64,000 nucleotides of DNA from Candidatus Latescibacterota bacterium (GCA_965223905.1 CBDCXV010000011.1:2112001-2176000), one strand, 5' to 3'; numbered from the stretch's first letter, positions 1 through 64,000 are shown. A program made the numbers and translations. The notes: generated by a model from the sequence alone, not told the origin.

Positions 1-578
1 TGCGCGAAGCCGGCAGGGACTCGCTGGCCATCGCCGCGGACGTCACCGACCCGGCGCAGGTCGGCGACGCCTTCGCCAGGGTGCGCGAAGAGCTGGGAGA
101 GGTCGACGTGCTGATCAACCACGCCGGCAACGCCGCCTGGGGGGATTTCGACGGGCTGACCGCGGCGGAGTTCGAGCGCTCCTGGCGGGTCTGCGCCCTC
201 GGCTCCTTCCTGTGCAGCAAGGAGGCGGCAGGCCCGATGGCGGCGAGGGGTTCCGGGGCGATCCTGTTCACCGGGGCGACCTCGAGCATCCGCGGCCGCG
301 CGGGCGCCCTTGCCTTCAGCAGCGCCAAGTTCGCGGTGCGCGGGCTCGCCTGGTCGCTGGCGCGCGAGCTCTGGCCGCAGGGGGTGCATGTCGCCCACGT
401 CATCATCGACGGCCTGCTCGACACCCCGCAGCTGCGCGAGGCCGGCGTCGACGCCGACGAGCCGGTGATGGACACCGACGCGGTGGCCGAAACCTACTGG
501 AACCTGGCGAACCAGAAGCCCGGGGCCTGGGCCTTCGAGATCGACCTGCGGGCGCACCGGGAGGATTTCTTCGGCTGA
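1..578 (+). CDS. SDR-family oxidoreductase, 5' end outside the window
   Basis: Frame open from the window edge (AIAADVTD...VLINHAGN), ILFTGATSS, FSSAKFAVRGLA, GVHVAHVIIDG; GC-rich codon usage. Confidence 0.9.
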   Translation, partial: REAGRDSLAIAADVTDPAQVGDAFARVREELGEVDVLINHAGNAAWGDFDGLTAAEFERSWRVCALGSFLCSKEAAGPMAARGSGAILFTGATSSIRGRAGALAFSSAKFAVRGLAWSLARELWPQGVHVAHVIIDGLLDTPQLREAGVDADEPVMDTDAVAETYWNLANQKPGAWAFEIDLRAHREDFFG

Positions 579-726
579 GAGGGGGAGCCGTGGGTGTAGA
601 GGGAACGGGCGAAGGGAAACGAACCGGCCCCCCGAGGGTTGATAAAATGAGATGGAAAAACAGGGGGATGCTGCTGCGCCGCAGGCCCCCGGTCACGGCC
701 AACCTGAAAACCGGTCCGGTGCAAGG

Positions 727-991
727 ATGACGGAAAAAGAGGCGTTTCTCTTCGACCTGGGGGATACGTCCTCCTCGAGGGGTGCTCGATGGCGGCCAGA
801 TGCGGCGCGCCAACGAGGCGGTCGACCGCCACTCCGGGCTGATCCGCAACCGCGAGCCGGGGCTCTCCGGGGGCTCGGAGGCGCTGGCGGGGGATTCGGG
901 GCGCGGCGAGTTCCAGCGGTACCCGCTGACCTTCGAGCGCCCCCTCCCCCGCCGCACCGGCAGGACGGCGCTGGGATCGAACGGGCCATGA
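727..991 (+). pseudogene. Truncated, frameshifted N-terminus of a PhyH-like (phytanoyl-CoA dioxygenase family) protein
   Basis: Joining frames across two G-runs (~760 and ~780) gives MTEKEAFLFDLxGYVLLExVLDGGQMRRANEAVD, matching the FDLxGY-L-VL start of PhyH-family proteins; it ends at the next gene. Confidence 0.5.
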
Positions 992-1677
992 GCCCCCCTG
1001 CCGTCCAGGCGGTCCTCTTCGATCTCGACGACACGCTGATCGACTTCCAGTACTCGCGCCGTCACGGGCTGCGCACGGTCCAGGAGCTGCTGCCGGGGCT
1101 GGCGCCGGTTCCGCTCGAAGAGCTGGAGCTCGTCCACGACGAGGAGCTGCACGCCAACTACCTGCGCACCCTCGACGGCAGCCTGTCGGACGACGAGGCC
1201 CGCCTCGAGCGCATGCGCGGCATCTGCCGCCGCTACGGGGTGCAGGCGGACGAAAAGGCGGTAGCCGGGGCGGCGGGAGTCCCGGAGCTGCTCGAGGCCC
1301 TGCGGGGACGGGTGCGGATCGGCGTGGTCACCAACGGCCCCTCGGCGCGGCAGCGGGACAAGCTCGAGCTCTGCGACATACGCCCCGAGGATCTCGACGC
1401 CCTGGCGATTTCGGAGGAGGTGGGAGCGGCCAAGCCGGACCCGGCGATCTTCCGGCACGCACTCTCCGGGCTGGGCGTGGCCCCGGAGCAGGTGACGATG
1501 GTCGGGGATTCCTGGGAGAACGACGTCCTGGGCGCTCTGGGGAGCGGCATGGCCGCGGTCTGGCTCAACCGCTACGGGCGCGACTGTCCAGATCCTTCGC
1601 TCGCGGTCGAGATCCGGAGTCTCGAGCCGGTCGGGGATGTCCTGCGGGTTCTGGGAGTGCGGGCGAGCCGGGGTTGA
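988..1677 (+). CDS. HAD-superfamily hydrolase (YjjG/PynA-like)
   Basis: Motif I FDLDDTL, motif II VVTNG, KPDPAIF and MVGDSWENDV; ATG at 988 preferred over the 652 start. Confidence 0.88.
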   Translation: MSPPAVQAVLFDLDDTLIDFQYSRRHGLRTVQELLPGLAPVPLEELELVHDEELHANYLRTLDGSLSDDEARLERMRGICRRYGVQADEKAVAGAAGVPELLEALRGRVRIGVVTNGPSARQRDKLELCDIRPEDLDALAISEEVGAAKPDPAIFRHALSGLGVAPEQVTMVGDSWENDVLGALGSGMAAVWLNRYGRDCPDPSLAVEIRSLEPVGDVLRVLGVRASRG

Positions 1678-1707
1678 ACCGCTGCCGGGTCGGATTTCCC
1701 CCGGCCC

Positions 1708-2758
1708 CTACCCGTGGCGCGAGCGCAGCAGCTCCGCCCCCCGGCACATCGCCACCAGCTTCAGGTAGGCCTCGTCCCAGTCCATCGGGTTCTGCACCGA
1801 CGGCGAGAAGCCGCAGTCCGGATGCAGGACAATCCGCTCCTTGTCGACGTACTTCATCGCCTCCTCGACCCGCGACGCCACCAGCTCCGGGGTCTCGATC
1901 TCGCGGTCGCAGTGATCGATGCACCCGAGTCCGAGCCGGGCATCCTTCGAGAACGACGCCAGGCACTCCAGGCCGCCCGAGACCGGGGTGGCCAGCTCGA
2001 GCGAGACGACGTCCACGGCGATGCGGGCGAGCCCGGACATGACCGGGCCGAGCGCCCCCTCGCTGCCGTGCCGGTGGTCGAAGTGGGCGTGGCACAGGTG
2101 CAGGCCGGTGGTTATGCCGGTCAACCCCTTCGAGGGTGGCGTTGACGACCTCGACGCAGAGGTCGATCTCCGCCTCCATGTCGTCGATGCCGTCCTCCTC
2201 CCGCCGCGCCGGGTCTACGAGGACGCAGAGCCAGGGCTCGTCGAGCTGCACGGTGTCGGCCCCCGCCTCCTTCAGCAGCTCGATCTCCTGCCGCAGGATC
2301 GGGGCGCAGGCGCGCATCAGGTCGGAGGGGTGCGGGTAGGCCTCCCGCGAGTGCTCTTCGTGCCACATGCGGCGGCCGATCGTGTACGGCCCCGGGAGCG
2401 TCGCCTTGACGCGCCTGCCGGTGCGGCTCCTGAGAAAGCCGACCTCTTCGGCGGCGATCGGGCGGTAGTACTCGACCGGCTCGACAACGGCCGGATACGG
2501 GAGTCCGCTGACGGTGAGGTCCGGCCGGAAGCCGCGCACGCGCTCGGCGAACACCTTGACGTAGCTCTCGCGCCGCCATTCGCCGTCGGTAATCTCGTCG
2601 AGGCCGGCCCGTTCCTGCAGCAGGATCGCCGATTCGATGGCGCGGTCGAGAATGCCGTCGGCCTCGGCCTCCGACAGGGCTCCCGCCTTTCTTTCGAGAA
2701 TGAGCTGCCGCACCCATTCCGGCCTGGGCAGACTGCCGATTACCGTGGTTGGGAACAT
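1708..2758 (-). pseudogene. Cobalamin-independent methionine synthase II (MetE C-terminal-like) family, one frameshift
   Basis: MFPTTVIGSLPRP, TDGEWRR, QLDEP, then HLCH...SLE...HPDCGF in another frame; a 1-nt insertion near 2119 (LEGVD/GITTGLHLC) joins the halves. Confidence 0.85.
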
Positions 2759-2848
2759 GCCGACCTCCCGGCTGGATCGTCGATTGACTGCGTTTCGGTT
2801 GCGCATATAGTAAGCCGGCACCGGAAGGGGATAAACGGAGGGACCTCC

Positions 2849-3658
2849 ATGGGGGACAGACTGAAAGACAAGGTTGCCATCGTCTGCGGCGCCGGTTCCA
2901 TCGGCCCGGGATGGGGCAACGGCAAGGCCGCGGCGGTGCTGTTCGCGCGCGAGGGGGCCAGGGTGCTCGCCGTCGACGTCGAGCCGGAGGCGGCCGCGGA
3001 GACCGCGGGAATCATCGCCGCCGAAGGGGGGGAGTGCCGCGTCGCCGGGTGCGACGTGTCGAAGGGGGCCGAGGTCGAGGCCATGGTCGCCCGCTGCATC
3101 GAGCTGTACGGGCGCGTCGACGTTCTCCACAACAACGTCGGCATCGTGCGGCTCGGCGGCCCGGTGGAAAGCAGCGAGGAGGACTGGGACCTGGTCTGCG
3201 ACGTCAACCTCAAGTCCGTCTTCCTCACCTGCAAGAGCGTGCTGCCCCACATGGAGCGCCAGGGAGGCGGCACCATCGTCAACGTCGCCTCGATCTCCGG
3301 CATCCGCTGGCTCGGCGTCCCCTACATTTCCTACAGCGCCACCAAGGCCGCGGTGATCCAGTTCAGCCAGTCGGTCGCCCTGCAGTACGCGGCGCGCAAC
3401 ATCCGCTGCAACAGCATCCTCCCCGGCCTGATGGACACGCCGATGGCGCGCAAGTCGGTCGCCGAGGCGTACTCGGGCGGGGACGTCGAGAAGATGATCG
3501 CGATCAGGGACGCGCAGGTGCCGATGGGCCGGCAGGGGGACGCCTGGGACGTCGCCTACGCCGCCCTCTTCCTCGCCTCGGACGAGGCGAAGTACGTCAC
3601 CGGCACCCAGCTGGTCGTCGACGGCGGCTTCACCTGCAGCGCCGTCTCCCCCCGGTGA
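2849..3658 (+). CDS. SDR-family NAD(P)-dependent oxidoreductase
   Basis: GAGSIGPGWGNG, NNVG, YSATK, YVTGTQLVVDGG; RBS GGAGG upstream. Confidence 0.93.
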   Translation: MGDRLKDKVAIVCGAGSIGPGWGNGKAAAVLFAREGARVLAVDVEPEAAAETAGIIAAEGGECRVAGCDVSKGAEVEAMVARCIELYGRVDVLHNNVGIVRLGGPVESSEEDWDLVCDVNLKSVFLTCKSVLPHMERQGGGTIVNVASISGIRWLGVPYISYSATKAAVIQFSQSVALQYAARNIRCNSILPGLMDTPMARKSVAEAYSGGDVEKMIAIRDAQVPMGRQGDAWDVAYAALFLASDEAKYVTGTQLVVDGGFTCSAVSPR

Positions 3659-3724
3659 TCCGCGTCGCCGGCGCTGCGGCGGCCGCACGAATCCGGGGAA
3701 ACCCGCACTGAGAAAGAGAAGGGA

Positions 3725-4723
3725 ATGCGAAACCTACTACTGCCGATCCTGGCTGCGGCCGCCTTCCTGGCCGGCTGCGGCCGCGGCGGCCCGGAAGAAG
3801 AAAGCCGCCTGAAAGTCGGCTACATCGTCAACTTCATGTCGCACGAGTGGTACCAGAACATCTGTGCCGCGGCGCAAGCGCGCGCCGATGAGCTCGGGGT
3901 CGATCTCGTCATCGCCGACGCCAACCTCGACATCGCCGCGCAGATCTCCAAGGCGGAGAACATGATCGCCCAGGGGGTCGACGTGCTGGCCCTTACCCCG
4001 GTCGACGCCAAAGCCCTCGGCGTCGTCATCGAGCAGGCCCGCGCCCGGGGCATCCGAGTGCTGACCGAATCGAACCCGGCCGTCCGCGCCGAGACCTACG
4101 TCGGCATCGACAACCTGGCGGCCGGGCGCAAGGCGGGGGACTGGTTCGTCGAGCACGTCGTCGAAACCGGGATCGATCCGAAAATCCTCGTCGTCGGCCA
4201 CCCTAACTTCGAGGACAGCCGGCACCGGGTCGACGGGTTCGTATCCGCCCTGGACGAAGCCGGCCTCTCCGGGGCGGTGGTCCAGGAAGTCGACGGTCAG
4301 GGCCTCAAGGAGAAGGCGTTCAAGGTGGCCCAGGACGCCTTGACCGCCCATCCGGAAGTCAACGTCCTCTTCGGGGTCAACGACGATTCGACCACCGGCG
4401 CCATGGCCGCCTACCGCGCCGCCGGCCTCGACGAGAGCGAGCTCCTGGCGATAGGCTTCGGGTTCGAGGGCTCGGTGGGACGCACCGCCCTGCTGGGGGA
4501 CACCCCGTACAAGGCGGCGCTGGCGATGTTCCCGCATTTCGTCGGCATCTCGATCGTCGACGCCGCCATCAGCCTCGCCGCCGGCGATACCCTGCCGGCG
4601 CATTACGAGACCCCCACCATAGTGATCACGCGCGCCAACTTCTCGCAGTTCTACGGCGGCCCCGAGAAGGGCTACCCGATGAAGATCGAGGCGGTGCGCC
4701 AGTTGATGGCCGCTTCACCTTAG
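3725..4723 (+). CDS. Sugar ABC transporter substrate-binding lipoprotein (RbsB-like)
   Basis: Lipobox FLAGC, YVGIDNLAAG, FGVNDD; first gene of an SBP-permease-ATPase operon. Confidence 0.9.
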   Translation: MRNLLLPILAAAAFLAGCGRGGPEEESRLKVGYIVNFMSHEWYQNICAAAQARADELGVDLVIADANLDIAAQISKAENMIAQGVDVLALTPVDAKALGVVIEQARARGIRVLTESNPAVRAETYVGIDNLAAGRKAGDWFVEHVVETGIDPKILVVGHPNFEDSRHRVDGFVSALDEAGLSGAVVQEVDGQGLKEKAFKVAQDALTAHPEVNVLFGVNDDSTTGAMAAYRAAGLDESELLAIGFGFEGSVGRTALLGDTPYKAALAMFPHFVGISIVDAAISLAAGDTLPAHYETPTIVITRANFSQFYGGPEKGYPMKIEAVRQLMAASP

Positions 4724-4742
4724 TCCGCAGCGCTGCCCGATA

Positions 4743-5711
4743 ATGCCGAACTTGCCGTCGCGCCTGCTGCAGAGCGAGCAGGCCGGCCTGCTGATCGCCC
4801 TGCTGCTCCTGTGCGCCGTCATCGCCGCGCTGTCGCCGGTCTTCCTGACGGTGGCCAACGTCACCAACATCCTGCGCGACGCCTCGCTGGTGGCGATCGC
4901 CGGCATCGGCATGGCCCTGATCATCCTGCAGGGGGAGATCGACCTCAGCGTCGGCTCGACCCAGGCGGTCGCCGGCATCCTCGCGGTCCTCGTCCTCAAC
5001 GGCAGCGGCAGCATCGCCCTGGCCTTCGCCGCGGCCTTGTGCCTCGGGGCAGGCTGCGGAGTCGCCAACGGCCTGCTCGTCACCCGCGCCGGTATCAGCT
5101 CGCTGATCGCCACCCTGGGGATGATGGCGATCCTGCGCGGCGGCGCCATGGTGTCGACGCAGGCGGTCTCCATACAGGCGGAGATCCCCGGCTTCAGCGA
5201 CATCGGCACCGGCCACCTCGGCCCCCTGCCGCTGCCGGTCGCGGTCGCCGCCTTCTTCTTCGCCCTCTTCTACTTCATCCTGCACCACACCCCCTTCGGC
5301 CGCTACATCTACGCCGTCGGCGGCAACGCCGAGGCCGCCCGCCTCGCCGGCCTTCCGGTCGAGCGGATCAAGGTGACGGTGTTCGCCATCGGCGGGGCCA
5401 TGGCCGCGATCAGCGCCTTCATCCTCGCCTCGCGCCTCAACTCCGGGCAGCCCAACGCCGGGCTCGGCTTCGAGCTGCAGGTGATCGCCGCGGTCGTGCT
5501 CGGGGGCGTCAGCCTGACCGGGGGCGTCGGGTCGCTCGCCGGGGCGATCCTCGGCATCCTCATCCTCACGGTGCTGAACAACGGCCTCGTGCTGCTCAAC
5601 GTCTCCTCCTTCTACCACGACATCGCCCGCGGCCTCGTCATCATCCTCGCCGTGTACCTCGACCGCCGCCGCCGCGATTCGGTCCTGCGCCGGCTGCTGG
5701 CGAACCCGTGA
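4743..5711 (+). CDS. Sugar ABC transporter permease (RbsC-like)
   Basis: GEIDLSVGS, TPFGRYIYAVGGNAEAARLAG, ELQVIAAVVLGG. Confidence 0.95.
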   Translation: MPNLPSRLLQSEQAGLLIALLLLCAVIAALSPVFLTVANVTNILRDASLVAIAGIGMALIILQGEIDLSVGSTQAVAGILAVLVLNGSGSIALAFAAALCLGAGCGVANGLLVTRAGISSLIATLGMMAILRGGAMVSTQAVSIQAEIPGFSDIGTGHLGPLPLPVAVAAFFFALFYFILHHTPFGRYIYAVGGNAEAARLAGLPVERIKVTVFAIGGAMAAISAFILASRLNSGQPNAGLGFELQVIAAVVLGGVSLTGGVGSLAGAILGILILTVLNNGLVLLNVSSFYHDIARGLVIILAVYLDRRRRDSVLRRLLANP

Positions 5712-7204
5712 CCTCCCCGGCCCGGAACGGCGAAGCGCTCCTCGACCTGCGCGGGATCGGCAAGCGCTTCCCCGGGGTGCAGGCCCTGGCGGAGGTCGAC
5801 TTCGATCTGCGCCGGGGGGAGGTTCACTCCATCGTCGGCGAGAACGGGGCGGGCAAATCGACGCTGATCAAGATCCTCACCGGGGTGCACCAGCCGGACG
5901 CAGGCTCGTATGCCATCGACGGCCGCCCGGCCGCCGCGGACAGTCCGCGAGCGGCGATCGCCGCCGGGATCAGCGTCGTCTACCAGGAGCCGAAGCTGGT
6001 GCCCACCCTGTCGGTGGCGGAGAACATCTTCTTCGGCCGGCTCCCTTCGCGCCGGGGGCGGGTCGCCTGGCGGCGCCTGCACGAAGAGGCGGCCGCGGCC
6101 CTCGACCAGGTCGGCCTGAGGCTCGACCCGCGGCGGCAGGTCCGGCACCTCGGCATCGGCGAGCAGCAGCTCGTCGAGGTGGCGCAGGCGCTGACGCAGT
6201 CGGCCCGGGTCCTCATTCTCGACGAACCCACCTCCGCCCTCAGCCCGCGCGAGATCGAGCGGCTGTTCGCGCTGATCCGGCGGCTGAAGCAGGAGGGGGT
6301 GGCGATCGTGTACGTGTCGCACAAGCTCGAGGAGATCCTCGCGCTCTCCGACCGGGTCAGCGTGCTGCGGGACGGCAGACTGGTGCGCACCGCCCCGGTG
6401 GAGGAGCTCGACGGCGAACGGCTGATCTCCCTCATGGTGGGACGGCCGCTCGAATCCGAGGGGGCGCCCGCGCCGGCCGGCAGCGGCGTGGTCGCCCTCG
6501 AGGTGCGGAACCTGTCGACCGCCCGGGTGCGGGACGTCAGCTTCCGCGCGCACCGAGGGGAGATCGTCGGCTTCTCCGGGCTGATGGGGGCCGGCCGCAC
6601 CGAGCTCGCCCGCGCCGTCCTGGGTGCCGACCGGCGCCACCAGGGGGAGATCGAGGTAGTCGGGCACCGGCTGCTCCCCGACTCGACCGCGGCGGCCCGG
6701 CGCCTGGGGGTCGGACTGGTCCCCGAGGACCGCCGCGGCGGAGGGCTCTTCCCGGAGCAGCCGGTGCTGCACAACATGACCGTCGCCGCTCTCGACCGCT
6801 TCTGCAGCCGCGGAGTCATCAGCCCGTCCCGGGAGCGGGCCGCGGCCGCGGCCTTCGTCGAGGAGCTGTCGATCCGCACCCCTTCGCTGCGGCAGCGGAT
6901 CGCCGTGCTCAGCGGCGGCAACCAGCAGAAGGTCCTGGTGGCGCGCTGGCTGCTCAAGCAGAACCTCGAGGTGCTGTTCGTCGACGAGCCGACCCGGGGC
7001 ATCGACGTCCGCGCCCGCTTCGCCATCTACCGCCTGCTGCGGGAAATGGCGAACCGGGGACTGGCGGTGATCGTCATCTCCTCGGAGATCCCCGAGCTGC
7101 TGCGGCTGTGCAACCGCATCTACGTGATGAAGGGGGGATGCATTGTCGGTGAGCTTCCCGGGGCCGGCACCACCCCGGAGGAGTTGCTGGCGAGGGCCAT
7201 ATGA
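5708..7204 (+). CDS. Sugar ABC transporter ATP-binding protein (RbsA-like, two ABC domains)
   Basis: GENGAGKSTL, LDEPT, LSGGNQQKV, DEPTRGID; GTG start overlaps the permease stop. Confidence 0.95.
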   Translation: MTSPARNGEALLDLRGIGKRFPGVQALAEVDFDLRRGEVHSIVGENGAGKSTLIKILTGVHQPDAGSYAIDGRPAAADSPRAAIAAGISVVYQEPKLVPTLSVAENIFFGRLPSRRGRVAWRRLHEEAAAALDQVGLRLDPRRQVRHLGIGEQQLVEVAQALTQSARVLILDEPTSALSPREIERLFALIRRLKQEGVAIVYVSHKLEEILALSDRVSVLRDGRLVRTAPVEELDGERLISLMVGRPLESEGAPAPAGSGVVALEVRNLSTARVRDVSFRAHRGEIVGFSGLMGAGRTELARAVLGADRRHQGEIEVVGHRLLPDSTAAARRLGVGLVPEDRRGGGLFPEQPVLHNMTVAALDRFCSRGVISPSRERAAAAAFVEELSIRTPSLRQRIAVLSGGNQQKVLVARWLLKQNLEVLFVDEPTRGIDVRARFAIYRLLREMANRGLAVIVISSEIPELLRLCNRIYVMKGGCIVGELPGAGTTPEELLARAI

Positions 7205-7247
7205 AGATCCGCGGGGGGACCAAAAAGGCGGTGGAAGGAGGTATTCC

Positions 7248-8453
7248 GTGAATCGATTCCTGCATGAGGCAGCTTCGTACGGAGGGTTCTGTCTGGTTGC
7301 GGCGGTAGCCCTCCTCGTCAAGGGTCAACCTGTCGATGCAACACCAGAGAGCAGGGCCACGGCACTGTTCCTGCTGATCTCGCCTTCCGTGCGCGTCAAC
7401 GGGATGGGGCAGGCGGGAGTCGCTCTCGCGGACGAGCCGGCGAGTTACTACAACCCCGCGGCCGCTGCTCTCTCCTCTCCTGCGCACAGCTTCCAGGGCC
7501 GCTTCTACCTGCGCGAGATGCCGTGGCTTCCGCGTTGGCCCGACGACAAGACCTACAGCCACCGGGCCGCCCAGATCGCGGGAGGGCGGGTGTTCGACAG
7601 CCTGTCCTGGCGGGGGCCGACCAGGCTTCGAGCGGCCTTCTACGGATACCGCACGAAGGTGGATTTGGGACGATCACTACGGCACAATGAAAGAGGCGAG
7701 GTGATCGGTTCTTTCACCTTTGCAGAGGCATCCGAAAACGTCGGCGTCAGCTTGGCGTTGAGGTCCGTTGTGGAGGTAGGAATCGGTGCGGTCTCAAAGC
7801 GCATCTCATCCAGGCTGGGCGATGCAAAAGGAGCTGCCGATGCCTACGACTTCGGTCTCATGGCGGTAGTACCGATGACCGGGGCGCTCAAGCGCCTCTC
7901 CGGGCGGGAGCTTGCACTGAATCGCCACTTGCGGGTGCAACTCGACATCGGATTCGGCGTCTCCTGGCAGAATCGCGGCGAAAGAATGGACTACACCGAT
8001 GCGATGCATGCGGATCCTCTGCCGGCGAACAGGCGGCACGGATGGTCCGCCGTCCTGGCAATCGACCGGAACTCCGAATCCCTCGGTCTTCCTTTGGGGA
8101 GAATGACGTTCTCCAGGGAGACGTACCGTCCCCAGGTGGAGGGCACCCAGGTAACGAGTCGTGCCGAGGACGACAAGTGGGGAGTCGAGATCTCGTTTCT
8201 GGAGACGATCTCTGTGCGGCGGGGGAAGCACGACGATTTCGATGGTGAGGTTCACCTGAAGACTTCGGGGGGAACCATCCAGTCCGACGGTCTCTTCAGG
8301 TACATGGCACACCACCTGGAAAGCAGACCGCCCGGCTCCAGGCGGGATGGGCTTCTTTTCCTCCTCAGGCGCCTGTCGATAAGCTGGTCCTGGTTCGAGT
8401 ACGACCCGGACTGGCCGGCCCAAGGCCACTCCTATCTCGGCCTGTCCTTCTGA
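7248..8453 (+). CDS. PorV/PorQ-family outer-membrane beta-barrel protein
   Basis: Signal peptide followed by the family-typical FLLISPSVRVNGMGQAGVALAD...YYNPA; C-terminal YLGLSF barrel signature. Confidence 0.75.
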   Translation: MNRFLHEAASYGGFCLVAAVALLVKGQPVDATPESRATALFLLISPSVRVNGMGQAGVALADEPASYYNPAAAALSSPAHSFQGRFYLREMPWLPRWPDDKTYSHRAAQIAGGRVFDSLSWRGPTRLRAAFYGYRTKVDLGRSLRHNERGEVIGSFTFAEASENVGVSLALRSVVEVGIGAVSKRISSRLGDAKGAADAYDFGLMAVVPMTGALKRLSGRELALNRHLRVQLDIGFGVSWQNRGERMDYTDAMHADPLPANRRHGWSAVLAIDRNSESLGLPLGRMTFSRETYRPQVEGTQVTSRAEDDKWGVEISFLETISVRRGKHDDFDGEVHLKTSGGTIQSDGLFRYMAHHLESRPPGSRRDGLLFLLRRLSISWSWFEYDPDWPAQGHSYLGLSF

Positions 8454-8500
8454 CCTGCGAATTCCTGCATCTGCGAGTGCTCAGTACGCGGTTCCACTTG

Positions 8501-11134
8501 TTATCCGCCCAGGTATACAGCCTTCCGCACCGCTTCCAGCCGCTCCCCAAGGTATAGAGCGATGAAGTAGACCCCGGCCCCTCTTCCCCGGGGATTCCAG
8601 GTGAAGTGGCTGATGCCGTTGGCCAGGACTTCATCCGCCAGTATCTCCTCCATCTGGCCTATGGCGTTGTATACTTTGATTGTAGCGGGCGTCCTATCCG
8701 CCAGGTCGAGCTCGAGCCGAACCGTGGAGACAAATGGATTGGGAATCGCCCCTGACAGGGTAAAGCGCACAAAATCGTTGGTTCCGCGAGGTTCGTACGC
8801 GCTGTTTACCCGGCCCGGAGTTCCCCCCGGGGAGATGGAAGCCAGCCAATTCATGGTTCGGAATTATCCAGCTCATAGTGGCGCAATTCCAGCGTGGGAC
8901 CGTCGCCGTCCGCCTCCTCCGGCCACGGACTCCTATCTCCATAGACGATGGAGTCGACCTGTAATCCATGGCGGTCGAACAGGCGAACAAGCTCTCCGCT
9001 GTTCCTCAATCCGAAATCGAAGTCTCCGATGCATGTGGTTCCCGAGAACCATTCCAGGGCCTTGCCATCCTGGCACAACACGAGAAATCCGCGCGGCTCG
9101 ACAAGCGTCCCTTCGGGCAACACGAAGGAATGCCGAATATTCCCGTCCTGAAAATTCCAACTTGAAAGATCGGCGAAAAAATCATTGGGATTGTATAATT
9201 CGACCCAATCTCCCGTATCCAGTTCATCCGCCGAGTGATAATTTATCTCGTTAATTACAATCGCTGGCGAAGTCACGTCTACAGGGCTGTAGGTTTCGTT
9301 GACCCGGGCAGCCATTTCCGTCAGTGCCGGGGTCAGCAATTTCATCGTGTCACCAGGGGCAATTTCGAAAAAGATATTTCCAATTACAGGAGAGTCGGGA
9401 AACAGGCCGCTGGCGGCGTCCCTGTTGGAAGAAAGTATCAAGCTTTCACCTGCGGCAATTTTCGTCTCGGGTGGAAAAATGAAACGGTTGAAGTATTCCC
9501 CGGATTCGAAACCGCAGTAGGACAGGTCCAATTGCAACTCACCGGTATTGATTATTTCAATGAAATACCCATCCCGTACCCTGTAAACGTCTCCAATCCG
9601 CAGCCGTCTGTACTCCTCGATACCGGCGTGATTCACATTCAAGGCGTACGTCTTCGTCGCCTTGTAATTTTATGTAGAATAACCCGTTTTGAGGGTAGCT
9701 GTAGTCTCCGGATCTGAAAGCATAGGGGACGAGTCCAGTGTAGTTTTTCGGTAGCACGAGGCGGTTGCCGTACACGAGGTCCCCGGCCTGTAGATCATCG
9801 TGTTTTCCGTCGTCGAACAGGAAGAGTTTCTTGACTGTGATTTCTTCTCCCCAGGTCTCGAAGGAGGATAGATCTGGAATATATTCGACCACTACCGACT
9901 GGGGTTGGGGCGAAGTAGCCCGAAATACCACCCCCCGATCGTCGGCCTCAGGGGAGGGAAACGGATTTGAGCAGTACAAGTTCGATAGGGGACTCTTTTC
10001 GAAAAAGGAAAAATCCGTCAGGAACGATCTCCTCGCGGCCAAGAAGCCTTTTAAACGGGAGATCTCATTGTCGAATTCGGAGGTTGTGCCAATCTTGGCT
10101 TTGTCCAGGTACACGTCCGACCTGATCAACTCGTAAGTTGAGTCGATCTGAGCCTCTACGGCGCGGAACCCCTGGTCGATGACGATTCCGACCTTTTTCC
10201 AGAACGACTCGCGCCAAGTTTCGTATTCCATCAACCTCTGAAATAGGAGGTGGTATCGAAAATGGGAGTGCTGAAAGACAGTCTCAAGCTCCGCACGGTA
10301 TTCCCCGGACCAGTGATTCCCGAAAGAAGCATCGTGATCCCAGGGCATTACTTGCTCCAGGCGCCCACGCGGGTCGAAATAGAGCAAGGTATTCTTCGTC
10401 ACTGCGTCCATATTGGAGATGGCATATGTGACTGCGTAGTATCGAAGGACACTCTCTACATTGACAATGGAGGGAATTTTCTCTTCAAAGTCCTCGTGCG
10501 TCAGATATAGGAGCTGATTGAACAGGCGCTGCAAATCGGTGTAGTTGGATTCATCCCCTGCCTTCTTGTTCCAGGAAGAAAGGTAGTTATCGTACTCCAG
10601 CAACGGCGCTGTACTGCCTCCGTGATCCTCGGATTTGTAGAGACTTCCGAGCTCATACTCGTAGCGACTCAGGAAGTCTTTGTTCGGCTCCTCTACCTGG
10701 ACAAAGACGCCCATAAAGTCGTCGTTGACGATCAGACTGACGTGGTTGGTATTCGGGGCCGGATGGCCGAGGAATTGAAACAGCTTCATGGTCAGGACGT
10801 TGCGCATCAATGAAAGATCAGTGTATTCCGCATTAAGATTGACCTCTCTTGCTCCGATGGGATTTGAGCGATCCTCAAACCAGATTTTCCAACTTTTCTT
10901 TCGGTACTCACGGGCCGTGGCACCACGGAATCGAACTTGGCACTCTCGAGACTGTCCGGCGAAGGTGAATCGGGCGGGATAGCGGACGTCGCTGCGTGGT
11001 GCCTTATAAAGTGAACTCAGGTCGTCGGGATCGACGGTCAGGCGATATGCAGGCAGTTCGAGCCGTTGATCCTGGGCCTGCAGGAAGGGTGCATGAATAA
11101 CCACCAGGAAAAAAACGGGAGCCAGCGACCTCAT
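8501..11134 (-). pseudogene. Secreted CotH-kinase + lamin-tail domains + C-terminal sorting tail, split by two single-base frameshifts
   Basis: Signal peptide; CotH motifs RFRGATAR..KKSWKI, NLNAEYTD.SLMRN, MPWDHDASFG; LTD INEINY..DWVELYN; tail PNPF...KAVYLGG; indels at an A-run (~9668) and a C-run (~8855) rejoin ORFs 9557-11215, 8851-9642 and 8501-8854. Confidence 0.85.
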
Positions 11135-11335
11135 TTCCAGAAAACCTTTACAGAGGATCCGAAGGGCGACCCGGACCGCCCCTGCCGTCCCGGCGAAGGG
11201 CGCCAAGTCCTGCACGCAAGTCGCTGCGACGCGCTGGGCCTCCCCGTCCTCCGAAAGGCCGGTGATCGATCAAGGCCTGAGAGATGGCCGTGCAGGGGAA
11301 ACAGGCCGGCAAAGGGAAGGGAATCGGTAGAGGCC

Positions 11336-12106
11336 TCACACTGCGATGTCGTTTCGGCTACCGAGGCGCTCGAGACAGTGGTCGATCACGTAGCGGTATT
11401 TCGAGTATCCGCGCTGGACCAGGGAGAACCGCTTGATGAGGTCCAGCGCCCAGAAGGGCACCAGGGATTCGGTCTTGATCTCCATAACGACGGGGGACTC
11501 CGCCCACTGCGCGGTGACCGCGTCGTCGTAGTAGCTCATCTCCTCATCATGGCCCGACAGGTCGTACGAGCCGCGCATCAGCCGGTAGCGCATACCGCGG
11601 TCGAACGTAATGCGTCCGTACGCGTCCACGTCGCTGACGAAGGGCTCCCGGTGGTAGCGGAGATGGAGCACGGGCGCGGTGCCGTACAGATGATGGACAT
11701 CGACGAAGGACCGCGGCAGGGCCTCGTACGTCGGCGAGGTGCGTTCGCTCCTGGCGATTTCGAGCACCCCGGGCCACTCCGCTGCGGCGATTCGGTCGCG
11801 GACCTTCCAGACGGTGCGGTTGTGGCGGTACTTGACCTCGAGGGTGACATACTCGACCGCGCCGGTGCCGTAAAAACGGATTCTCGGTTTGAACCGCAGC
11901 AGCTGACGCAGCCTGGTGTCGTGGTAGAAGCGCAACCCGGGAGTATCCATGTACACGCTGTTGACCGTGTAGCTTCCCTGCTCCGTGGGGACGTTGGCGT
12001 CGATGGAAAACAGCGGTTGAATGAAATCGCGGATTTCGGCGGCCTGCGGCTCGGTCACCGTGTACTTCAACTCGTAGCGGTGGACCGCGGGCAGCTCAAC
12101 CGCCAT
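11336..12106 (-). CDS. VTC-domain (polyphosphate polymerase-like, CYTH/TTM fold) protein
   Basis: RYELKY, YTVNSVYMDT, KPRIRFY, LEVK, YHREPF, RITFD, VMEIK, YSKY motifs. Confidence 0.88.
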   Translation of the reverse strand: MAVELPAVHRYELKYTVTEPQAAEIRDFIQPLFSIDANVPTEQGSYTVNSVYMDTPGLRFYHDTRLRQLLRFKPRIRFYGTGAVEYVTLEVKYRHNRTVWKVRDRIAAAEWPGVLEIARSERTSPTYEALPRSFVDVHHLYGTAPVLHLRYHREPFVSDVDAYGRITFDRGMRYRLMRGSYDLSGHDEEMSYYDDAVTAQWAESPVVMEIKTESLVPFWALDLIKRFSLVQRGYSKYRYVIDHCLERLGSRNDIAV

Positions 12107-13409
12107 CGTGGGCCTCCTCCTCCTGCAGGACCCCCGGACCCTCGATGCCCAGCTCGTAGAAAAGGAAATAGAGCGCGTGCGCCAGATCGCGCTGGCTCTC
12201 GGCGATTGCGACCCGCGCATCCATGATCGTGCGCTCGAGCTCCAGGATCTCGTCAGCCGGCACGGTAGGGTAGGCCCGGGTCTCGGCGATCACCTGCGAC
12301 GAGCCCTGGATGATGGCCTCGCCCTCCCGGAGAGTCAGGTCGCGGGCGAGCAATGCCTCCGTGTAGTCGGAGAGCGTTTCGCGGACCTCCTCGGCGATGC
12401 GCTCGCGAACGGAGAGGACCTCGAGCGCGCTTCCCGACACCGCAAGGGAAACGCCGGCCAGGTTGCCCGCATTGCGGTTGAAGAGGGGGAGCTCGAGGCC
12501 GAAGACCAGCTCATGCCAGTCTTCTTCGGACCGCTCGAAGTGTCGCGAAACCTCCAGGAAGGACAACTGCGGCAGCAGTCGCCAGCTCTCGAGGTTTCGC
12601 CTTTCGAGGGCGAGTTGTCGCTGCTCCTCGGCCAACCGAAGCTCCGGGCGGTTGGCGTAGGCGAGGACGAGGAGTCGCTCTTCATTCAAGGCGACTTCGG
12701 GAAGCGGCTCCGAAAGCACCCGGGTCTGCGTGGAGATACCGGTGAGTCGTCGCAACCTGCGCTCTTCCTCCCGCAGTGCGTGCAAGCTGCGAAGGTGACC
12801 CTGGCGCGCCTCGGCAACGACCGTTTTTGCCTTGGTGAAGTAGACGATCGACCTCCGGCCGAGGGCCATCATGGTCTCGATCTGGGAGATCCGCAGGTGC
12901 TCATTCTCAACCCGCCGGGCGGCGATGCGGGCCAGTTCGGCATGCATGGCGATATCGGCGCAGGACCGGCGCACTCGCGAAGCCAGCCAATGCCGCTCCC
13001 TCACCGCCTCCACCTTGCGCTCCCACAAGGCTACCTGCTTCCGCTGCCGTCGCGCTCCCACCTCACCGAGGGAAGGAGGACGCCAGCGGATGCCGATCTC
13101 GAGTTCGTCGAACCGGGCCCTCCCGCGCCGAGAGGCCAGGTTGCGGACGCGCAGCTCCGGATTGTCGATCCAGTCGAGCGAGCGAATCCGGTGGGTGCGA
13201 ACGTCCGTCTCCGTTTCGAACGCACGCAGCCGCGGGTTGTTGTCCAAACCCACCGCCACCGTTTCTTCAATCGTCAGGGGCACCCCGCCCTTGTTGCCGG
13301 CGTTGTGAACGCCCGGGGCTTCGCCCGGGAGATCGGCCGAGGCTGCCGTCGAACCGGGGATCGCAACGAAAGGGGCCAGCACCACGAGAAACCGGCCGCC
13401 TGCTCTCAT
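12096..13409 (-). CDS. TolC-family outer-membrane efflux protein
   Basis: Signal peptide, LTIEETVAVGLDNNPRL, RPEL..AE, LPQL, LELPLFNRNAG; long helical repeats; stop overlaps the VTC gene start. Confidence 0.82.
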   Translation of the reverse strand: MRAGGRFLVVLAPFVAIPGSTAASADLPGEAPGVHNAGNKGGVPLTIEETVAVGLDNNPRLRAFETETDVRTHRIRSLDWIDNPELRVRNLASRRGRARFDELEIGIRWRPPSLGEVGARRQRKQVALWERKVEAVRERHWLASRVRRSCADIAMHAELARIAARRVENEHLRISQIETMMALGRRSIVYFTKAKTVVAEARQGHLRSLHALREEERRLRRLTGISTQTRVLSEPLPEVALNEERLLVLAYANRPELRLAEEQRQLALERRNLESWRLLPQLSFLEVSRHFERSEEDWHELVFGLELPLFNRNAGNLAGVSLAVSGSALEVLSVRERIAEEVRETLSDYTEALLARDLTLREGEAIIQGSSQVIAETRAYPTVPADEILELERTIMDARVAIAESQRDLAHALYFLFYELGIEGPGVLQEEEAHDGG

Positions 13410-14497
13410 CGCCCCGGTCTCCCGATTTCCGGATCGCTCTCTTCCGCGAAGGCGCCCCACGGTGCGGACGGGCGATCGGCAAGGCGTACGCGTACGGACT
13501 CGCCGGGCAGCAGGAGGTGGCCCGGCTCGAGGAGGACACGGGCCCTTCTGGCCCACAACATCTGCCCGCGCAGCCACAGCCTCTCGGGCATCGGTGAGTA
13601 CCCAGGATGCACGAAGTCGATCCTCCCCCTGGCGTCGAACTCGCTCGACCGCCTCGACATCACTTCCACCTCCTGTCCGACATCGAACTGCAGGTCCTCC
13701 GTCTCCGGGACGTACACTTCAACCGCGGAGGCGTCGGCGCTCCCCACGGAAACAATGGGCACGAAAGCATCGACCGTACTTCCCTGCAAGGCCAGGATCT
13801 CGGAGACCGATCCCGCACACGGCGACCTGACCGTCCGGTACTCGATGCGCTGATCGATCAGGGCGAGGGACTGCCGGACCTCGTGCTGGCGCTGCACGCG
13901 GTCGCCGAGAAGCGAAATCATGATGCTGTCGCCATAGGCACCCGAATCGCCGGCGCCAAGCTTGAGCACGTCGGGCCGAATCAGCGCCGACTGTCCGGCT
14001 ACCGACTGCGCCAGGGCATCGCGGCGGATGGTCATGCGGGTGAGATCGCGGTCGTGTCCCAGGCCGGCTTTCTCCGCTGCCACAAGCGCGGCGATTTCCC
14101 GGCCGAGGGCCTCGAGCTCGGCCTCCTCCGCCTGGACTGCCGCGTACTGCTCGGACACGCGCAGCCGCAACAGGTCGTACTCGACGCTGTATCGACGCCG
14201 GTCTGCAGATACTATCGACTCCAGGGCGGCCAGCTCTTCTTGACGCAGTCGCTTTTCCGCCAACAGGTCGGAGGCGTCCAGGCGAGCCAGGACCTGGCCG
14301 GCCACGACGCTTTCCCCCACTGCGGTACTCACCTCCTGGATGGTACCTCCCTCGCGAGCGCCCACCGAGCGCACCGTCGATACCACCGTGCCGATCAGAT
14401 ACGGGTCGGCACGCCACTCCCGATAGCCGGTGGCCGCGGCAAGCACGCCCGCCACCCACAGGGCACGGAAAGAGTTCCTCCTCAGCCAGCGCTTCAT
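13406..14497 (-). CDS. HlyD-family periplasmic adaptor (membrane fusion protein)
   Basis: N-terminal TM, lipoyl-like halves (GESVVAGQVLARLD; VRSPCAGSV), coiled-coil hairpin, LLPGESVRV. Confidence 0.85.
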   Translation of the reverse strand: MKRWLRRNSFRALWVAGVLAAATGYREWRADPYLIGTVVSTVRSVGAREGGTIQEVSTAVGESVVAGQVLARLDASDLLAEKRLRQEELAALESIVSADRRRYSVEYDLLRLRVSEQYAAVQAEEAELEALGREIAALVAAEKAGLGHDRDLTRMTIRRDALAQSVAGQSALIRPDVLKLGAGDSGAYGDSIMISLLGDRVQRQHEVRQSLALIDQRIEYRTVRSPCAGSVSEILALQGSTVDAFVPIVSVGSADASAVEVYVPETEDLQFDVGQEVEVMSRRSSEFDARGRIDFVHPGYSPMPERLWLRGQMLWARRARVLLEPGHLLLPGESVRVRLADRPSAPWGAFAEESDPEIGRPGR

Positions 14498-14500
14498 CCA

Positions 14501-15181
14501 CTACACCTCTACGGCAGAGGAGTGGTTCATGAAGGTCAGCCCGCGTATGCCTTCGATCTGTCCGAGAACCTCGATCAGCCGCGTCGAGTCCGCTTCGTCG
14601 GCGAGTTTCACCTGGTAGGTGCAGTCGACGAGATCGCCCTGGGCGACGTCCCGCATGGTGACCAGGGCGAACGTTCTCGGTACCTCTTGCAGTATCCGGG
14701 CCACCTGGGCGGCAAAGGTCGGCCCCGCCGGTATCTGGAAGCGCACGAGTCCATCGAATTTCATCCGCGTGCCGAACAGCGACGCGTGCATGACTACCGC
14801 GATCGTACAGAACAGGGCGGTTGCGAAGGTGGCGGCGAGGTAGCTCTGAACGCCGCAGGCTACCCCGGCACCAAGAGCAGCGAAGAGGAACACCAGATCG
14901 CGCGGATCGCGCAGGTTGGTGCGAAAACGGATGATGGCCAGCGACCCCACGATACCGATGCCCCGGGCGACGTTGTCGCCGATCGCAATCATCAGCAGAC
15001 AGGTGATGATGCTGCCGAGAACCATGGTCTGCATCAAACCGCGAGACCAGGACAGGCCCTGGAACGTCCACTCGTACACCATTGCGATTATGCTCGAAAG
15101 GCAAAAGGCGAATACCAGAGAGAGCAGAACCTGGTTCCAGTGGAGTTTGATCGTTCCGAAATCGAGCAACAGACTATCCAT
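14501..15181 (-). CDS. DUF4956-like membrane protein
   Basis: Several TM helices, IGDNVARGIGIVGSLAIIRFRTNLRDPRD motif, ACT-like C-terminus; usual neighbour of VTC-domain genes. Confidence 0.85.
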   Translation of the reverse strand: MDSLLLDFGTIKLHWNQVLLSLVFAFCLSSIIAMVYEWTFQGLSWSRGLMQTMVLGSIITCLLMIAIGDNVARGIGIVGSLAIIRFRTNLRDPRDLVFLFAALGAGVACGVQSYLAATFATALFCTIAVVMHASLFGTRMKFDGLVRFQIPAGPTFAAQVARILQEVPRTFALVTMRDVAQGDLVDCTYQVKLADEADSTRLIEVLGQIEGIRGLTFMNHSSAVEV

Positions 15182-15409
15182 CAGACACTGACTCCCGAGT
15201 AACCTTCAAAAGGCGGGGTAGAGGAAGGGGCAAGCCTTTCCGAACATACTGTAAACATTACAAATACACCACCAAGTCAACGGTGCGTCAACCCCGGTTC
15301 CAGTTGAAACGGATCACAGACAAGGGTGAATGCCAGCCGTCATGGCGACCTGTTTGATGCCAAGCTGCCCATTGTCGGATTACCGCGAAGGGAGATATCG
15401 GTTGCCCTG

Positions 15410-15751
15410 CTACATTCCCACTCCCGGGCGTGACCGTCGTAGCGTGTTCCGATCTGTCCGGAGCCTTGCCAGCCATCCCTGAACCACAGGCACGCCGGGT
15501 CGTTCTTCCGCATGGTTCGTCAGAACCATGCGCGCCGTTGTCTCCCGGGACGAGGGAACCGGGGTGGGCTCGGATATGCGTGGAACACCCCAAAATTTGC
15601 TGGGCGGGAGCCAATAGGCAACCACAAAGCCCGTGGCGGAAGTCACCAGGAGCGGAACTCCCACGACGCCGGTCAGAAAACGACCTCCGGGAAAACGGGA
15701 AGCCTCCAATTGCCGGCCCACCCGATCCGACGCCCGGACCACCTCTATCAC
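15410..15751 (-). pseudogene. Possible degenerate PepSY-associated TM-helix protein fragment
   Basis: GVVGVPLLVTSATGFVVAY resembles the PepSY-TM first helix; no clean start. Confidence 0.25.
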
Positions 15752-15999
15752 CAGTGGACAGTGCCCTCGATTCGAGACCCGGCCCGGTGTTCCAGCACCG
15801 GGTGGAGCACACCCCCCAATGTTGCACGAACCCGGTTACTTCCATTAGATAACTCATCTAGATAACGCATCAAGTAGAAAACCCAGCGAGGGCGCCCGGA
15901 CGAATGAAAGCTCACCCCCATTCCACGACATGGATAAGAATGAGACCGACCATCAATTCGTTGGGGCCTCAAGCCGGGAAAGCATGCCGAAGTAAATAC

Positions 16000-17490
16000 A
16001 TGGCGGTAATCGCATGTTTATGCCTGGCAGGCTTCAATTGTTGCACTGACGGAAGCCTTTCCCCGCCCGGGGAGGCGGGGTCTTCCATAGAAATCATTTC
16101 CCCGGAAAGGACCACCCTTGACAGCTACTTTCCTATCATAATCCGGGCTCTTGACAGGGAGGGAGGGACCGATACGAATGTGAACATGGAGACCCCGGTG
16201 ACGGCGGGAAACACCGTAGAGTCCATTACCCTGAAAAAAGGGATGGGATCGGCTTTGATCATCTCCCAGGATGCCCCGGGGGGAGCCCTTTTCCTGGAAA
16301 CGACGAGCGGTTCAAGAGTCGTCTCCCTGGTGGATTCGTTCCCCGTAGAAGAATACTCGGGACAACTGAAGCCGGGATTGCACACATGGGACAGGTCAAA
16401 AGACCGTTACGTCGCCGGGGAGTTGGTAGTGCCAACCGGGACAACCCTGGTTATTGAGGAAGGAACCCGGATCCTCCTGGGAAGCGGAGCGGACGTTGTT
16501 GTTCACGGCAGGATCCAGGCGAAAGGAACATTGGAACGGCCGATCGTCTACATGTCCAGCCAATGGAAGCATCCTTGGGGGGGAATTGAAGTAGTGGAAG
16601 GACGAGCCGAATTCACCCATAGCTTTTTTGTCAATGGAGGGGCGAATCGAAAAAAGGTTTTCGGCCATTCCAACAGCCAGGCGGTGGTAATGGCCAGAAG
16701 GGCCGACGTGCGCTTGACCGCCTGTTATTTTCTCGATAATCCTGGCAAGGCCCTGGGAGGTTGGGAGAGTCATTTGACTATCGACCGGTGCCTGATATCA
16801 CGTTGCGACACCGGAGGAGAATTCGAAAGCAGTGTCGCCCTGATTTCGAATACACACGTAATAGACATTCCCAACGGAGACGGCGTTTTCGTCGATGATG
16901 ACAACGATGGATTCTATTTCAATTCGGTCTATCCGCAAGCAGAAACGCCCTCGCTGGTCAGAGACTCGTTTGTTATAACGGGCAAGGACGACGCCATAGA
17001 TCACAATGGGGCGCTCCTGGAGATCCGCAATTGCTGGCTGGAAGGATTCGCGCATGAAGGGGTAGCGGCGTCAAACGACAATTGGGTGCAGATATTCAAC
17101 ACCGTGATCAGGGGATGCGAGCAGGGAATAGAGGCCGGGTACGGACGACCACGAGTCCTGGTCGACCACTGCGTCGTGGTGGAAAATGGGGTGGGCCTGC
17201 GATTCGGGGATTCGTACGATTGGGGGTCGGAGGGACACATGATCGTGTCAAATTCCATTATTTTCAACAACAAGGACAACATCCTGAATCATGACCTGAA
17301 GACCGGGAAGGCAGTCCAGGGGGCCATTGTCGTCGACCATAGCCTCGTTGCGGATTCCGAACTAGATTCTTCGGCCACCGTCTGGGGCGCAGTACCCCTG
17401 TTCGACGAGAACTACCGCCTGCTGCCTTCCTCCCCGGGGATAGGTCGGGCCGTCGATGGCTCGGACATAGGATTGGTTGATCTGGATTAG
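16000..17490 (+). CDS. Exported right-handed parallel beta-helix repeat protein
   Basis: Hydrophobic N-terminus with Cys; GTLERPIVY..WGGI; repeated D-G-I-D/E-G-I-E coils (DDNDGFYF, KDDAIDHN); start approximate. Confidence 0.7.
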   Translation: MAVIACLCLAGFNCCTDGSLSPPGEAGSSIEIISPERTTLDSYFPIIIRALDREGGTDTNVNMETPVTAGNTVESITLKKGMGSALIISQDAPGGALFLETTSGSRVVSLVDSFPVEEYSGQLKPGLHTWDRSKDRYVAGELVVPTGTTLVIEEGTRILLGSGADVVVHGRIQAKGTLERPIVYMSSQWKHPWGGIEVVEGRAEFTHSFFVNGGANRKKVFGHSNSQAVVMARRADVRLTACYFLDNPGKALGGWESHLTIDRCLISRCDTGGEFESSVALISNTHVIDIPNGDGVFVDDDNDGFYFNSVYPQAETPSLVRDSFVITGKDDAIDHNGALLEIRNCWLEGFAHEGVAASNDNWVQIFNTVIRGCEQGIEAGYGRPRVLVDHCVVVENGVGLRFGDSYDWGSEGHMIVSNSIIFNNKDNILNHDLKTGKAVQGAIVVDHSLVADSELDSSATVWGAVPLFDENYRLLPSSPGIGRAVDGSDIGLVDLD

Positions 17491-18347
17491 GAATCCCGTG
17501 ATTTCCCTTGGGAAACTGGCACTTGCCAGGGATTTACGCAATTGGGCCGGCGCCCATGCAGTTATCTCCGCGCGCTTGGCCATAGCTCTGCTTTTCATGG
17601 GGATCAACCAAGCCCGGTCGGAAAGTGCGAGTGGGATTGCTGAATATTACATCACCTGTGATCCGGACAGCTTTGAATATATCTATGAGAACTACAAACG
17701 AGACCACTATATATCGGTCCACGTTACCCATGGAGAGGAGACATGGCACGACGCCGGGATGCGAATCCGCGGGGACAGCTCGCGGGAACTGGAGAAGAAA
17801 TCCCTCAAGATATGGTTTCCCACGACACCCTTCCTTGACGGCAAGGAGAAATTGAATTTCAACGCTGAGTTTCTGGATAAAAGCTATTTGCGCACGGTCC
17901 TTGCCAGCCGACTGTTCAGGGATACCGGACATCCCGGGTTTCTTGCGGAGTATGCGCGGATTTTCCTCAACGATAAATTCTTCGGCCTTTATGTCCGGGT
18001 AGAAAACATGGACAAGGATTTTTTGAGGCGGAACGATCTGAACACGGATGGAAATCTGTACAAGGCCTATCTTGATGGAGCCTCATTGACAATGGCTGAC
18101 GACATCTCTATCCGTTGGGAGAAAAAAACCAACGATGATGAGGATCGAAGCGATTTGCGAAACCTGATCTTTCTGCTCAACCAAGTTCCCGACATCGAGT
18201 TCCTGAACTTCGCCCGCGGTTATTTTAACTACGACAGAATGATCAATTCCATAACTCTCAATATGCTCTTGGCGAATGGCAGTACCTACTACCACAACTA
18301 CTACATGTTCCACGACATCGGGGGGGATGGGAAATGGTCCATGTTTC

Positions 18348-19811
18348 GGGTCTATCCGGGTTTTTCAACGCCGAAACGTAAGTACGGAAAGTACCTGAGC
18401 CCTTGCTGTCCATCTGAGTACATGACAAGGCCATAGGTCGTTCCCTATGCTTGGTGTATCCCCATCAAGCACTCCCCAAGAAAGGGAAGGGAAGGCGACC
18501 TATGACCGCTATGAAGTTCGTCTCCAAGCTGTTCCAATTCAAGGGATTTCGCGCGGTGGGCGTGTGGTTCGAAGGACACGGGGAAGAAGCGGCCGTCGTG
18601 GTCGCGGTGAAGCCCCAAAGGAACGGGTGCCGGTGTCCCGAGTGTGGGCGCCGCGGCAAGATCGTACAGGTCATGGAGTTCCGCCGCTGGCGCGACGTCC
18701 GCGTTTGCGGCCGTACCCTCTGGTTGCACCACGCCCCTCGGGAGATCCGCTGCCCGACCCACGGCCGTCGCGTCGAGGAGGTGCCCTGGGCGGCGCCCTC
18801 GGCCCAGGTCAGCTACCGCTTCGAATACCTGCTGCTGAGGTACTGCCAGTGGATGACGCAGGCCGCCGCCGCGCGCCTGCTGGGTCTGGCCCCGTCGACC
18901 CTGTCCGACCAGCTGCACCGGCTCATCGAGCGCCGGCGTACGGGGCACCGCATCCGCCGGCTGAAGACCCTCGGCATCGACGAGATCTCCTACGCCAAGG
19001 GCCATAAATACGCTACCCTGGTCTACGACCTGGAACGCTCCCGTGTCGTCTGGGTCGGCAAGGGCAAGGCACGGAAGACCATCGACGCGTTTTTCCGGGA
19101 CCATCTCAGCGCCTTCCAGAAGGACCGCATCCGCTGGGCCTGCTGCGACCTGAGCGAGACCTTCATCGGCGCCATCCGGCAGCATGGTCCCAACGCCGAG
19201 TTGGTCCTGGACCGATTCCACGTCGTCAAGGCCCTCAACGAAGCCGTCGACGAGGTGCGCAAGGAGCAGTGGCGGCAAGCCTGTGGCGAGGACCGCAAGC
19301 TGCTCAAGGGCCTGCGCTGGGTGCTGCTGCATCACTCCGCCCAGCGCTCGCGAAAGGATCGGCGCACGCTCCAAACCCTGGAGAAGGCCAACCGCCGCAT
19401 CTACCGCGCCTGGCGCCTGAAGGACGAGTTCGAGCACTTCTGGCGCTACAAGGCGCGCTGGGCCGCCGAACGCTTCCTCAAGAAGTGGACGACGGCGGCC
19501 CTGCGCAGCCGCCTGCAGCCCCTGCGCAAGTTCGTCAACACGGTGCGCAAGCAGGCGGCCGGCATCACCGCCTTCGTCGACACGCACCTGACCAACGCCG
19601 CCGCCGAAGGGCTCAATCGCATTATCCGCATGGTCAAGAATCGAGCCAGTGGATTTAAAACTCTGGATGCCTTTGCCGACCTGATTTACCTGTGCGTCGG
19701 AGACCTCGATATCCCTGCGCAGATTCCGGCCCGATTCCGTACAGTATGAAACCCTAAAAATCTCATTGGGGAAACGCTATAAATACCACGTTGAAAAACC
19801 CGTATATAGCC
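18348..19811 (+). mobile_element. ISL3-family insertion sequence, copy 1 (1464 bp)
   Basis: 23-bp imperfect terminal IRs (GGGTCTATCCGGGTTTTTCAACG / GGCTATATACGGGTTTTTCAACG); 8-bp TSD CATGTTTC at 18340-18347 and 19812-19819. Confidence 0.96.
18502..19749 (+). CDS. ISL3-family transposase
   Basis: Zn finger CPECG, LGIDE...KGHKYAT, DRFHVVK, TNAAAEGLN. Confidence 0.96.
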   Translation: MTAMKFVSKLFQFKGFRAVGVWFEGHGEEAAVVVAVKPQRNGCRCPECGRRGKIVQVMEFRRWRDVRVCGRTLWLHHAPREIRCPTHGRRVEEVPWAAPSAQVSYRFEYLLLRYCQWMTQAAAARLLGLAPSTLSDQLHRLIERRRTGHRIRRLKTLGIDEISYAKGHKYATLVYDLERSRVVWVGKGKARKTIDAFFRDHLSAFQKDRIRWACCDLSETFIGAIRQHGPNAELVLDRFHVVKALNEAVDEVRKEQWRQACGEDRKLLKGLRWVLLHHSAQRSRKDRRTLQTLEKANRRIYRAWRLKDEFEHFWRYKARWAAERFLKKWTTAALRSRLQPLRKFVNTVRKQAAGITAFVDTHLTNAAAEGLNRIIRMVKNRASGFKTLDAFADLIYLCVGDLDIPAQIPARFRTV

Positions 19812-21558
19812 CATGTTTCCCTGGGATACCGACAAAACCTTCAGTAAGTACGGTATAGACTATCCCTATCATCGCAGTTACCAGCCCCCCAGGCATCCGG
19901 GGCGTTGGGACAATCCGTTTCTTGAACGGGCCCTTCAGAACGACACCATATTTGCAGACATCCAGGACCGCGTCAGGGAATTGAGTCTGACCCACTTCGA
20001 TCCGGAATATCTTTTCGCGCTGATAGACAGCCTTCAGGCGCTACTGGCCCCGAGTGTCGCACTTGACAGGACGGACGATGTTGCAGACCTGGCACAGTGG
20101 AGGAGGCAGATAAATTCCGAGCGCGGCTACATACAGTCGCGCGCTTCCCGCCTCCAGGAGCAATTCGAGAAATGGCCTTCCCCTTTCCAGACCCTGGGAC
20201 TGCGTTGGATCGAGGAAACTCCCTGGTTGGTCTGGCAAACCTCGGACAAATCCACCACCTACACCCTGAAGTACGGCAAGGAGCGCACGCTCCCCGAGGA
20301 CGGAACCCGGACAATTGAAGGCTTGACCGACACCGCTTACGCCCTTCAGTCGGACCTACCCTCCGGGAAGTATTTCTGGAATGTAGAAGCCTTCAACAGC
20401 TACGGGTCCTTCGAGGCTTTCGACAGCAAAGCCACTTTCGTTTTTACGAAACACCTGAGGGAGAGAACACCCGAAACCGACGATGTCGTAATTATCAACG
20501 AATTGAACTATCGCTCCGCCGATGATTTCGACGCTGGTGACTGGATAGAGTTGTACAACCCTCAGAATCGGACAATCGATGTTTCCGGGTGGTATCTCAA
20601 GGATAACCGGGACGACCATACTTTCTTTATCCCCAATTCCACCTATATCGGCAGAAATACCTATCTCGTTTTGTGCCAAAACAGGGACGATTTTCTGGCT
20701 CTATTCCCCAAGATCCGTACCTGCGCTGGAGACTGGGATTTTGGGCTGGATCGCGCCTCCGAATCAGTCAGGGTCTTTGATTCCAACGGGACGTTGGTCG
20801 ATTTCGTTGCTTACCGAAACGAACTTCCCTGGCCTGTCGAGGCTGACGGGACAGGCTCAACTCTTCAGCTTATCAAGGCTGAATCGGACAATCGGTCGGC
20901 AGCAAACTGGGGGGCATCCTCCCGGCACGGGTCTCCGGGGGAGGCCAATGATCCAATCCGTCTCCCAGCAGGGGAAGCCATGAGCAGTTACCCGAATCCC
21001 TTTAATGAGGCCACCACCATTTCTTTTTTCCTTTTTGAAGGAGCCCTGTGTTCCTTGACTATTTTCGACATTCGAGGGGCCCAGATCATCAAGTTGTTGG
21101 ACGAATGGAGACCCTCGGGTTTTCACCAAGTGATCTGGGATGGGAACAATCAAAAAAACAATCGTGTAGCAAGCGGCGTGTACATTGCTCACCTGAAAGG
21201 TCCTGAGGGAATTGGCGAGGCCCAAAAGATTGTCCTGCTCAGGTAGTCCGCTGAGCAACATGTAGGGTGCTTGTGTTTCACAGAAAAAAGCCTGGCTTCC
21301 TTACCTGCGAGTTCGCGGGGCTGGGAGAGTTTCGCACCTGTTTCAGTTTGCAGAGTGCAGCTGAAAATGGGAGAACGCCTCCGGCTACCGAGTACCACCG
21401 GGACGCGAAAGGGTTAAACCTCGAACGCTGATACAGCCCTTTCGTGAGGGGCACTTCAGGATGCTGGTGCATCCGTGCCGGCAGGTGCCACGGTTCTCAA
21501 AAATGGTATGGCTTGAGTTCTGCGTGTATGCACTGCTGGGGGTAGCGGTGCTGATTGA

Positions 21559-21635
21559 TGGTGGGCGATGCCGGGCTCGAACCAGCGACCCCCTGCTTGT
21601 AAGGCAGGTGCTCTGACCAACTGAGCTAATCGCCC
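21559..21635 (-). tRNA. tRNA-Val (anticodon TAC)
   Basis: Reverse complement GGGCGATTAGCTCAGTTGGTCAGAGCACCTGCC-TTACAA-GCAGGGGGTCGCTGGTTCGAGCCCGGCATCGCCCACCA; cloverleaf with encoded CCA. Confidence 0.97.
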
Positions 21636-21736
21636 CCGGCAGAAGAAGGTAGCGGCTCATCCCGAGGGGGGCAAAGGTCCGCCCGCAGAGCTCTCCCTCC
21701 TCCGTCCGCCCCTGGCAACCTCCCGGCGGGTGAAAA

Positions 21737-21766
21737 TTGACCGTCCCCAACCCGCCGGGTTATATT
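21737..21766 (+). promoter_or_regulatory. Candidate sigma70 promoter for the tyrS leader
   Basis: TTGACC (21737-21742), 18-bp spacer, TATATT (21761-21766). Confidence 0.5.
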
Positions 21767-21802
21767 CGGCTATCCTGTTAATCAAAATTGGCAACTGATT
21801 GC

Positions 21803-21844
21803 ATGACACGACGCGTTCACAGCGAGTATCGCTATACCCCCTGA
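21803..21844 (+). CDS. Candidate tyrS leader peptide MTRRVHSEYRYTP
   Basis: 13-codon ORF with two TAT Tyr codons near its end, upstream of a terminator and tyrS. Confidence 0.6.
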   Translation: MTRRVHSEYRYTP

Positions 21845-21877
21845 AGGGGCTAGCGCCGCGTTGCGTCCAGCGTGTTC

Positions 21878-21912
21878 GAGCCCCCGATAACGCTTCGGGG
21901 GGCTTTTTCTTT
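21878..21912 (+). terminator. Intrinsic terminator/attenuator in the tyrS leader
   Basis: GAGCCCCCGA-loop-TCGGGGGGCTT stem followed by a T-rich tract, about 30 nt before the tyrS ATG. Confidence 0.75.
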
Positions 21913-21942
21913 GTACGCCAACCAACGGCATCCAGGCGGCTT

Positions 21943-23190
21943 ATGAACATTCTCGATGATCTTCAGAACCGGGGGCTCGTCTACCAGGTCACCGACGGCC
22001 TCGAAGAGCGGCTGCGGCAGTCCGCGCCGCTGACCGTGTACGCCGGCTTCGATCCGACGGCCGACAGCCTCCAGATCGGCAACCTCGTCACCGCGCTGCT
22101 GCTGCGGCGTTTCCAGCAAGCCGGACACGTGCCGATCGCCCTGGTCGGCGGCGGCACCGGTCTCATAGGGGATCCGGGCGGCAGGTCGGAGGAGCGCGCC
22201 CTCAATCCCGCCGAAACCGTGGCGGCGTGGGCGGAGAAGATCAGGGCCCAGCTCGAGCCCTACCTCGACTTCAATTCGCGCACAAACCCCGCGATCCTCG
22301 TCAACAACTACGACTGGCTCGGAAAGGTCGGGGCCATCGACCTGATGCGGGACGTCGGCAAGCACTTCCCGGTCCCCTACATGCTCGCCAAGGACTCGGT
22401 CGCCTCCCGTCTCGAGGTGGGGATCTCCTACACCGAGTTCAGCTACATGGTGCTGCAGGCCTTCGACTTCCTCGAGCTGAACGAGCGCTACGGCTGCGAG
22501 GCGCAGCTCGGCGGCAGCGACCAGTGGGGGAACATCACCGCCGGGGTCGACCTGATCCGGCGCTCCGCGGGGCGCCGGGCCTACGGCCTCACCAACCCCC
22601 TGGTCACCAAGGCGGACGGCAGCAAGTTCGGCAAGACCGAGGGCAATACCGTATGGCTCGACGGCTCCCTCACCTCGCCCTACGAGTTCTACCAGTTCTG
22701 GATCAACGCCGACGACGCCAGCGCCCTGAACTACCTGAAGGTCTTCACCTTTCTCGGGGGGGACGAGATCGAGGCGCTCGCGCAGGCGACCGCGGAGAAC
22801 CCGGGCCGGCGGGAAGCCCAGCGCGTGCTGGCCCGGGAGGTGACGGCGCTGGCGCACGGGCCCGACGCGGCCGCCAAGGCCGGGAAGATCTCCACGGCCC
22901 TGTTCTACGGGGATCTCGGCGAGCTCGAGGAGGACGAAATCGAGCTGGGGTTTCACGACGTCCCGACCTACCGGATGAGCGAGCCGGAGCTCGGGCTCGT
23001 CGATCTCCTGGTCGCGGCCGGGATCTCGCCGTCGAAACGGCAGGCGCGCCAGGACATCGGCAGCGGCGCCATCTACGTCAACGGCGAGCGCTGCACCGAG
23101 CTCGACCGCCTCATGCGCACCCGCGACGGCCTGCACGGGAAATACCTCGTCCTGCGCCGCGGCAAGAGCAAGTACTTCCTGATCAGATAA
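21943..23190 (+). CDS. tyrS: Tyrosine--tRNA ligase
   Basis: YAGFDPTADSLQIGN, QLGGSDQWGNI, KFGKT, C-terminal S4 domain (LRRGKSKY). Confidence 0.97.
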   Translation: MNILDDLQNRGLVYQVTDGLEERLRQSAPLTVYAGFDPTADSLQIGNLVTALLLRRFQQAGHVPIALVGGGTGLIGDPGGRSEERALNPAETVAAWAEKIRAQLEPYLDFNSRTNPAILVNNYDWLGKVGAIDLMRDVGKHFPVPYMLAKDSVASRLEVGISYTEFSYMVLQAFDFLELNERYGCEAQLGGSDQWGNITAGVDLIRRSAGRRAYGLTNPLVTKADGSKFGKTEGNTVWLDGSLTSPYEFYQFWINADDASALNYLKVFTFLGGDEIEALAQATAENPGRREAQRVLAREVTALAHGPDAAAKAGKISTALFYGDLGELEEDEIELGFHDVPTYRMSEPELGLVDLLVAAGISPSKRQARQDIGSGAIYVNGERCTELDRLMRTRDGLHGKYLVLRRGKSKYFLIR

Positions 23191-23256
23191 GGCAGCGGCC
23201 GCGGAAACGGGAGAAGGACCCGTTCCGCGAAAACGACCGCGGCCGGCCGGCCCGCC

Positions 23257-25074
23257 TCATTCCCACTCGACGGTGGCCGGCGGCTTGTGGGTGATGTCGT
23301 AGTAGACGGCCTCGATCCCGTCGAGGTCGAGCAGCTTTCCGGTTACCTCTGCCAGGAAGGCCTCCGAAAGGCGATCGAAGCGGGCGGTCATGAAGTCGTC
23401 GGTGGTGACCGGGCGCAGCACGATGCTCTCGCCGCGCCCGTCCGAAGAGAGCGGTACCAGCACCGCCGGCATCTGCGTCACCGCGGCCATCAGCCCGTGG
23501 CGCTCCAGGGCTTCCATGGCGATCGCGTCCGCCTCCCGCAGCAGGTCGAGCCGCTCCCGCGTCAGGTACCCCTCCTTGAGGCGCTGATCCAGTCTTCGTT
23601 CCGGTCCGAGCTGCAGGACGACGCGGTTCACCTGCGGCAGCCTGTTCGTCAGCTCCGTGCTCAGCCGCTCCAGTAGGTCCCAGTCGATGGCCGCCGGGGC
23701 CGCCCCGGGGCCGGAGATCCGCACCGGGTGGGCGTAGCTGCGGCCGTCTCCCTGAACGCCGACGCTGCGCAGCGGCAGCAGGTCCGCGGTGAGGCCGGAG
23801 GCCACCGCTTCGGCCGCGACCTCGCCGGGCACCTGCGCCCCCGCGGCGCCGTCCGCCTCCCCGTCGCTGCACAGCACCCGCACCGCGAGGCCGGGTCCGG
23901 GGAACGGGTGGCGCCAGACCAGGCGGCGCGGCAGCCCGAGCTTCTCTCCCAGCTCCCGCACCTCGTCCTTGTACAGGTCGCCGAGGGGCTCGACGATCTT
24001 TCCTTCGGCGAGCAGCTGCTCGACGACGGGGACGCGGTTGTGGTGGGTCTTGATGGTCTCGGCGTGGTCCGTCCCGCCCGACTCGATGCGGTCGGTGTAG
24101 AGGGTCCCCTGCCCCAGCAGCCACTCCTCGGGATCGAGGGCGAGCTCTTCGAGGGCGCGGTCGCGGGTGCGGATGAACTCGTCGCCGATGCGCAGGCGCT
24201 TGACCTCCGGATCGCTGACCCCGGCGACCGCGGCGAGGAACTCCCGGCCGGCGTCGACGACCTTGAGGTTCTCGAACCCGGATTCCCGCATCAGCTCCGC
24301 GACCGTTGCGGTCTCGTTCTTGCGCATGAAGCCGTTGTCGATGTGCAGGCCGAGCACGCGGTCGCTGCCCAGGGCCCTGTTGAGGAGCAGGAAGCAGACG
24401 CTCGAATCGACGCCGCCGCTGACGAACAGGAACAGCTTGCGGCCGGCGCAGCGCTCTCGCAGCGAGGCCACCGACTCGCCGATGAAGTTCTCCATCGTCC
24501 AGGTGCGCTCGCACCCGCACAGGTCGAGGAAGTTGTCGAGAATCCGCATCCCCGACTCGGTGTGGGTGACCTCGGGGTGGAACTGCATGCCCCAGATGCG
24601 GCGTTCCCGGTCCCCCATCGCCGCCACCGGACAGTCCTCGGTCTCGCCGAGGCGCTCGAATCCCGGCGGCATTTCCGCGACCGTGTCGCGGTGGCTCATC
24701 CAGATGCTTTCCACCGGCGCCAGGCCGCGCAGCACCCCGGTCGGCGAGTGCACGCGCAGCGACGCCGCGCCGAACTCCATCCTGTCGCCCGGTTCGACCC
24801 GCCCTCCGAGGTGGTGGCAGAGCAGCTGGTGGCCGTAGCAGAGTCCCAGCAGCGGCAGGCCGCAGGAGGCGATCTCCGGATCGAACGGCGGCCGGTCCTC
24901 GGCGTACACGCTCGCCGGCCCCCCGGACAGGACGATGCCGCGGGCGCGCCGAAGGCGGTCGGGGGGCGTGTCCGGAGGGAGGGTCTCTGCGTAGACGTTG
25001 AGGCGGCGGATGCGGTTGGCGATCAGGTGGGCGTACTGACCACCGAAGTCGAGGACGGCGATGCCGGGGTTCAC
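23257..25074 (-). CDS. guaA: GMP synthase (glutamine-hydrolysing), long form
   Basis: LDFGGQYAHLI, GLCYGHQ, QFHPEV, SGGVDS, IKTHHN, HPFPGPGL, KPPATVEWE. Confidence 0.97.
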   Translation of the reverse strand: MNPGIAVLDFGGQYAHLIANRIRRLNVYAETLPPDTPPDRLRRARGIVLSGGPASVYAEDRPPFDPEIASCGLPLLGLCYGHQLLCHHLGGRVEPGDRMEFGAASLRVHSPTGVLRGLAPVESIWMSHRDTVAEMPPGFERLGETEDCPVAAMGDRERRIWGMQFHPEVTHTESGMRILDNFLDLCGCERTWTMENFIGESVASLRERCAGRKLFLFVSGGVDSSVCFLLLNRALGSDRVLGLHIDNGFMRKNETATVAELMRESGFENLKVVDAGREFLAAVAGVSDPEVKRLRIGDEFIRTRDRALEELALDPEEWLLGQGTLYTDRIESGGTDHAETIKTHHNRVPVVEQLLAEGKIVEPLGDLYKDEVRELGEKLGLPRRLVWRHPFPGPGLAVRVLCSDGEADGAAGAQVPGEVAAEAVASGLTADLLPLRSVGVQGDGRSYAHPVRISGPGAAPAAIDWDLLERLSTELTNRLPQVNRVVLQLGPERRLDQRLKEGYLTRERLDLLREADAIAMEALERHGLMAAVTQMPAVLVPLSSDGRGESIVLRPVTTDDFMTARFDRLSEAFLAEVTGKLLDLDGIEAVYYDITHKPPATVEWE

Positions 25075-25278
25075 GGCGTGCTCCCCCGGGGAGAGGGTGG
25101 CTGTCGAAACGTGGGGAGAGGCCGGAATATAGCTCCGGCGGACCGCGGTGCAACCGCTCGATACCGCGGGGCGCGTCTGCTGTCGAGTCCGCACGGAAAA
25201 CACCCGGGCCAGCCTGGCCCGGTATGGTTGCCGACAGGCGACCCCGTCCGAAAAAGGCTCGACGGTCGCCGCCAGGCC

Positions 25279-28023
25279 TCACCGGACCAGGGTCATCTTC
25301 CGCCTCAGGACCAGCGCCCCGACCCTGAACTGGCAGTAGTACACCCCGGACCCCGCCCGGTACCCGGACTCGTCGGTACCGTCCCAGACCGCATCGTAGA
25401 TCCCCGGGGCGGCCCGAGCCCTGGCGAGGCGGCGCACCAGGCCGCCGGTCAGGTTGCGCACCTCCAGGGACATCTCCGACTGGTGCGACAGCGACGCGTG
25501 GAGGATGCCGACGGAATAACGGATCCGGGTCGAAGCGTTGAACGGGTTGGGGAAATTCTGCTTCAGCTCGAAGGCGACCGGCACGCGGGGATCGAAGTTC
25601 AGCCAGGGGCGCCAGGCGACCGGGCCGGAAATACGCTCGGCGATCCAGGTTTCGTCGTCCCTTCCCCACCAGTTGTTGTCGGCCAGCAGCTCCAGCGACG
25701 ACTCGTTGTCGATCAGCCGGGTCGCCCCTTCCACGGCGTTGAGCTCGAGACGTTCGGGCAGGCGAAGACCGGAGACCTGGAATACCAGTTCGTTGTCGGC
25801 GAAGTAGTTGTCGACGATGCTGAGCCCGGCGCTTTTTGCGACCACGGCGACGCGGTGGCGCTCGAAGTGGTTCTGCTCGATCAGGACCTCCTCGGAGCCG
25901 ATGCCGAGAACCCCCGTGCCCCCGGAAAAGCGATTGCCGCTTACCTGGCCGCGGGTGAGCCGGCCCAGGAGGAGATTGGCCGCATCCGGCGCCTCCGATC
26001 CGTTTCCCTCGAATTCATTGTCCAGGCAGGTGAGCGGGCCTCCGACCCGCACCAAGCCGCTGGCGGCGCTGTCCTCGATGCGGCTGTCCGCGACCACCAC
26101 GCTTCGGGCCCATCCCGTGACTACGACGCCGTTGGCGCCGGCGTTGCGAACCAGCAGGCCCTCGAAGCTGATCGGGGCGTTTTCGGAGTTGATCCGCACC
26201 CCGTTTGCGGCCGTGTTGGAAATCGTCACGCTGTCGAGGGCCAGGCGCCTGTGCAAGCTTTCCGACGAGATCGCCTCGGTGGCGAAGTCGATGTCGCATT
26301 CCCGCAAGGTGACGCTTCCGGAAGAAAGGATGTCGAATCCTCTCCAGTCCCCTGGCCCCGGCCGGGGACCGGCCGGAATGATGCGGCTGCGACGGCCCCC
26401 GGAGCGAGAGACGAAATCCCCCAGGACGACGATCTCGCAGTGGTCGGGATCTCTCCCGCCGCGGCGCTGGTCCTCCGTCACCAGCACCGTCGTACCGTTC
26501 AGCATTGTCACCGTCACCTCCGGTCCGACGGTGAGGTCGCCGACCAGCTCCATGGTGTCGGCCCATACGTCCCGCGCAGCGATGATCCCGGCGCGCCTGC
26601 GGTCGTTCAACTGCACGTCGGCGACCATGGCCTCCCCCTCGCGGCGGATGTTCGAGATGCTGATCCCCCTCGGTGCCGCAGGATTGGAGATGACCGAGAA
26701 ATCGGTAAAGACCGTGCCGTCGAAGACGTCGGTGGCGTCGCCGAAATTGCCGCCGTAGCGGGTGCTGTACTCTTCGTCGCGGGACCAGAAATCGAGGTTG
26801 TCCCGGCCGACTTCGTACCCCTTCTCCCTGCCGGCGGGATACCCGGCGTCGCGGTAGAGTCCGTCGGCGCAGACGAGGTCCACCTTCTTCCACTCTTCGT
26901 CATTGTTGAGGAACGCGTGCTCGTCTATTTCCCAGATCAGCAGGCCCTCCGCTGGCAGGTTGCGGTCGTAGTAGCTGTTGGCGCGGCCGCGGTGCTCGAC
27001 GAGGAGGTAGCGGGACTCGGTCACCGGTATCAGGACGACGTCGCCGCCGGCGTTCACGTCCTCGAAGACCAGGCCCCTGGCATCGGAATCGAGGCGGCGC
27101 AGGCGGCTGTTCGCCACGCCGAGCCAGCCCAGCTTCGCCAGGCTCCAGGCAGACAGCGGGTTCGGCCCGCCGCCCCCCCAGCCCAGGGCCCCGTGGCCCA
27201 TCAGGCCCCAGTTGCCGATCCCGGCCGAGTCATCGGCAGGACGGACCTCCTGGCTCGCCCGGATGAGGTCGGTATCGTAGAGATCCGGAAGCCCGAGGGT
27301 GTGGACGAACTCGTGGCACATGCTGCCCGTGGCCGCGGCGAAGTGCACGCCCTGCTGCGTCACCCCGTTCTCTATGCGGATGAACCCCCCGCCCGCGCCG
27401 CGGTCGTCGGTCCAGAAGGAGCGCCCCGCCCACCCTAGGGTGGCGACGCCGGTGGCGTTCCTGATGATGAAGCCCGGCGGCGTCGAGCGGGCGATCACGA
27501 ACAGGAAATCGACGATGCCGTCGTCGTCACCGGAGTCGGGCACCCCGTCGGGGCCGTCGTTGTCGTAGCGGCTGTAGTCGATCTCCTTGTCGGAGGCGGC
27601 GAGCAACTCGGCGACGTACTCGGCGTAAAGACCCGGCTCCCCTTCGACCGGGCTGAGATAGGCCGAGGCCGGTCCGGCCGCGGAGTACTCAGTGGGCAGG
27701 ACGGAGCCGGTGATCTCGTACTGGCCCCGCGACATCTCGATGAAGAAGTGGGTGAGGCTTCCTGGGCGGCCGGGATCGAAGAGATCTTCGGCGAAGGCGG
27801 GAGGGGCGTTGCCGGCGCGGGCTTTCTCGTCGGCGAAGCGGCCGAACAGGGCGACCGCATGGACTCTGCCGGTAACCGGAGCCGCGTCCAGGATCCCCTG
27901 CGCCGGTTTGGCGGCGGCGTGGGCGCACTGGAATCCGGCCTCGACAGCCGGCGCCCCGGTCTGCCCGCCGAGCAACAGGACGGCGAGAATGCCGCCTTCC
28001 GCGAGCGGGAAGCGGCGCATCAT
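25279..28023 (-). CDS. Secreted M6 (immune inhibitor A-like) metalloprotease + beta-helix + FlgD/T9SS-type tail
   Basis: CHEFVHTLGLPDLYD, WGLMGHG, YDNDGPDGVPDSGDDDG, NNWWG, QNFPNPFN...KMTLVR. Confidence 0.88.
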   Translation of the reverse strand: MMRRFPLAEGGILAVLLLGGQTGAPAVEAGFQCAHAAAKPAQGILDAAPVTGRVHAVALFGRFADEKARAGNAPPAFAEDLFDPGRPGSLTHFFIEMSRGQYEITGSVLPTEYSAAGPASAYLSPVEGEPGLYAEYVAELLAASDKEIDYSRYDNDGPDGVPDSGDDDGIVDFLFVIARSTPPGFIIRNATGVATLGWAGRSFWTDDRGAGGGFIRIENGVTQQGVHFAAATGSMCHEFVHTLGLPDLYDTDLIRASQEVRPADDSAGIGNWGLMGHGALGWGGGGPNPLSAWSLAKLGWLGVANSRLRRLDSDARGLVFEDVNAGGDVVLIPVTESRYLLVEHRGRANSYYDRNLPAEGLLIWEIDEHAFLNNDEEWKKVDLVCADGLYRDAGYPAGREKGYEVGRDNLDFWSRDEEYSTRYGGNFGDATDVFDGTVFTDFSVISNPAAPRGISISNIRREGEAMVADVQLNDRRRAGIIAARDVWADTMELVGDLTVGPEVTVTMLNGTTVLVTEDQRRGGRDPDHCEIVVLGDFVSRSGGRRSRIIPAGPRPGPGDWRGFDILSSGSVTLRECDIDFATEAISSESLHRRLALDSVTISNTAANGVRINSENAPISFEGLLVRNAGANGVVVTGWARSVVVADSRIEDSAASGLVRVGGPLTCLDNEFEGNGSEAPDAANLLLGRLTRGQVSGNRFSGGTGVLGIGSEEVLIEQNHFERHRVAVVAKSAGLSIVDNYFADNELVFQVSGLRLPERLELNAVEGATRLIDNESSLELLADNNWWGRDDETWIAERISGPVAWRPWLNFDPRVPVAFELKQNFPNPFNASTRIRYSVGILHASLSHQSEMSLEVRNLTGGLVRRLARARAAPGIYDAVWDGTDESGYRAGSGVYYCQFRVGALVLRRKMTLVR

Positions 28024-28393
28024 CGCACCGCGGGATCGGCGTTGTGCCGTTTGCGCCCTGGTATCATCCAAGTTTCCGGGTAGGGCTGACAGTTCCTGCA
28101 CGCACCATTCCACGTGAATTCGATTCGGGCTGCGGTCCGGCGCGCAGGCATCGGCGCTCGAAAAGCCGGGACAATTGGCGATTTGCGGCCGTCGAGGGCC
28201 TCCCGGGTTCCCGGGTTTGAGGGGCCGCTGCTGGAACCATCCCGCCCGGTCCGGGTCCGTCCGCCGGGCCCCGTCATCTATTCGACGATTCGAGGAAGGT
28301 CGGGTTTCTCAGATCGGCAAAGCCAGGCCGGTGCTGCCGCCCGAAAGTCAGCGAAAAGGTAACTCGGCGTACCGGAGAGCGCCTTCGACCTCG

Positions 28394-30100
28394 TCAGTTC
28401 CCTGCCAAGTCGAGCTGGAAGCTGGCGAGATGGCCGTCCTCGCGCCCGCGGCGGCGCTCGAAGCGGTAGCGGAAGGTCGCCGCCACAGGCGCCTTTCCCA
28501 GCTCCAGGAGCCCGTACGCTCTCCAGCCCACCCCGTTGAGGGCGCGAATGCTCACGGCGCCGGGAAGATCGTACTCGAACTCGTAGATGCGGGCGTCCCA
28601 AGAGTCGACGCGGAAGCGGCTCAGGTGGCCGCTGCAGCGCAGCGCCCCGAGTCGCAGGCGGGCGGAAACGGAGGCGTTGGAAGCCCGGTTCGACTGCGAT
28701 CCGGTCCGCACCTGTCCGCTCTCCAGGCGGAGGCGGAGCATCTGCAGGCGGCCCTCCCCCTTTTGCTGCAGGTCGAAGCGGATCTTGCGCGATTTTGCGG
28801 CCGTAGCTTCCCCCTGCTTCCAGACCGGCTTCAGCCGCTGCCGGAGACTGAGTTTCGGGTTCCACGCCGCCAGCCGCGCGAGAGCCGGCCGCAGTCCCTG
28901 AGGGCCGCGGCCCCGTAGCGACTTCAGCGGCCGGGCGAGGCTCCACTCGGCGCCGAGGAGGGTGTGCTCGCTCGCCATCGGGTAGAAGTAGGTCCTCTGC
29001 GGGCGCCGGTAGCGGTCGACGTAGAAGCGCAGACCTGCCCGCCGGTGCCCGATCATCACCAGGATCCCGCGCTCGTTCTTCATGCCGCCGGCCCCGGGGG
29101 CGCCGCCGAAAAAGGCGTGGTACCCCGGGTCGTACGCCCGGAGCAGCACCCCGGCCTTCAGCCGCCGCCCGGACAGCCGCAGGCCCCCGACCCACCCCAG
29201 GTGGCCGCGGTCCTGAACGGCGAGCTCGCCGAAACCCTGGAGCCTGCGGGCGCGCCAGACCAAGTCTAAGCCCGCTGTCGACTGCCCGCGGCCCTTGAAG
29301 GCGTACTCGACGCGTCCCGGCCGCCGCAGGTCGACGGAGCGGGAGAACCGCACCTTCAGCAGGGTCGTTCCGATAGAGAGCCTGCCGCGCTCGCCGCGCA
29401 GCCGCAGGACCCCGACCTGTCCGCCGAGCCGGTCGGCATTGCGGCGTTCCGCGGGGCTGACGTGGTAGCCGCTCTGCGGCAGCGAGGTGACGCCCCCGCT
29501 GTCGTCCACGCGGGCATCGAAGCGGATGGCGCCGGCCGATGCCGCGGCCTCGAAGCCGGGCCCCCGCCGGCGCAACGACAGTCCCCGGAGGGAGTGGTTC
29601 TCCGCGGAGGAGCGGTACCCCGTCGCCCGGCTGTCGCGCCGCGGCCGGGGCATGGCCGCCCCCCCGCGCCAGCCGTGGCGGCTGAATACCAGGCCCTGCG
29701 CGAAGCCCGGTCTCAGATCTCCGGCGACCGCTTCGAACCCGGCGAGGTCCGCGGACACGTAGACGCTGGCGAAATCCCTCCACGAGCCCTCCCCCGGATC
29801 CTTCTCGGCCAGCGCGTACAGGGCGGGCCCGCCGGGGGCCTTCCATTCGAGCCGCTGGTAGATCCTGGCCTGGCGGTATCCCGGCTCCCGGCTCTGCAGA
29901 CGCCAGCGGGCCGACCAGCCTGAAGCGGCGAGATCCGCCAGGCGGCTGGCCAGCGAGGCCGCGCCGGCGCCCTCCTCGAAGGCGAGGGCGCCGGCATCCT
30001 CCTCTTCCGGGGACGGGTCGGCCGCGGTCGGGACGGCGAGGGAAAGCGGAGCGAGGATTGCCGCGGCGGCGACCGCCGCGGTTCGCGTCTTGGCAAGCAT
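28394..30100 (-). CDS. Outer-membrane beta-barrel protein resembling FCB-group ComEA/HhH-associated barrels
   Basis: Signal peptide; EKDPGE, GDLRPGFAQGL, WDARIYEFEYDL motifs; no HhH repeats seen. Confidence 0.55.
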   Translation of the reverse strand: MLAKTRTAAVAAAAILAPLSLAVPTAADPSPEEEDAGALAFEEGAGAASLASRLADLAASGWSARWRLQSREPGYRQARIYQRLEWKAPGGPALYALAEKDPGEGSWRDFASVYVSADLAGFEAVAGDLRPGFAQGLVFSRHGWRGGAAMPRPRRDSRATGYRSSAENHSLRGLSLRRRGPGFEAAASAGAIRFDARVDDSGGVTSLPQSGYHVSPAERRNADRLGGQVGVLRLRGERGRLSIGTTLLKVRFSRSVDLRRPGRVEYAFKGRGQSTAGLDLVWRARRLQGFGELAVQDRGHLGWVGGLRLSGRRLKAGVLLRAYDPGYHAFFGGAPGAGGMKNERGILVMIGHRRAGLRFYVDRYRRPQRTYFYPMASEHTLLGAEWSLARPLKSLRGRGPQGLRPALARLAAWNPKLSLRQRLKPVWKQGEATAAKSRKIRFDLQQKGEGRLQMLRLRLESGQVRTGSQSNRASNASVSARLRLGALRCSGHLSRFRVDSWDARIYEFEYDLPGAVSIRALNGVGWRAYGLLELGKAPVAATFRYRFERRRGREDGHLASFQLDLAGN

Positions 30101-30276
30101 GGCAGCCCCGGAGCGGCAAATCCCGTACCCGCACCCCCCTCTCCGGTGGCGCCTCCTCCGGCCTGTGTGATTTCGCACACATGCCGTTTCCCCTGGCACA
30201 CGTTTGACCGCGGCGGCGCGGCCGCGGCATCTTGGACATCCCCGCCTTGACCCCCTTTGCCAGCGGAGCGCGCCCC

Positions 30277-31095
30277 GTGAAGTTCGGAACCTGCAACGAG
30301 TACTTCGAAGACTGGCCCCTCGAAGAGGTGTTCGACTACGCCGCGGCCATCGGCTACGACGGCGTCGAGATCGCCCCCTTCACCCTGGCCGAATCGGTGG
30401 AGGAGATCCCCGCCTCCCGCCGCGCCGGGATCCGCCGCGCCGCCGAAGCGGCCGGCGTCGAGATCATCGGCCTGCACTGGCTGCTGATCAGTCCGGAAGG
30501 CCTGTACACCAACCACGTCGACGACGGGATCCGCAACCGCACGCGCGACTACTTCCAGTCCCTGATCCGGTTCTGCGGCGATCTGGGCGGCGGCGTGATG
30601 ATCATCGGTTCGCCCAAGCAGCGGAACGTCCAGGAAGGGTGGGACTTCGGCGAGACCTGGGACCGCACCCGAGCGGTCTTCGAGGACTGCCTGGCGCTCG
30701 CCGAACGGCACTCCGTCTACCTCTGCATCGAGCCGCTCAGCGCCGACCAGACCAACTTCATCACCACCGCGGCCGAGGCCCGCCGCATGGTGACAGAGAT
30801 CGGTCACCCGAACTTCCGCACCATGATCGACTGTTGCAGCGGCTCCACCGAGGAGCGCAGCCTCGCGCAGCTGCTCGCCGACTCGGGGGAGCACCTCTAT
30901 CACGTCCACGTCAACGACGCCAACAAGCGCGGACCCGGCTTCGGCGACACCGATTTCACCCAGGTGATGAAGAAGCTGCGGGAGATGGGGTACGACCGCT
31001 ACGTGTCGGTCGAGGTGTTCGACTTCGCGCCAGATCCGCGCACGATCGCCGCGGGAAGTGTGAAGTACTTGAAGGGGATTGGCGCGGCGCTCTGA
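30277..31095 (+). CDS. Sugar phosphate isomerase/epimerase (xylose-isomerase-like TIM barrel)
   Basis: GYDGVEIAPF, CIEPL, HVHVND, GPGFG, VSVEVF. Confidence 0.9.
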   Translation: MKFGTCNEYFEDWPLEEVFDYAAAIGYDGVEIAPFTLAESVEEIPASRRAGIRRAAEAAGVEIIGLHWLLISPEGLYTNHVDDGIRNRTRDYFQSLIRFCGDLGGGVMIIGSPKQRNVQEGWDFGETWDRTRAVFEDCLALAERHSVYLCIEPLSADQTNFITTAAEARRMVTEIGHPNFRTMIDCCSGSTEERSLAQLLADSGEHLYHVHVNDANKRGPGFGDTDFTQVMKKLREMGYDRYVSVEVFDFAPDPRTIAAGSVKYLKGIGAAL

Positions 31096-31141
31096 GCAGT
31101 ACTCTTTTGAATTTCTGAAACGGATCGTTACGGTGGCTGAA

Positions 31142-31849
31142 ATGCGCCCTTTCGTACGGCACCAGGTGGGCGGAGAAACGCCGGATTATCTGGTAATCGC
31201 GAGATCATCCAGACGAAATTGTCGCAAGGAGTGCAGAGCAGACAGCGAGAATTGGCCAGATCTCAAATTTGAGATCGACGCGGAGAGTCTGCCGGATGTG
31301 CCAGGAATGATGCTGGTTGTAGTCGAAGCGCTTAAGGATTTGGGCGGATCGGCCACCATCCGGGAGCTCGACGAAAAGGTGATTGAGTTGGAGGGCGTGA
31401 CCGAAACCGAGCAAGCTTTCACTCTGTCACGCGACGAAAACCGGACGCGAGTGAACTTCTACCTCGCCTGGGCTCGCACCTACCTCAAACGCGGCAATGC
31501 GCTGGTGAACTCTTCGCGCGGGGTCTGGGCGCTGACTGAAAGTGGCGCGGCGATCACGGGGCTCCACGAAACCCGTGAGATCTATGAAAAGGTCACGCTG
31601 GAAGAGCGTGAACGGGCACGGGCTAAGCGGCAAGCTGCATTACAGGGGCGAGCAGACAAGGGCCTGTTCATAACCACTGGCCATTTCTCGAATCAAGCGT
31701 CAGACGAAGCCACCCGTGACGGCGCGATTGCGATTGACCTTATAGACGGGAATCGCCTCTGCGATTTGCTTAAGGAAAACCGCCTTGGTGTGAAGACAAA
31801 GAGGATCGAGCGTGTGCGTATCCAGTCGAATTGGTTCGAGAATATTTAG
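31142..31849 (+). pseudogene. Mrr-family restriction endonuclease with catalytic core deleted
   Basis: Mrr N-terminal wHTH (ALKDLGGSA..., WARTYLK..., SRGVWALT) joined directly to the C-terminal GRADKGLFITTG..IDLIDG; the IDG...QxK segment is absent; start uncertain. Confidence 0.8.
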
Positions 31850-32208
31850 CTAGCATCGCCACAGGGTTTTTCGATACGTTACTCCGCCGCCGTCCGCGTA
31901 CGGAGGCAGGATCGATACGACGCCGGACCCGAGTGTCAGGGTGTATTTTGGTGTATAATCGCCAGCAAACTGAGAGCTGCGGGAAGAGGGTACAGGAACG
32001 CTGCAGGCTGCCGGTTCGCGCCCCGATTACCTTCCGGATTTCTGCCGACAACACGGGCGCTGCAGACTATTGACATACAGAGGCGAATGCCAAGCCTTCG
32101 ACCCCCGGAACCAATTCACATTCACTACGTTGCGGCGAGGGCTTTCCGCCTTCAGCCCGAGCCCGCAACACCTCCAACTACAGCACCAAAATGGAGCCAG
32201 GAGCAGAC

Positions 32209-32580
32209 ATGCCGGCCTATTCCCTGAATCACGTGCACCACGAGTCCACCGACGTCCATGCCGCCGCGGACTGGTACGTCCGGATGTTCGACGCCACCGC
32301 GGACGAGCCGTTCGAGCGCGGCGGAGCCACCTGGCTGCGGGTCCACATCGGCGAGGTCACGGTGACGATCACCGACCGCGATTTCTCCGCCATGGAGCTG
32401 GGCCGCTACCAGGGGTTCGATCACTTCGGGCTCGACACCGACGACTTCGACGCCACCCTGGCACGGATCGAAGCTGCCGGCGTCGACATCTGGGCCGGCC
32501 CCCTCGAGGCCGAGGGGATGCGCATCGTCTTCATCAACGGGCCCGACAACGTCAAGATCGAGCTGATGGAGAAGAAGTGA
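32209..32580 (+). CDS. VOC/glyoxalase-family protein
   Basis: LNHVHH, DHFGL, FINGPDNVKIEL; AGGAG RBS. Confidence 0.9.
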   Translation: MPAYSLNHVHHESTDVHAAADWYVRMFDATADEPFERGGATWLRVHIGEVTVTITDRDFSAMELGRYQGFDHFGLDTDDFDATLARIEAAGVDIWAGPLEAEGMRIVFINGPDNVKIELMEKK

Positions 32581-32609
32581 CCGCTCCTTTTCGCACAAGC
32601 GCCTGATTC

Positions 32610-34049
<1,440 letters not shown>

Positions 34050-34054
34050 ACCCG

Positions 34055-37000
34055 CTACCTCAGCAGGGAGATCTTCCTCCCCTCGCTGAAGTCCCCGGCC
34101 CGCAGCTCGATGAAATAGACGCCGCTGGCCGCCCTGTTTCCCGAATCGTCGAGCCCGTTCCAGTAGACGGCGTGGCTGCCCGCCTCGAGGTCGGCGGAGA
34201 CCAGGGCGCGCACCAGACTTCCGCGCAGGTCGTAGACCCGCAGCTCGGCGCGCGCCCGCCGGGGCAGGTCGAAGCGCAGGTGGGTGCGGCTGTTGAAGGG
34301 GTTGGGCCAGCCCTGGTGGAGGGCGAAGCGCTCGGGAAGCCCGTCAGCGGACGCTTCCACCGCGGTATCATGGCGGGGTTCGCTGGTCAGGAAGAGGCGC
34401 CAGTCGACCTCCCCTTCGAACAGGGCCGCGATGGCGGTGCTGTCGGCCGTTCCCCAGTAGTTCCCCCGGGCATTCACCGGCAGCCCGGACTCGTTGACGA
34501 TGGCGGCGCGGTTGTTGACGAAGGAGTTGCCGGTGATTTCCCCGGGCACCCGGGAGCCGCTGATGGCCACCGCGGTGAGGTTGTTCTCGAACCGGTTGTC
34601 GATCAGCCCCGGCGCCGAATCGACCGACTCCACCCCGAAGGAGCCGTTGCGGAAGATCGAGTTGCGCGCCGTCAGACCCTGGACTCCGGTCAGCGCCATC
34701 CCCGAGCTGCTGGCGAAATCGCTCATGTCGATCAGCCCGGTTGCGCCGCCGCTCAGCACCAGCCCGGTGCCGACGTTGTCTTCGAACAGGGTCGTCCAGA
34801 CCTCCATGCGGGAATCGGCGAAGACGGCGCCGTGGCCGATGTTGCGGGAGACGACCACGTCCTCGAACACCATTCGGGCCAGGCCGCTGGCGAGAATCCC
34901 GTTCCTGCGATTGCCCGTGATCTCGCAGCCGTGCAGCTCGACCTCCCCCTCCCACGGGTCGAGCTGCAACCCGTGCAGGGTGCTGCCGGTGACCGTGCAC
35001 TTCCACAGCTCGATCTTCTGCCCCCGCCCCCCGATCGCCAGCAGGCCGGAGCGCGGGTCCTCCTCGTCGAGCTGCCCCGACGACACGATCCTCGTCGAGA
35101 TCGCCTGCAGGTTGCTGTTGCCCAGCGAGATCCCCTCCCAGCCGATGTTCTCGATGACGCTGTTGCGCACCCGCACCAGTCCGGTTCCCGAGGCCCGCAG
35201 CGCGTTTCCAGCGACATCCTTCAGGGTCGACCCGTCGATCGTCAGCTCGCCGAGCACGAACAGGTTGATGCCGTGGACGGTTCGCCGAACGGTCAAATTC
35301 TCCAAGTGGGCCCGCCCCTTGCCGGAAACCTCCCCGGTCAGCGCGAAGCCGCTCTGACTGATCTCGAGATGGGAGGCCTCCATTACCCCGTCCGCTTCCA
35401 ACACAAGCCCGTACCACAGTGAATCGCTCGACGGCGAGTCGACGGTGAGCTTCACCGGGCCGGCGGGGGTGCCGGCTATCTTCAGGCTGCCTTTGACCAC
35501 GAGCTCGGTCAGCCCCGGGTTCTCCCCCCGCCCGGAGAGGTCGCTTGGCGCGAAGCGCACGGTCGCGCCGCTGTCGATCACCAGCTCGGAAGCCGGCGAG
35601 ACGTGGACGTCCCAGGGCAGAATGCGGTCCTGCGACCAGGTGGTCACCCCGGCCGGCAGCCGCTGCCGCACGAGCCCGTAGCGCGAGTTCTCGACCAGCA
35701 GCCCGCCCGCGGCCGCCGCCTCCTCCACCCCCCCGGAGCGGCCCGTCATCAGGAGCAGGCCGAGCCAGTCGCCGGAGCGCGGCCGCTCCTCGGCCGACTC
35801 GAAGACCACCGGGTCTGCTGAATCGCCGAGCACCTCGAGCTCGCCGTAGACGATCATCTCGCCGAGGCCGCGGTCGAAGCCCGCGGAGCGGCTGTCGCCG
35901 CGTTTGAAGCGCACCCGCGTGCCGGCATCCAGGACCAGGCGCACCCCCGGTTCGACGACGACGTCGCCGTCGACCTCGACCTTCCCGGACCAGGTGGCGT
36001 CGGCCGACACGTTCCCCTCCACGGGCTGGCGCACGAGGATGTCGAGGCCCATGCGGCCGCCGCCGAGGTCGCGGATGTTCTCGATGGCGATGCCGAGGGG
36101 CACGCCGCGCTCGAAGCGGGCGTGGGCCCGCAGGCCGGGATTGGTGGTCAGGTCGGCGCGCTCGAAGCGGTCGCCGTCGAAGGGATCGGTGGCGTCCCCG
36201 CGGTTGCCGTTGTGGTCGCTGGCGTAGGTCTCGTCACGGGCCCAGAAATCGAGGTTGTCGCGGCCGCCGAAACGGTCCGGTTGCTCGCCGGGGTAGCCGC
36301 GGTCGGCGAACAGTCCGTCGGCGCAGACGAGGTCGACCTGCTTGTGGCGCTCCTCGTCGTTGTCCGCCCCCTCGTCGACGTGCCAGACCAGCAGCCCCCC
36401 CGCGGGTATGTTGCGGTTGTAGAAGCTGCCGGAGTTCTGGCGGTTCTCGATCAGGAAGTACTCCTCCTCGGAGACCGGGATCCGGTACACGGACCCGCCG
36501 CGGTCGATCTGCTCCATCTCGAGGCCGCGCAGCGATTCGGTGACTCCGACGAGGTTCCCGTTCTCCTTGCCGAGCCAGCCCAGCTGCCCCAGCGACCAGG
36601 CGCTGAAGGGGTTGGGGCCGTCCTCGACGCCCCAACCGAGGGTGCCCAGCCCCATCAGTCCCCACTTGCCGATCCCGGCGCCGTCGAGCCCCCAGTCGAT
36701 CTCCCTGCCGAGAAGCACCGTCGATTGATCGAACAGGTCGGGAAGCCCGAGCACGTGGGCGAACTCGTGGCACATGGTCGCCGAGGTCACGGAGAAGACG
36801 TGGCCCCGCTGGGTGGTGCCCCCGAAGCCGGAGAAACGGCCGCGCACGCGGATGTATCCCCCGCCGGCGGCCGGGTCGTCGCTGATGAAGTCGGTGTCGA
36901 ACCCGAGGGTGGCCAGCCCGGTCGCCGTCCGCAACAGGAAGTTCACCGGCACGGTGAGCAGGTTGATGAAGACGACGTCGACGTAGCCGTCGTCGTCCCC

Positions 37001-37642
37001 GGAATTCGGTACCCCGTCGGGGCCGTCGTTGTCGAAGCTGCCCATGTCGACGTCGGCGTCGGCCTGGGTCAGGATCTCGAGGTTGAAGCGCGGGTAGTCG
37101 CCGGAGGCCCCTCCCTCTTCGGGCAGGTAGGACGCGGCCTCGTCCAGGGAGCTGTAACGCTTCGGCAGAACCTCCCCCCGCACCCGCAGCTGGCCGCGCG
37201 ACATCTCGTCGTAGAAGTGGGTGAAGCTGCCGGGCACGCCGGCGTCGAAAAGGTCGTCGGCCCAGGAGGGCTTGGCGTCGGCGCCGTCCGCCTCGCCGCG
37301 GAACTTGGCGAAGATCACCAGGGCGTTGAAGGTCCCCGTTACGGTGCCGCGGCTGTCCGGCAGCGTTGCCCGGCTGGCGCTCGAGGCGCCGGCCCGCTTG
37401 GCAATGGCGCGGCGCGGCGTCTGCGCGAGAAGAGGGGGCCCCGCGGAAAACCCGGAGAGAGGTTCCCCGGGCGAATACACTTCCCCGGTGCCGCCGCAGA
37501 CGACGACCCCTTCGGGGATCAGCTCCACTTCGGACGCGCTGCCGGCGTAGCCGTCGCCGGGGCCGAGCCAGGCGAGCAGCGAGACCGCCGCGGCCGCCAG
37601 GGCGCGGCGGCCCGCGGCTACGGGCAAGGCGTCTTGCGGCAT
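34055..37642 (-). CDS. Second secreted M6 metalloprotease + beta-helix + FlgD/T9SS-type tail
   Basis: Signal peptide after MPQDALP; CHEFAHVLGLPDLF, FDNDGPDGVPNSGDDDG, NYWG, WPNPFN...KISLLR; start overlaps the pafA 3' end. Confidence 0.88.
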   Translation of the reverse strand: MPQDALPVAAGRRALAAAAVSLLAWLGPGDGYAGSASEVELIPEGVVVCGGTGEVYSPGEPLSGFSAGPPLLAQTPRRAIAKRAGASSASRATLPDSRGTVTGTFNALVIFAKFRGEADGADAKPSWADDLFDAGVPGSFTHFYDEMSRGQLRVRGEVLPKRYSSLDEAASYLPEEGGASGDYPRFNLEILTQADADVDMGSFDNDGPDGVPNSGDDDGYVDVVFINLLTVPVNFLLRTATGLATLGFDTDFISDDPAAGGGYIRVRGRFSGFGGTTQRGHVFSVTSATMCHEFAHVLGLPDLFDQSTVLLGREIDWGLDGAGIGKWGLMGLGTLGWGVEDGPNPFSAWSLGQLGWLGKENGNLVGVTESLRGLEMEQIDRGGSVYRIPVSEEEYFLIENRQNSGSFYNRNIPAGGLLVWHVDEGADNDEERHKQVDLVCADGLFADRGYPGEQPDRFGGRDNLDFWARDETYASDHNGNRGDATDPFDGDRFERADLTTNPGLRAHARFERGVPLGIAIENIRDLGGGRMGLDILVRQPVEGNVSADATWSGKVEVDGDVVVEPGVRLVLDAGTRVRFKRGDSRSAGFDRGLGEMIVYGELEVLGDSADPVVFESAEERPRSGDWLGLLLMTGRSGGVEEAAAAGGLLVENSRYGLVRQRLPAGVTTWSQDRILPWDVHVSPASELVIDSGATVRFAPSDLSGRGENPGLTELVVKGSLKIAGTPAGPVKLTVDSPSSDSLWYGLVLEADGVMEASHLEISQSGFALTGEVSGKGRAHLENLTVRRTVHGINLFVLGELTIDGSTLKDVAGNALRASGTGLVRVRNSVIENIGWEGISLGNSNLQAISTRIVSSGQLDEEDPRSGLLAIGGRGQKIELWKCTVTGSTLHGLQLDPWEGEVELHGCEITGNRRNGILASGLARMVFEDVVVSRNIGHGAVFADSRMEVWTTLFEDNVGTGLVLSGGATGLIDMSDFASSSGMALTGVQGLTARNSIFRNGSFGVESVDSAPGLIDNRFENNLTAVAISGSRVPGEITGNSFVNNRAAIVNESGLPVNARGNYWGTADSTAIAALFEGEVDWRLFLTSEPRHDTAVEASADGLPERFALHQGWPNPFNSRTHLRFDLPRRARAELRVYDLRGSLVRALVSADLEAGSHAVYWNGLDDSGNRAASGVYFIELRAGDFSEGRKISLLR

Positions 37643-39033
37643 TCGGCGATGAACTCGGAAGCCTCGAAATCGTAGGTTCGGAACGGGTCGTCGAGGTTGA
37701 GGTACATCTCGTCCTCGACGTAGATCGAGTCCCAGTCGATGACGTAGCGGGCCTTGTGATCGGTCAGCTCGCGCATCACCGCGGAGCGCGCCCGCGCCCG
37801 GGTGTCCTGCGGCGGCGTCACGATCGCCCGGTTCACCATTTCGTCGGAGACCACCTTCCTGACGATCCCCTGCTTCCGGAGGTCGAAGTAGAGCCCCCTG
37901 CCGGGGTTGAGGTTGTGGTACTCGAGGTCGAGGCTCTGGACCCAGGTGTCCTGCCAGTCGAGCTGCTCTTCCTCCATGAACGACTCGAGGAGCCATTTCT
38001 TCGTCACCCAGTCGACGCGGTCGACGAGCGCCATCGGGTCGTGGACGAGGGCGTCGAGCACCAAGCGCCACTCGTCGAGGACCCAGTCCGCCTCGCTGTC
38101 GAGGCCGCGCAGGTAGCGCTCGGCGAGCTCGAGGTACTGGTACTGGATCTCGCTCGCCGTCGTGTACCTGCCGTCCTCGAGCTGGACCTCCCAGCGGTAC
38201 TCGAGGTCGCGGGAGATCTCGCGGATCGCCTGCACCGGGTCGAGGAGCTTGACGTCGGGGACGATGCGCTCCTCGAGCAGCTCGAGCATCAGGGCGGTGG
38301 TGCCGACCTTCAGCGCCGTCGCGTACTCCGACATGTTCGAGTCGCCGACCAGGAGATGCAGGCGGCGGTAGAGGCCCCAGTCCGCCAGCGGCTCGTCGCG
38401 GGTGTTGATGATCGCGCGGCTGAACTGGATCCACTGGTAGATCTCGGTGACGATGTGGTCGGCGCGCTGGGAGATCTGGTAGGGGACCTCGCGGTCCTCG
38501 CCGCCGCCGCCGTACTCGAAGATGTCGGTGTGGCAGCCGACCCGTCCGGACCCGGCGTAGATCTGGCGGCTGACGAAGAAGGGCAGGATCGCCGGCAGCA
38601 GGACCTGGGCGAAGGGGACATCGCGGCGCACGAGGTAGTTCTCGTGGCAGCCGAAGGTCGCGCCGGTGTAGTGGTCGATGTTGTTCTTGAAGAACGACGC
38701 GTCGTCGGCCAGCCCCAGCTGGTCGAGGGCCCGCTGCACCATCAGCTCGCCGGCGCGGTCCGCGGCGACGAGATCGAACAGGCCGCGGCATTCCGGGGTC
38801 GCGTACTCGACGTGACCCATGTCGATGTACATCCTGCCGCCGTTGAACAGGAAGCCGCCGTTGCCCGGCGGCTCGTCGCGGCCGCGGTAGTGGATGTCGA
38901 CGATGCCGAGACCCTCGCGGTAGAAGACGCAGTCCTTGGTCTTCACCGAGATGAAATCCGGACTGAGGAAGGGGTCCGAATCCGGGGGCATGCAACCGAA
39001 TTCGATTTCGAGTCCGTATATGCGGTTGCGCAT
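37618..39033 (-). CDS. pafA: PafA-like (Pup/UBact-protein) ligase
   Basis: GLEIEFG, NGGRMYID.GHVEYATPEC, FKNNID, GCHENY, NTRDEP, RRLHLLVGDSNMSE, DLEYH. Confidence 0.9.
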   Translation of the reverse strand: MRNRIYGLEIEFGCMPPDSDPFLSPDFISVKTKDCVFYREGLGIVDIHYRGRDEPPGNGGFLFNGGRMYIDMGHVEYATPECRGLFDLVAADRAGELMVQRALDQLGLADDASFFKNNIDHYTGATFGCHENYLVRRDVPFAQVLLPAILPFFVSRQIYAGSGRVGCHTDIFEYGGGGEDREVPYQISQRADHIVTEIYQWIQFSRAIINTRDEPLADWGLYRRLHLLVGDSNMSEYATALKVGTTALMLELLEERIVPDVKLLDPVQAIREISRDLEYRWEVQLEDGRYTTASEIQYQYLELAERYLRGLDSEADWVLDEWRLVLDALVHDPMALVDRVDWVTKKWLLESFMEEEQLDWQDTWVQSLDLEYHNLNPGRGLYFDLRKQGIVRKVVSDEMVNRAIVTPPQDTRARARSAVMRELTDHKARYVIDWDSIYVEDEMYLNLDDPFRTYDFEASEFIAECRKTPCP

Positions 39034-39053
39034 CTGACTTGCCGGGAGCCGGC

Positions 39054-39815
39054 CTACTGCGCGAACCGGCCCAGGGCCTCTTCGAGCTCGGCCGGCGGCA
39101 ACAGGCGGAACTTCGATTTCGTCGGCAGGGTGCGGTCGAGCACGGCGACTTCGATCCGCTGGCCGCCGTCGAGGGCCGTGGCGACGCTCTCGGAGATCTC
39201 GCCGGCGGTCGGTTCCCCGGTGCGCCCGGGTTCGCCGTAGAGCCGCCCCACCGCCCAGGTCTCGAGGGCGCGCTCCAGGGCCTCCTGCAGAGCGGGAGCC
39301 TCGGGCTCCGCGGTGGCGTGCCGGGCCATGGCGTCGCGGCTTTCCGCGGTGCCCGCGACCGCGGCCGCGGCCCCGGAGGCGGCGAACGATCCGTCGGCGT
39401 CCACGGTGTAGAAGGCCTCGCGCCCGGCTCCGGCATCGAGCTCGGCGACGAGAACGCGGGCGATGAAGGGAGAGTGGAAGATCTCGTCGAAGGCGGTCTT
39501 CATCAACGGCCCGATGCCGAAGCTGACCAGCCGCTGCAGGGAGACGTCGCGGGCCGAGAGGTTGAAAGCCTCGACGTGGGCTATGTCGATGACGGCCTTG
39601 CGCAGCTTTTCGATGTCGGCCGGGTGGCCGATGGCGGCGAAGGCGACCTGGTTGTAGACCTCGAACAGCTTGCGCGGACCCGGGGTCGTGGTCAGCAGCA
39701 GGACGCCGTCGGCGAAGAGAGAGCCGACAACCGGGCTGGCGGACTTGAGCTGGTCCTCGAGGTACTCGCGGCGATTGCGGATCGCCTCGACCCAGCGGTA
39801 GGGTTCATCGAGCAT
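39054..39815 (-). CDS. prcA: 20S proteasome alpha subunit
   Basis: Ntn-hydrolase-like sequence, KLFEVYNQVAFAAIG, EVAVLDR; lies between prcB and pafA. Confidence 0.88.
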   Translation of the reverse strand: MLDEPYRWVEAIRNRREYLEDQLKSASPVVGSLFADGVLLLTTTPGPRKLFEVYNQVAFAAIGHPADIEKLRKAVIDIAHVEAFNLSARDVSLQRLVSFGIGPLMKTAFDEIFHSPFIARVLVAELDAGAGREAFYTVDADGSFAASGAAAAVAGTAESRDAMARHATAEPEAPALQEALERALETWAVGRLYGEPGRTGEPTAGEISESVATALDGGQRIEVAVLDRTLPTKSKFRLLPPAELEEALGRFAQ

Positions 39816-39818
39816 GGG

Positions 39819-40586
39819 CTAGCGGAGCGTCTCGTACAGCGCCTGCAGTTCCGGTTCGGCGACCGCCTCGACGCCCGCGGCGGTGACGCGCATGACTTGG
39901 GGGAAGATCCGCGCGACCGGTTTGTAGCCGCCGGTTGCGGTGTCGTACTCGGCCGCGGTTTCGAGCATCCTCAGGATCAGCGAGAGGGATTCTTCCGCTT
40001 CCATTTCGGCCAGCGGCCTTTCCCCCCACCGGTTCAGGTAGTAGAGGGCGCCGCGGATGACCTGGGATCCCGACCCGGTGGTGCAGAAGTCGACGGACTC
40101 GAAGGTGGCCCCGAGAACGTCGTAGAAGAAGATCTTGCCGCCGCCGGGACCGCTGTCGTCGAAAGTCGCGTAGATCGGCACCACGGCGCCGATTCCCTGA
40201 AGGGCCATGGGCAGGTTCTCGCGCATCAGCCGCGACAGGGTTCTCAGCCTGCCGTCGAGGCTCATCTCCTGCAGCTGCGAGCGCCGGTAGTGCTGGAAGG
40301 AGGTCTCGAGCATGCGCGCGATCTCGTAGGCGTTGGCCGGCGAGCCCGACAGCGCCAGCACCGACCCGTCGTCGACCGGAAGGACCTTTTCGGCGCGGTC
40401 GTAGATCACGGTGTTGCCCATGGTCGCGCGGCGGTCGCCGGCGACGAGGACGCCGTCGCGGCAGCGCAGCGCGAGAATGGTGGTGCCTTCGGTCGACTCG
40501 ACCGCGGCTTCGGCGCCGCCAGCCGGCGGCGCCTCGGGCAGCTGCCCGTTCTGCTTCAGGAGATTGAGGAAATCGGTGTGTTCCAA
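39819..40586 (-). CDS. prcB: 20S proteasome beta subunit with propeptide
   Basis: Processing site EG/TTILA, AGDRRATMGN, TGSGS, AAEYDTATGG; TTG start inferred. Confidence 0.92.
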   Translation of the reverse strand: MEHTDFLNLLKQNGQLPEAPPAGGAEAAVESTEGTTILALRCRDGVLVAGDRRATMGNTVIYDRAEKVLPVDDGSVLALSGSPANAYEIARMLETSFQHYRRSQLQEMSLDGRLRTLSRLMRENLPMALQGIGAVVPIYATFDDSGPGGGKIFFYDVLGATFESVDFCTTGSGSQVIRGALYYLNRWGERPLAEMEAEESLSLILRMLETAAEYDTATGGYKPVARIFPQVMRVTAAGVEAVAEPELQALYETLR

Positions 40587-40677
40587 GGCGATGGCCCTGT
40601 GCGGCGGCGTCCGGCCGGCGCTGCCGCCCTGCTGCGGGCCGCGCCCTGGTGGCCTGTCCCGGGAGGGGACGCCGGAC

Positions 40678-40854
40678 TCACTCGCCCGTGCGCTGGCGGT
40701 AGCGGCGGGCCTGGTTCGGGTCGACCTTGCGCATGCGGCGCAGCAGGTCGTCGGTGTCCGGCCGTTCCACCTTGGGGCGGCGGGGTCCTGGATCGTCGCC
40801 GTCACCGCCGCCGCCGTCCATGGGCCTGGTCGGCCGCGGCGCCCGGTCGCGCAT
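40678..40854 (-). CDS. ubact: Ubiquitin-like protein UBact
   Basis: 58-aa low-complexity protein ending LLRRMRKVDPNQARRYRQRTGE, the UBact R[T/S]G[E/Q] terminus; between dop and prcB. Confidence 0.92.
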   Translation of the reverse strand: MRDRAPRPTRPMDGGGGDGDDPGPRRPKVERPDTDDLLRRMRKVDPNQARRYRQRTGE

Positions 40855-40855
40855 T

Positions 40856-42400
40856 TCAACTGACCGCATGGTGCATCTCCTCGAGCTGGGTTATCAACTC
40901 CGACACGCTGTCGGCCTCTTCCAAGACCGCAGTAAAGGTAGCCGCCGTCTCCCTCTCGACACAACCCTTCAGGTCGACCGTCTCGACCCTGCCGCCGACG
41001 GCGAACTCGATGCTGTCCCAGTTCAGGGAGCGCACCTCGGCGCCGAATTTCTGCAGGCAGCGGCCGCGAAAAGCGGCGCGCGTCGCCTCGGGGGCGTCGA
41101 CCATGGCGCGCGCCACCTCGCCCTCGCTCACCAGCTGCCCGCCGTCGCCCTCCTCGGCGAGCAGCGGGAACAGTCCTTCCTCCGGATCGATGTTGTGGTA
41201 CTCGAGGTCCTGGCTCTGCAGCCAGGCGCGGTCGTCCGGGTCGCCCCAGTCGAGATCTTCTGCCTCGGCGAAGGCGTCGAGCATCCATTTCTTCGTCACC
41301 CAGTCGCACCGGCCCCTGAGCCGCATCGGGTCCTCGGCGAGCGCCTCCAGAGTCTCCTCCCAGGCGCCGAGCACCCAGTCGGTTTCGCCGTCTCTCCCCG
41401 CCGCCGCGGCCGCGGCGGCGTCGAGACAGGCGCGCTGGATCTCGAGCGCGGTGGTGGGCCGGCCGCCTTCGAGCTCGACCTCCCAGGCGCGCCGCTGATC
41501 CCGGGAGACCGCCTTTACCGCGCCGACCGGGTCGGCGAGGACGAGCGGCGGCAGCTGCCCGCGCTCGAGCAGTTCGAGAACGAGCAGCGCCGTGCCGGTC
41601 TTCAGGGCGGTGGCGAACTCCGACATGTTGGCGTCGCCGTTGATCAGGTGCAGGCGCCGGTAAAGGGCGGCGTCGGCGTGCGGCTCGTCGCGGGTGTTGA
41701 CCAGGGGCCGCCGCGTCATCGTGTCGACGCTGGCGATGCACTCGAAGAAATCGGAGCGCTGCGCCAGCTGAAACACCGCCTGGCCGGCGCCGCGGTCCGC
41801 TTCGACTCCGACCTTGCCGGCGCCGGCGAAGATCTGGCGCGTCACCAGGAACGGCAGCAGCCCGTCGATCACCTGCTGGAAGGGGATCTCGCGGCGCACG
41901 AGGTAGTTCTCGTGGCAGCCGTAGCTGTGGCCCTCGAAGTCGGTGTTGTTCTTGTAGAGGCGGACGGTGCCGCCGTCGCCGCGGGTCCCGGTGCGCCGGC
42001 GCGCGCACTGCAGCAGGATGCGCTCCCCGGCGCGGTCGAAGGCGACCAGGTCGCGCAGCGAGAAGACCTCGGGGGTCGAGTACTCCGGGTGGGTGTGATC
42101 GTTGTAGAGGCGCGCGCCGTTGGTGAGGATCAAGTCGCTCTTCAGCTCCTTCAGCGGGATGCGGCGGTCGCGGTCGCGCTGCAGGTGGTCGGCCTCGTCC
42201 TGGTCGTTGAGCAGCTCCTCGACCTCGAAACCGCGCGCATCGAGGCGCGGGTTCTCCAGCGCGTAATCCCAGCGGGCGACGAAGTCCTCGCGCAGGTAGC
42301 AGCGGATCAGCTCCATCGACTCGACGACGACGTCGAGCTTCCCCACGCCGTCGACCTGGATCCCGTACTCGGTTTCGAGACCGAACAGCCTGTCGCCCAA
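40856..42400 (-). CDS. dop: Dop-like depupylase/deamidase
   Basis: GLETEYGI, LTNGARLYNDHTHPEYSTPE, SYGCHENY, NTRDEPHAD, RRLHLINGDANMSE. Confidence 0.9.
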   Translation of the reverse strand: MGDRLFGLETEYGIQVDGVGKLDVVVESMELIRCYLREDFVARWDYALENPRLDARGFEVEELLNDQDEADHLQRDRDRRIPLKELKSDLILTNGARLYNDHTHPEYSTPEVFSLRDLVAFDRAGERILLQCARRRTGTRGDGGTVRLYKNNTDFEGHSYGCHENYLVRREIPFQQVIDGLLPFLVTRQIFAGAGKVGVEADRGAGQAVFQLAQRSDFFECIASVDTMTRRPLVNTRDEPHADAALYRRLHLINGDANMSEFATALKTGTALLVLELLERGQLPPLVLADPVGAVKAVSRDQRRAWEVELEGGRPTTALEIQRACLDAAAAAAAGRDGETDWVLGAWEETLEALAEDPMRLRGRCDWVTKKWMLDAFAEAEDLDWGDPDDRAWLQSQDLEYHNIDPEEGLFPLLAEEGDGGQLVSEGEVARAMVDAPEATRAAFRGRCLQKFGAEVRSLNWDSIEFAVGGRVETVDLKGCVERETAATFTAVLEEADSVSELITQLEEMHHAVS

Positions 42401-42401
42401 A

Positions 42402-44186
42402 TCAGATGACCTTGCCCGCGACTTCCGCTTCCCGGTCGCGGGCCTCGGCAGAGCTCACGGGTGCTACGCGGACGACGTTCTCGGGATCGTAGTCGAGCAG
42501 CTTGAGCCAGTCCTCGACGCTGTCGGTGGGGGGGAAGACCTCGTTCTCGCGGTACTCGGAGAGGATGGCGTTGGCGAGGTCCTCGGAGCGGATGCCGGCG
42601 TCGGCGTCACTCTCGGCGATGGCGCGCTTGATCGCCGCTTCCTTGGCGCGCTGGACGATGCTGTCGATCAGCGCCCCGCTGGCGAGATCCCCGTAATGCA
42701 GGTTTTCCAGGCGGCCGCTGCGCAGGCCGACCTCGAGGAACCGGGTCTCCTCGCCGCGTGCGAACAGCCCCTTCACCGCCTCTTCGATCAGGGCCCGGCG
42801 GGCTTCCCCCGCACCGCCGTAGCGCTCGACCTCGCGCGGGTCGATCGGCAGGTCCTCGGTGAGGTAGATCCCGAAAATTTCGCGCGAGGCGTCGAAATCC
42901 GGGCGCAGGACCTTGATCTTGCGGTCGATGCGGCCCGGTCTGAGGATGGCCGGGTCGATGAGGTCGTGCCGGTTGGATGCGAGAATGATGACGACGTCCT
43001 GCAGCGACTCGATGCCGTCCATCTCGGTGCAGAACATCGGCACCACCGTGTTGGCGATGTGGTGGCTGCGCATCGACCGCCGCGTCCCGAGAATCGACTC
43101 CGCCTCGTCGATGAAGACGAAGGGCAGGAACCCCTCCTTCCGCTTCTGCCGCGCCTGCGCGAAGATCTCCCGAACCATGCGCTCGGTCTCGCCGAGCCAC
43201 ATGTTGAGGATCTCCGGGCCCTTGACGTGCATGAAGTACTCCCTGACGTCAAGGCCCTCTGCGCTGCGCAGGTGCTGCACGAGGTTGTAGGCCGTCGCCT
43301 TGCCGATGAGGGTCTTGCCGCAGCCCGGCGGGCCGTAGAGGAGGAACCCCTTCGGGGTCGAGTAGCGGAACTTTTCGAAAAGCTCCGGGTGCTTGGCGGG
43401 CAGCTCGATGGTGTCGCGGATCCCCCGAATCGCCTCCTCCTGGCCGCCGATCCGGTCCCACGTCATTTCCGGAATCTCCTCGAGGAAGTACTCCCTGCTC
43501 TCGCGCGATTGCAGCAGCTCGAGGGCGACCCTCATCGAGGCATCGGTGCGGACCTCGTCCCCCGCCTTGAGCTCGAGGCCGGCGAGCTCCTCGGCGCGTT
43601 CGAGAACGAAGTCGCTGGTGGCGTGCTCGTTGCCGATGCGCAGGCGGCCGTCGGGGAGGACGTCGGTGATTCTCACCACAGGCCCGGCCGGGTTGCGGGG
43701 CAGCACGCCGACGACGGCGTACGCCTCGTTGATCAGAACGCGCCCGCCGACCTGCAACTCTCCGGGGTCGACGCGCGGGTCGACGTTGGCGAAGTACTCG
43801 GAGCCGCCGACGAGGATGGTCGCGATCCCCTCCCTGGGAGCGTCGATGCAGATGCCGACCCGGTTGGAGGGGGAGGTCACCTTCTCCAGGGCGGCCTCGA
43901 GCTCGACCAGGGCGCGCCGCGCCTCCTGGAAGGTGATCTCGCGTTCCATCAGCTGCCGCCGCAGCTGGTAGAGCAGCGGCCGCGACGGGTCGCGGTCCGG
44001 CAGCAGGATCAGCACCTGGTCGACGAGGCGGAGCGGCTCTTCGTCGAAGTCGCGCCGCGCCTCTTCCTCTGGATCGCCGCGCAGGTAGGGGGACTCGAAC
44101 TCCTCGAACTCGTCGCCTTTGCGTCCCCCGCCGGCCGGGTCGCCGTCGGGGTCGCCGAAATCGGCGTAGTCGCGATCGCTGTTCAT
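42402..44186 (-). CDS. arc: Proteasome-associated AAA ATPase (ARC/Mpa-like)
   Basis: Coiled coil and tandem OB-like region, GPPGCGKT, KGPEILNMWLGETER, FIDEAE, DPAILRPGRIDRKI. Confidence 0.93.
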   Translation of the reverse strand: MNSDRDYADFGDPDGDPAGGGRKGDEFEEFESPYLRGDPEEEARRDFDEEPLRLVDQVLILLPDRDPSRPLLYQLRRQLMEREITFQEARRALVELEAALEKVTSPSNRVGICIDAPREGIATILVGGSEYFANVDPRVDPGELQVGGRVLINEAYAVVGVLPRNPAGPVVRITDVLPDGRLRIGNEHATSDFVLERAEELAGLELKAGDEVRTDASMRVALELLQSRESREYFLEEIPEMTWDRIGGQEEAIRGIRDTIELPAKHPELFEKFRYSTPKGFLLYGPPGCGKTLIGKATAYNLVQHLRSAEGLDVREYFMHVKGPEILNMWLGETERMVREIFAQARQKRKEGFLPFVFIDEAESILGTRRSMRSHHIANTVVPMFCTEMDGIESLQDVVIILASNRHDLIDPAILRPGRIDRKIKVLRPDFDASREIFGIYLTEDLPIDPREVERYGGAGEARRALIEEAVKGLFARGEETRFLEVGLRSGRLENLHYGDLASGALIDSIVQRAKEAAIKRAIAESDADAGIRSEDLANAILSEYRENEVFPPTDSVEDWLKLLDYDPENVVRVAPVSSAEARDREAEVAGKVI

Positions 44187-44247
44187 GTGTCCGTCCTCGC
44201 CCGTGGGCAGGGTAGCACCGGGGGCGCCGGGTCTGCCCTTCGCGGCA

Positions 44248-44991
44248 TCAGTGGATGACGTCCCCGAGCCGGCCGTAGCGGGTGCGCGTCGGAAGCGTCG
44301 GGAGGTTCCAGATGAAGCTGCCGGTGTCCATCACCAGTTGCGGCAGCCCCCGCAGGATGTCGGGACCGCTCTTGAGCTTCGCCGACCAGTAGATGATCAT
44401 CGCCTTTCCTTTGATGAGGCCGCGCGGCACCGGACCGAAGACGCGGCTGTCGCTGCTGTTGTCGCGGTTGTCGCCCATCATGAAGAACTGGTCCTCCGGC
44501 ACCCTGTAGGGGCCGAAGTTGTCCCGCATGGTATAGGAAGCCGGGTGGACGCCGGGGTCGGTGTGTTTCGACAGCGGCGGATTCGGGAAGATCTCGCCGT
44601 CGACGTAGAGGACCTTGTCGACAACCTGAACCTGCTGGCCGCCGACGGCGACGCAGCGCTTGATCAGGTCGCGCCCGGGCTCGGTCTTGGAGCGGAAGAT
44701 CACGATGTCCCCCGGCTGCGGGTCGCGCAGGGCGGGAAGCCTGAACAGGGGCGCGGCCACGAAGGGTATCTCGAGCGGGGCGCCGTACACGAACTTGTTC
44801 GCCAGCAGGTAATCCCCGACGAAGAGGGTGTCCTCCATCGATCCGGAGGGAATGTAGAAGGCCTGGACCACGGTGCTGCGGATGAGCAGGGCGAGGCCTA
44901 TGGCGACGACGATGGACGACAGGTACTCCCGCACACCCGACCCCTGCGGCCGGTCCGACGGGTCTGACTTCTTCTGATTGTCAGGAGGCAT
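44248..44991 (-). CDS. lepB: Signal peptidase I
   Basis: IPSGSMEDTL..GD, LIKRC, MGDNRDNSSDSR..G. Confidence 0.95.
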   Translation of the reverse strand: MPPDNQKKSDPSDRPQGSGVREYLSSIVVAIGLALLIRSTVVQAFYIPSGSMEDTLFVGDYLLANKFVYGAPLEIPFVAAPLFRLPALRDPQPGDIVIFRSKTEPGRDLIKRCVAVGGQQVQVVDKVLYVDGEIFPNPPLSKHTDPGVHPASYTMRDNFGPYRVPEDQFFMMGDNRDNSSDSRVFGPVPRGLIKGKAMIIYWSAKLKSGPDILRGLPQLVMDTGSFIWNLPTLPTRTRYGRLGDVIH

Positions 44992-45035
44992 TTGTCCGGA
45001 CCTCGAATCCCGTGCAAGTCAGTGAGATGTGGTAC

Positions 45036-45064
45036 AGTATACAGAAGGGCAAATAGCCTGTCAC
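45036..45064 (-). promoter_or_regulatory. Candidate sigma70 promoter for lepB and possibly the proteasome genes
   Basis: Minus strand GTGACA, 17-bp spacer, TATACT. Confidence 0.55.
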
Positions 45065-45188
45065 CATTCCCACCCGCGGTCGAATTCGGCTGCGGCCGGC
45101 CCGTTGTGCGCGCTCACGCGGGGCGCTGCGGACCGTATCGGGAACAGGAGAATGGCCCGGGCGGATCGGGCCGCCCGGCAACGACCCT

Positions 45189-46190
45189 CTATCCTCGACC
45201 AGCGACCTCGGCCACCGCTCCCTCCTGCCAGGAGCGGATGGCGGCCTCGATGATTTCCTGGGCGGCGAGGCCGTCGTCTCCCGAGGCCTCGATGCGGTCG
45301 GGACCGACCCCCTCGCTCAGCTGCTCGATCCAGCGGTTTATGCGGGTGTGGAAGGTGTCGCCGAATCCCGTCATCCCCCCCATGATGCTGTTGCGCACCA
45401 CCGTCAGCTCCTCTCCCCGGCGCGGGTATAAGGTCAGCTCCTCGAAGCAGTTGTCGAGCACGAACCGCCCCTCCGTCCCCATCACCTCGCAGCGTTCGAG
45501 GTTGTGCCGCGGCGCCGCGTCGTAGCTGCCCGTGAGGTGGCCGACGACGCCGTTGGCGAACTCCATGTTGATCTGGGCGTTCGACCAGCAGGCGCGGCCG
45601 GGGGCGCGGTTGAGGAAGGCGTGCACCCGCTTCACCTCGCCGCCGAAGTAGCGCATGATGTCGATCGAGTGCGGGTGCAGGGCCCGCAGGTGGAACCACT
45701 CGGAGGTTTCGTTGGGGTTGTCGATCCACATCGTCATGTTCAGCAGCAGCAGGTCGCCGAGCCGGCCCTCGTCGATCCAGGCGCGGGCGCGCTCGGCCGG
45801 CGGCACGAAGCGGTGGTTGAGGTTGATGCCGAAACAGACCCCCTGCTCCCTGGCCTTTGCGACCATCTCCCTGGCGTGCACGATATTGTTGGAGATCGGC
45901 TTCTCGCACAGCACGTGCCTGCCCGCGGCGAGCGCGGCCATCACCGGTTCGTAGTGGTCGCCGCCGTTCTCGAATCCGCCCGTGGCGACGCTGACGGCGT
46001 CGAGATCTTCGGACTCGAGCAGCTCCTCCACCGAGTAGTGCGGCCGGGCGCCGAAGCGCGCTGCGGCCCCGTCGGCGCGCTCCTTCACCATGTCGCAGAC
46101 GGCGACGAGATCGGCCCTGTCCGACTTGGCGTAGACCTCGGCGTGGTTGGTACCTATCCCCCTCATCCCGATCACGGCGACCTTCAGCAT
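45189..46190 (-). CDS. Gfo/Idh/MocA-family oxidoreductase
   Basis: VAVIGMRGIG, HVLCEKP, HSID. Confidence 0.92.
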   Translation of the reverse strand: MLKVAVIGMRGIGTNHAEVYAKSDRADLVAVCDMVKERADGAAARFGARPHYSVEELLESEDLDAVSVATGGFENGGDHYEPVMAALAAGRHVLCEKPISNNIVHAREMVAKAREQGVCFGINLNHRFVPPAERARAWIDEGRLGDLLLLNMTMWIDNPNETSEWFHLRALHPHSIDIMRYFGGEVKRVHAFLNRAPGRACWSNAQINMEFANGVVGHLTGSYDAAPRHNLERCEVMGTEGRFVLDNCFEELTLYPRRGEELTVVRNSIMGGMTGFGDTFHTRINRWIEQLSEGVGPDRIEASGDDGLAAQEIIEAAIRSWQEGAVAEVAGRG

Positions 46191-47287
46191 GATTCATCTC
46201 CGGACTCTGGTGTAGTGGGTGCATCCCCCACCGGCTGCGGCAGCGCCACCCCGAGCTCGCCGGCGACCGCGATTATCTGCTCCCAGGCCGACTCGTCCAC
46301 CGGCATGCCGGCGCGCAGGCGCTGCTCGCGCACCCGGTGCGACTTCTCCCCCGGCAGCATCACCTCGTCGAATCCCTCGGCGGAGGGCGCCGATTTCACC
46401 CGCTCCGCGAACTCCGCGACCTCTTCGAGGAACTCGCCGACGGGAACGAATGCGGCGACGTTCACCGCCAAGATCAGCAGGGCGTTTCCCGCCTCCGGCG
46501 GGTCGAGGCGGGAGCAGCCGGCCCCCGACAGCGCCCCGGCCAGGATATCGACGGCGACGGCGAGACCGAAGCCCTTGTGGCCGGTGCCGGGAAACCCCAG
46601 CGGCAGCAGGGCCCCGTCCGGAGGGCCGTAGAACTTCTCCACATCGGTTGTCGGAGCGCCCTCGGCGTCGATGATGAACCCCTCGGGTACCGGCTCCCCG
46701 CGATTCCGGTAGAGGCGCATGGCCCCACCCGAGGTCATGCTGGTGGTCATGTCGAGGAGGATGGGCAACTCGCGGCCGCTGGGAACGGCCACGGCCAGGG
46801 GATTCGTCGGCAGGCGTCTCTCGGCGCCCCCGAACGGCGCCGTCGAGTGGTCGCTGCCGTGCCCGTTGCAGAACATCATCCCTACCAGGTCGCCGGAGGC
46901 GGCGATCTGGGCGGCAAAGCGGCCGAGGCGGGCGACGTGGTTGCAGCGCCTGACGGTCACCGCGGCGACCGCCCCGTCCCGCGCTTTCGCAGCCGCCAGC
47001 TGCGCCGCCCGGTGGGCGGTGACCGGACCGAAGTTCCAGTTGCCGCTGACGTGGGCGATGCGGGAGGCCTCCGACAGGATCTCGAAGGGGGCCCCGGGGA
47101 TCACCTTGCCGCTGCGCACGCTGTCGACGTATTGCGGATAGCGGAGGACGCCGTGGCTGTCGTGGCCGAGCAGCCCGGACTCGACCATGTGATCGGCCAC
47201 GAGCTCCGCCTCCTCGCGAGGCGCGCCCACGGCGGCGAACAGGTCGCTTCCGAGCCGGCGCAGATCGCCGGCGGCGAATACGGGCAT
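46184..47287 (-). CDS. Ldh_2-family (YbiC/ComC/AllD-like) oxidoreductase
   Basis: GHDSHG, NHVARLG, TNPLA, LDMTTS, HKGFGL, MLPGE. Confidence 0.92.
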   Translation of the reverse strand: MPVFAAGDLRRLGSDLFAAVGAPREEAELVADHMVESGLLGHDSHGVLRYPQYVDSVRSGKVIPGAPFEILSEASRIAHVSGNWNFGPVTAHRAAQLAAAKARDGAVAAVTVRRCNHVARLGRFAAQIAASGDLVGMMFCNGHGSDHSTAPFGGAERRLPTNPLAVAVPSGRELPILLDMTTSMTSGGAMRLYRNRGEPVPEGFIIDAEGAPTTDVEKFYGPPDGALLPLGFPGTGHKGFGLAVAVDILAGALSGAGCSRLDPPEAGNALLILAVNVAAFVPVGEFLEEVAEFAERVKSAPSAEGFDEVMLPGEKSHRVREQRLRAGMPVDESAWEQIIAVAGELGVALPQPVGDAPTTPESGDESC

Positions 47288-47289
47288 CG

Positions 47290-48555
47290 CTACAGCGACG
47301 ACAAGGCGGAGACGGACTTCATGCCGCCGCCGGCAGCCTCTTCATCCGGCCCCTGCGCCACCACCAGGAGGGCGTTGGCCACCTCGCGCTCGCCGGTCTG
47401 ATCGGAGGGCATGTTGACGACCTGGTTGCCGACCACCATCGTCGTCGAGCCGCCGCCGTCGAGGTTGAGGGCGTGGTAGGCGTTTGCGCCCGAGGCGGAA
47501 AAACTCTCGATGTCGTCGGCCATGAAATCGGCGAGCTCAGCCAGGGACATGCCGACGCTGTACCCGGGCTGGCGGCCGTCGATGGTTACCAGAAAGAGGG
47601 TGCGGCCGTCCTGCGAATGGCCGACCGCGGTGCGGGGATGGCGCTCCTCGGTGAAGCCGCGTCCCAGCTTCTCCCGCTCGTATTCGATCGACGGATAGCC
47701 GTCGCGGACGATGCGGGGACCGCCGCCGATGGCCTCCTCGAGGCGGCTGACCGCCGGGGGCAGCAGGCAGAACAACCCGACGGTGTCTCCCGCGACGATC
47801 TCCCCTTCCGGCAAGTCCATCGAACCGGCGACCAGCCACTGGCCGTCGGCGATCTTCAGGGGCCAACCCCGGCGTCTCACCTGCAGCACCCGAGCCCTGA
47901 CGGTGTCGTTGATGACCGAGCGCTCCCCTAGGCTCTGCAGCTCGAACCCGATGTCGGCGCGCACCGAGTCGATCCGGGCCGCGGCGAAGCGGTTCAAGCA
48001 GGAGAGACCCCCGTTGCCGGGGGAGCGGTTGAAGAGCGATATCGGCAGCTGCTTTCCCGAGGGGGTGATCAGGCCGGTGCGGATATTGAACACCGCCACC
48101 ATCGGCGCCCCTTCCGCGGAAATGGCGAACGCCGATTGCCCCCGTGGCACCGCCACCAGCCGGCCGCGACTGATCTGCAGGCCGCTCGGGCTGTCGTCGT
48201 AGAAGAAGCCCCCGTTGATCGCGGCGATGGCGCCGCCGGCCATGCTGCTCGTTCGCGCCAGCCCCGCCTCGTCCGCAACCGGCCGCGCCGTGCGCAGGCG
48301 GATGCCCGCCTTCCACGCCTTTCGCAGATCGAGCTCGATGACATGGATCGACCACGGACCTTCTGTAAGGTGTAGAGTGTGATGGTAGACGCCGGTCGCC
48401 AGCTCCCTGGTCTTTTCGGTGAGGGGCTGAGGCTGGCAGGCGGGAAAAACCAGCAGTCCGGACAACAGCGCCGCGCGCGCCGCCAGGGACGGCCCGGCAG
48501 GGCCTGTGGGGGGCGGCTCCGGTTCCGAATGCTCGGGGGAGGAAAGTGTGGACAC
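47290..48555 (-). CDS. Phosphodiester glycosidase (NAGPA-like) family protein
   Basis: AAINGGFF, IGGGP, HPRTAVG, IDGRQPGYSVGM, LNLDGGGST, ERxVAN; start approximate. Confidence 0.88.
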   Translation of the reverse strand: MSTLSSPEHSEPEPPPTGPAGPSLAARAALLSGLLVFPACQPQPLTEKTRELATGVYHHTLHLTEGPWSIHVIELDLRKAWKAGIRLRTARPVADEAGLARTSSMAGGAIAAINGGFFYDDSPSGLQISRGRLVAVPRGQSAFAISAEGAPMVAVFNIRTGLITPSGKQLPISLFNRSPGNGGLSCLNRFAAARIDSVRADIGFELQSLGERSVINDTVRARVLQVRRRGWPLKIADGQWLVAGSMDLPEGEIVAGDTVGLFCLLPPAVSRLEEAIGGGPRIVRDGYPSIEYEREKLGRGFTEERHPRTAVGHSQDGRTLFLVTIDGRQPGYSVGMSLAELADFMADDIESFSASGANAYHALNLDGGGSTTMVVGNQVVNMPSDQTGEREVANALLVVAQGPDEEAAGGGMKSVSALSSL

Positions 48556-48639
48556 GGTGGCAACTCGAACAGCAGAGTGGGCGATCAAGATAGAGGGACC
48601 CCCGGCAGCGGTCAAGCTACGGACAGCACTTGAGTTAGG

Positions 48640-49240
48640 GTTCTTCAGCGCAGCAGGATCAGCCGCCGTACACGGGTTCCCTGCGCGGTCGCCAGGGCCG
48701 CGAAGCAGACCCCGGGGTGACCGTTTCACCGGCGTCGTTCTCTCCTCTCCAGACGGCGCGGTGGCGCCCGGGCGGCCGCGTGGCCGACACCAGGGAACGC
48801 ACCTGCTGGCCGAGGAGATTGTAGATGACGAGCTCGACCCGCTCGGCGCCCGGCAGCTCGTACTCCAGCACGGTCTCCGCGTTGAAGGGATTGGGGCGGG
48901 GCGGGTGCAGACCGAGCTCGTACCCCGCGTAGAAGCCGGCCAGGGCCTTGGCCCACCTTGCAGGTGCGCGGCCAGCGACTCGGCGTCGGCGATGTCGACG
49001 GCGCCGTCTCGGTTTATGTCGAAGGGGGTCGGGGCTTGGTCCGGGGTGCCGCGCAGGTGATCGGCGAGCGCGAAGAAGTCGTCGACGGCGAGACCTGCGG
49101 GGACTCCGAGGGCGCTTTCGAGGGCCGGCAGACCGTCGCCCGCGAATCCGAAATCGCCGTTGCCGGCGACGGTGGTGATTGCTCCGTCGGCGCCGACCGC
49201 ACGGACGAGGTTGAAGCGCTCGTCAGCGATGTAGCGGCCC
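48640..49240 (-). pseudogene. Collapsed remnant of an NHL-repeat + dockerin/EF-hand-like + FlgD-tail protein
   Basis: Minus-strand fragments YIADERFNLVRAVGADGAITTVAGNG.., DFFALADH..FDINRDGAVD, then after a frameshift PNPFNAETVLEY..IYNLLGQQVRSL; no start codon. Confidence 0.7.
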
Positions 49241-50468
49241 CCCCGGAAGGCCGCGCGGCGCTGACCACGGCGCCGAAGCCCATGCGCTGCCGGATCTCGG
49301 TGATCGCTCGCCCGAGCCGGCGCTGCCTGCGCTCGGCCTCCTCCTCGAACAGGTCGAGTTGTCCCGAATCCCTGCCCAGCCGGCTCGCCGAGACCCGGAT
49401 CGACCGGATCGCAGCGCGGCGCTGGTGCAGACCGGTGAAGAGCGCCACCGCGGCCGCGGCGACGGTGGCGAAGTCGTCGCTGGCCGCGGGCATGGAGTGC
49501 GTGCGCTGCGCGGTGCGATTGTCGGTGTAGCGCAGCTCCAACGTCATTCGCGAGGCGACGTACCCGGCCCGGCGCAGCTGGTCGACGAGCTTGTCCGCGG
49601 TCAGGCGCACTGCCTGGAGCAGCGTGAACTCGTCGTTGACGTCGCGCTCGAGGGTGGTCTCGGCGACGACGGCGCGGCTGCCGCGCCGCCCCGGCGCGCC
49701 GTCGATGCCGCGCACCAGTCCGTACAGCTGCTCCCCGGCGGCCCCTCCGAAGCGCCTGTGCAGCGCCGGGCGCTCGAGCGCGAGAACCTGCGCGGCATGG
49801 TGCAGGCCGTAGCGGCGGGCGGTCTCGCGCACTCCGGCGGGAAGCGGCAGCTCGTCCAGCTCCAGGTTCGCGAGCAGCTCCGCCTCCTGGTCCGGGGCGC
49901 AGACCTCGACGCCGTCCGGCCTGGCGCGCTCGGCCAGCAGCCCGGCCAGCAGGCGGCTGCGGCTGACCGCGGCGGCGATCTCCTGCAACCCGGTGCGCCG
50001 CCGCAGGTGGCGGGCGAGGCGCTCTCCCAGCCCGGCCCGGTCGAGATCGCCCCGGTCGAGGGCGCGCTGCGCCGGCGTTCCGGAGAGGGCGAGCGTGCCG
50101 CGGGCCAGCTCGTCCAACCGGTAGTCCGGGGTCCAGGCGGCCAGGGCGGCGAGAAGCCGCTCGAGCACGCGCTGCTCCGCTTCCTCGTCCCGCTCGACGA
50201 CCAGCGCGCGCCGCCCCAGCCGACGGCGCAGGACGAACACCGGCTCCCCCGGCGCGACCCCGAGCTCGCGGGCCGCCGGAGAGCGGGCGAACACCGAGGC
50301 GCGGTGGCTCTCCTGGTTCTGGCGCACGACGACGAACGCCTTTCCGAGCAGCTCGCGGCGCACCGCGGCGACCGCCTGGGCGGCGAACTGGTCCGCGGCG
50401 ACCGCCGCGAACAGCGGCTCGGGCCGGGGCCGGGCGGCCCTAGGCGGCCGCCGTTGCCACGTCCCCAT
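49014..50468 (-). CDS. Y-family polymerase-like accessory protein (ImuB-like, probably inactive); natural end probably near 49250
   Basis: IMS-fold landmarks (SPAARELGV.PG, little-finger LELRYTD, QLDLF clamp motif, IRQRMGFGAV); N-terminal acidic catalytic motif degenerate. Confidence 0.75.
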   Translation of the reverse strand: MGTWQRRPPRAARPRPEPLFAAVAADQFAAQAVAAVRRELLGKAFVVVRQNQESHRASVFARSPAARELGVAPGEPVFVLRRRLGRRALVVERDEEAEQRVLERLLAALAAWTPDYRLDELARGTLALSGTPAQRALDRGDLDRAGLGERLARHLRRRTGLQEIAAAVSRSRLLAGLLAERARPDGVEVCAPDQEAELLANLELDELPLPAGVRETARRYGLHHAAQVLALERPALHRRFGGAAGEQLYGLVRGIDGAPGRRGSRAVVAETTLERDVNDEFTLLQAVRLTADKLVDQLRRAGYVASRMTLELRYTDNRTAQRTHSMPAASDDFATVAAAAVALFTGLHQRRAAIRSIRVSASRLGRDSGQLDLFEEEAERRQRRLGRAITEIRQRMGFGAVVSAARPSGGAATSLTSASTSSVRSAPTEQSPPSPATAISDSRATVCRPSKAPSESPQVSPSTTSSRSPITCAAPRTKPRPPST

Positions 50469-53400
50469 ACCTGCGCACCCCTTCCACCGACTCGGCGAGC
50501 TTCTGCGACGCCAGCTCGAAATCGATCTCGTTCGGCGACCAGTCGACCGCCCTGATCGAGTCCGCCTCGACGGTGAACGTGCCCCAGTCTTCGGTGACCC
50601 GGCCCCGGACCTCGAACGGACCCGGCCCGGCGACGATGTCGGTGCAGCGCTCGAACACGTCGGGCCACAGCACGATGTCGGCGCTCTCCGACTTGTCCTC
50701 GATGGTCAGGAACATCATCGCCTCGCCGCGGCGCTGAACCCGGTGGACGCGGTCGGTGACGCGGCGCCCGAACAGCTTGATCCGCCGGCCGGCGTGGCGC
50801 CCGAGATCGGCCGCCGGCACCGCCCCGGCGGCCGCCGGGTGCATGTCGAGGATCTCCAGGATCTCCCCCGAGATCATGTAGCCGAGCAGCTCGAGCTCGT
50901 TGAGGCACTTCTCGGCGAGGCTGTAGTCGCGCAGCCCCTCCGGCACCGGGGGGCGCAGGGCGAGGCCTTCGAAGAGCGGCGCCGCGGCGGACGCAGAGGC
51001 CCCCCGCGCCGCGGCGGCGACGTCGTCGAGCTGCCACAGCAGCTCGGGCTGGGTGAGGCCGAAGCCGTCGAGCGCCCCGACGAGGATCAGGCGCTCGATC
51101 TCCTTCTTGTGCAGGCCGGGGACGCGGTGGGCGAGATCCGGCAGATCGCGGAAGCGGCCGCCGGCCTGCCGCTCCGCGACCGCGGCTTCGAGCGCCTTCT
51201 CGCGCACCCCGCGCAGGTGCATCATCCCGGGCCGCATCAGGGCGCCGCGGCCCCGGTACCTGACGCCGGACTCGTTGACGTCCATCGGCAGGACGCGGAT
51301 GCCCCAGCGCCGCGCTTCGTTGAGGTAGACGTCGCGGCGGTAGAAGCCGTGGCCGTTGCTGATCACCGCGGCGAGGAACTGCGCCGGGAAGTGGGCCTTG
51401 AGGTAGGAGCACTGGAACGACAGCTGCGCGTACGTGGCGCTGTGCGACTTGCAGAAGCTGAACCCCGTGAACGAGCTGACGCGCTTCCAGAGCTCGCGCG
51501 CCTGCTCCCCGGAGAGCCCGGCGTGGTCTCTGCAGCCCTGCAGAAAGGCGCGCTCCGTGGCCCTCCAGGTGTCGTCGTCGGGCGCCCCCTCGTGCTGGCT
51601 GTTCATCATCTTGCGGATCATGTCCGCCTGCCTGAAGGAGAGGCCGGCGACCTGGTGGCAGATCTTGGTCACGTCCTCCTGGAAGGCGCAGACGTCGTGC
51701 GTCTCCCGCAGGATCGGCTCCAGCGCCGGGTGCACGAACTCCCAGTCCCTGATCCCCATCTTGCGCTTGCGCTCGCGCTCGACGTAGAGCTGCGTGTACG
51801 CCGAGCCGGCCGGGCGCACGAGACTGGAGGTGATCGCGATCTCCTCGAAGGTCTCGGCCTGCGCCTTCTGGTTGAGGCGCCGCTGCGCCGGGCTCTCGAT
51901 GTAGAAGACCCCCTTGGTGCGGCCCTTGCGGATGATCTCCCTGACCCGCGGGTCGGCGTAGCACTTCTCGAGGTCCCAGACCCCGGGGTCGTCGATCCCC
52001 TGCTCGTCGAGCTGGGCCAGCGCGTCGCGCAGCACCGACAGCGAGCCGTTGCCGAGGATGTCGAACTTGATCAGCCCGAGCTCGTCGATGCCGTTGTGCA
52101 TGTCGATCTGGGTGACGACGCGGTTCTTCGCGCCCCCGGAGGGCTCGCAGGCGACGTGGCGGCTGATCGGGCCGTTGGCGATCAGCACCCCGCCGGGATG
52201 CTGCCCGAGGTAGCGCGGCTTCCCCTCGAGACGCCGCGCCAGCTTCCACAGCATTGCGATCTCGCCGTCCTCGATGCGCTGCGTCCGCGTCTTGCGGCTC
52301 TCGAGAATGGCGGTGACCTGGTCGTCGGTGTAGCCGAACACCTTGGCCGTCTCGCGGAAGGCGGCGCGGGCGCGGAAGTGGATGGTCGTGCCGGTGACGG
52401 CGACGCGCTCCGCTCCCCAGCGGTCGACGATGAAATCGTACACCAGCTCGCGCTCGTCCCAGCCGAAGTCGAGGTCGGCGTCGGGGGGCGAGGCCCGGTC
52501 CTCGTTGAGGAAGCGCTGGAAGTAGAGGTCGTAGCGGATCGGGTCGAGGTCGCTGACCCCGATGTTGTAGAAGGTGATCGAGTTGGCGGCGCTGCCGCGC
52601 AGGATGGTGCAGTCCGCGGGCCGGCGGTAGCCGCCGCGGAAGCGCTCGTTGGCCCAGTCGCGGATCTCCTTGACGATCAGGAAATAGGAGGCGTAGCCGA
52701 GCTTGGCGATCACCTCGAGCTCCATCGCCTGGAGCTGCCGCGCCTTTTCGCGGATCTCAGCGGACTGGCCGCCGTATTTGGCCTCGAGGCCGGCCGCGGC
52801 CAGCTCGGCCAGGCGGCTTTCCGGGGTGTGTCCGGAAGGGACCGCGGCGCGCGGCATGATCCACCGGTTCAGCTCGAGCTCGACGTCGCAGCCGGCGGCG
52901 AGCTCCCGCGTGTTGGCCAAGGCCTCGGGGCAGTCGGCGAACAGCTCCTCCATGCGCGCCGGCGAGGCGAGCACCGCGGCGCGCGAGGCCGCCTCTCCGG
53001 GGCGGAGCCTCGAGAGGGTCGAGTTGAGGCCGATCGCGGTGAGAATGCGGTGGATCTGCCAGTCGCCGGGGTCGAGAAAGAAGCTGTCGTTCGACGCCGT
53101 CAGCGGCAGGCCCAGGGAGCCGGCGGCGGCGGCGAGCTCGGCGCTGCGCGCCCGTGTGAAGGCCGAGTTGCGGACCAGCTCCCCGAAGAGGCGGCCGCGG
53201 TTCGGCCCCGCCGCCAGAAGTTGCAGCAGTCCGGGGTCGGCAGTTAACAGAAATAAATCCGGCCACTCCCGCGCGAAGGTGCGGGCGAAGGTGAAATCCG
53301 CGGCGAGGTGGCGGTCGCTGACGATCCGGCAGAGGTCGCCGTACCCTTCCGCGTTCCGGGCCAGCAGCAGGACCTTGGGCCACTGCGTCTTGCCCGCGGC

Positions 53401-53688
53401 GCCGCGGGCCCGGTGCGGCGGGACCGGAACGCCGGATGCCCCGCTGCGGCCGCGCGCCGACTCCCGCTCTCCGGAGTCCGGCTCGGTCAGCTCGACCCCG
53501 AGCAGCGGCTTGATCCCCGCCTTGCGGCACTCGAGGTAATGCAGGATCAGGCCGCTCATGCGGTCGGTGTCGGTGAGCGCCACGGCCGGCAGCCCCAGGC
53601 TCCCGGCTCTCTCCGCGATTTCCCCGACGCCGGGAACGCCGGCGTGGAAGGAGAACATCGAGTGGCAATGAAGGGGAGCGTAGGTCAC
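50440..53688 (-). CDS. dnaE2: DNA polymerase III alpha subunit, error-prone DnaE2-like
   Basis: PHP HCHS..ALTDTD, RGSAANS, PPDADLDF, HPGG, KFDILG, FCKSHSA, OB tail; coupled to an ImuB-like gene. Confidence 0.88.
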   Translation of the reverse strand: MTYAPLHCHSMFSFHAGVPGVGEIAERAGSLGLPAVALTDTDRMSGLILHYLECRKAGIKPLLGVELTEPDSGERESARGRSGASGVPVPPHRARGAAGKTQWPKVLLLARNAEGYGDLCRIVSDRHLAADFTFARTFAREWPDLFLLTADPGLLQLLAAGPNRGRLFGELVRNSAFTRARSAELAAAAGSLGLPLTASNDSFFLDPGDWQIHRILTAIGLNSTLSRLRPGEAASRAAVLASPARMEELFADCPEALANTRELAAGCDVELELNRWIMPRAAVPSGHTPESRLAELAAAGLEAKYGGQSAEIREKARQLQAMELEVIAKLGYASYFLIVKEIRDWANERFRGGYRRPADCTILRGSAANSITFYNIGVSDLDPIRYDLYFQRFLNEDRASPPDADLDFGWDERELVYDFIVDRWGAERVAVTGTTIHFRARAAFRETAKVFGYTDDQVTAILESRKTRTQRIEDGEIAMLWKLARRLEGKPRYLGQHPGGVLIANGPISRHVACEPSGGAKNRVVTQIDMHNGIDELGLIKFDILGNGSLSVLRDALAQLDEQGIDDPGVWDLEKCYADPRVREIIRKGRTKGVFYIESPAQRRLNQKAQAETFEEIAITSSLVRPAGSAYTQLYVERERKRKMGIRDWEFVHPALEPILRETHDVCAFQEDVTKICHQVAGLSFRQADMIRKMMNSQHEGAPDDDTWRATERAFLQGCRDHAGLSGEQARELWKRVSSFTGFSFCKSHSATYAQLSFQCSYLKAHFPAQFLAAVISNGHGFYRRDVYLNEARRWGIRVLPMDVNESGVRYRGRGALMRPGMMHLRGVREKALEAAVAERQAGGRFRDLPDLAHRVPGLHKKEIERLILVGALDGFGLTQPELLWQLDDVAAAARGASASAAAPLFEGLALRPPVPEGLRDYSLAEKCLNELELLGYMISGEILEILDMHPAAAGAVPAADLGRHAGRRIKLFGRRVTDRVHRVQRRGEAMMFLTIEDKSESADIVLWPDVFERCTDIVAGPGPFEVRGRVTEDWGTFTVEADSIRAVDWSPNEIDFELASQKLAESVEGVRRYGDVATAAA

Positions 53689-53734
53689 TTGATTCAGGTG
53701 GACGGGAAGAGGGGAGACGGCCGGTGACGGTCGA

Positions 53735-53785
53735 TTGACACATTAAGTGCACATATGTATAGTTGTCTCAGTGAGGCCGTGTCAA
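53735..53785. promoter_or_regulatory. Overlapping divergent promoters with a central near-palindrome (candidate LexA box)
   Basis: + strand TTGACA-17-TATAGT (53735-53763); - strand TTGACA at 53785-53780; TGCAC-ATAT-GTATA at 53748-53761. Confidence 0.55.
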
Positions 53786-53966
53786 CGGAAAAAACGGCCG
53801 CTTGGTAGTTTTGACGGAATCCCCCGCGTTGGATTTCCTTACGATGCTTTGAAGGAGTACAGGGACTTTCTCCACACCCTGGGCAACGGAAAGAGCTTGT
53901 CGCGATGGATACCGTTACCGAGGTATTCGACTGCATTGGGCAGCACGGTAGACCATACGGAAGCTG

Positions 53967-54908
53967 ATGAGCGATAAAGAGACGCAACGCATCCGCGATC
54001 CGGTCCATGGTCTTATCGTGTTCGGTGGCGGGAACGACGCACACCAAAACGAGACGGACCGAATCGCGTGGCGTCTGCTCAATACCCGGGAATTCCAGAG
54101 GCTGCGCCGGATTCGCCAGTTGGGCTTCTCCGACCTGGTATATCCCGGCGCGACACACAGCCGCCTGGCGCACGCCATCGGTGTCTATCACACCGCGCGC
54201 CGGCTCATCGAGGTGATTCGCCGACGGCAGGACAAAAGGCACGAGGACAAGGAACGGGCGCGGGTCGTACTGTTGGCGGCGCTGCTGCACGATATCGGAC
54301 ACGGGTCCTTCAGTCACGTCTTCGAGCACGCGGCCTATTCCGTGGGCTTGAAAAAACGACATGAGGATTGGAGTGCGGATATCATCCAAGGCGACACTGA
54401 GGTCAACCAGGTGTTGCGGAAAGTGAACGAGACGTCTGAATCGCCGACGTTGGGTTCGTATCTCGATCTCGACGATGCCGCGGTTTGGGCAACCTTGGCG
54501 GCCCTTGCCGAGTTATCATCATCACATCCACTGGTTTCGGACTTGGCGCGCCGTCTGCGAGGGCGCCGTCTTTATAAGTGCTTTGATATTGGTATCCGGG
54601 ACAATCCAGGTGACAATCTTTACAACCGTTTCCGCCACAAATTGAGTGAAGAATACACTGGGAAGTACGACACTCTTCTATTCGACAATGAGGAAGTCGC
54701 GCTCTACAAATGGTCCGACTTGATGTCTTCGCCGATAAATAAAGTTCTGGTAAAGACACGCGCCGAGGACCAAGAACCAAGGGACATTGCCGATGTGTCG
54801 AGCATCGTTTCTGCGCTTCGTCGCGCGGAGCGAATTCAGAGGATTTACGCTCCGGATCAAACCCAGATAGAAGAAATCAGGAAAATATGGAGGAGATCAA
54901 TTAAATGA
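53967..54908 (+). pseudogene. HD-domain dNTPase-like protein (YwfO/SAMHD1-like) with apparent internal in-frame deletion
   Basis: IRDPVHG, FQRLRRIRQLG, YPGATHSRLAH, LLHDIGHG present; the downstream DADRxDY and VYFHK motifs are missing (junction ~54430). Confidence 0.75.
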
Positions 54909-55039
54909 AGGCTGAAGACGTCGTAGTCAATTTGATCAAACTGAACGATCGCGAACTGATCGGCCGGACCCGGCTGCAGAAGGAGGCGTATCTTCTGGAC
55001 CGCTGCGGAGCAGAGTTCGGGTTGTCGTTTACTTATTAC

Positions 55040-55115
55040 CAGGAGCGGTCAATAGTTGACAATTTTCCGCCTGATACAGAGGGGTGTGATGTCAACTTTA
55101 GGGTGCTCCCCGTGA
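55040..55115. mobile_element. MITE-like or internally deleted IS remnant (76 bp)
   Basis: Flanked by direct repeat TATTAC (55034-55039, 55116-55121); imperfect IRs GGAGC-N4-WAWAGTTGACA near both ends. Confidence 0.72.
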
Positions 55116-55328
55116 TATTACTATTACGGTCCTTACTCCTTCGAGCTTGCCGATGGATGGGAGGACGCGCGGGCAGAAGGTCGGATTGAAATCTCGGAAG
55201 AGCCGGGCCGGTACGGTGTCCCGTATTCGATCTTCAAACTGAAGAGATCCGGCGGCGCCCCGGACAGCTTGGGTAACATGTCGGCTGACGCTGCTCGCGC
55301 ACGGTTGAGGAAGATGGCGAGTGTTTCG

Positions 55329-56792
55329 GGGTCTATCCGGGTTTTTCAACGCCGAAACGTAAGTACGGAAAGTACCTGAGCCCTTGCTGTCCATCTGAGT
55401 ACATGACAAGGCCATAGGTCGTTCCCTATGCTTGGTGTATCCCCATCAAGCACTCCCCAAGAAAGGGAAGGGAAGGCGACCTATGACCGCTATGAAGTTC
55501 GTCTCCAAGCTGTTCCAATTCAAGGGATTTCGCGCGGTGGGCGTGTGGTTCGAAGGACACGGGGAAGAAGCGGCCGTCGTGGTCGCGGTGAAGCCCCAAA
55601 GGAACGGGTGCCGGTGTCCCGAGTGTGGGCGCCGCGGCAAGATCGTACAGGTCATGGAGTTCCGCCGCTGGCGCGACGTCCGCGTTTGCGGCCGTACCCT
55701 CTGGTTGCACCACGCCCCTCGGGAGATCCGCTGCCCGACCCACGGCCGTCGCGTCGAGGAGGTGCCCTGGGCGGCGCCCTCGGCCCAGGTCAGCTACCGC
55801 TTCGAATACCTGCTGCTGAGGTACTGCCAGTGGATGACGCAGGCCGCCGCCGCGCGCCTGCTGGGTCTGGCCCCGTCGACCCTGTCCGACCAGCTGCACC
55901 GGCTCATCGAGCGCCGGCGTACGGGGCACCGCATCCGCCGGCTGAAGACCCTCGGCATCGACGAGATCTCCTACGCCAAGGGCCATAAATACGCTACCCT
56001 GGTCTACGACCTGGAACGCTCCCGTGTCGTCTGGGTCGGCAAGGGCAAGGCACGGAAGACCATCGACGCGTTTTTCCGGGACCATCTCAGCGCCTTCCAG
56101 AAGGACCGCATCCGCTGGGCCTGCTGCGACCTGAGCGAGACCTTCATCGGCGCCATCCGGCAGCATGGTCCCAACGCCGAGTTGGTCCTGGACCGATTCC
56201 ACGTCGTCAAGGCCCTCAACGAAGCCGTCGACGAGGTGCGCAAGGAGCAGTGGCGGCAAGCCTGTGGCGAGGACCGCAAGCTGCTCAAGGGCCTGCGCTG
56301 GGTGCTGCTGCATCACTCCGCCCAGCGCTCGCGAAAGGATCGGCGCACGCTCCAAACCCTGGAGAAGGCCAACCGCCGCATCTACCGCGCCTGGCGCCTG
56401 AAGGACGAGTTCGAGCACTTCTGGCGCTACAAGGCGCGCTGGGCCGCCGAACGCTTCCTCAAGAAGTGGACGACGGCGGCCCTGCGCAGCCGCCTGCAGC
56501 CCCTGCGCAAGTTCGTCAACACGGTGCGCAAGCAGGCGGCCGGCATCACCGCCTTCGTCGACACGCACCTGACCAACGCCGCCGCCGAAGGGCTCAATCG
56601 CATTATCCGCATGGTCAAGAATCGAGCCAGTGGATTTAAAACTCTGGATGCCTTTGCCGACCTGATTTACCTGTGCGTCGGAGACCTCGATATCCCTGCG
56701 CAGATTCCGGCCCGATTCCGTACAGTATGAAACCCTAAAAATCTCATTGGGGAAACGCTATAAATACCACGTTGAAAAACCCGTATATAGCC
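55329..56792 (+). mobile_element. ISL3-family insertion sequence, copy 2
   Basis: Same IRs and length as copy 1; 8-bp TSD GTGTTTCG at 55321-55328 and 56793-56800. Confidence 0.96.
55483..56730 (+). CDS. ISL3-family transposase
   Basis: Protein identical to copy 1 in the ORF track. Confidence 0.96.
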   Translation: MTAMKFVSKLFQFKGFRAVGVWFEGHGEEAAVVVAVKPQRNGCRCPECGRRGKIVQVMEFRRWRDVRVCGRTLWLHHAPREIRCPTHGRRVEEVPWAAPSAQVSYRFEYLLLRYCQWMTQAAAARLLGLAPSTLSDQLHRLIERRRTGHRIRRLKTLGIDEISYAKGHKYATLVYDLERSRVVWVGKGKARKTIDAFFRDHLSAFQKDRIRWACCDLSETFIGAIRQHGPNAELVLDRFHVVKALNEAVDEVRKEQWRQACGEDRKLLKGLRWVLLHHSAQRSRKDRRTLQTLEKANRRIYRAWRLKDEFEHFWRYKARWAAERFLKKWTTAALRSRLQPLRKFVNTVRKQAAGITAFVDTHLTNAAAEGLNRIIRMVKNRASGFKTLDAFADLIYLCVGDLDIPAQIPARFRTV

Positions 56793-57074
56793 GTGTTTCG
56801 GACATTGTTCTCGAGCTCGCCGCCACCATCGTCTATCTGAAAGAAGAAGGTTACGACGAGCGGACCATCGAAGAATTGAAAATTCGCAAACCTCTCAAGG
56901 CGACGGACCAGCTGATCAAAAAAGCCACCGATCTGTTGGGCGACCTCGAATTGCCGCCTGTCGGTGCCGAGGATTCTGCAGGCCCGCGCACTCCCTGAGA
57001 AGGACTTTCATCAAGTTTGCAAGCAGGTTACAAGGACGAGACCTGCATCGAGCTGAAAAAGGCCAGAATGTATC

Positions 57075-57308
57075 ATGATAAGGCAAATCAAACCACTGAA
57101 AAACGGCATCATTACAAGTGTTTCACTTGATGAAGCAGGCTTTGCGACAGTGCACTTGACCCATTCCTCTTGTGACAATAGTTCCTCGTATGCTTTCGCG
57201 CCATTGCAAACAGGAAGTGAGGATTTCGAGTGCAGCCACTGCGGGAAGGTGTTGCTGAGATTATCAGTCGAGGAAAGCGAAGAGGTGCCCGATGCGTCGG
57301 AACTGTGA
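57075..57308 (+). CDS. Small hypothetical protein, possible zinc ribbon
   Basis: HSSC...FECSHCG; co-oriented within the island. Confidence 0.35.
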   Translation: MIRQIKPLKNGIITSVSLDEAGFATVHLTHSSCDNSSSYAFAPLQTGSEDFECSHCGKVLLRLSVEESEEVPDASEL

Positions 57309-58007
57309 CGCGAGAAACATCACTATCTGATCGCGCAAATGCAGGTGGTGAGTGCTTTGGTAAAACTATAATGATCCAATTACTCAATGGAGCTTGGCGG
57401 AAAGATCTCTCGGGTATTGCCTCGACTGCTGACCAGTCCGTTCTTATCGCCGCTCCGTACATCAAGTATGAAGAAGCAGTATGGTTCTGCGAGTTGTTGC
57501 GCCCAGGTGTCGAGGTTTATATCGCTCGTGAACATAGACGCGGAGGCCGTCAGTGCATCAGCATTGGATGTGACTGCCCTACGTTGTCTCGCAGAGGCAT
57601 CTCCCTTTGCAAAACTCATCGCACTGTCCAACCTTCACGCAAAAGTGTTTGTCGTCGACGAAAAAGCGGCTATCGTAACATCCGGCAACCTGACACGTTC
57701 AGCACTCGACAGCAACCTCGAATACGGCGTGTTGTCCAAGAAACCGACTTGGTTCAGACAATACGCAAGGACATGCTTTCCTTCGCCCGTCTCGGTAGCC
57801 AGGTAGATACAAATACTATTGTTGAACTTGCTTCCCTGGAAACCGAGCTTCGCTTTGCGCGAGCCAACATCACAAGCAGTACTACACCAGATGCAAAGCG
57901 TAGATTCGCCAAGGTAATGAGACAAGCGCGCCCAGTACTTGCTTCCCTGCAGGTAGGCAAACGAAGTGCGCACGCCGTGTTCGGTGAGGCGATTCAGTCA
58001 TACTAGC

Positions 58008-59471
58008 GGCTATATACGGGTTTTTCAACGTGGTATTTATAGCGTTTCCCCAATGAGATTTTTAGGGTTTCATACTGTACGGAATCGGGCCGGAATCTGC
58101 GCAGGGATATCGAGGTCTCCGACGCACAGGTAAATCAGGTCGGCAAAGGCATCCAGAGTTTTAAATCCACTGGCTCGATTCTTGACCATGCGGATAATGC
58201 GATTGAGCCCTTCGGCGGCGGCGTTGGTCAGGTGCGTGTCGACGAAGGCGGTGATGCCGGCCGCCTGCTTGCGCACCGTGTTGACGAACTTGCGCAGGGG
58301 CTGCAGGCGGCTGCGCAGGGCCGCCGTCGTCCACTTCTTGAGGAAGCGTTCGGCGGCCCAGCGCGCCTTGTAGCGCCAGAAGTGCTCGAACTCGTCCTTC
58401 AGGCGCCAGGCGCGGTAGATGCGGCGGTTGGCCTTCTCCAGGGTTTGGAGCGTGCGCCGATCCTTTCGCGAGCGCTGGGCGGAGTGATGCAGCAGCACCC
58501 AGCGCAGGCCCTTGAGCAGCTTGCGGTCCTCGCCACAGGCTTGCCGCCACTGCTCCTTGCGCACCTCGTCGACGGCTTCGTTGAGGGCCTTGACGACGTG
58601 GAATCGGTCCAGGACCAACTCGGCGTTGGGACCATGCTGCCGGATGGCGCCGATGAAGGTCTCGCTCAGGTCGCAGCAGGCCCAGCGGATGCGGTCCTTC
58701 TGGAAGGCGCTGAGATGGTCCCGGAAAAACGCGTCGATGGTCTTCCGTGCCTTGCCCTTGCCGACCCAGACGACACGGGAGCGTTCCAGGTCGTAGACCA
58801 GGGTAGCGTATTTATGGCCCTTGGCGTAGGAGATCTCGTCGATGCCGAGGGTCTTCAGCCGGCGGATGCGGTGCCCCGTACGCCGGCGCTCGATGAGCCG
58901 GTGCAGCTGGTCGGACAGGGTCGACGGGGCCAGACCCAGCAGGCGCGCGGCGGCGGCCTGCGTCATCCACTGGCAGTACCTCAGCAGCAGGTATTCGAAG
59001 CGGTAGCTGACCTGGGCCGAGGGCGCCGCCCAGGGCACCTCCTCGACGCGACGGCCGTGGGTCGGGCAGCGGATCTCCCGAGGGGCGTGGTGCAACCAGA
59101 GGGTACGGCCGCAAACGCGGACGTCGCGCCAGCGGCGGAACTCCATGACCTGTACGATCTTGCCGCGGCGCCCACACTCGGGACACCGGCACCCGTTCCT
59201 TTGGGGCTTCACCGCGACCACGACGGCCGCTTCTTCCCCGTGTCCTTCGAACCACACGCCCACCGCGCGAAATCCCTTGAATTGGAACAGCTTGGAGACG
59301 AACTTCATAGCGGTCATAGGTCGCCTTCCCTTCCCTTTCTTGGGGAGTGCTTGATGGGGATACACCAAGCATAGGGAACGACCTATGGCCTTGTCATGTA
59401 CTCAGATGGACAGCAAGGGCTCAGGTACTTTCCGTACTTACGTTTCGGCGTTGAAAAACCCGGATAGACCC
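58008..59471 (-). mobile_element. ISL3-family insertion sequence, copy 3 (inverted)
   Basis: Same IRs and length; 8-bp TSD ATACTAGC at 58000-58007 and 59472-59479. Confidence 0.96.
58070..59317 (-). CDS. ISL3-family transposase
   Basis: Protein identical to copies 1 and 2 in the ORF track. Confidence 0.96.
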   Translation of the reverse strand: MTAMKFVSKLFQFKGFRAVGVWFEGHGEEAAVVVAVKPQRNGCRCPECGRRGKIVQVMEFRRWRDVRVCGRTLWLHHAPREIRCPTHGRRVEEVPWAAPSAQVSYRFEYLLLRYCQWMTQAAAARLLGLAPSTLSDQLHRLIERRRTGHRIRRLKTLGIDEISYAKGHKYATLVYDLERSRVVWVGKGKARKTIDAFFRDHLSAFQKDRIRWACCDLSETFIGAIRQHGPNAELVLDRFHVVKALNEAVDEVRKEQWRQACGEDRKLLKGLRWVLLHHSAQRSRKDRRTLQTLEKANRRIYRAWRLKDEFEHFWRYKARWAAERFLKKWTTAALRSRLQPLRKFVNTVRKQAAGITAFVDTHLTNAAAEGLNRIIRMVKNRASGFKTLDAFADLIYLCVGDLDIPAQIPARFRTV

Positions 59472-59742
59472 ATACTAGCCCGCGGCCCACAGACTACAAA
59501 AGCAATCCAGAGAGAAGTGAGCCAACTCATGCCAACCCTCTGCGACGATCGAGAATACCTCATCATCAAAGGCGAACGTTATGGTAAGGCTTGGAAACGG
59601 CGATTCCGCCATGCACAACTACACCTCAAGCGAAGGGGTGTTGTCACCTACAACGCCAGCTCAAGGACTTGGAGCCTTACCCGTTCATGAATTCATGCAG
59701 TACCGCCCGTAAGGAAGGATTGCCGGCATTTCTCACAACCGG

Positions 59743-60936
59743 ATGATCCTTCCGCCTGCCCTTCTTCTGGCCGCGGCTCTCGCCGCCGCGGTCGCGGGGT
59801 GCAGCCACACCGCCCCGTACTACCGGGCCGACGTCGCCGGCCGGGCGCTGCCCGGGGAGGACCTCGCTTTCCGCGTGATCCTGATCGGCGACGCCGGCGC
59901 CCCGCGTCCCGGGGAACCGGTGCTGGCGACCCTGAAGGCGTGGGCGCGCAGGGACTCCGACCGGACCCTGGTCGCCTTCCTGGGGGACAACGTCTACGAG
60001 GACGGCTTCTCGGGGGCGGACCGGCGCGACGAGGAGCGCCGCCTCGACCGCCAGCTCGACGCCCTCGAAGGATCGCCCGGGCTGCGGGGGCTGTTCATCC
60101 CGGGCAACCACGACTGGGCCGGGAGCTCCGCAGCGGGGCTGGAGGCGGTGAAGGCGCAGCAGGCGTACGTCGAGCGCCGCCTGTCGCCGGGGAGCTTCCT
60201 GCCCCGGGACGGCCGCCCGGGGCCGGTGAAGATCGACCTGCCCGATTCCGCCGGCGCCGTGCTGCGGCTCGTCGCCATCGACACCCAGTGGTGGCTGCAC
60301 GAAGAGCCGAAGCCGGCCTCCGACCGGGACGGGATCGTCGCCGGGCTCGTGCGCTGCCTGACGACGGAACTGCCGGTGGTCGTGCTCGCCCACCACCCGC
60401 TGGAGTCCGCCGGCAACCACGGCGGGTTCTTCGACTGGCGCGACTACCTGTTTCCGGCGACCCGGGCCACCGATGCCCCGTGGGCATGGCTGATCCCGGC
60501 GCCCCTGATCTATCCGCTAGGGCGGAGGTTCACGCCGCTGGGGACGGAGCAGGACATCTTCGCGCCGGCCTACCGGGAGATGAAGGAGGATCTCCGGCGC
60601 GCCTCGCGGACGCGGGACGCCGACGGCAGGCTCCTCAAACCGCTCGCTTACGCCGCGGGGCACGACCACAACCTGCAGGTGATGGAGGGAGGGGAGTTCG
60701 CCGACTACCTCGTCGTCAGCGGCGCCGGATCGGCGGTGAAGGCGCGCCCCGTCGGCGACCGGCCGCAGACCCTGTTCGCCCACGAGCACCCCGGCTTCAT
60801 CCTCCTCGACGTGCTGGCCGACGGGTCGGTCTGGCTGCGGGTGGTCGAGCCCGTCTTCGACGAGGAGGGGCGGCAGCTCGACCCGGGGAGCGAGCCGGTG
60901 GCGTTCACCCTGCGGCTTCGGGCCCGAGACCAGTAG
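59743..60936 (+). CDS. Calcineurin-like metallophosphoesterase lipoprotein
   Basis: Lipobox VAGC; GDAG, GDNVY, GNHD, HHP, GHDHNLQ. Confidence 0.9.
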   Translation: MILPPALLLAAALAAAVAGCSHTAPYYRADVAGRALPGEDLAFRVILIGDAGAPRPGEPVLATLKAWARRDSDRTLVAFLGDNVYEDGFSGADRRDEERRLDRQLDALEGSPGLRGLFIPGNHDWAGSSAAGLEAVKAQQAYVERRLSPGSFLPRDGRPGPVKIDLPDSAGAVLRLVAIDTQWWLHEEPKPASDRDGIVAGLVRCLTTELPVVVLAHHPLESAGNHGGFFDWRDYLFPATRATDAPWAWLIPAPLIYPLGRRFTPLGTEQDIFAPAYREMKEDLRRASRTRDADGRLLKPLAYAAGHDHNLQVMEGGEFADYLVVSGAGSAVKARPVGDRPQTLFAHEHPGFILLDVLADGSVWLRVVEPVFDEEGRQLDPGSEPVAFTLRLRARDQ

Positions 60937-61008
60937 CCCTTTCCGAGATGATCCGGCGCGCTGGGGACGGGGGTAGCCGGGGAGCAGAAGCCGGTCGCCC
61001 CGGCAGGC

Positions 61009-62016
61009 TCAGACAGGTTCTTCCGCGGTCTTCATCCAGGCCTTGATGCGCTCGTGCCCGAGCACCCCGGTGTTGAGCAGATGCCGCGGCCGCCTGCCGG
61101 CGATGACATCGGTAATCTGCGAGAAGGTCATGGCGTCGAGACGCATCACCGATTCGACGGTGATGCCGCCGTTGTGGTTGGTGCAGATGATGCGCGGGTG
61201 ATCCTTGTGGCGCTCGCGCGGGCCGTTCACCGGGTCGTCCACCACGTAGTAGAACAGCTTCTCCTCACTGACGGCGCGGTTCACCGCCTCGTCGTCGACG
61301 AGGTTTCCCCGCGACGGGTTGATGAGGGAGGCGTGGGGCTGCATGGCGCAGAGCAGGTCCCAGGTGACGATGCAGTCGTCGCCGGCGACGTGGAGCGACA
61401 CGGTGTCGCATTCCTCGAACAGCCGGCGCGGATCCTCCACGGCCTCGGCGCCGAACTGCGCGGCGAGGTCGGCGATGTCGGGGCGGATGTCGTACACCAG
61501 CAGTCTCCCGGTGTCGCCGAGCAGCGGTTTGGCGCGCAGGGCGACCTGCTGCCCGATGCGGCCGAACCCGTACAACCCGAGGGTCGATCCCTGCGCCTCG
61601 AAAGTCCGAATGATCGAGAAGTCGCCGCGGTGCGACAGGCGGTTCAGGGTGTAGGTGCGCTTGAGGGTCGCCATCCACTGGGCGATCGCGTACTCCGCCA
61701 CGGTATCCATGTGGACGGGAGTGACGGCGACGGCGACTCCGAGCTCGGTGGCGACGTCGATCTGCACCTTGTCGAAGCCGACCCCCCAGCGCGCGATCAG
61801 GCGCAGGTCCTCCCCCTGCTCGTAGAACTCCCGGTGCACGAGGGCGGAGTCGGCGATCACGCCGATCACCCCGTTGACCTTGTCGGCGGTGAGGTCGCCG
61901 GTGTAGTCCTCGAGCTCGGCGATTTCGGCAAGCTTCTCCAGTCCCCGGCGGCGGGTATCGGAAGCGAACCCGTCGTTCCTGAAGATCTTGCTCAACAGCA
62001 CTTTCTTCCTTGCCAT
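61009..62016 (-). CDS. D-2-hydroxyacid dehydrogenase family protein
   Basis: RWGVGFDKV, VAEYAI, GLYGFGRIG, INPSRG, TNHNGG. Confidence 0.9.
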   Translation of the reverse strand: MARKKVLLSKIFRNDGFASDTRRRGLEKLAEIAELEDYTGDLTADKVNGVIGVIADSALVHREFYEQGEDLRLIARWGVGFDKVQIDVATELGVAVAVTPVHMDTVAEYAIAQWMATLKRTYTLNRLSHRGDFSIIRTFEAQGSTLGLYGFGRIGQQVALRAKPLLGDTGRLLVYDIRPDIADLAAQFGAEAVEDPRRLFEECDTVSLHVAGDDCIVTWDLLCAMQPHASLINPSRGNLVDDEAVNRAVSEEKLFYYVVDDPVNGPRERHKDHPRIICTNHNGGITVESVMRLDAMTFSQITDVIAGRRPRHLLNTGVLGHERIKAWMKTAEEPV

Positions 62017-62234
62017 GAGTCTCCCTTTGGTATTGCGCCTTTGGTTGCAGGTTGCATACGCTAAACGGCCGGTGAAATTCGCCTTGCAGGCGAGGCCGGG
62101 CAACAGCATCCGGTCGCCCGAACCGCCCTTTCGGAGAGGTAGCCAGGGGCCGGACGCCGGCAGGATGGAAGGCCCGACGCCCTGACATGGGCGCAGGATA
62201 ATCCCGCCACTCAACCCGAACCGAGGATGACGAC

Positions 62235-63329
62235 ATGACTGCGGAAACTCGCGGCACCGCTTTCGTATACGTGGGCACGTACACCAACGGCGACGACGGC
62301 ATCTACCGCTATCGCATGGACCTGGAGACCGGGGCCCTCGAGCCCGCCGGCACCACGCCGGCCTACAACCCGTTCTTCCTCCTGGCGGACCGCAGCGGGA
62401 AGCTCCTCTACGCGACGGTCTCGCGGGATGACGGGGAAGACGAAGCCTACATCGAGGGAGAGGTCGCCGCCTACGCCATCGAGCCGTCCGGCGAGCTGAC
62501 CCTGCTCAACACGGAGCGCGCCCACGGCGCCTTCCCCTGTTACCTCGAGCTCGACCGCGCGCAGCGCCACCTGCTCGTCGGCAACTACAACTCCGGCAGC
62601 GTTGCCGTGCTCCCGGTGGCCGAGGACGGGCGTCTGGGCGCGGCCACCGACGTCGTGCAGCACAGCGGCTCCGGCGTCAACGAGGAGCGCCAGGAGGGAC
62701 CGCACGTCCACTCCATCGTCCTCGACCCGGCCGAGCGCTTCGCGTACGCCGCCGACCTCGGCATCGACAGGCATATGATCTATGCCTTCGACGCCGGCGC
62801 GGGGAAGCTGACGCCGGCGGCCCAGCCGTGGGCCAAGGCCGCTCCCGGGGCGGGCCCGCGGCACTTCGCCTTTGACCCGGACGGAGCGCGCGCCTACCTG
62901 CTCAACGAGCTCGACGGCACCGTGACCCTCTTCGACTTCGACGCCGACAGCGGCGGCCTGAGCGAACGCCAGACGATTTCCACGCTGCCGGCCGATTTCG
63001 CCGACGAGAACTGCGCCGCGGACCTGAGCATCCCGCCGCCGGGCGACTTCCTCTACTGCACCAACCGCGGCCACGACAGCATCGCCGTGTTCGCCATCGA
63101 CAGGGAGACCGGGCTGCTGACCTTCATCGCCCACGAGCCGGCGCAGGGGAGCTGGCCGTGGAACCTCGAGATCGACCCGGCGGGCCGATTCATGCTGGCG
63201 GCCAACTACGAGAGCGACAGCGTCGCGGTGTGGCGGATCGATCCCGGGACCGGGAGGCTGATCCCGGCCGGGCAGGGGGCGGAGGCGCCGAAACCTACGG
63301 GCGTGGTCATGGCCCCGGCGGCAGGGTAG
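62235..63329 (+). CDS. Lactonase family (6-phosphogluconolactonase-like) beta-propeller
   Basis: YVGTYT, NYNSGSV, RQEGPHVH, DLGID, GAGPRH, NRGHDSI. Confidence 0.92.
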   Translation: MTAETRGTAFVYVGTYTNGDDGIYRYRMDLETGALEPAGTTPAYNPFFLLADRSGKLLYATVSRDDGEDEAYIEGEVAAYAIEPSGELTLLNTERAHGAFPCYLELDRAQRHLLVGNYNSGSVAVLPVAEDGRLGAATDVVQHSGSGVNEERQEGPHVHSIVLDPAERFAYAADLGIDRHMIYAFDAGAGKLTPAAQPWAKAAPGAGPRHFAFDPDGARAYLLNELDGTVTLFDFDADSGGLSERQTISTLPADFADENCAADLSIPPPGDFLYCTNRGHDSIAVFAIDRETGLLTFIAHEPAQGSWPWNLEIDPAGRFMLAANYESDSVAVWRIDPGTGRLIPAGQGAEAPKPTGVVMAPAAG

Positions 63330-63386
63330 GGGGAGAGGGCGGCAGTCGCGAAGGGCTTGGTTTTGCAGGGGCTATTGCGGCAATGA

Positions 63387-64000
63387 TTGAGTTCGTCTGA
63401 ATTGAGGGTAGAAAGACTGAATCGTGAGCACAGGAGAACGTGGACAATACTCAAGGCCTCGTCTTCACTGGGCTACTTCTACCAGTGCAGGTACGCGCTG
63501 CTTGAGGCGTTGCGCCGTTTGCCGAAGGGCGACCGCATCAGCATCGGAATCGAGACGCTCGATGATGTCGTGTTCGAGACCCACGATTCTGCGGTCCAGG
63601 TTCTCCAGACCAAGCATCACATTAATGCTCACGCTAGTCTTTCCGACGCATCGCCTGACTTGTGGAAAACACTGCGGATCTGGATTGATGGACAATCTGG
63701 CGGGAACATTCCGCAGAATGCCCAGTTCTTCCTCATCACCACGGCTGTGTGCAACGACGGTACTGCGGCTTCCTACCTCCGCCCGTGGGGGCGGGACGAA
63801 GTGAAAGCGTTGGAACGTCTGGCCGCGACCGCTTCCACGTCCAAAAGCGAAACCAATTCCCCTGCCTATCGAGCCTTTCTTTCAATGAAGGCGGAGGGGC
63901 GCGAGCTCCTTGTGAACTCCATAGCAGTCCTCGATGGTTCGCCATCAATCGACCAGTTGGACAACCAACTGCAACAGGCAGTGTTCTACGCTGTCGAGCG
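63387..64000 (+). CDS. ABC-three-component/Lamassu-type effector with Cap4-like PD-(D/E)xK nuclease; runs off the window
   Basis: Frame not in the ORF track: SSLGYFYQCRYAL..IETLDDVVFE..LQTKHH..LSDASPDLWKTLRIW..LITTA; start is either in-frame TTG (63387/63402) or GTG 63424 plus a frameshift. Confidence 0.75.
   Translation, partial: MSSSELRVERLNREHRRTWTILKASSSLGYFYQCRYALLEALRRLPKGDRISIGIETLDDVVFETHDSAVQVLQTKHHINAHASLSDASPDLWKTLRIWIDGQSGGNIPQNAQFFLITTAVCNDGTAASYLRPWGRDEVKALERLAATASTSKSETNSPAYRAFLSMKAEGRELLVNSIAVLDGSPSIDQLDNQLQQAVFYAVE

Follow-up and report, generated by a model that had tools for sequence, protein, structure and literature searches.

Can a bacterium polymerise polyphosphate and drive it out of the cell through an envelope duct that has no pump of its own? 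The question is raised by four coupled genes of a Candidatus Latescibacterota bacterium, which encode a DUF4956 membrane protein, a HlyD-family adaptor, a TolC-like channel and a VTC-domain protein. In the usual view, bacteria make their polyphosphate with PPK1 and PPK2 and retain it in the cytoplasm. An earlier note on this DNA had proposed that the VTC and DUF4956 proteins take the place of the pump, so that polymerisation pushes the chain through the adaptor and the channel. Polyphosphate synthesis coupled to export is also the best reading that we can offer, although we hold it tentatively and draw it from gene context; those parts of the proposal that lend themselves to computation speak for it, and in this sense it is partly supported. 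As that note had remarked, the VTC-DUF4956-HlyD-TolC system seems to lack a functional description, none having been found in our literature searches.

A duplicated module and its broken neighbours

The window, that is the whole stretch of DNA that was analysed, is 64,000 nucleotides long; the features of the locus are collected in Table 1. The module lies on the minus strand (15181-11336) in the order DUF4956, HlyD adaptor, TolC-like channel, VTC. With the starts chosen for the channel (13409) and for VTC (12106), on which the spacings depend, a 3-nt gap separates DUF4956 from HlyD, HlyD and TolC share a 4-nt ATGA overlap, and a 5-nt gap precedes VTC. All four ORFs are intact. The genes and their tight coupling are thus real, each of the four domain identities claimed before is upheld in Pfam, and the operon is free of ABC and RND genes among its Pfam matches, as had been stated; the nearest ABC ATPase (4811-7204) is located outside the low-GC block. 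The four genes, which are translationally coupled, probably specify a single envelope-spanning assembly.

Table 1. Features of the locus, with positions counted from the first letter of the window
Feature	Position	Strand	Evidence and remarks
CotH1 (CotH-LTD-T9SS-tail)	8501..11215	-	two frameshifts near 9668 and 8854; likely signal-peptide start 11134
Duplicated segment	11330..15229	.	contig C2 copy L015:8945-12846; 98.5% identical over 3903 aligned columns (blastn)
VTC-domain protein, 256 aa	11336..12106	-	ORF 11336-12220, likely start 12106; Pfam VTC E 1.8e-28
TolC-family outer-membrane factor, 437 aa from MRAGG start	12096..13409	-	ORF 12096-13577; Pfam OEP
HlyD-family periplasmic adaptor (MFP), 363 aa, N-terminal membrane anchor	13406..14497	-	Pfam
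DUF4956 membrane protein, 226 aa	14501..15181	-	Pfam DUF4956 E 5.8e-11
Right-handed beta-helix protein, 528 aa	15904..17490	+	Pfam Beta_helix 2.7e-10
CotH2 5' part	17477..18347	+	CotH profile positions 2-206; ORF 17477-18436; junction sequence
ISL3-family insertion sequence, 1464 bp	18348..19811	+	transposase 18451-19749; DDE_Tnp_ISL3 2.4e-66
CotH2 3' part	19812..21246	+	CotH profile 207-320, LTD, T9SS sorting domain; ORF 19813-21246
tRNA-Val(TAC)	21559..21635	-	right edge of lower-GC block; ARAGORN, Rfam, GC profile

The genome carries two copies of the 3.9-kb module, a fact that the earlier note had overlooked. All four ORFs are intact in the contig C2 copy as well, at whose edge an IS remnant is found; between the two we counted 37 synonymous and 19 nonsynonymous changes, none of which alters the DUF4956 protein. 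In the relative OZ242214.1 a second copy of the module is cut off by a similar IS. The module forms an accessory element of this genome, duplicated, intact in both places and lying amid active ISL3 elements.

The CotH genes beside it have fared differently, and no intact full-length CotH frame is present at the locus, where the two CotH (PF08757) matches have E-values of 3.8e-57 and 1.6e-36. The CotH/lamin-tail protein said to follow VTC does carry the expected domains, namely a full-profile CotH (9557-11215), an LTD (8851-9642) and a weak Por_Secre_tail (8501-8854), all on the minus strand, but they are spread over three ORFs in frames -3/-1/-3 instead of forming one intact gene. Both frameshifts are downstream of the kinase domain, and the same gene is a single ORF of 958 aa in L018 and of 898 aa in L020; at 9668 one base is missing from contigs of runs X3 and X5, and after 8854 an extra G is present in contigs of X3, X5 and X6. 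The divergent unit is led by the beta-helix gene, which shares 14 nt with the start of CotH2; in L031, L054 and L103 a Beta_helix domain is fused to CotH-LTD. Here too the Pfam domains stand, but the second CotH is not intact, being cut inside its domain by an ISL3 element with 23-nt inverted repeats (87% complementary), flanked at 18340-18347 and 19812-19819 by an 8-bp target duplication, CATGTTTC. A contig of run X5 represents the empty site, joining 18338 directly to 19811, and intact alleles of both CotH1 and CotH2 occur in other samples.

This state of the locus might suggest a decaying island in which IS elements erode the surroundings of a module that the strain no longer uses. The two broken CotH genes, the 18 full-length ISL3 copies of the genome (99-100% identical) and the truncated copy in OZ242214.1 point that way, but the reading is highly improbable given that the four ORFs are intact in both copies, that the changes between copies are mostly synonymous, and that full-profile CotH matches without internal stops are found on contigs C2, C5 and C10. 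Since both adjacent CotH genes are inactivated, the module can do without them in cis. Moreover, the duplication of the module and its retention under selection, while an expanding IS destroyed its CotH neighbours, argue for the four genes as the functional core.

A predicted Vtc4-type enzyme and its membrane partner

The VTC protein is predicted, from its residues and its modelled fold, to be a cytoplasmic triphosphate-tunnel enzyme of the Vtc4 (polyphosphate polymerase) type. It matches the VTC profile (PF09359) with 100.2 bits against a cut-off of 23, over positions 2-228 of 235, and a profile search of the PDB finds Vtc4 (3g3q, 5.6e-12). Its structural model (pLDDT 85.1) has Vtc4 chains as nearest folds (E 5.6e-13, TMq 0.66-0.71); in fact, the top 12 Foldseek matches are all Vtc4, Vtc3 or Vtc2 chains, with E-values from 5.6e-13 to 4.1e-11, and the first CYTH-type match follows at 9.2e-8, cyclases and triphosphatases all standing at 9e-8 or worse. 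Nine residues, K14, R75, R77, K92, Y151, R153, E209, S235 and K236, do not vary among 27 sequences and align with K200, R264, R266, K281, Y359, R361, E426, S457 and K458 of Vtc4, which the relevant passages of one study name as essential, adding that the inactive Vtc2/3 subunits have I or L in place of K458 (bioRxiv 10.1101/2023.01.27.525886). The equivalent of this lysine, absent from Vtc2/3, is present here. The nine residues and the fold ranking place this protein with the active Vtc4 type and not with CYTH cyclases or triphosphatases, and so speak against a mere tripolyphosphatase or cyclase, which the earlier note had named as fatal to its proposal. A VTC domain fused to a membrane part was not found among longer proteins, which is weak negative evidence. 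Because the genome also encodes PPK1 (1 match) and PPK2 (2 matches), the VTC protein is additional to ordinary polyphosphate metabolism.

The DUF4956 protein, the proposed inner-membrane conduit, consists of five predicted helices followed by a C-terminal ACT-like domain. In its AlphaFold model (pLDDT 78.4) the helices occupy residues 15-133 and a beta-alpha-beta domain residues 143-219; the region of about 137-226 matches ACT domains (Z up to 11.3) and also the C-terminal domains of MgtC proteins (7qa5, Z 9.1, rmsd 3.4, 89 aligned; 2lqj, Z 8.5), and the fold search returned no solved relative of the helical part. Among 36 sequences R85, F86, R87 and D95 are invariant and R73 and R94 nearly so; an invariant motif, IIRFRTNLRDPRD, is peculiar to DUF4956. 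By Pfam the protein is unrelated to the yeast channel subunits, and its only family resemblance is to MgtC (PF02308). Membership of that family was rejected at 18.3 bits against a gathering cut-off of 31.4 (two relatives score 23.5 and 24.1); the ACT-like domain nonetheless matches. Elsewhere in the genome, another protein with a DUF4956 membrane domain adjoins pieces of an RND pump, and a phytase-like beta-propeller gene adjoins a gene of DUF4956 type other than that of the module.

An adaptor and a channel without a pump

The adaptor is recognised by HlyD_D23 (1.3e-11, 44.6 bits) and HlyD_3 (1.1e-09, 39.4 bits), both above their cut-offs, and scores below the cut-offs of all curated NCBIfam adaptor subfamilies, the best sub-threshold match being the RND efflux adaptor subfamily. 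Long forms with an extra C-terminal periplasmic domain of ~330 aa, matching DUF6929 and DUF6910, occur in other phyla. The TolC-like protein matches OEP in two stretches (2.7e-13, 50.6 bits against a cut-off of 22) and has a signal-peptide-like N-terminus. A standard tripartite pump or type I system was considered and set aside: adaptor and outer-membrane factor are present, but the operon holds no ABC, RND, MFS or MacB transporter. Around related loci, ABC_tran, ACR_tran and MFS_1 were absent from the Pfam matches of 94 of the 282 flank ORFs listed (12 loci and part of a thirteenth), the batch over which MFS pumps were sought, and the sole MacB_PCD/FtsX gene among them does not adjoin the module. 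With phmmer seeds run against all ORFs of 80 loci, 3 RND, 2 FtsX and 3 ABC matches were obtained, none within an operon; these loci have no conserved ABC, RND or FtsX neighbour.

The missing transporter could be the DUF4956 protein itself, working in a tripartite pump for a cation or a small molecule, with the VTC protein as an energiser or regulator that hydrolyses NTP or triphosphate and is not a polymerase. Such an efflux function would suit the MgtC-like traits of DUF4956 in Pfam (below cut-off) and in its ACT-like domain, the sub-threshold kinship of the adaptor, the RND pieces beside another DUF4956-type protein, and the many tunnel enzymes that are triphosphatases, which appear as weaker fold matches of the VTC model. 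We consider it unlikely, because none of the nine polymerase residues of Vtc4 varies, not even the K458 equivalent, which non-polymerising Vtc2/3 lack, and because the fold is five orders of magnitude nearer to Vtc4 than to triphosphatases or cyclases. Moreover, we know of no tunnel enzyme that powers a transporter.

Conservation of the linkage bears on the remaining alternatives. The survey covered 78 loci, taken from the 80 best VTC relatives among 456 confirmed by tblastn (those closest to the query) and spanning at least 10 phyla, with members of Latescibacterota, Gemmatimonadota, Myxococcota, Calditrichota, KSB1, Neomarinimicrobiota, Ignavibacteria, Cytophagia, Fibrobacteres, Bdellovibrio and Gammaproteobacteria. 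HlyD stands beside VTC in all 61 informative loci. The order DUF4956-HlyD-TolC-VTC is found in 45 of the 78, and no pump is conserved with it; in 9 an unnamed gene of about 400 aa replaces TolC between HlyD and VTC, 4 read VTC-DUF4956-HlyD and 3 are rearranged, while 11 loci cut by a contig end still show HlyD or TolC and 6 such loci give no information. For this VTC clade the linkage claimed earlier therefore stands (61/61 for HlyD, 45/78 for the full order). As a universal rule it does not: among 12 loci chosen by hand from the same double-membraned phylum, 8 show a bare VTC-DUF4956 pair to which neither HlyD nor TolC is adjacent, and this confines the duct to one clade. Bare pairs are still found beside CotH, beta-helix and LTD genes, and their occurrence in a double-membraned phylum means that the pair works without a dedicated duct and that its product need not exit the cell. 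Gram-positive operons described in parts of two reports combine CotH, a VTC-type enzyme and DUF4956 and, in those parts, show no duct (PMC7112168; bioRxiv 10.1101/2024.04.20.589940); its absence from single-membrane bacteria fits a duct that only cells with an outer membrane need.

The bare pairs suggest that VTC and DUF4956 might only pass polyphosphate over the inner membrane, HlyD and TolC venting or positioning the product. The extra periplasmic domain of the long adaptors and the phytase-like gene next to another DUF4956-type gene agree with such a delivery to the periplasm, which is nevertheless distinctly unlikely here: a complete TolC-family channel in fixed order at 45 of the 78 loci, and a size-matched gene in its place at 9 more, are hard to explain if nothing traverses the outer membrane. 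It is quite improbable, too, that polyphosphate stays in the cytoplasm, with DUF4956 as an MgtC-like regulator and the adaptor and channel as functionally separate passengers. ACT domains are mostly regulatory, and for Streptococcus the authors suggest, in the passages concerned, that polyphosphate may remain cytoplasmic (bioRxiv 10.1101/2024.04.20.589940); on the other side stand the fixed, overlapping order of the four genes across at least 10 phyla and the PPK1 and PPK2 that already serve cytoplasmic polyphosphate.

Proposed export route and comparison with known systems

In the preferred reading, synthesis coupled to export, the cytoplasmic VTC protein, whose activity is suggested by sequence and fold, would polymerise polyphosphate from ATP and hand the chain to a DUF4956 oligomer; by topology, R73, R85, R87 and R94 and the ACT-like domain would face the cytoplasm. 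From gene context, the HlyD adaptor and the TolC-like channel would then convey the chain across periplasm and outer membrane, polymerisation replacing the ABC, RND or MFS pump. To our knowledge there is no precedent for a TolC tunnel carrying a long polyanion. Secreted CotH, LTD and beta-helix proteins with type IX sorting tails are frequent neighbours of the module and may have the exported polymer as substrate or partner; that polyphosphate is the phosphoryl donor for CotH is pure speculation. The broadest form of the proposal, in which many double-membraned bacteria secrete polyphosphate with polymerisation as the motor and so feed extracellular phosphorylation or scaffolding by type-IX-secreted CotH, LTD and beta-helix proteins, is improbable as it stands. 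In that form, polyphosphate would serve beyond the cell, where ATP is absent, as a currency of energy and phosphoryl groups.

If the proposal is true, a Vtc4-type polymerase with an adaptor and a channel would be a third route of polyphosphate synthesis and the first dedicated export route for an inorganic polymer, as well as a tripartite envelope system in which a polymerase, and not an ABC, RND or MFS pump, is the motor. The hosts of the unit, in at least ten phyla, are mostly uncultured lineages of sediment and soil, where polyphosphate export would touch the cycling of phosphorus, the binding of metals, the formation of minerals and the matrix of biofilms.

The closest known system is the eukaryotic VTC complex (Vtc4/Vtc3/Vtc1; PDB 3g3q, 7ytj, 8i6v), with which the module shares the Pfam tunnel domain, the nine catalytic residues, the nearest PDB fold and, by analogy, the idea that synthesis may be coupled to membrane passage via basic residues. 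Its architecture is excluded here, however, since the 256 aa contain only the VTC domain and the neighbour is DUF4956 with weak MgtC likeness, not DUF202: the enzyme is a separate soluble protein without SPX, its partner has five helices and an ACT-like domain instead of the three-helix DUF202-type subunits, and, unlike the vacuolar complex, an adaptor and an outer-membrane channel are added and the target would be the cell exterior. AcrAB-TolC, MacAB-TolC, EmrAB-TolC and HlyBD-TolC likewise have a HlyD-family adaptor and a TolC-family factor encoded with an inner-membrane component, but tripartite pumps and type I secretion differ in their ABC, RND, MFS or FtsX partner, which is neither in this operon nor conserved nearby, and in their adaptors, the present one scoring below all curated subfamily cut-offs and its counterparts in many phyla bearing the ~330-aa C-terminal extension.

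CotH, a VTC-type enzyme and DUF4956 are also linked as accessory genes of Gram-positive Pel operons, where the portions of the two reports concerned show no function for them (PMC7112168; bioRxiv 10.1101/2024.04.20.589940). As described there, those loci are polysaccharide operons without adaptor or channel, whereas here DUF4956 and VTC enclose both genes, and the window ORFs examined included no Pel genes. With the MgtC family DUF4956 has in common a membrane domain followed by a C-terminal ACT-like domain, a weak Pfam similarity and a C-terminal fold match, but it remains under the gathering cut-off and has its own invariant motif. In the secretion of cellulose, alginate, Pel and PNAG, polymerisation at the inner membrane drives the polymer through a dedicated outer-membrane exit. 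The resemblance to such synthase-dependent systems is one of analogy only, and the proteins are unrelated: here the polymer would be inorganic and its exit a TolC-type duct, whereas the exopolysaccharide systems use a porin with a TPR scaffold.

The four-gene module, its linkage and the search for a pump

The earlier note read here a tightly packed series of DUF4956, HlyD-family adaptor, TolC-family channel and VTC genes, without an ABC or RND pump; this gene list is correct, and the domains of all four module genes are confirmed by Pfam (see the table). With the start codons chosen, on which the spacing depends, the genes are separated in order by a 3-nt gap, a 4-nt overlap and a 5-nt gap. 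VTC is followed downstream by a gene for a CotH-LTD-sorting-tail protein (CotH1); divergent from these genes are one for a beta-helix protein and another of the CotH-LTD-sorting-tail type (CotH2). The G+C content of the window is about 69%, and the GC profile is lower, at 54-66%, from roughly 8000 to 22000. The lower GC and the tRNA-Val beside the end of this stretch could suggest a genomic island there, a reading not adopted because neither an integrase nor a convincing direct repeat was seen. Just to the left of the low-GC block lies an ORF without Pfam match whose C-terminus is LSF; outer-membrane barrels often end in a similar way. Over the whole window the sole Rfam find was tRNA, and a scan of 8300-16000 gave one promoter-like and three terminator-like sites, below the shuffled expectation.

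Features of the window, with synonymous (syn.) and nonsynonymous (nonsyn.) differences between the module genes and their second copy on contig C2 of the same genome
Feature	Position	Strand	Length (aa)	Domain evidence	Syn.	Nonsyn.
ORF left of low-GC block	7143-8453	plus	436			
VTC-domain protein	12106-11336	minus	256	Pfam	12	5
TolC-family channel	13409-12096	minus		Pfam	12	12
HlyD-family adaptor	14497-13406	minus	363	Pfam	6	2
DUF4956	15181-14501	minus	226	Pfam	7	0
ISL3 element in CotH2	18348-19811					
tRNA-Val	21559-21635					
ISL3 element	55329-56792					
ISL3 element	58008-59471					

The linkage was surveyed by scanning one genome per species; the best 80 of 456 confirmed VTC relatives were kept, giving 78 loci, and iterative profiles built from the window proteins were run over all ORFs of these loci. 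The full order DUF4956-HlyD-TolC-VTC is found in 45 loci, nine have an unnamed gene of about 400 aa in the place of TolC (with a weak OEP match in one of the nine and no Pfam match in two), and four read VTC-DUF4956-HlyD. Eleven are cut by a contig end with HlyD or TolC still there, six are cut and uninformative, and three are rearranged (one IS truncation, one with two modules, one with an LTD gene inserted). Among these best relatives the adaptor adjoins VTC in 61 of 61 informative loci; the survey rules out that the four genes are neighbours by chance. By their record titles, the loci belong to Latescibacterota, Gemmatimonadota, Myxococcota, Calditrichota, KSB1, Neomarinimicrobiota, Ignavibacteria, Cytophagia, Fibrobacteres, Bdellovibrio and Gammaproteobacteria. 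In 43 of the 78 loci the available DNA includes CotH or LTD genes; the product encoded most often downstream has three LTD domains, a type IX sorting tail and a length of about 680 aa. Apart from this, the flanks show no relation between loci. One locus with DUF4956, a 625-aa adaptor, the unnamed gene and VTC (L086, CAZKRC010000009.1, 64% GC) is labelled as an uncultured Bifidobacterium MAG; since a genus with a single membrane would not be expected to have an envelope adaptor, this bin label may be wrong.

The lack of an ABC or RND pump extends to related loci, where no pump is conserved. Among 94 of the 282 flank ORFs listed for 32 loci (all those of 12 loci and some of a thirteenth), Pfam gave no match to ABC_tran, ACR_tran or MFS_1; a single MacB_PCD/FtsX gene turned up, not next to the module. 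Phmmer seeds over every ORF of 80 loci gave three ABC ATPase, three RND and two FtsX matches, none of them within an operon; one of the ABC matches is the sugar-type ATPase of the window itself, which lies beyond the low-GC block. We regard an odd efflux pump, with VTC as its energiser or regulator, as rather unlikely.

A putative polymerase and its envelope partners

In a PDB profile search with VTC, Vtc4 came first (3g3q, E 5.6e-12). Vtc4 chains are also the nearest folds to the AlphaFold model (pLDDT 85.1), with E 5.6e-13 and TMq 0.66-0.71; tunnel enzymes of the cyclase and triphosphatase types match it at E 9e-8 or worse. Residues K14, R75, R77, K92, Y151, R153, E209, S235 and K236 align to Vtc4 K200, R264, R266, K281, Y359, R361, E426, S457 and K458, and all nine are invariant among the 27 VTC homologues aligned. 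According to the available parts of a cryo-EM study (bioRxiv 10.1101/2023.01.27.525886), exactly these nine residues of Vtc4 are required for synthesis, and K458 is the only one of them that differs in the inactive subunits Vtc2 and Vtc3. The window protein is thus a candidate polyphosphate polymerase. A VTC fused to a membrane part was not found at E <=1e-5 among 1948 longer candidate proteins, which is a weak negative.

The DUF4956 model (pLDDT 78.4) has five helices at 15-133 and a beta-alpha-beta domain at 143-219, which matches ACT domains (Z up to 11.3) and MgtC C-terminal domains; Foldseek and VIA-align matches are confined to residues ~137-226, the membrane part being barely covered. 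The length of the family is strikingly uniform (225-232 aa), and it holds an invariant block, IIRFRTNLRDPRD. Because of the positive-inside rule, this block and the ACT-like domain are predicted to be cytoplasmic, on the same side as VTC. The genome also encodes two proteins with the membrane part of DUF4956 only (L004, G000:C11:65351-68629; L003, G000:C9:809725-813009), one of which adjoins a phytase-like beta-propeller protein and the other RND pump pieces and a solute-binding protein. The window adaptor falls into none of the curated adaptor subfamilies. A longer form of about 690 aa, against 363, is found in many phyla (L031:6558-8645, L061:6578-8650 and about 30 other loci), the extra C-terminal part, missing from the window adaptor, matching DUF6929 and DUF6910 at or near cut-offs.

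The most economical explanation, to which we give slightly less than an even chance, has the four proteins joined in one assembly across the envelope, in which a Vtc4-type polymerase would feed polyphosphate into DUF4956, from where it would pass through the adaptor and channel. Both the binding between the four parts and this path of the chain are putative, and CotH or LTD proteins might also have a role. PPK1 and two PPK2 matches in the genome attest a background polyphosphate metabolism. A cytoplasmic role we consider very unlikely.

Module copies and insertion elements

A second copy of 11330-15229 lies elsewhere in this genome, on contig C2, with 98.5% identity over 3903 aligned columns and in other surroundings: upstream of it are genes for an ion channel and for a CotH-LTD protein of 1011 aa. 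The ORF lengths of all four genes are equal between the copies, and both are under purifying selection. That the module is part of a decaying island, as the broken CotH genes nearby might suggest, is therefore extremely unlikely. A 66-nt ISL3 remnant (L015 8887-8952, G000:C2:544886-544951) lies exactly on the upstream boundary of the C2 module and hints that the module was moved by IS-mediated recombination; a matching joint, 15223 to 18495, is present in contigs of three public sequencing runs (X1, X5, X6). The nearest relative, the Candidatus Latescibacterota MAG OZ242214.1 (L016, L017), has two module copies that are 99.97% identical over 3149 nt and diverge by ~7% from the window module; an ISL3 element truncates one of them, with loss of the DUF4956 gene, and the CotH gene downstream is likewise broken. 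Since the copies are more alike within than between genomes, their sequences suggest recent duplication in each lineage, or gene conversion (concerted evolution).

CotH2 is interrupted by a 1464-bp ISL3 element with inverted ends of 23 nt and CATGTTTC on either side; the left piece matches the CotH profile (Pfam) up to position 206, the right piece from 207 onwards. This element is expanding in the genome, which has 39 ISL3 matches, 18 of them full-length at 99-100% identity; three copies lie in the window, which accounts for its low-GC patch at 54-58 kb. CotH1 runs through frames -3, -1 and -3, and its orthologues are single ORFs (L018, 958 aa; L020, 898 aa), therefore the window gene has two frameshifts. 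Contigs of run X1, in which 99% of the sampled words are present and which is therefore not independent, being probably the source sample, are identical to the window, including both frameshifts and both IS junctions. In runs from two other studies, an extra G follows 8854 (X3, X5, X6) and one base is missing at 9668 (X3, X5), either of which would bring back the reading frame; in one X5 contig 18338 is followed at once by 19811, an empty site with CotH2 uninterrupted. This strain has thus lost the function of both CotH genes, which related populations retain in intact form. Contig depth is raised over the module and far higher over ISL3, a value that is not a copy number.

Duct-less pairs and related systems

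A sample of 151 genomes of the phylum gave VTC in 36. Among 12 of these loci, hand-picked from long contigs, four have the four-gene form; in the other eight (L100-L105, L107, L111) a second VTC subtype stands in a bare adjacent pair with DUF4956, beside CotH, beta-helix or LTD genes and with no adaptor or channel adjacent. The linkage to HlyD and TolC proposed earlier is thus kept in the module's VTC clade and absent from these eight same-phylum loci; therefore the duct belongs to one clade, and even in cells with two membranes the VTC-DUF4956 pair can do without it. Such pairs would also be compatible with delivery to the periplasm only, which we think unlikely for the module, where adaptor and channel accompany VTC.

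A full-text literature search, with supplementary figures S4 and S5 of PMC7112168 outside its scope, found no VTC-type enzyme joined to an adaptor or TolC. The trio of CotH, VTC-type and DUF4956 genes was met only in the available parts of two Pel papers (PMC7112168; bioRxiv 10.1101/2024.04.20.589940), which describe it, without a duct, in Gram-positive Pel operons. At one of the surveyed loci (L038:1222-4708), Wzz/GNVR and Poly_export/SLBB polysaccharide export genes sit immediately upstream, on the strand opposite to the module, a neighbourhood reminiscent of this Gram-positive link to Pel.
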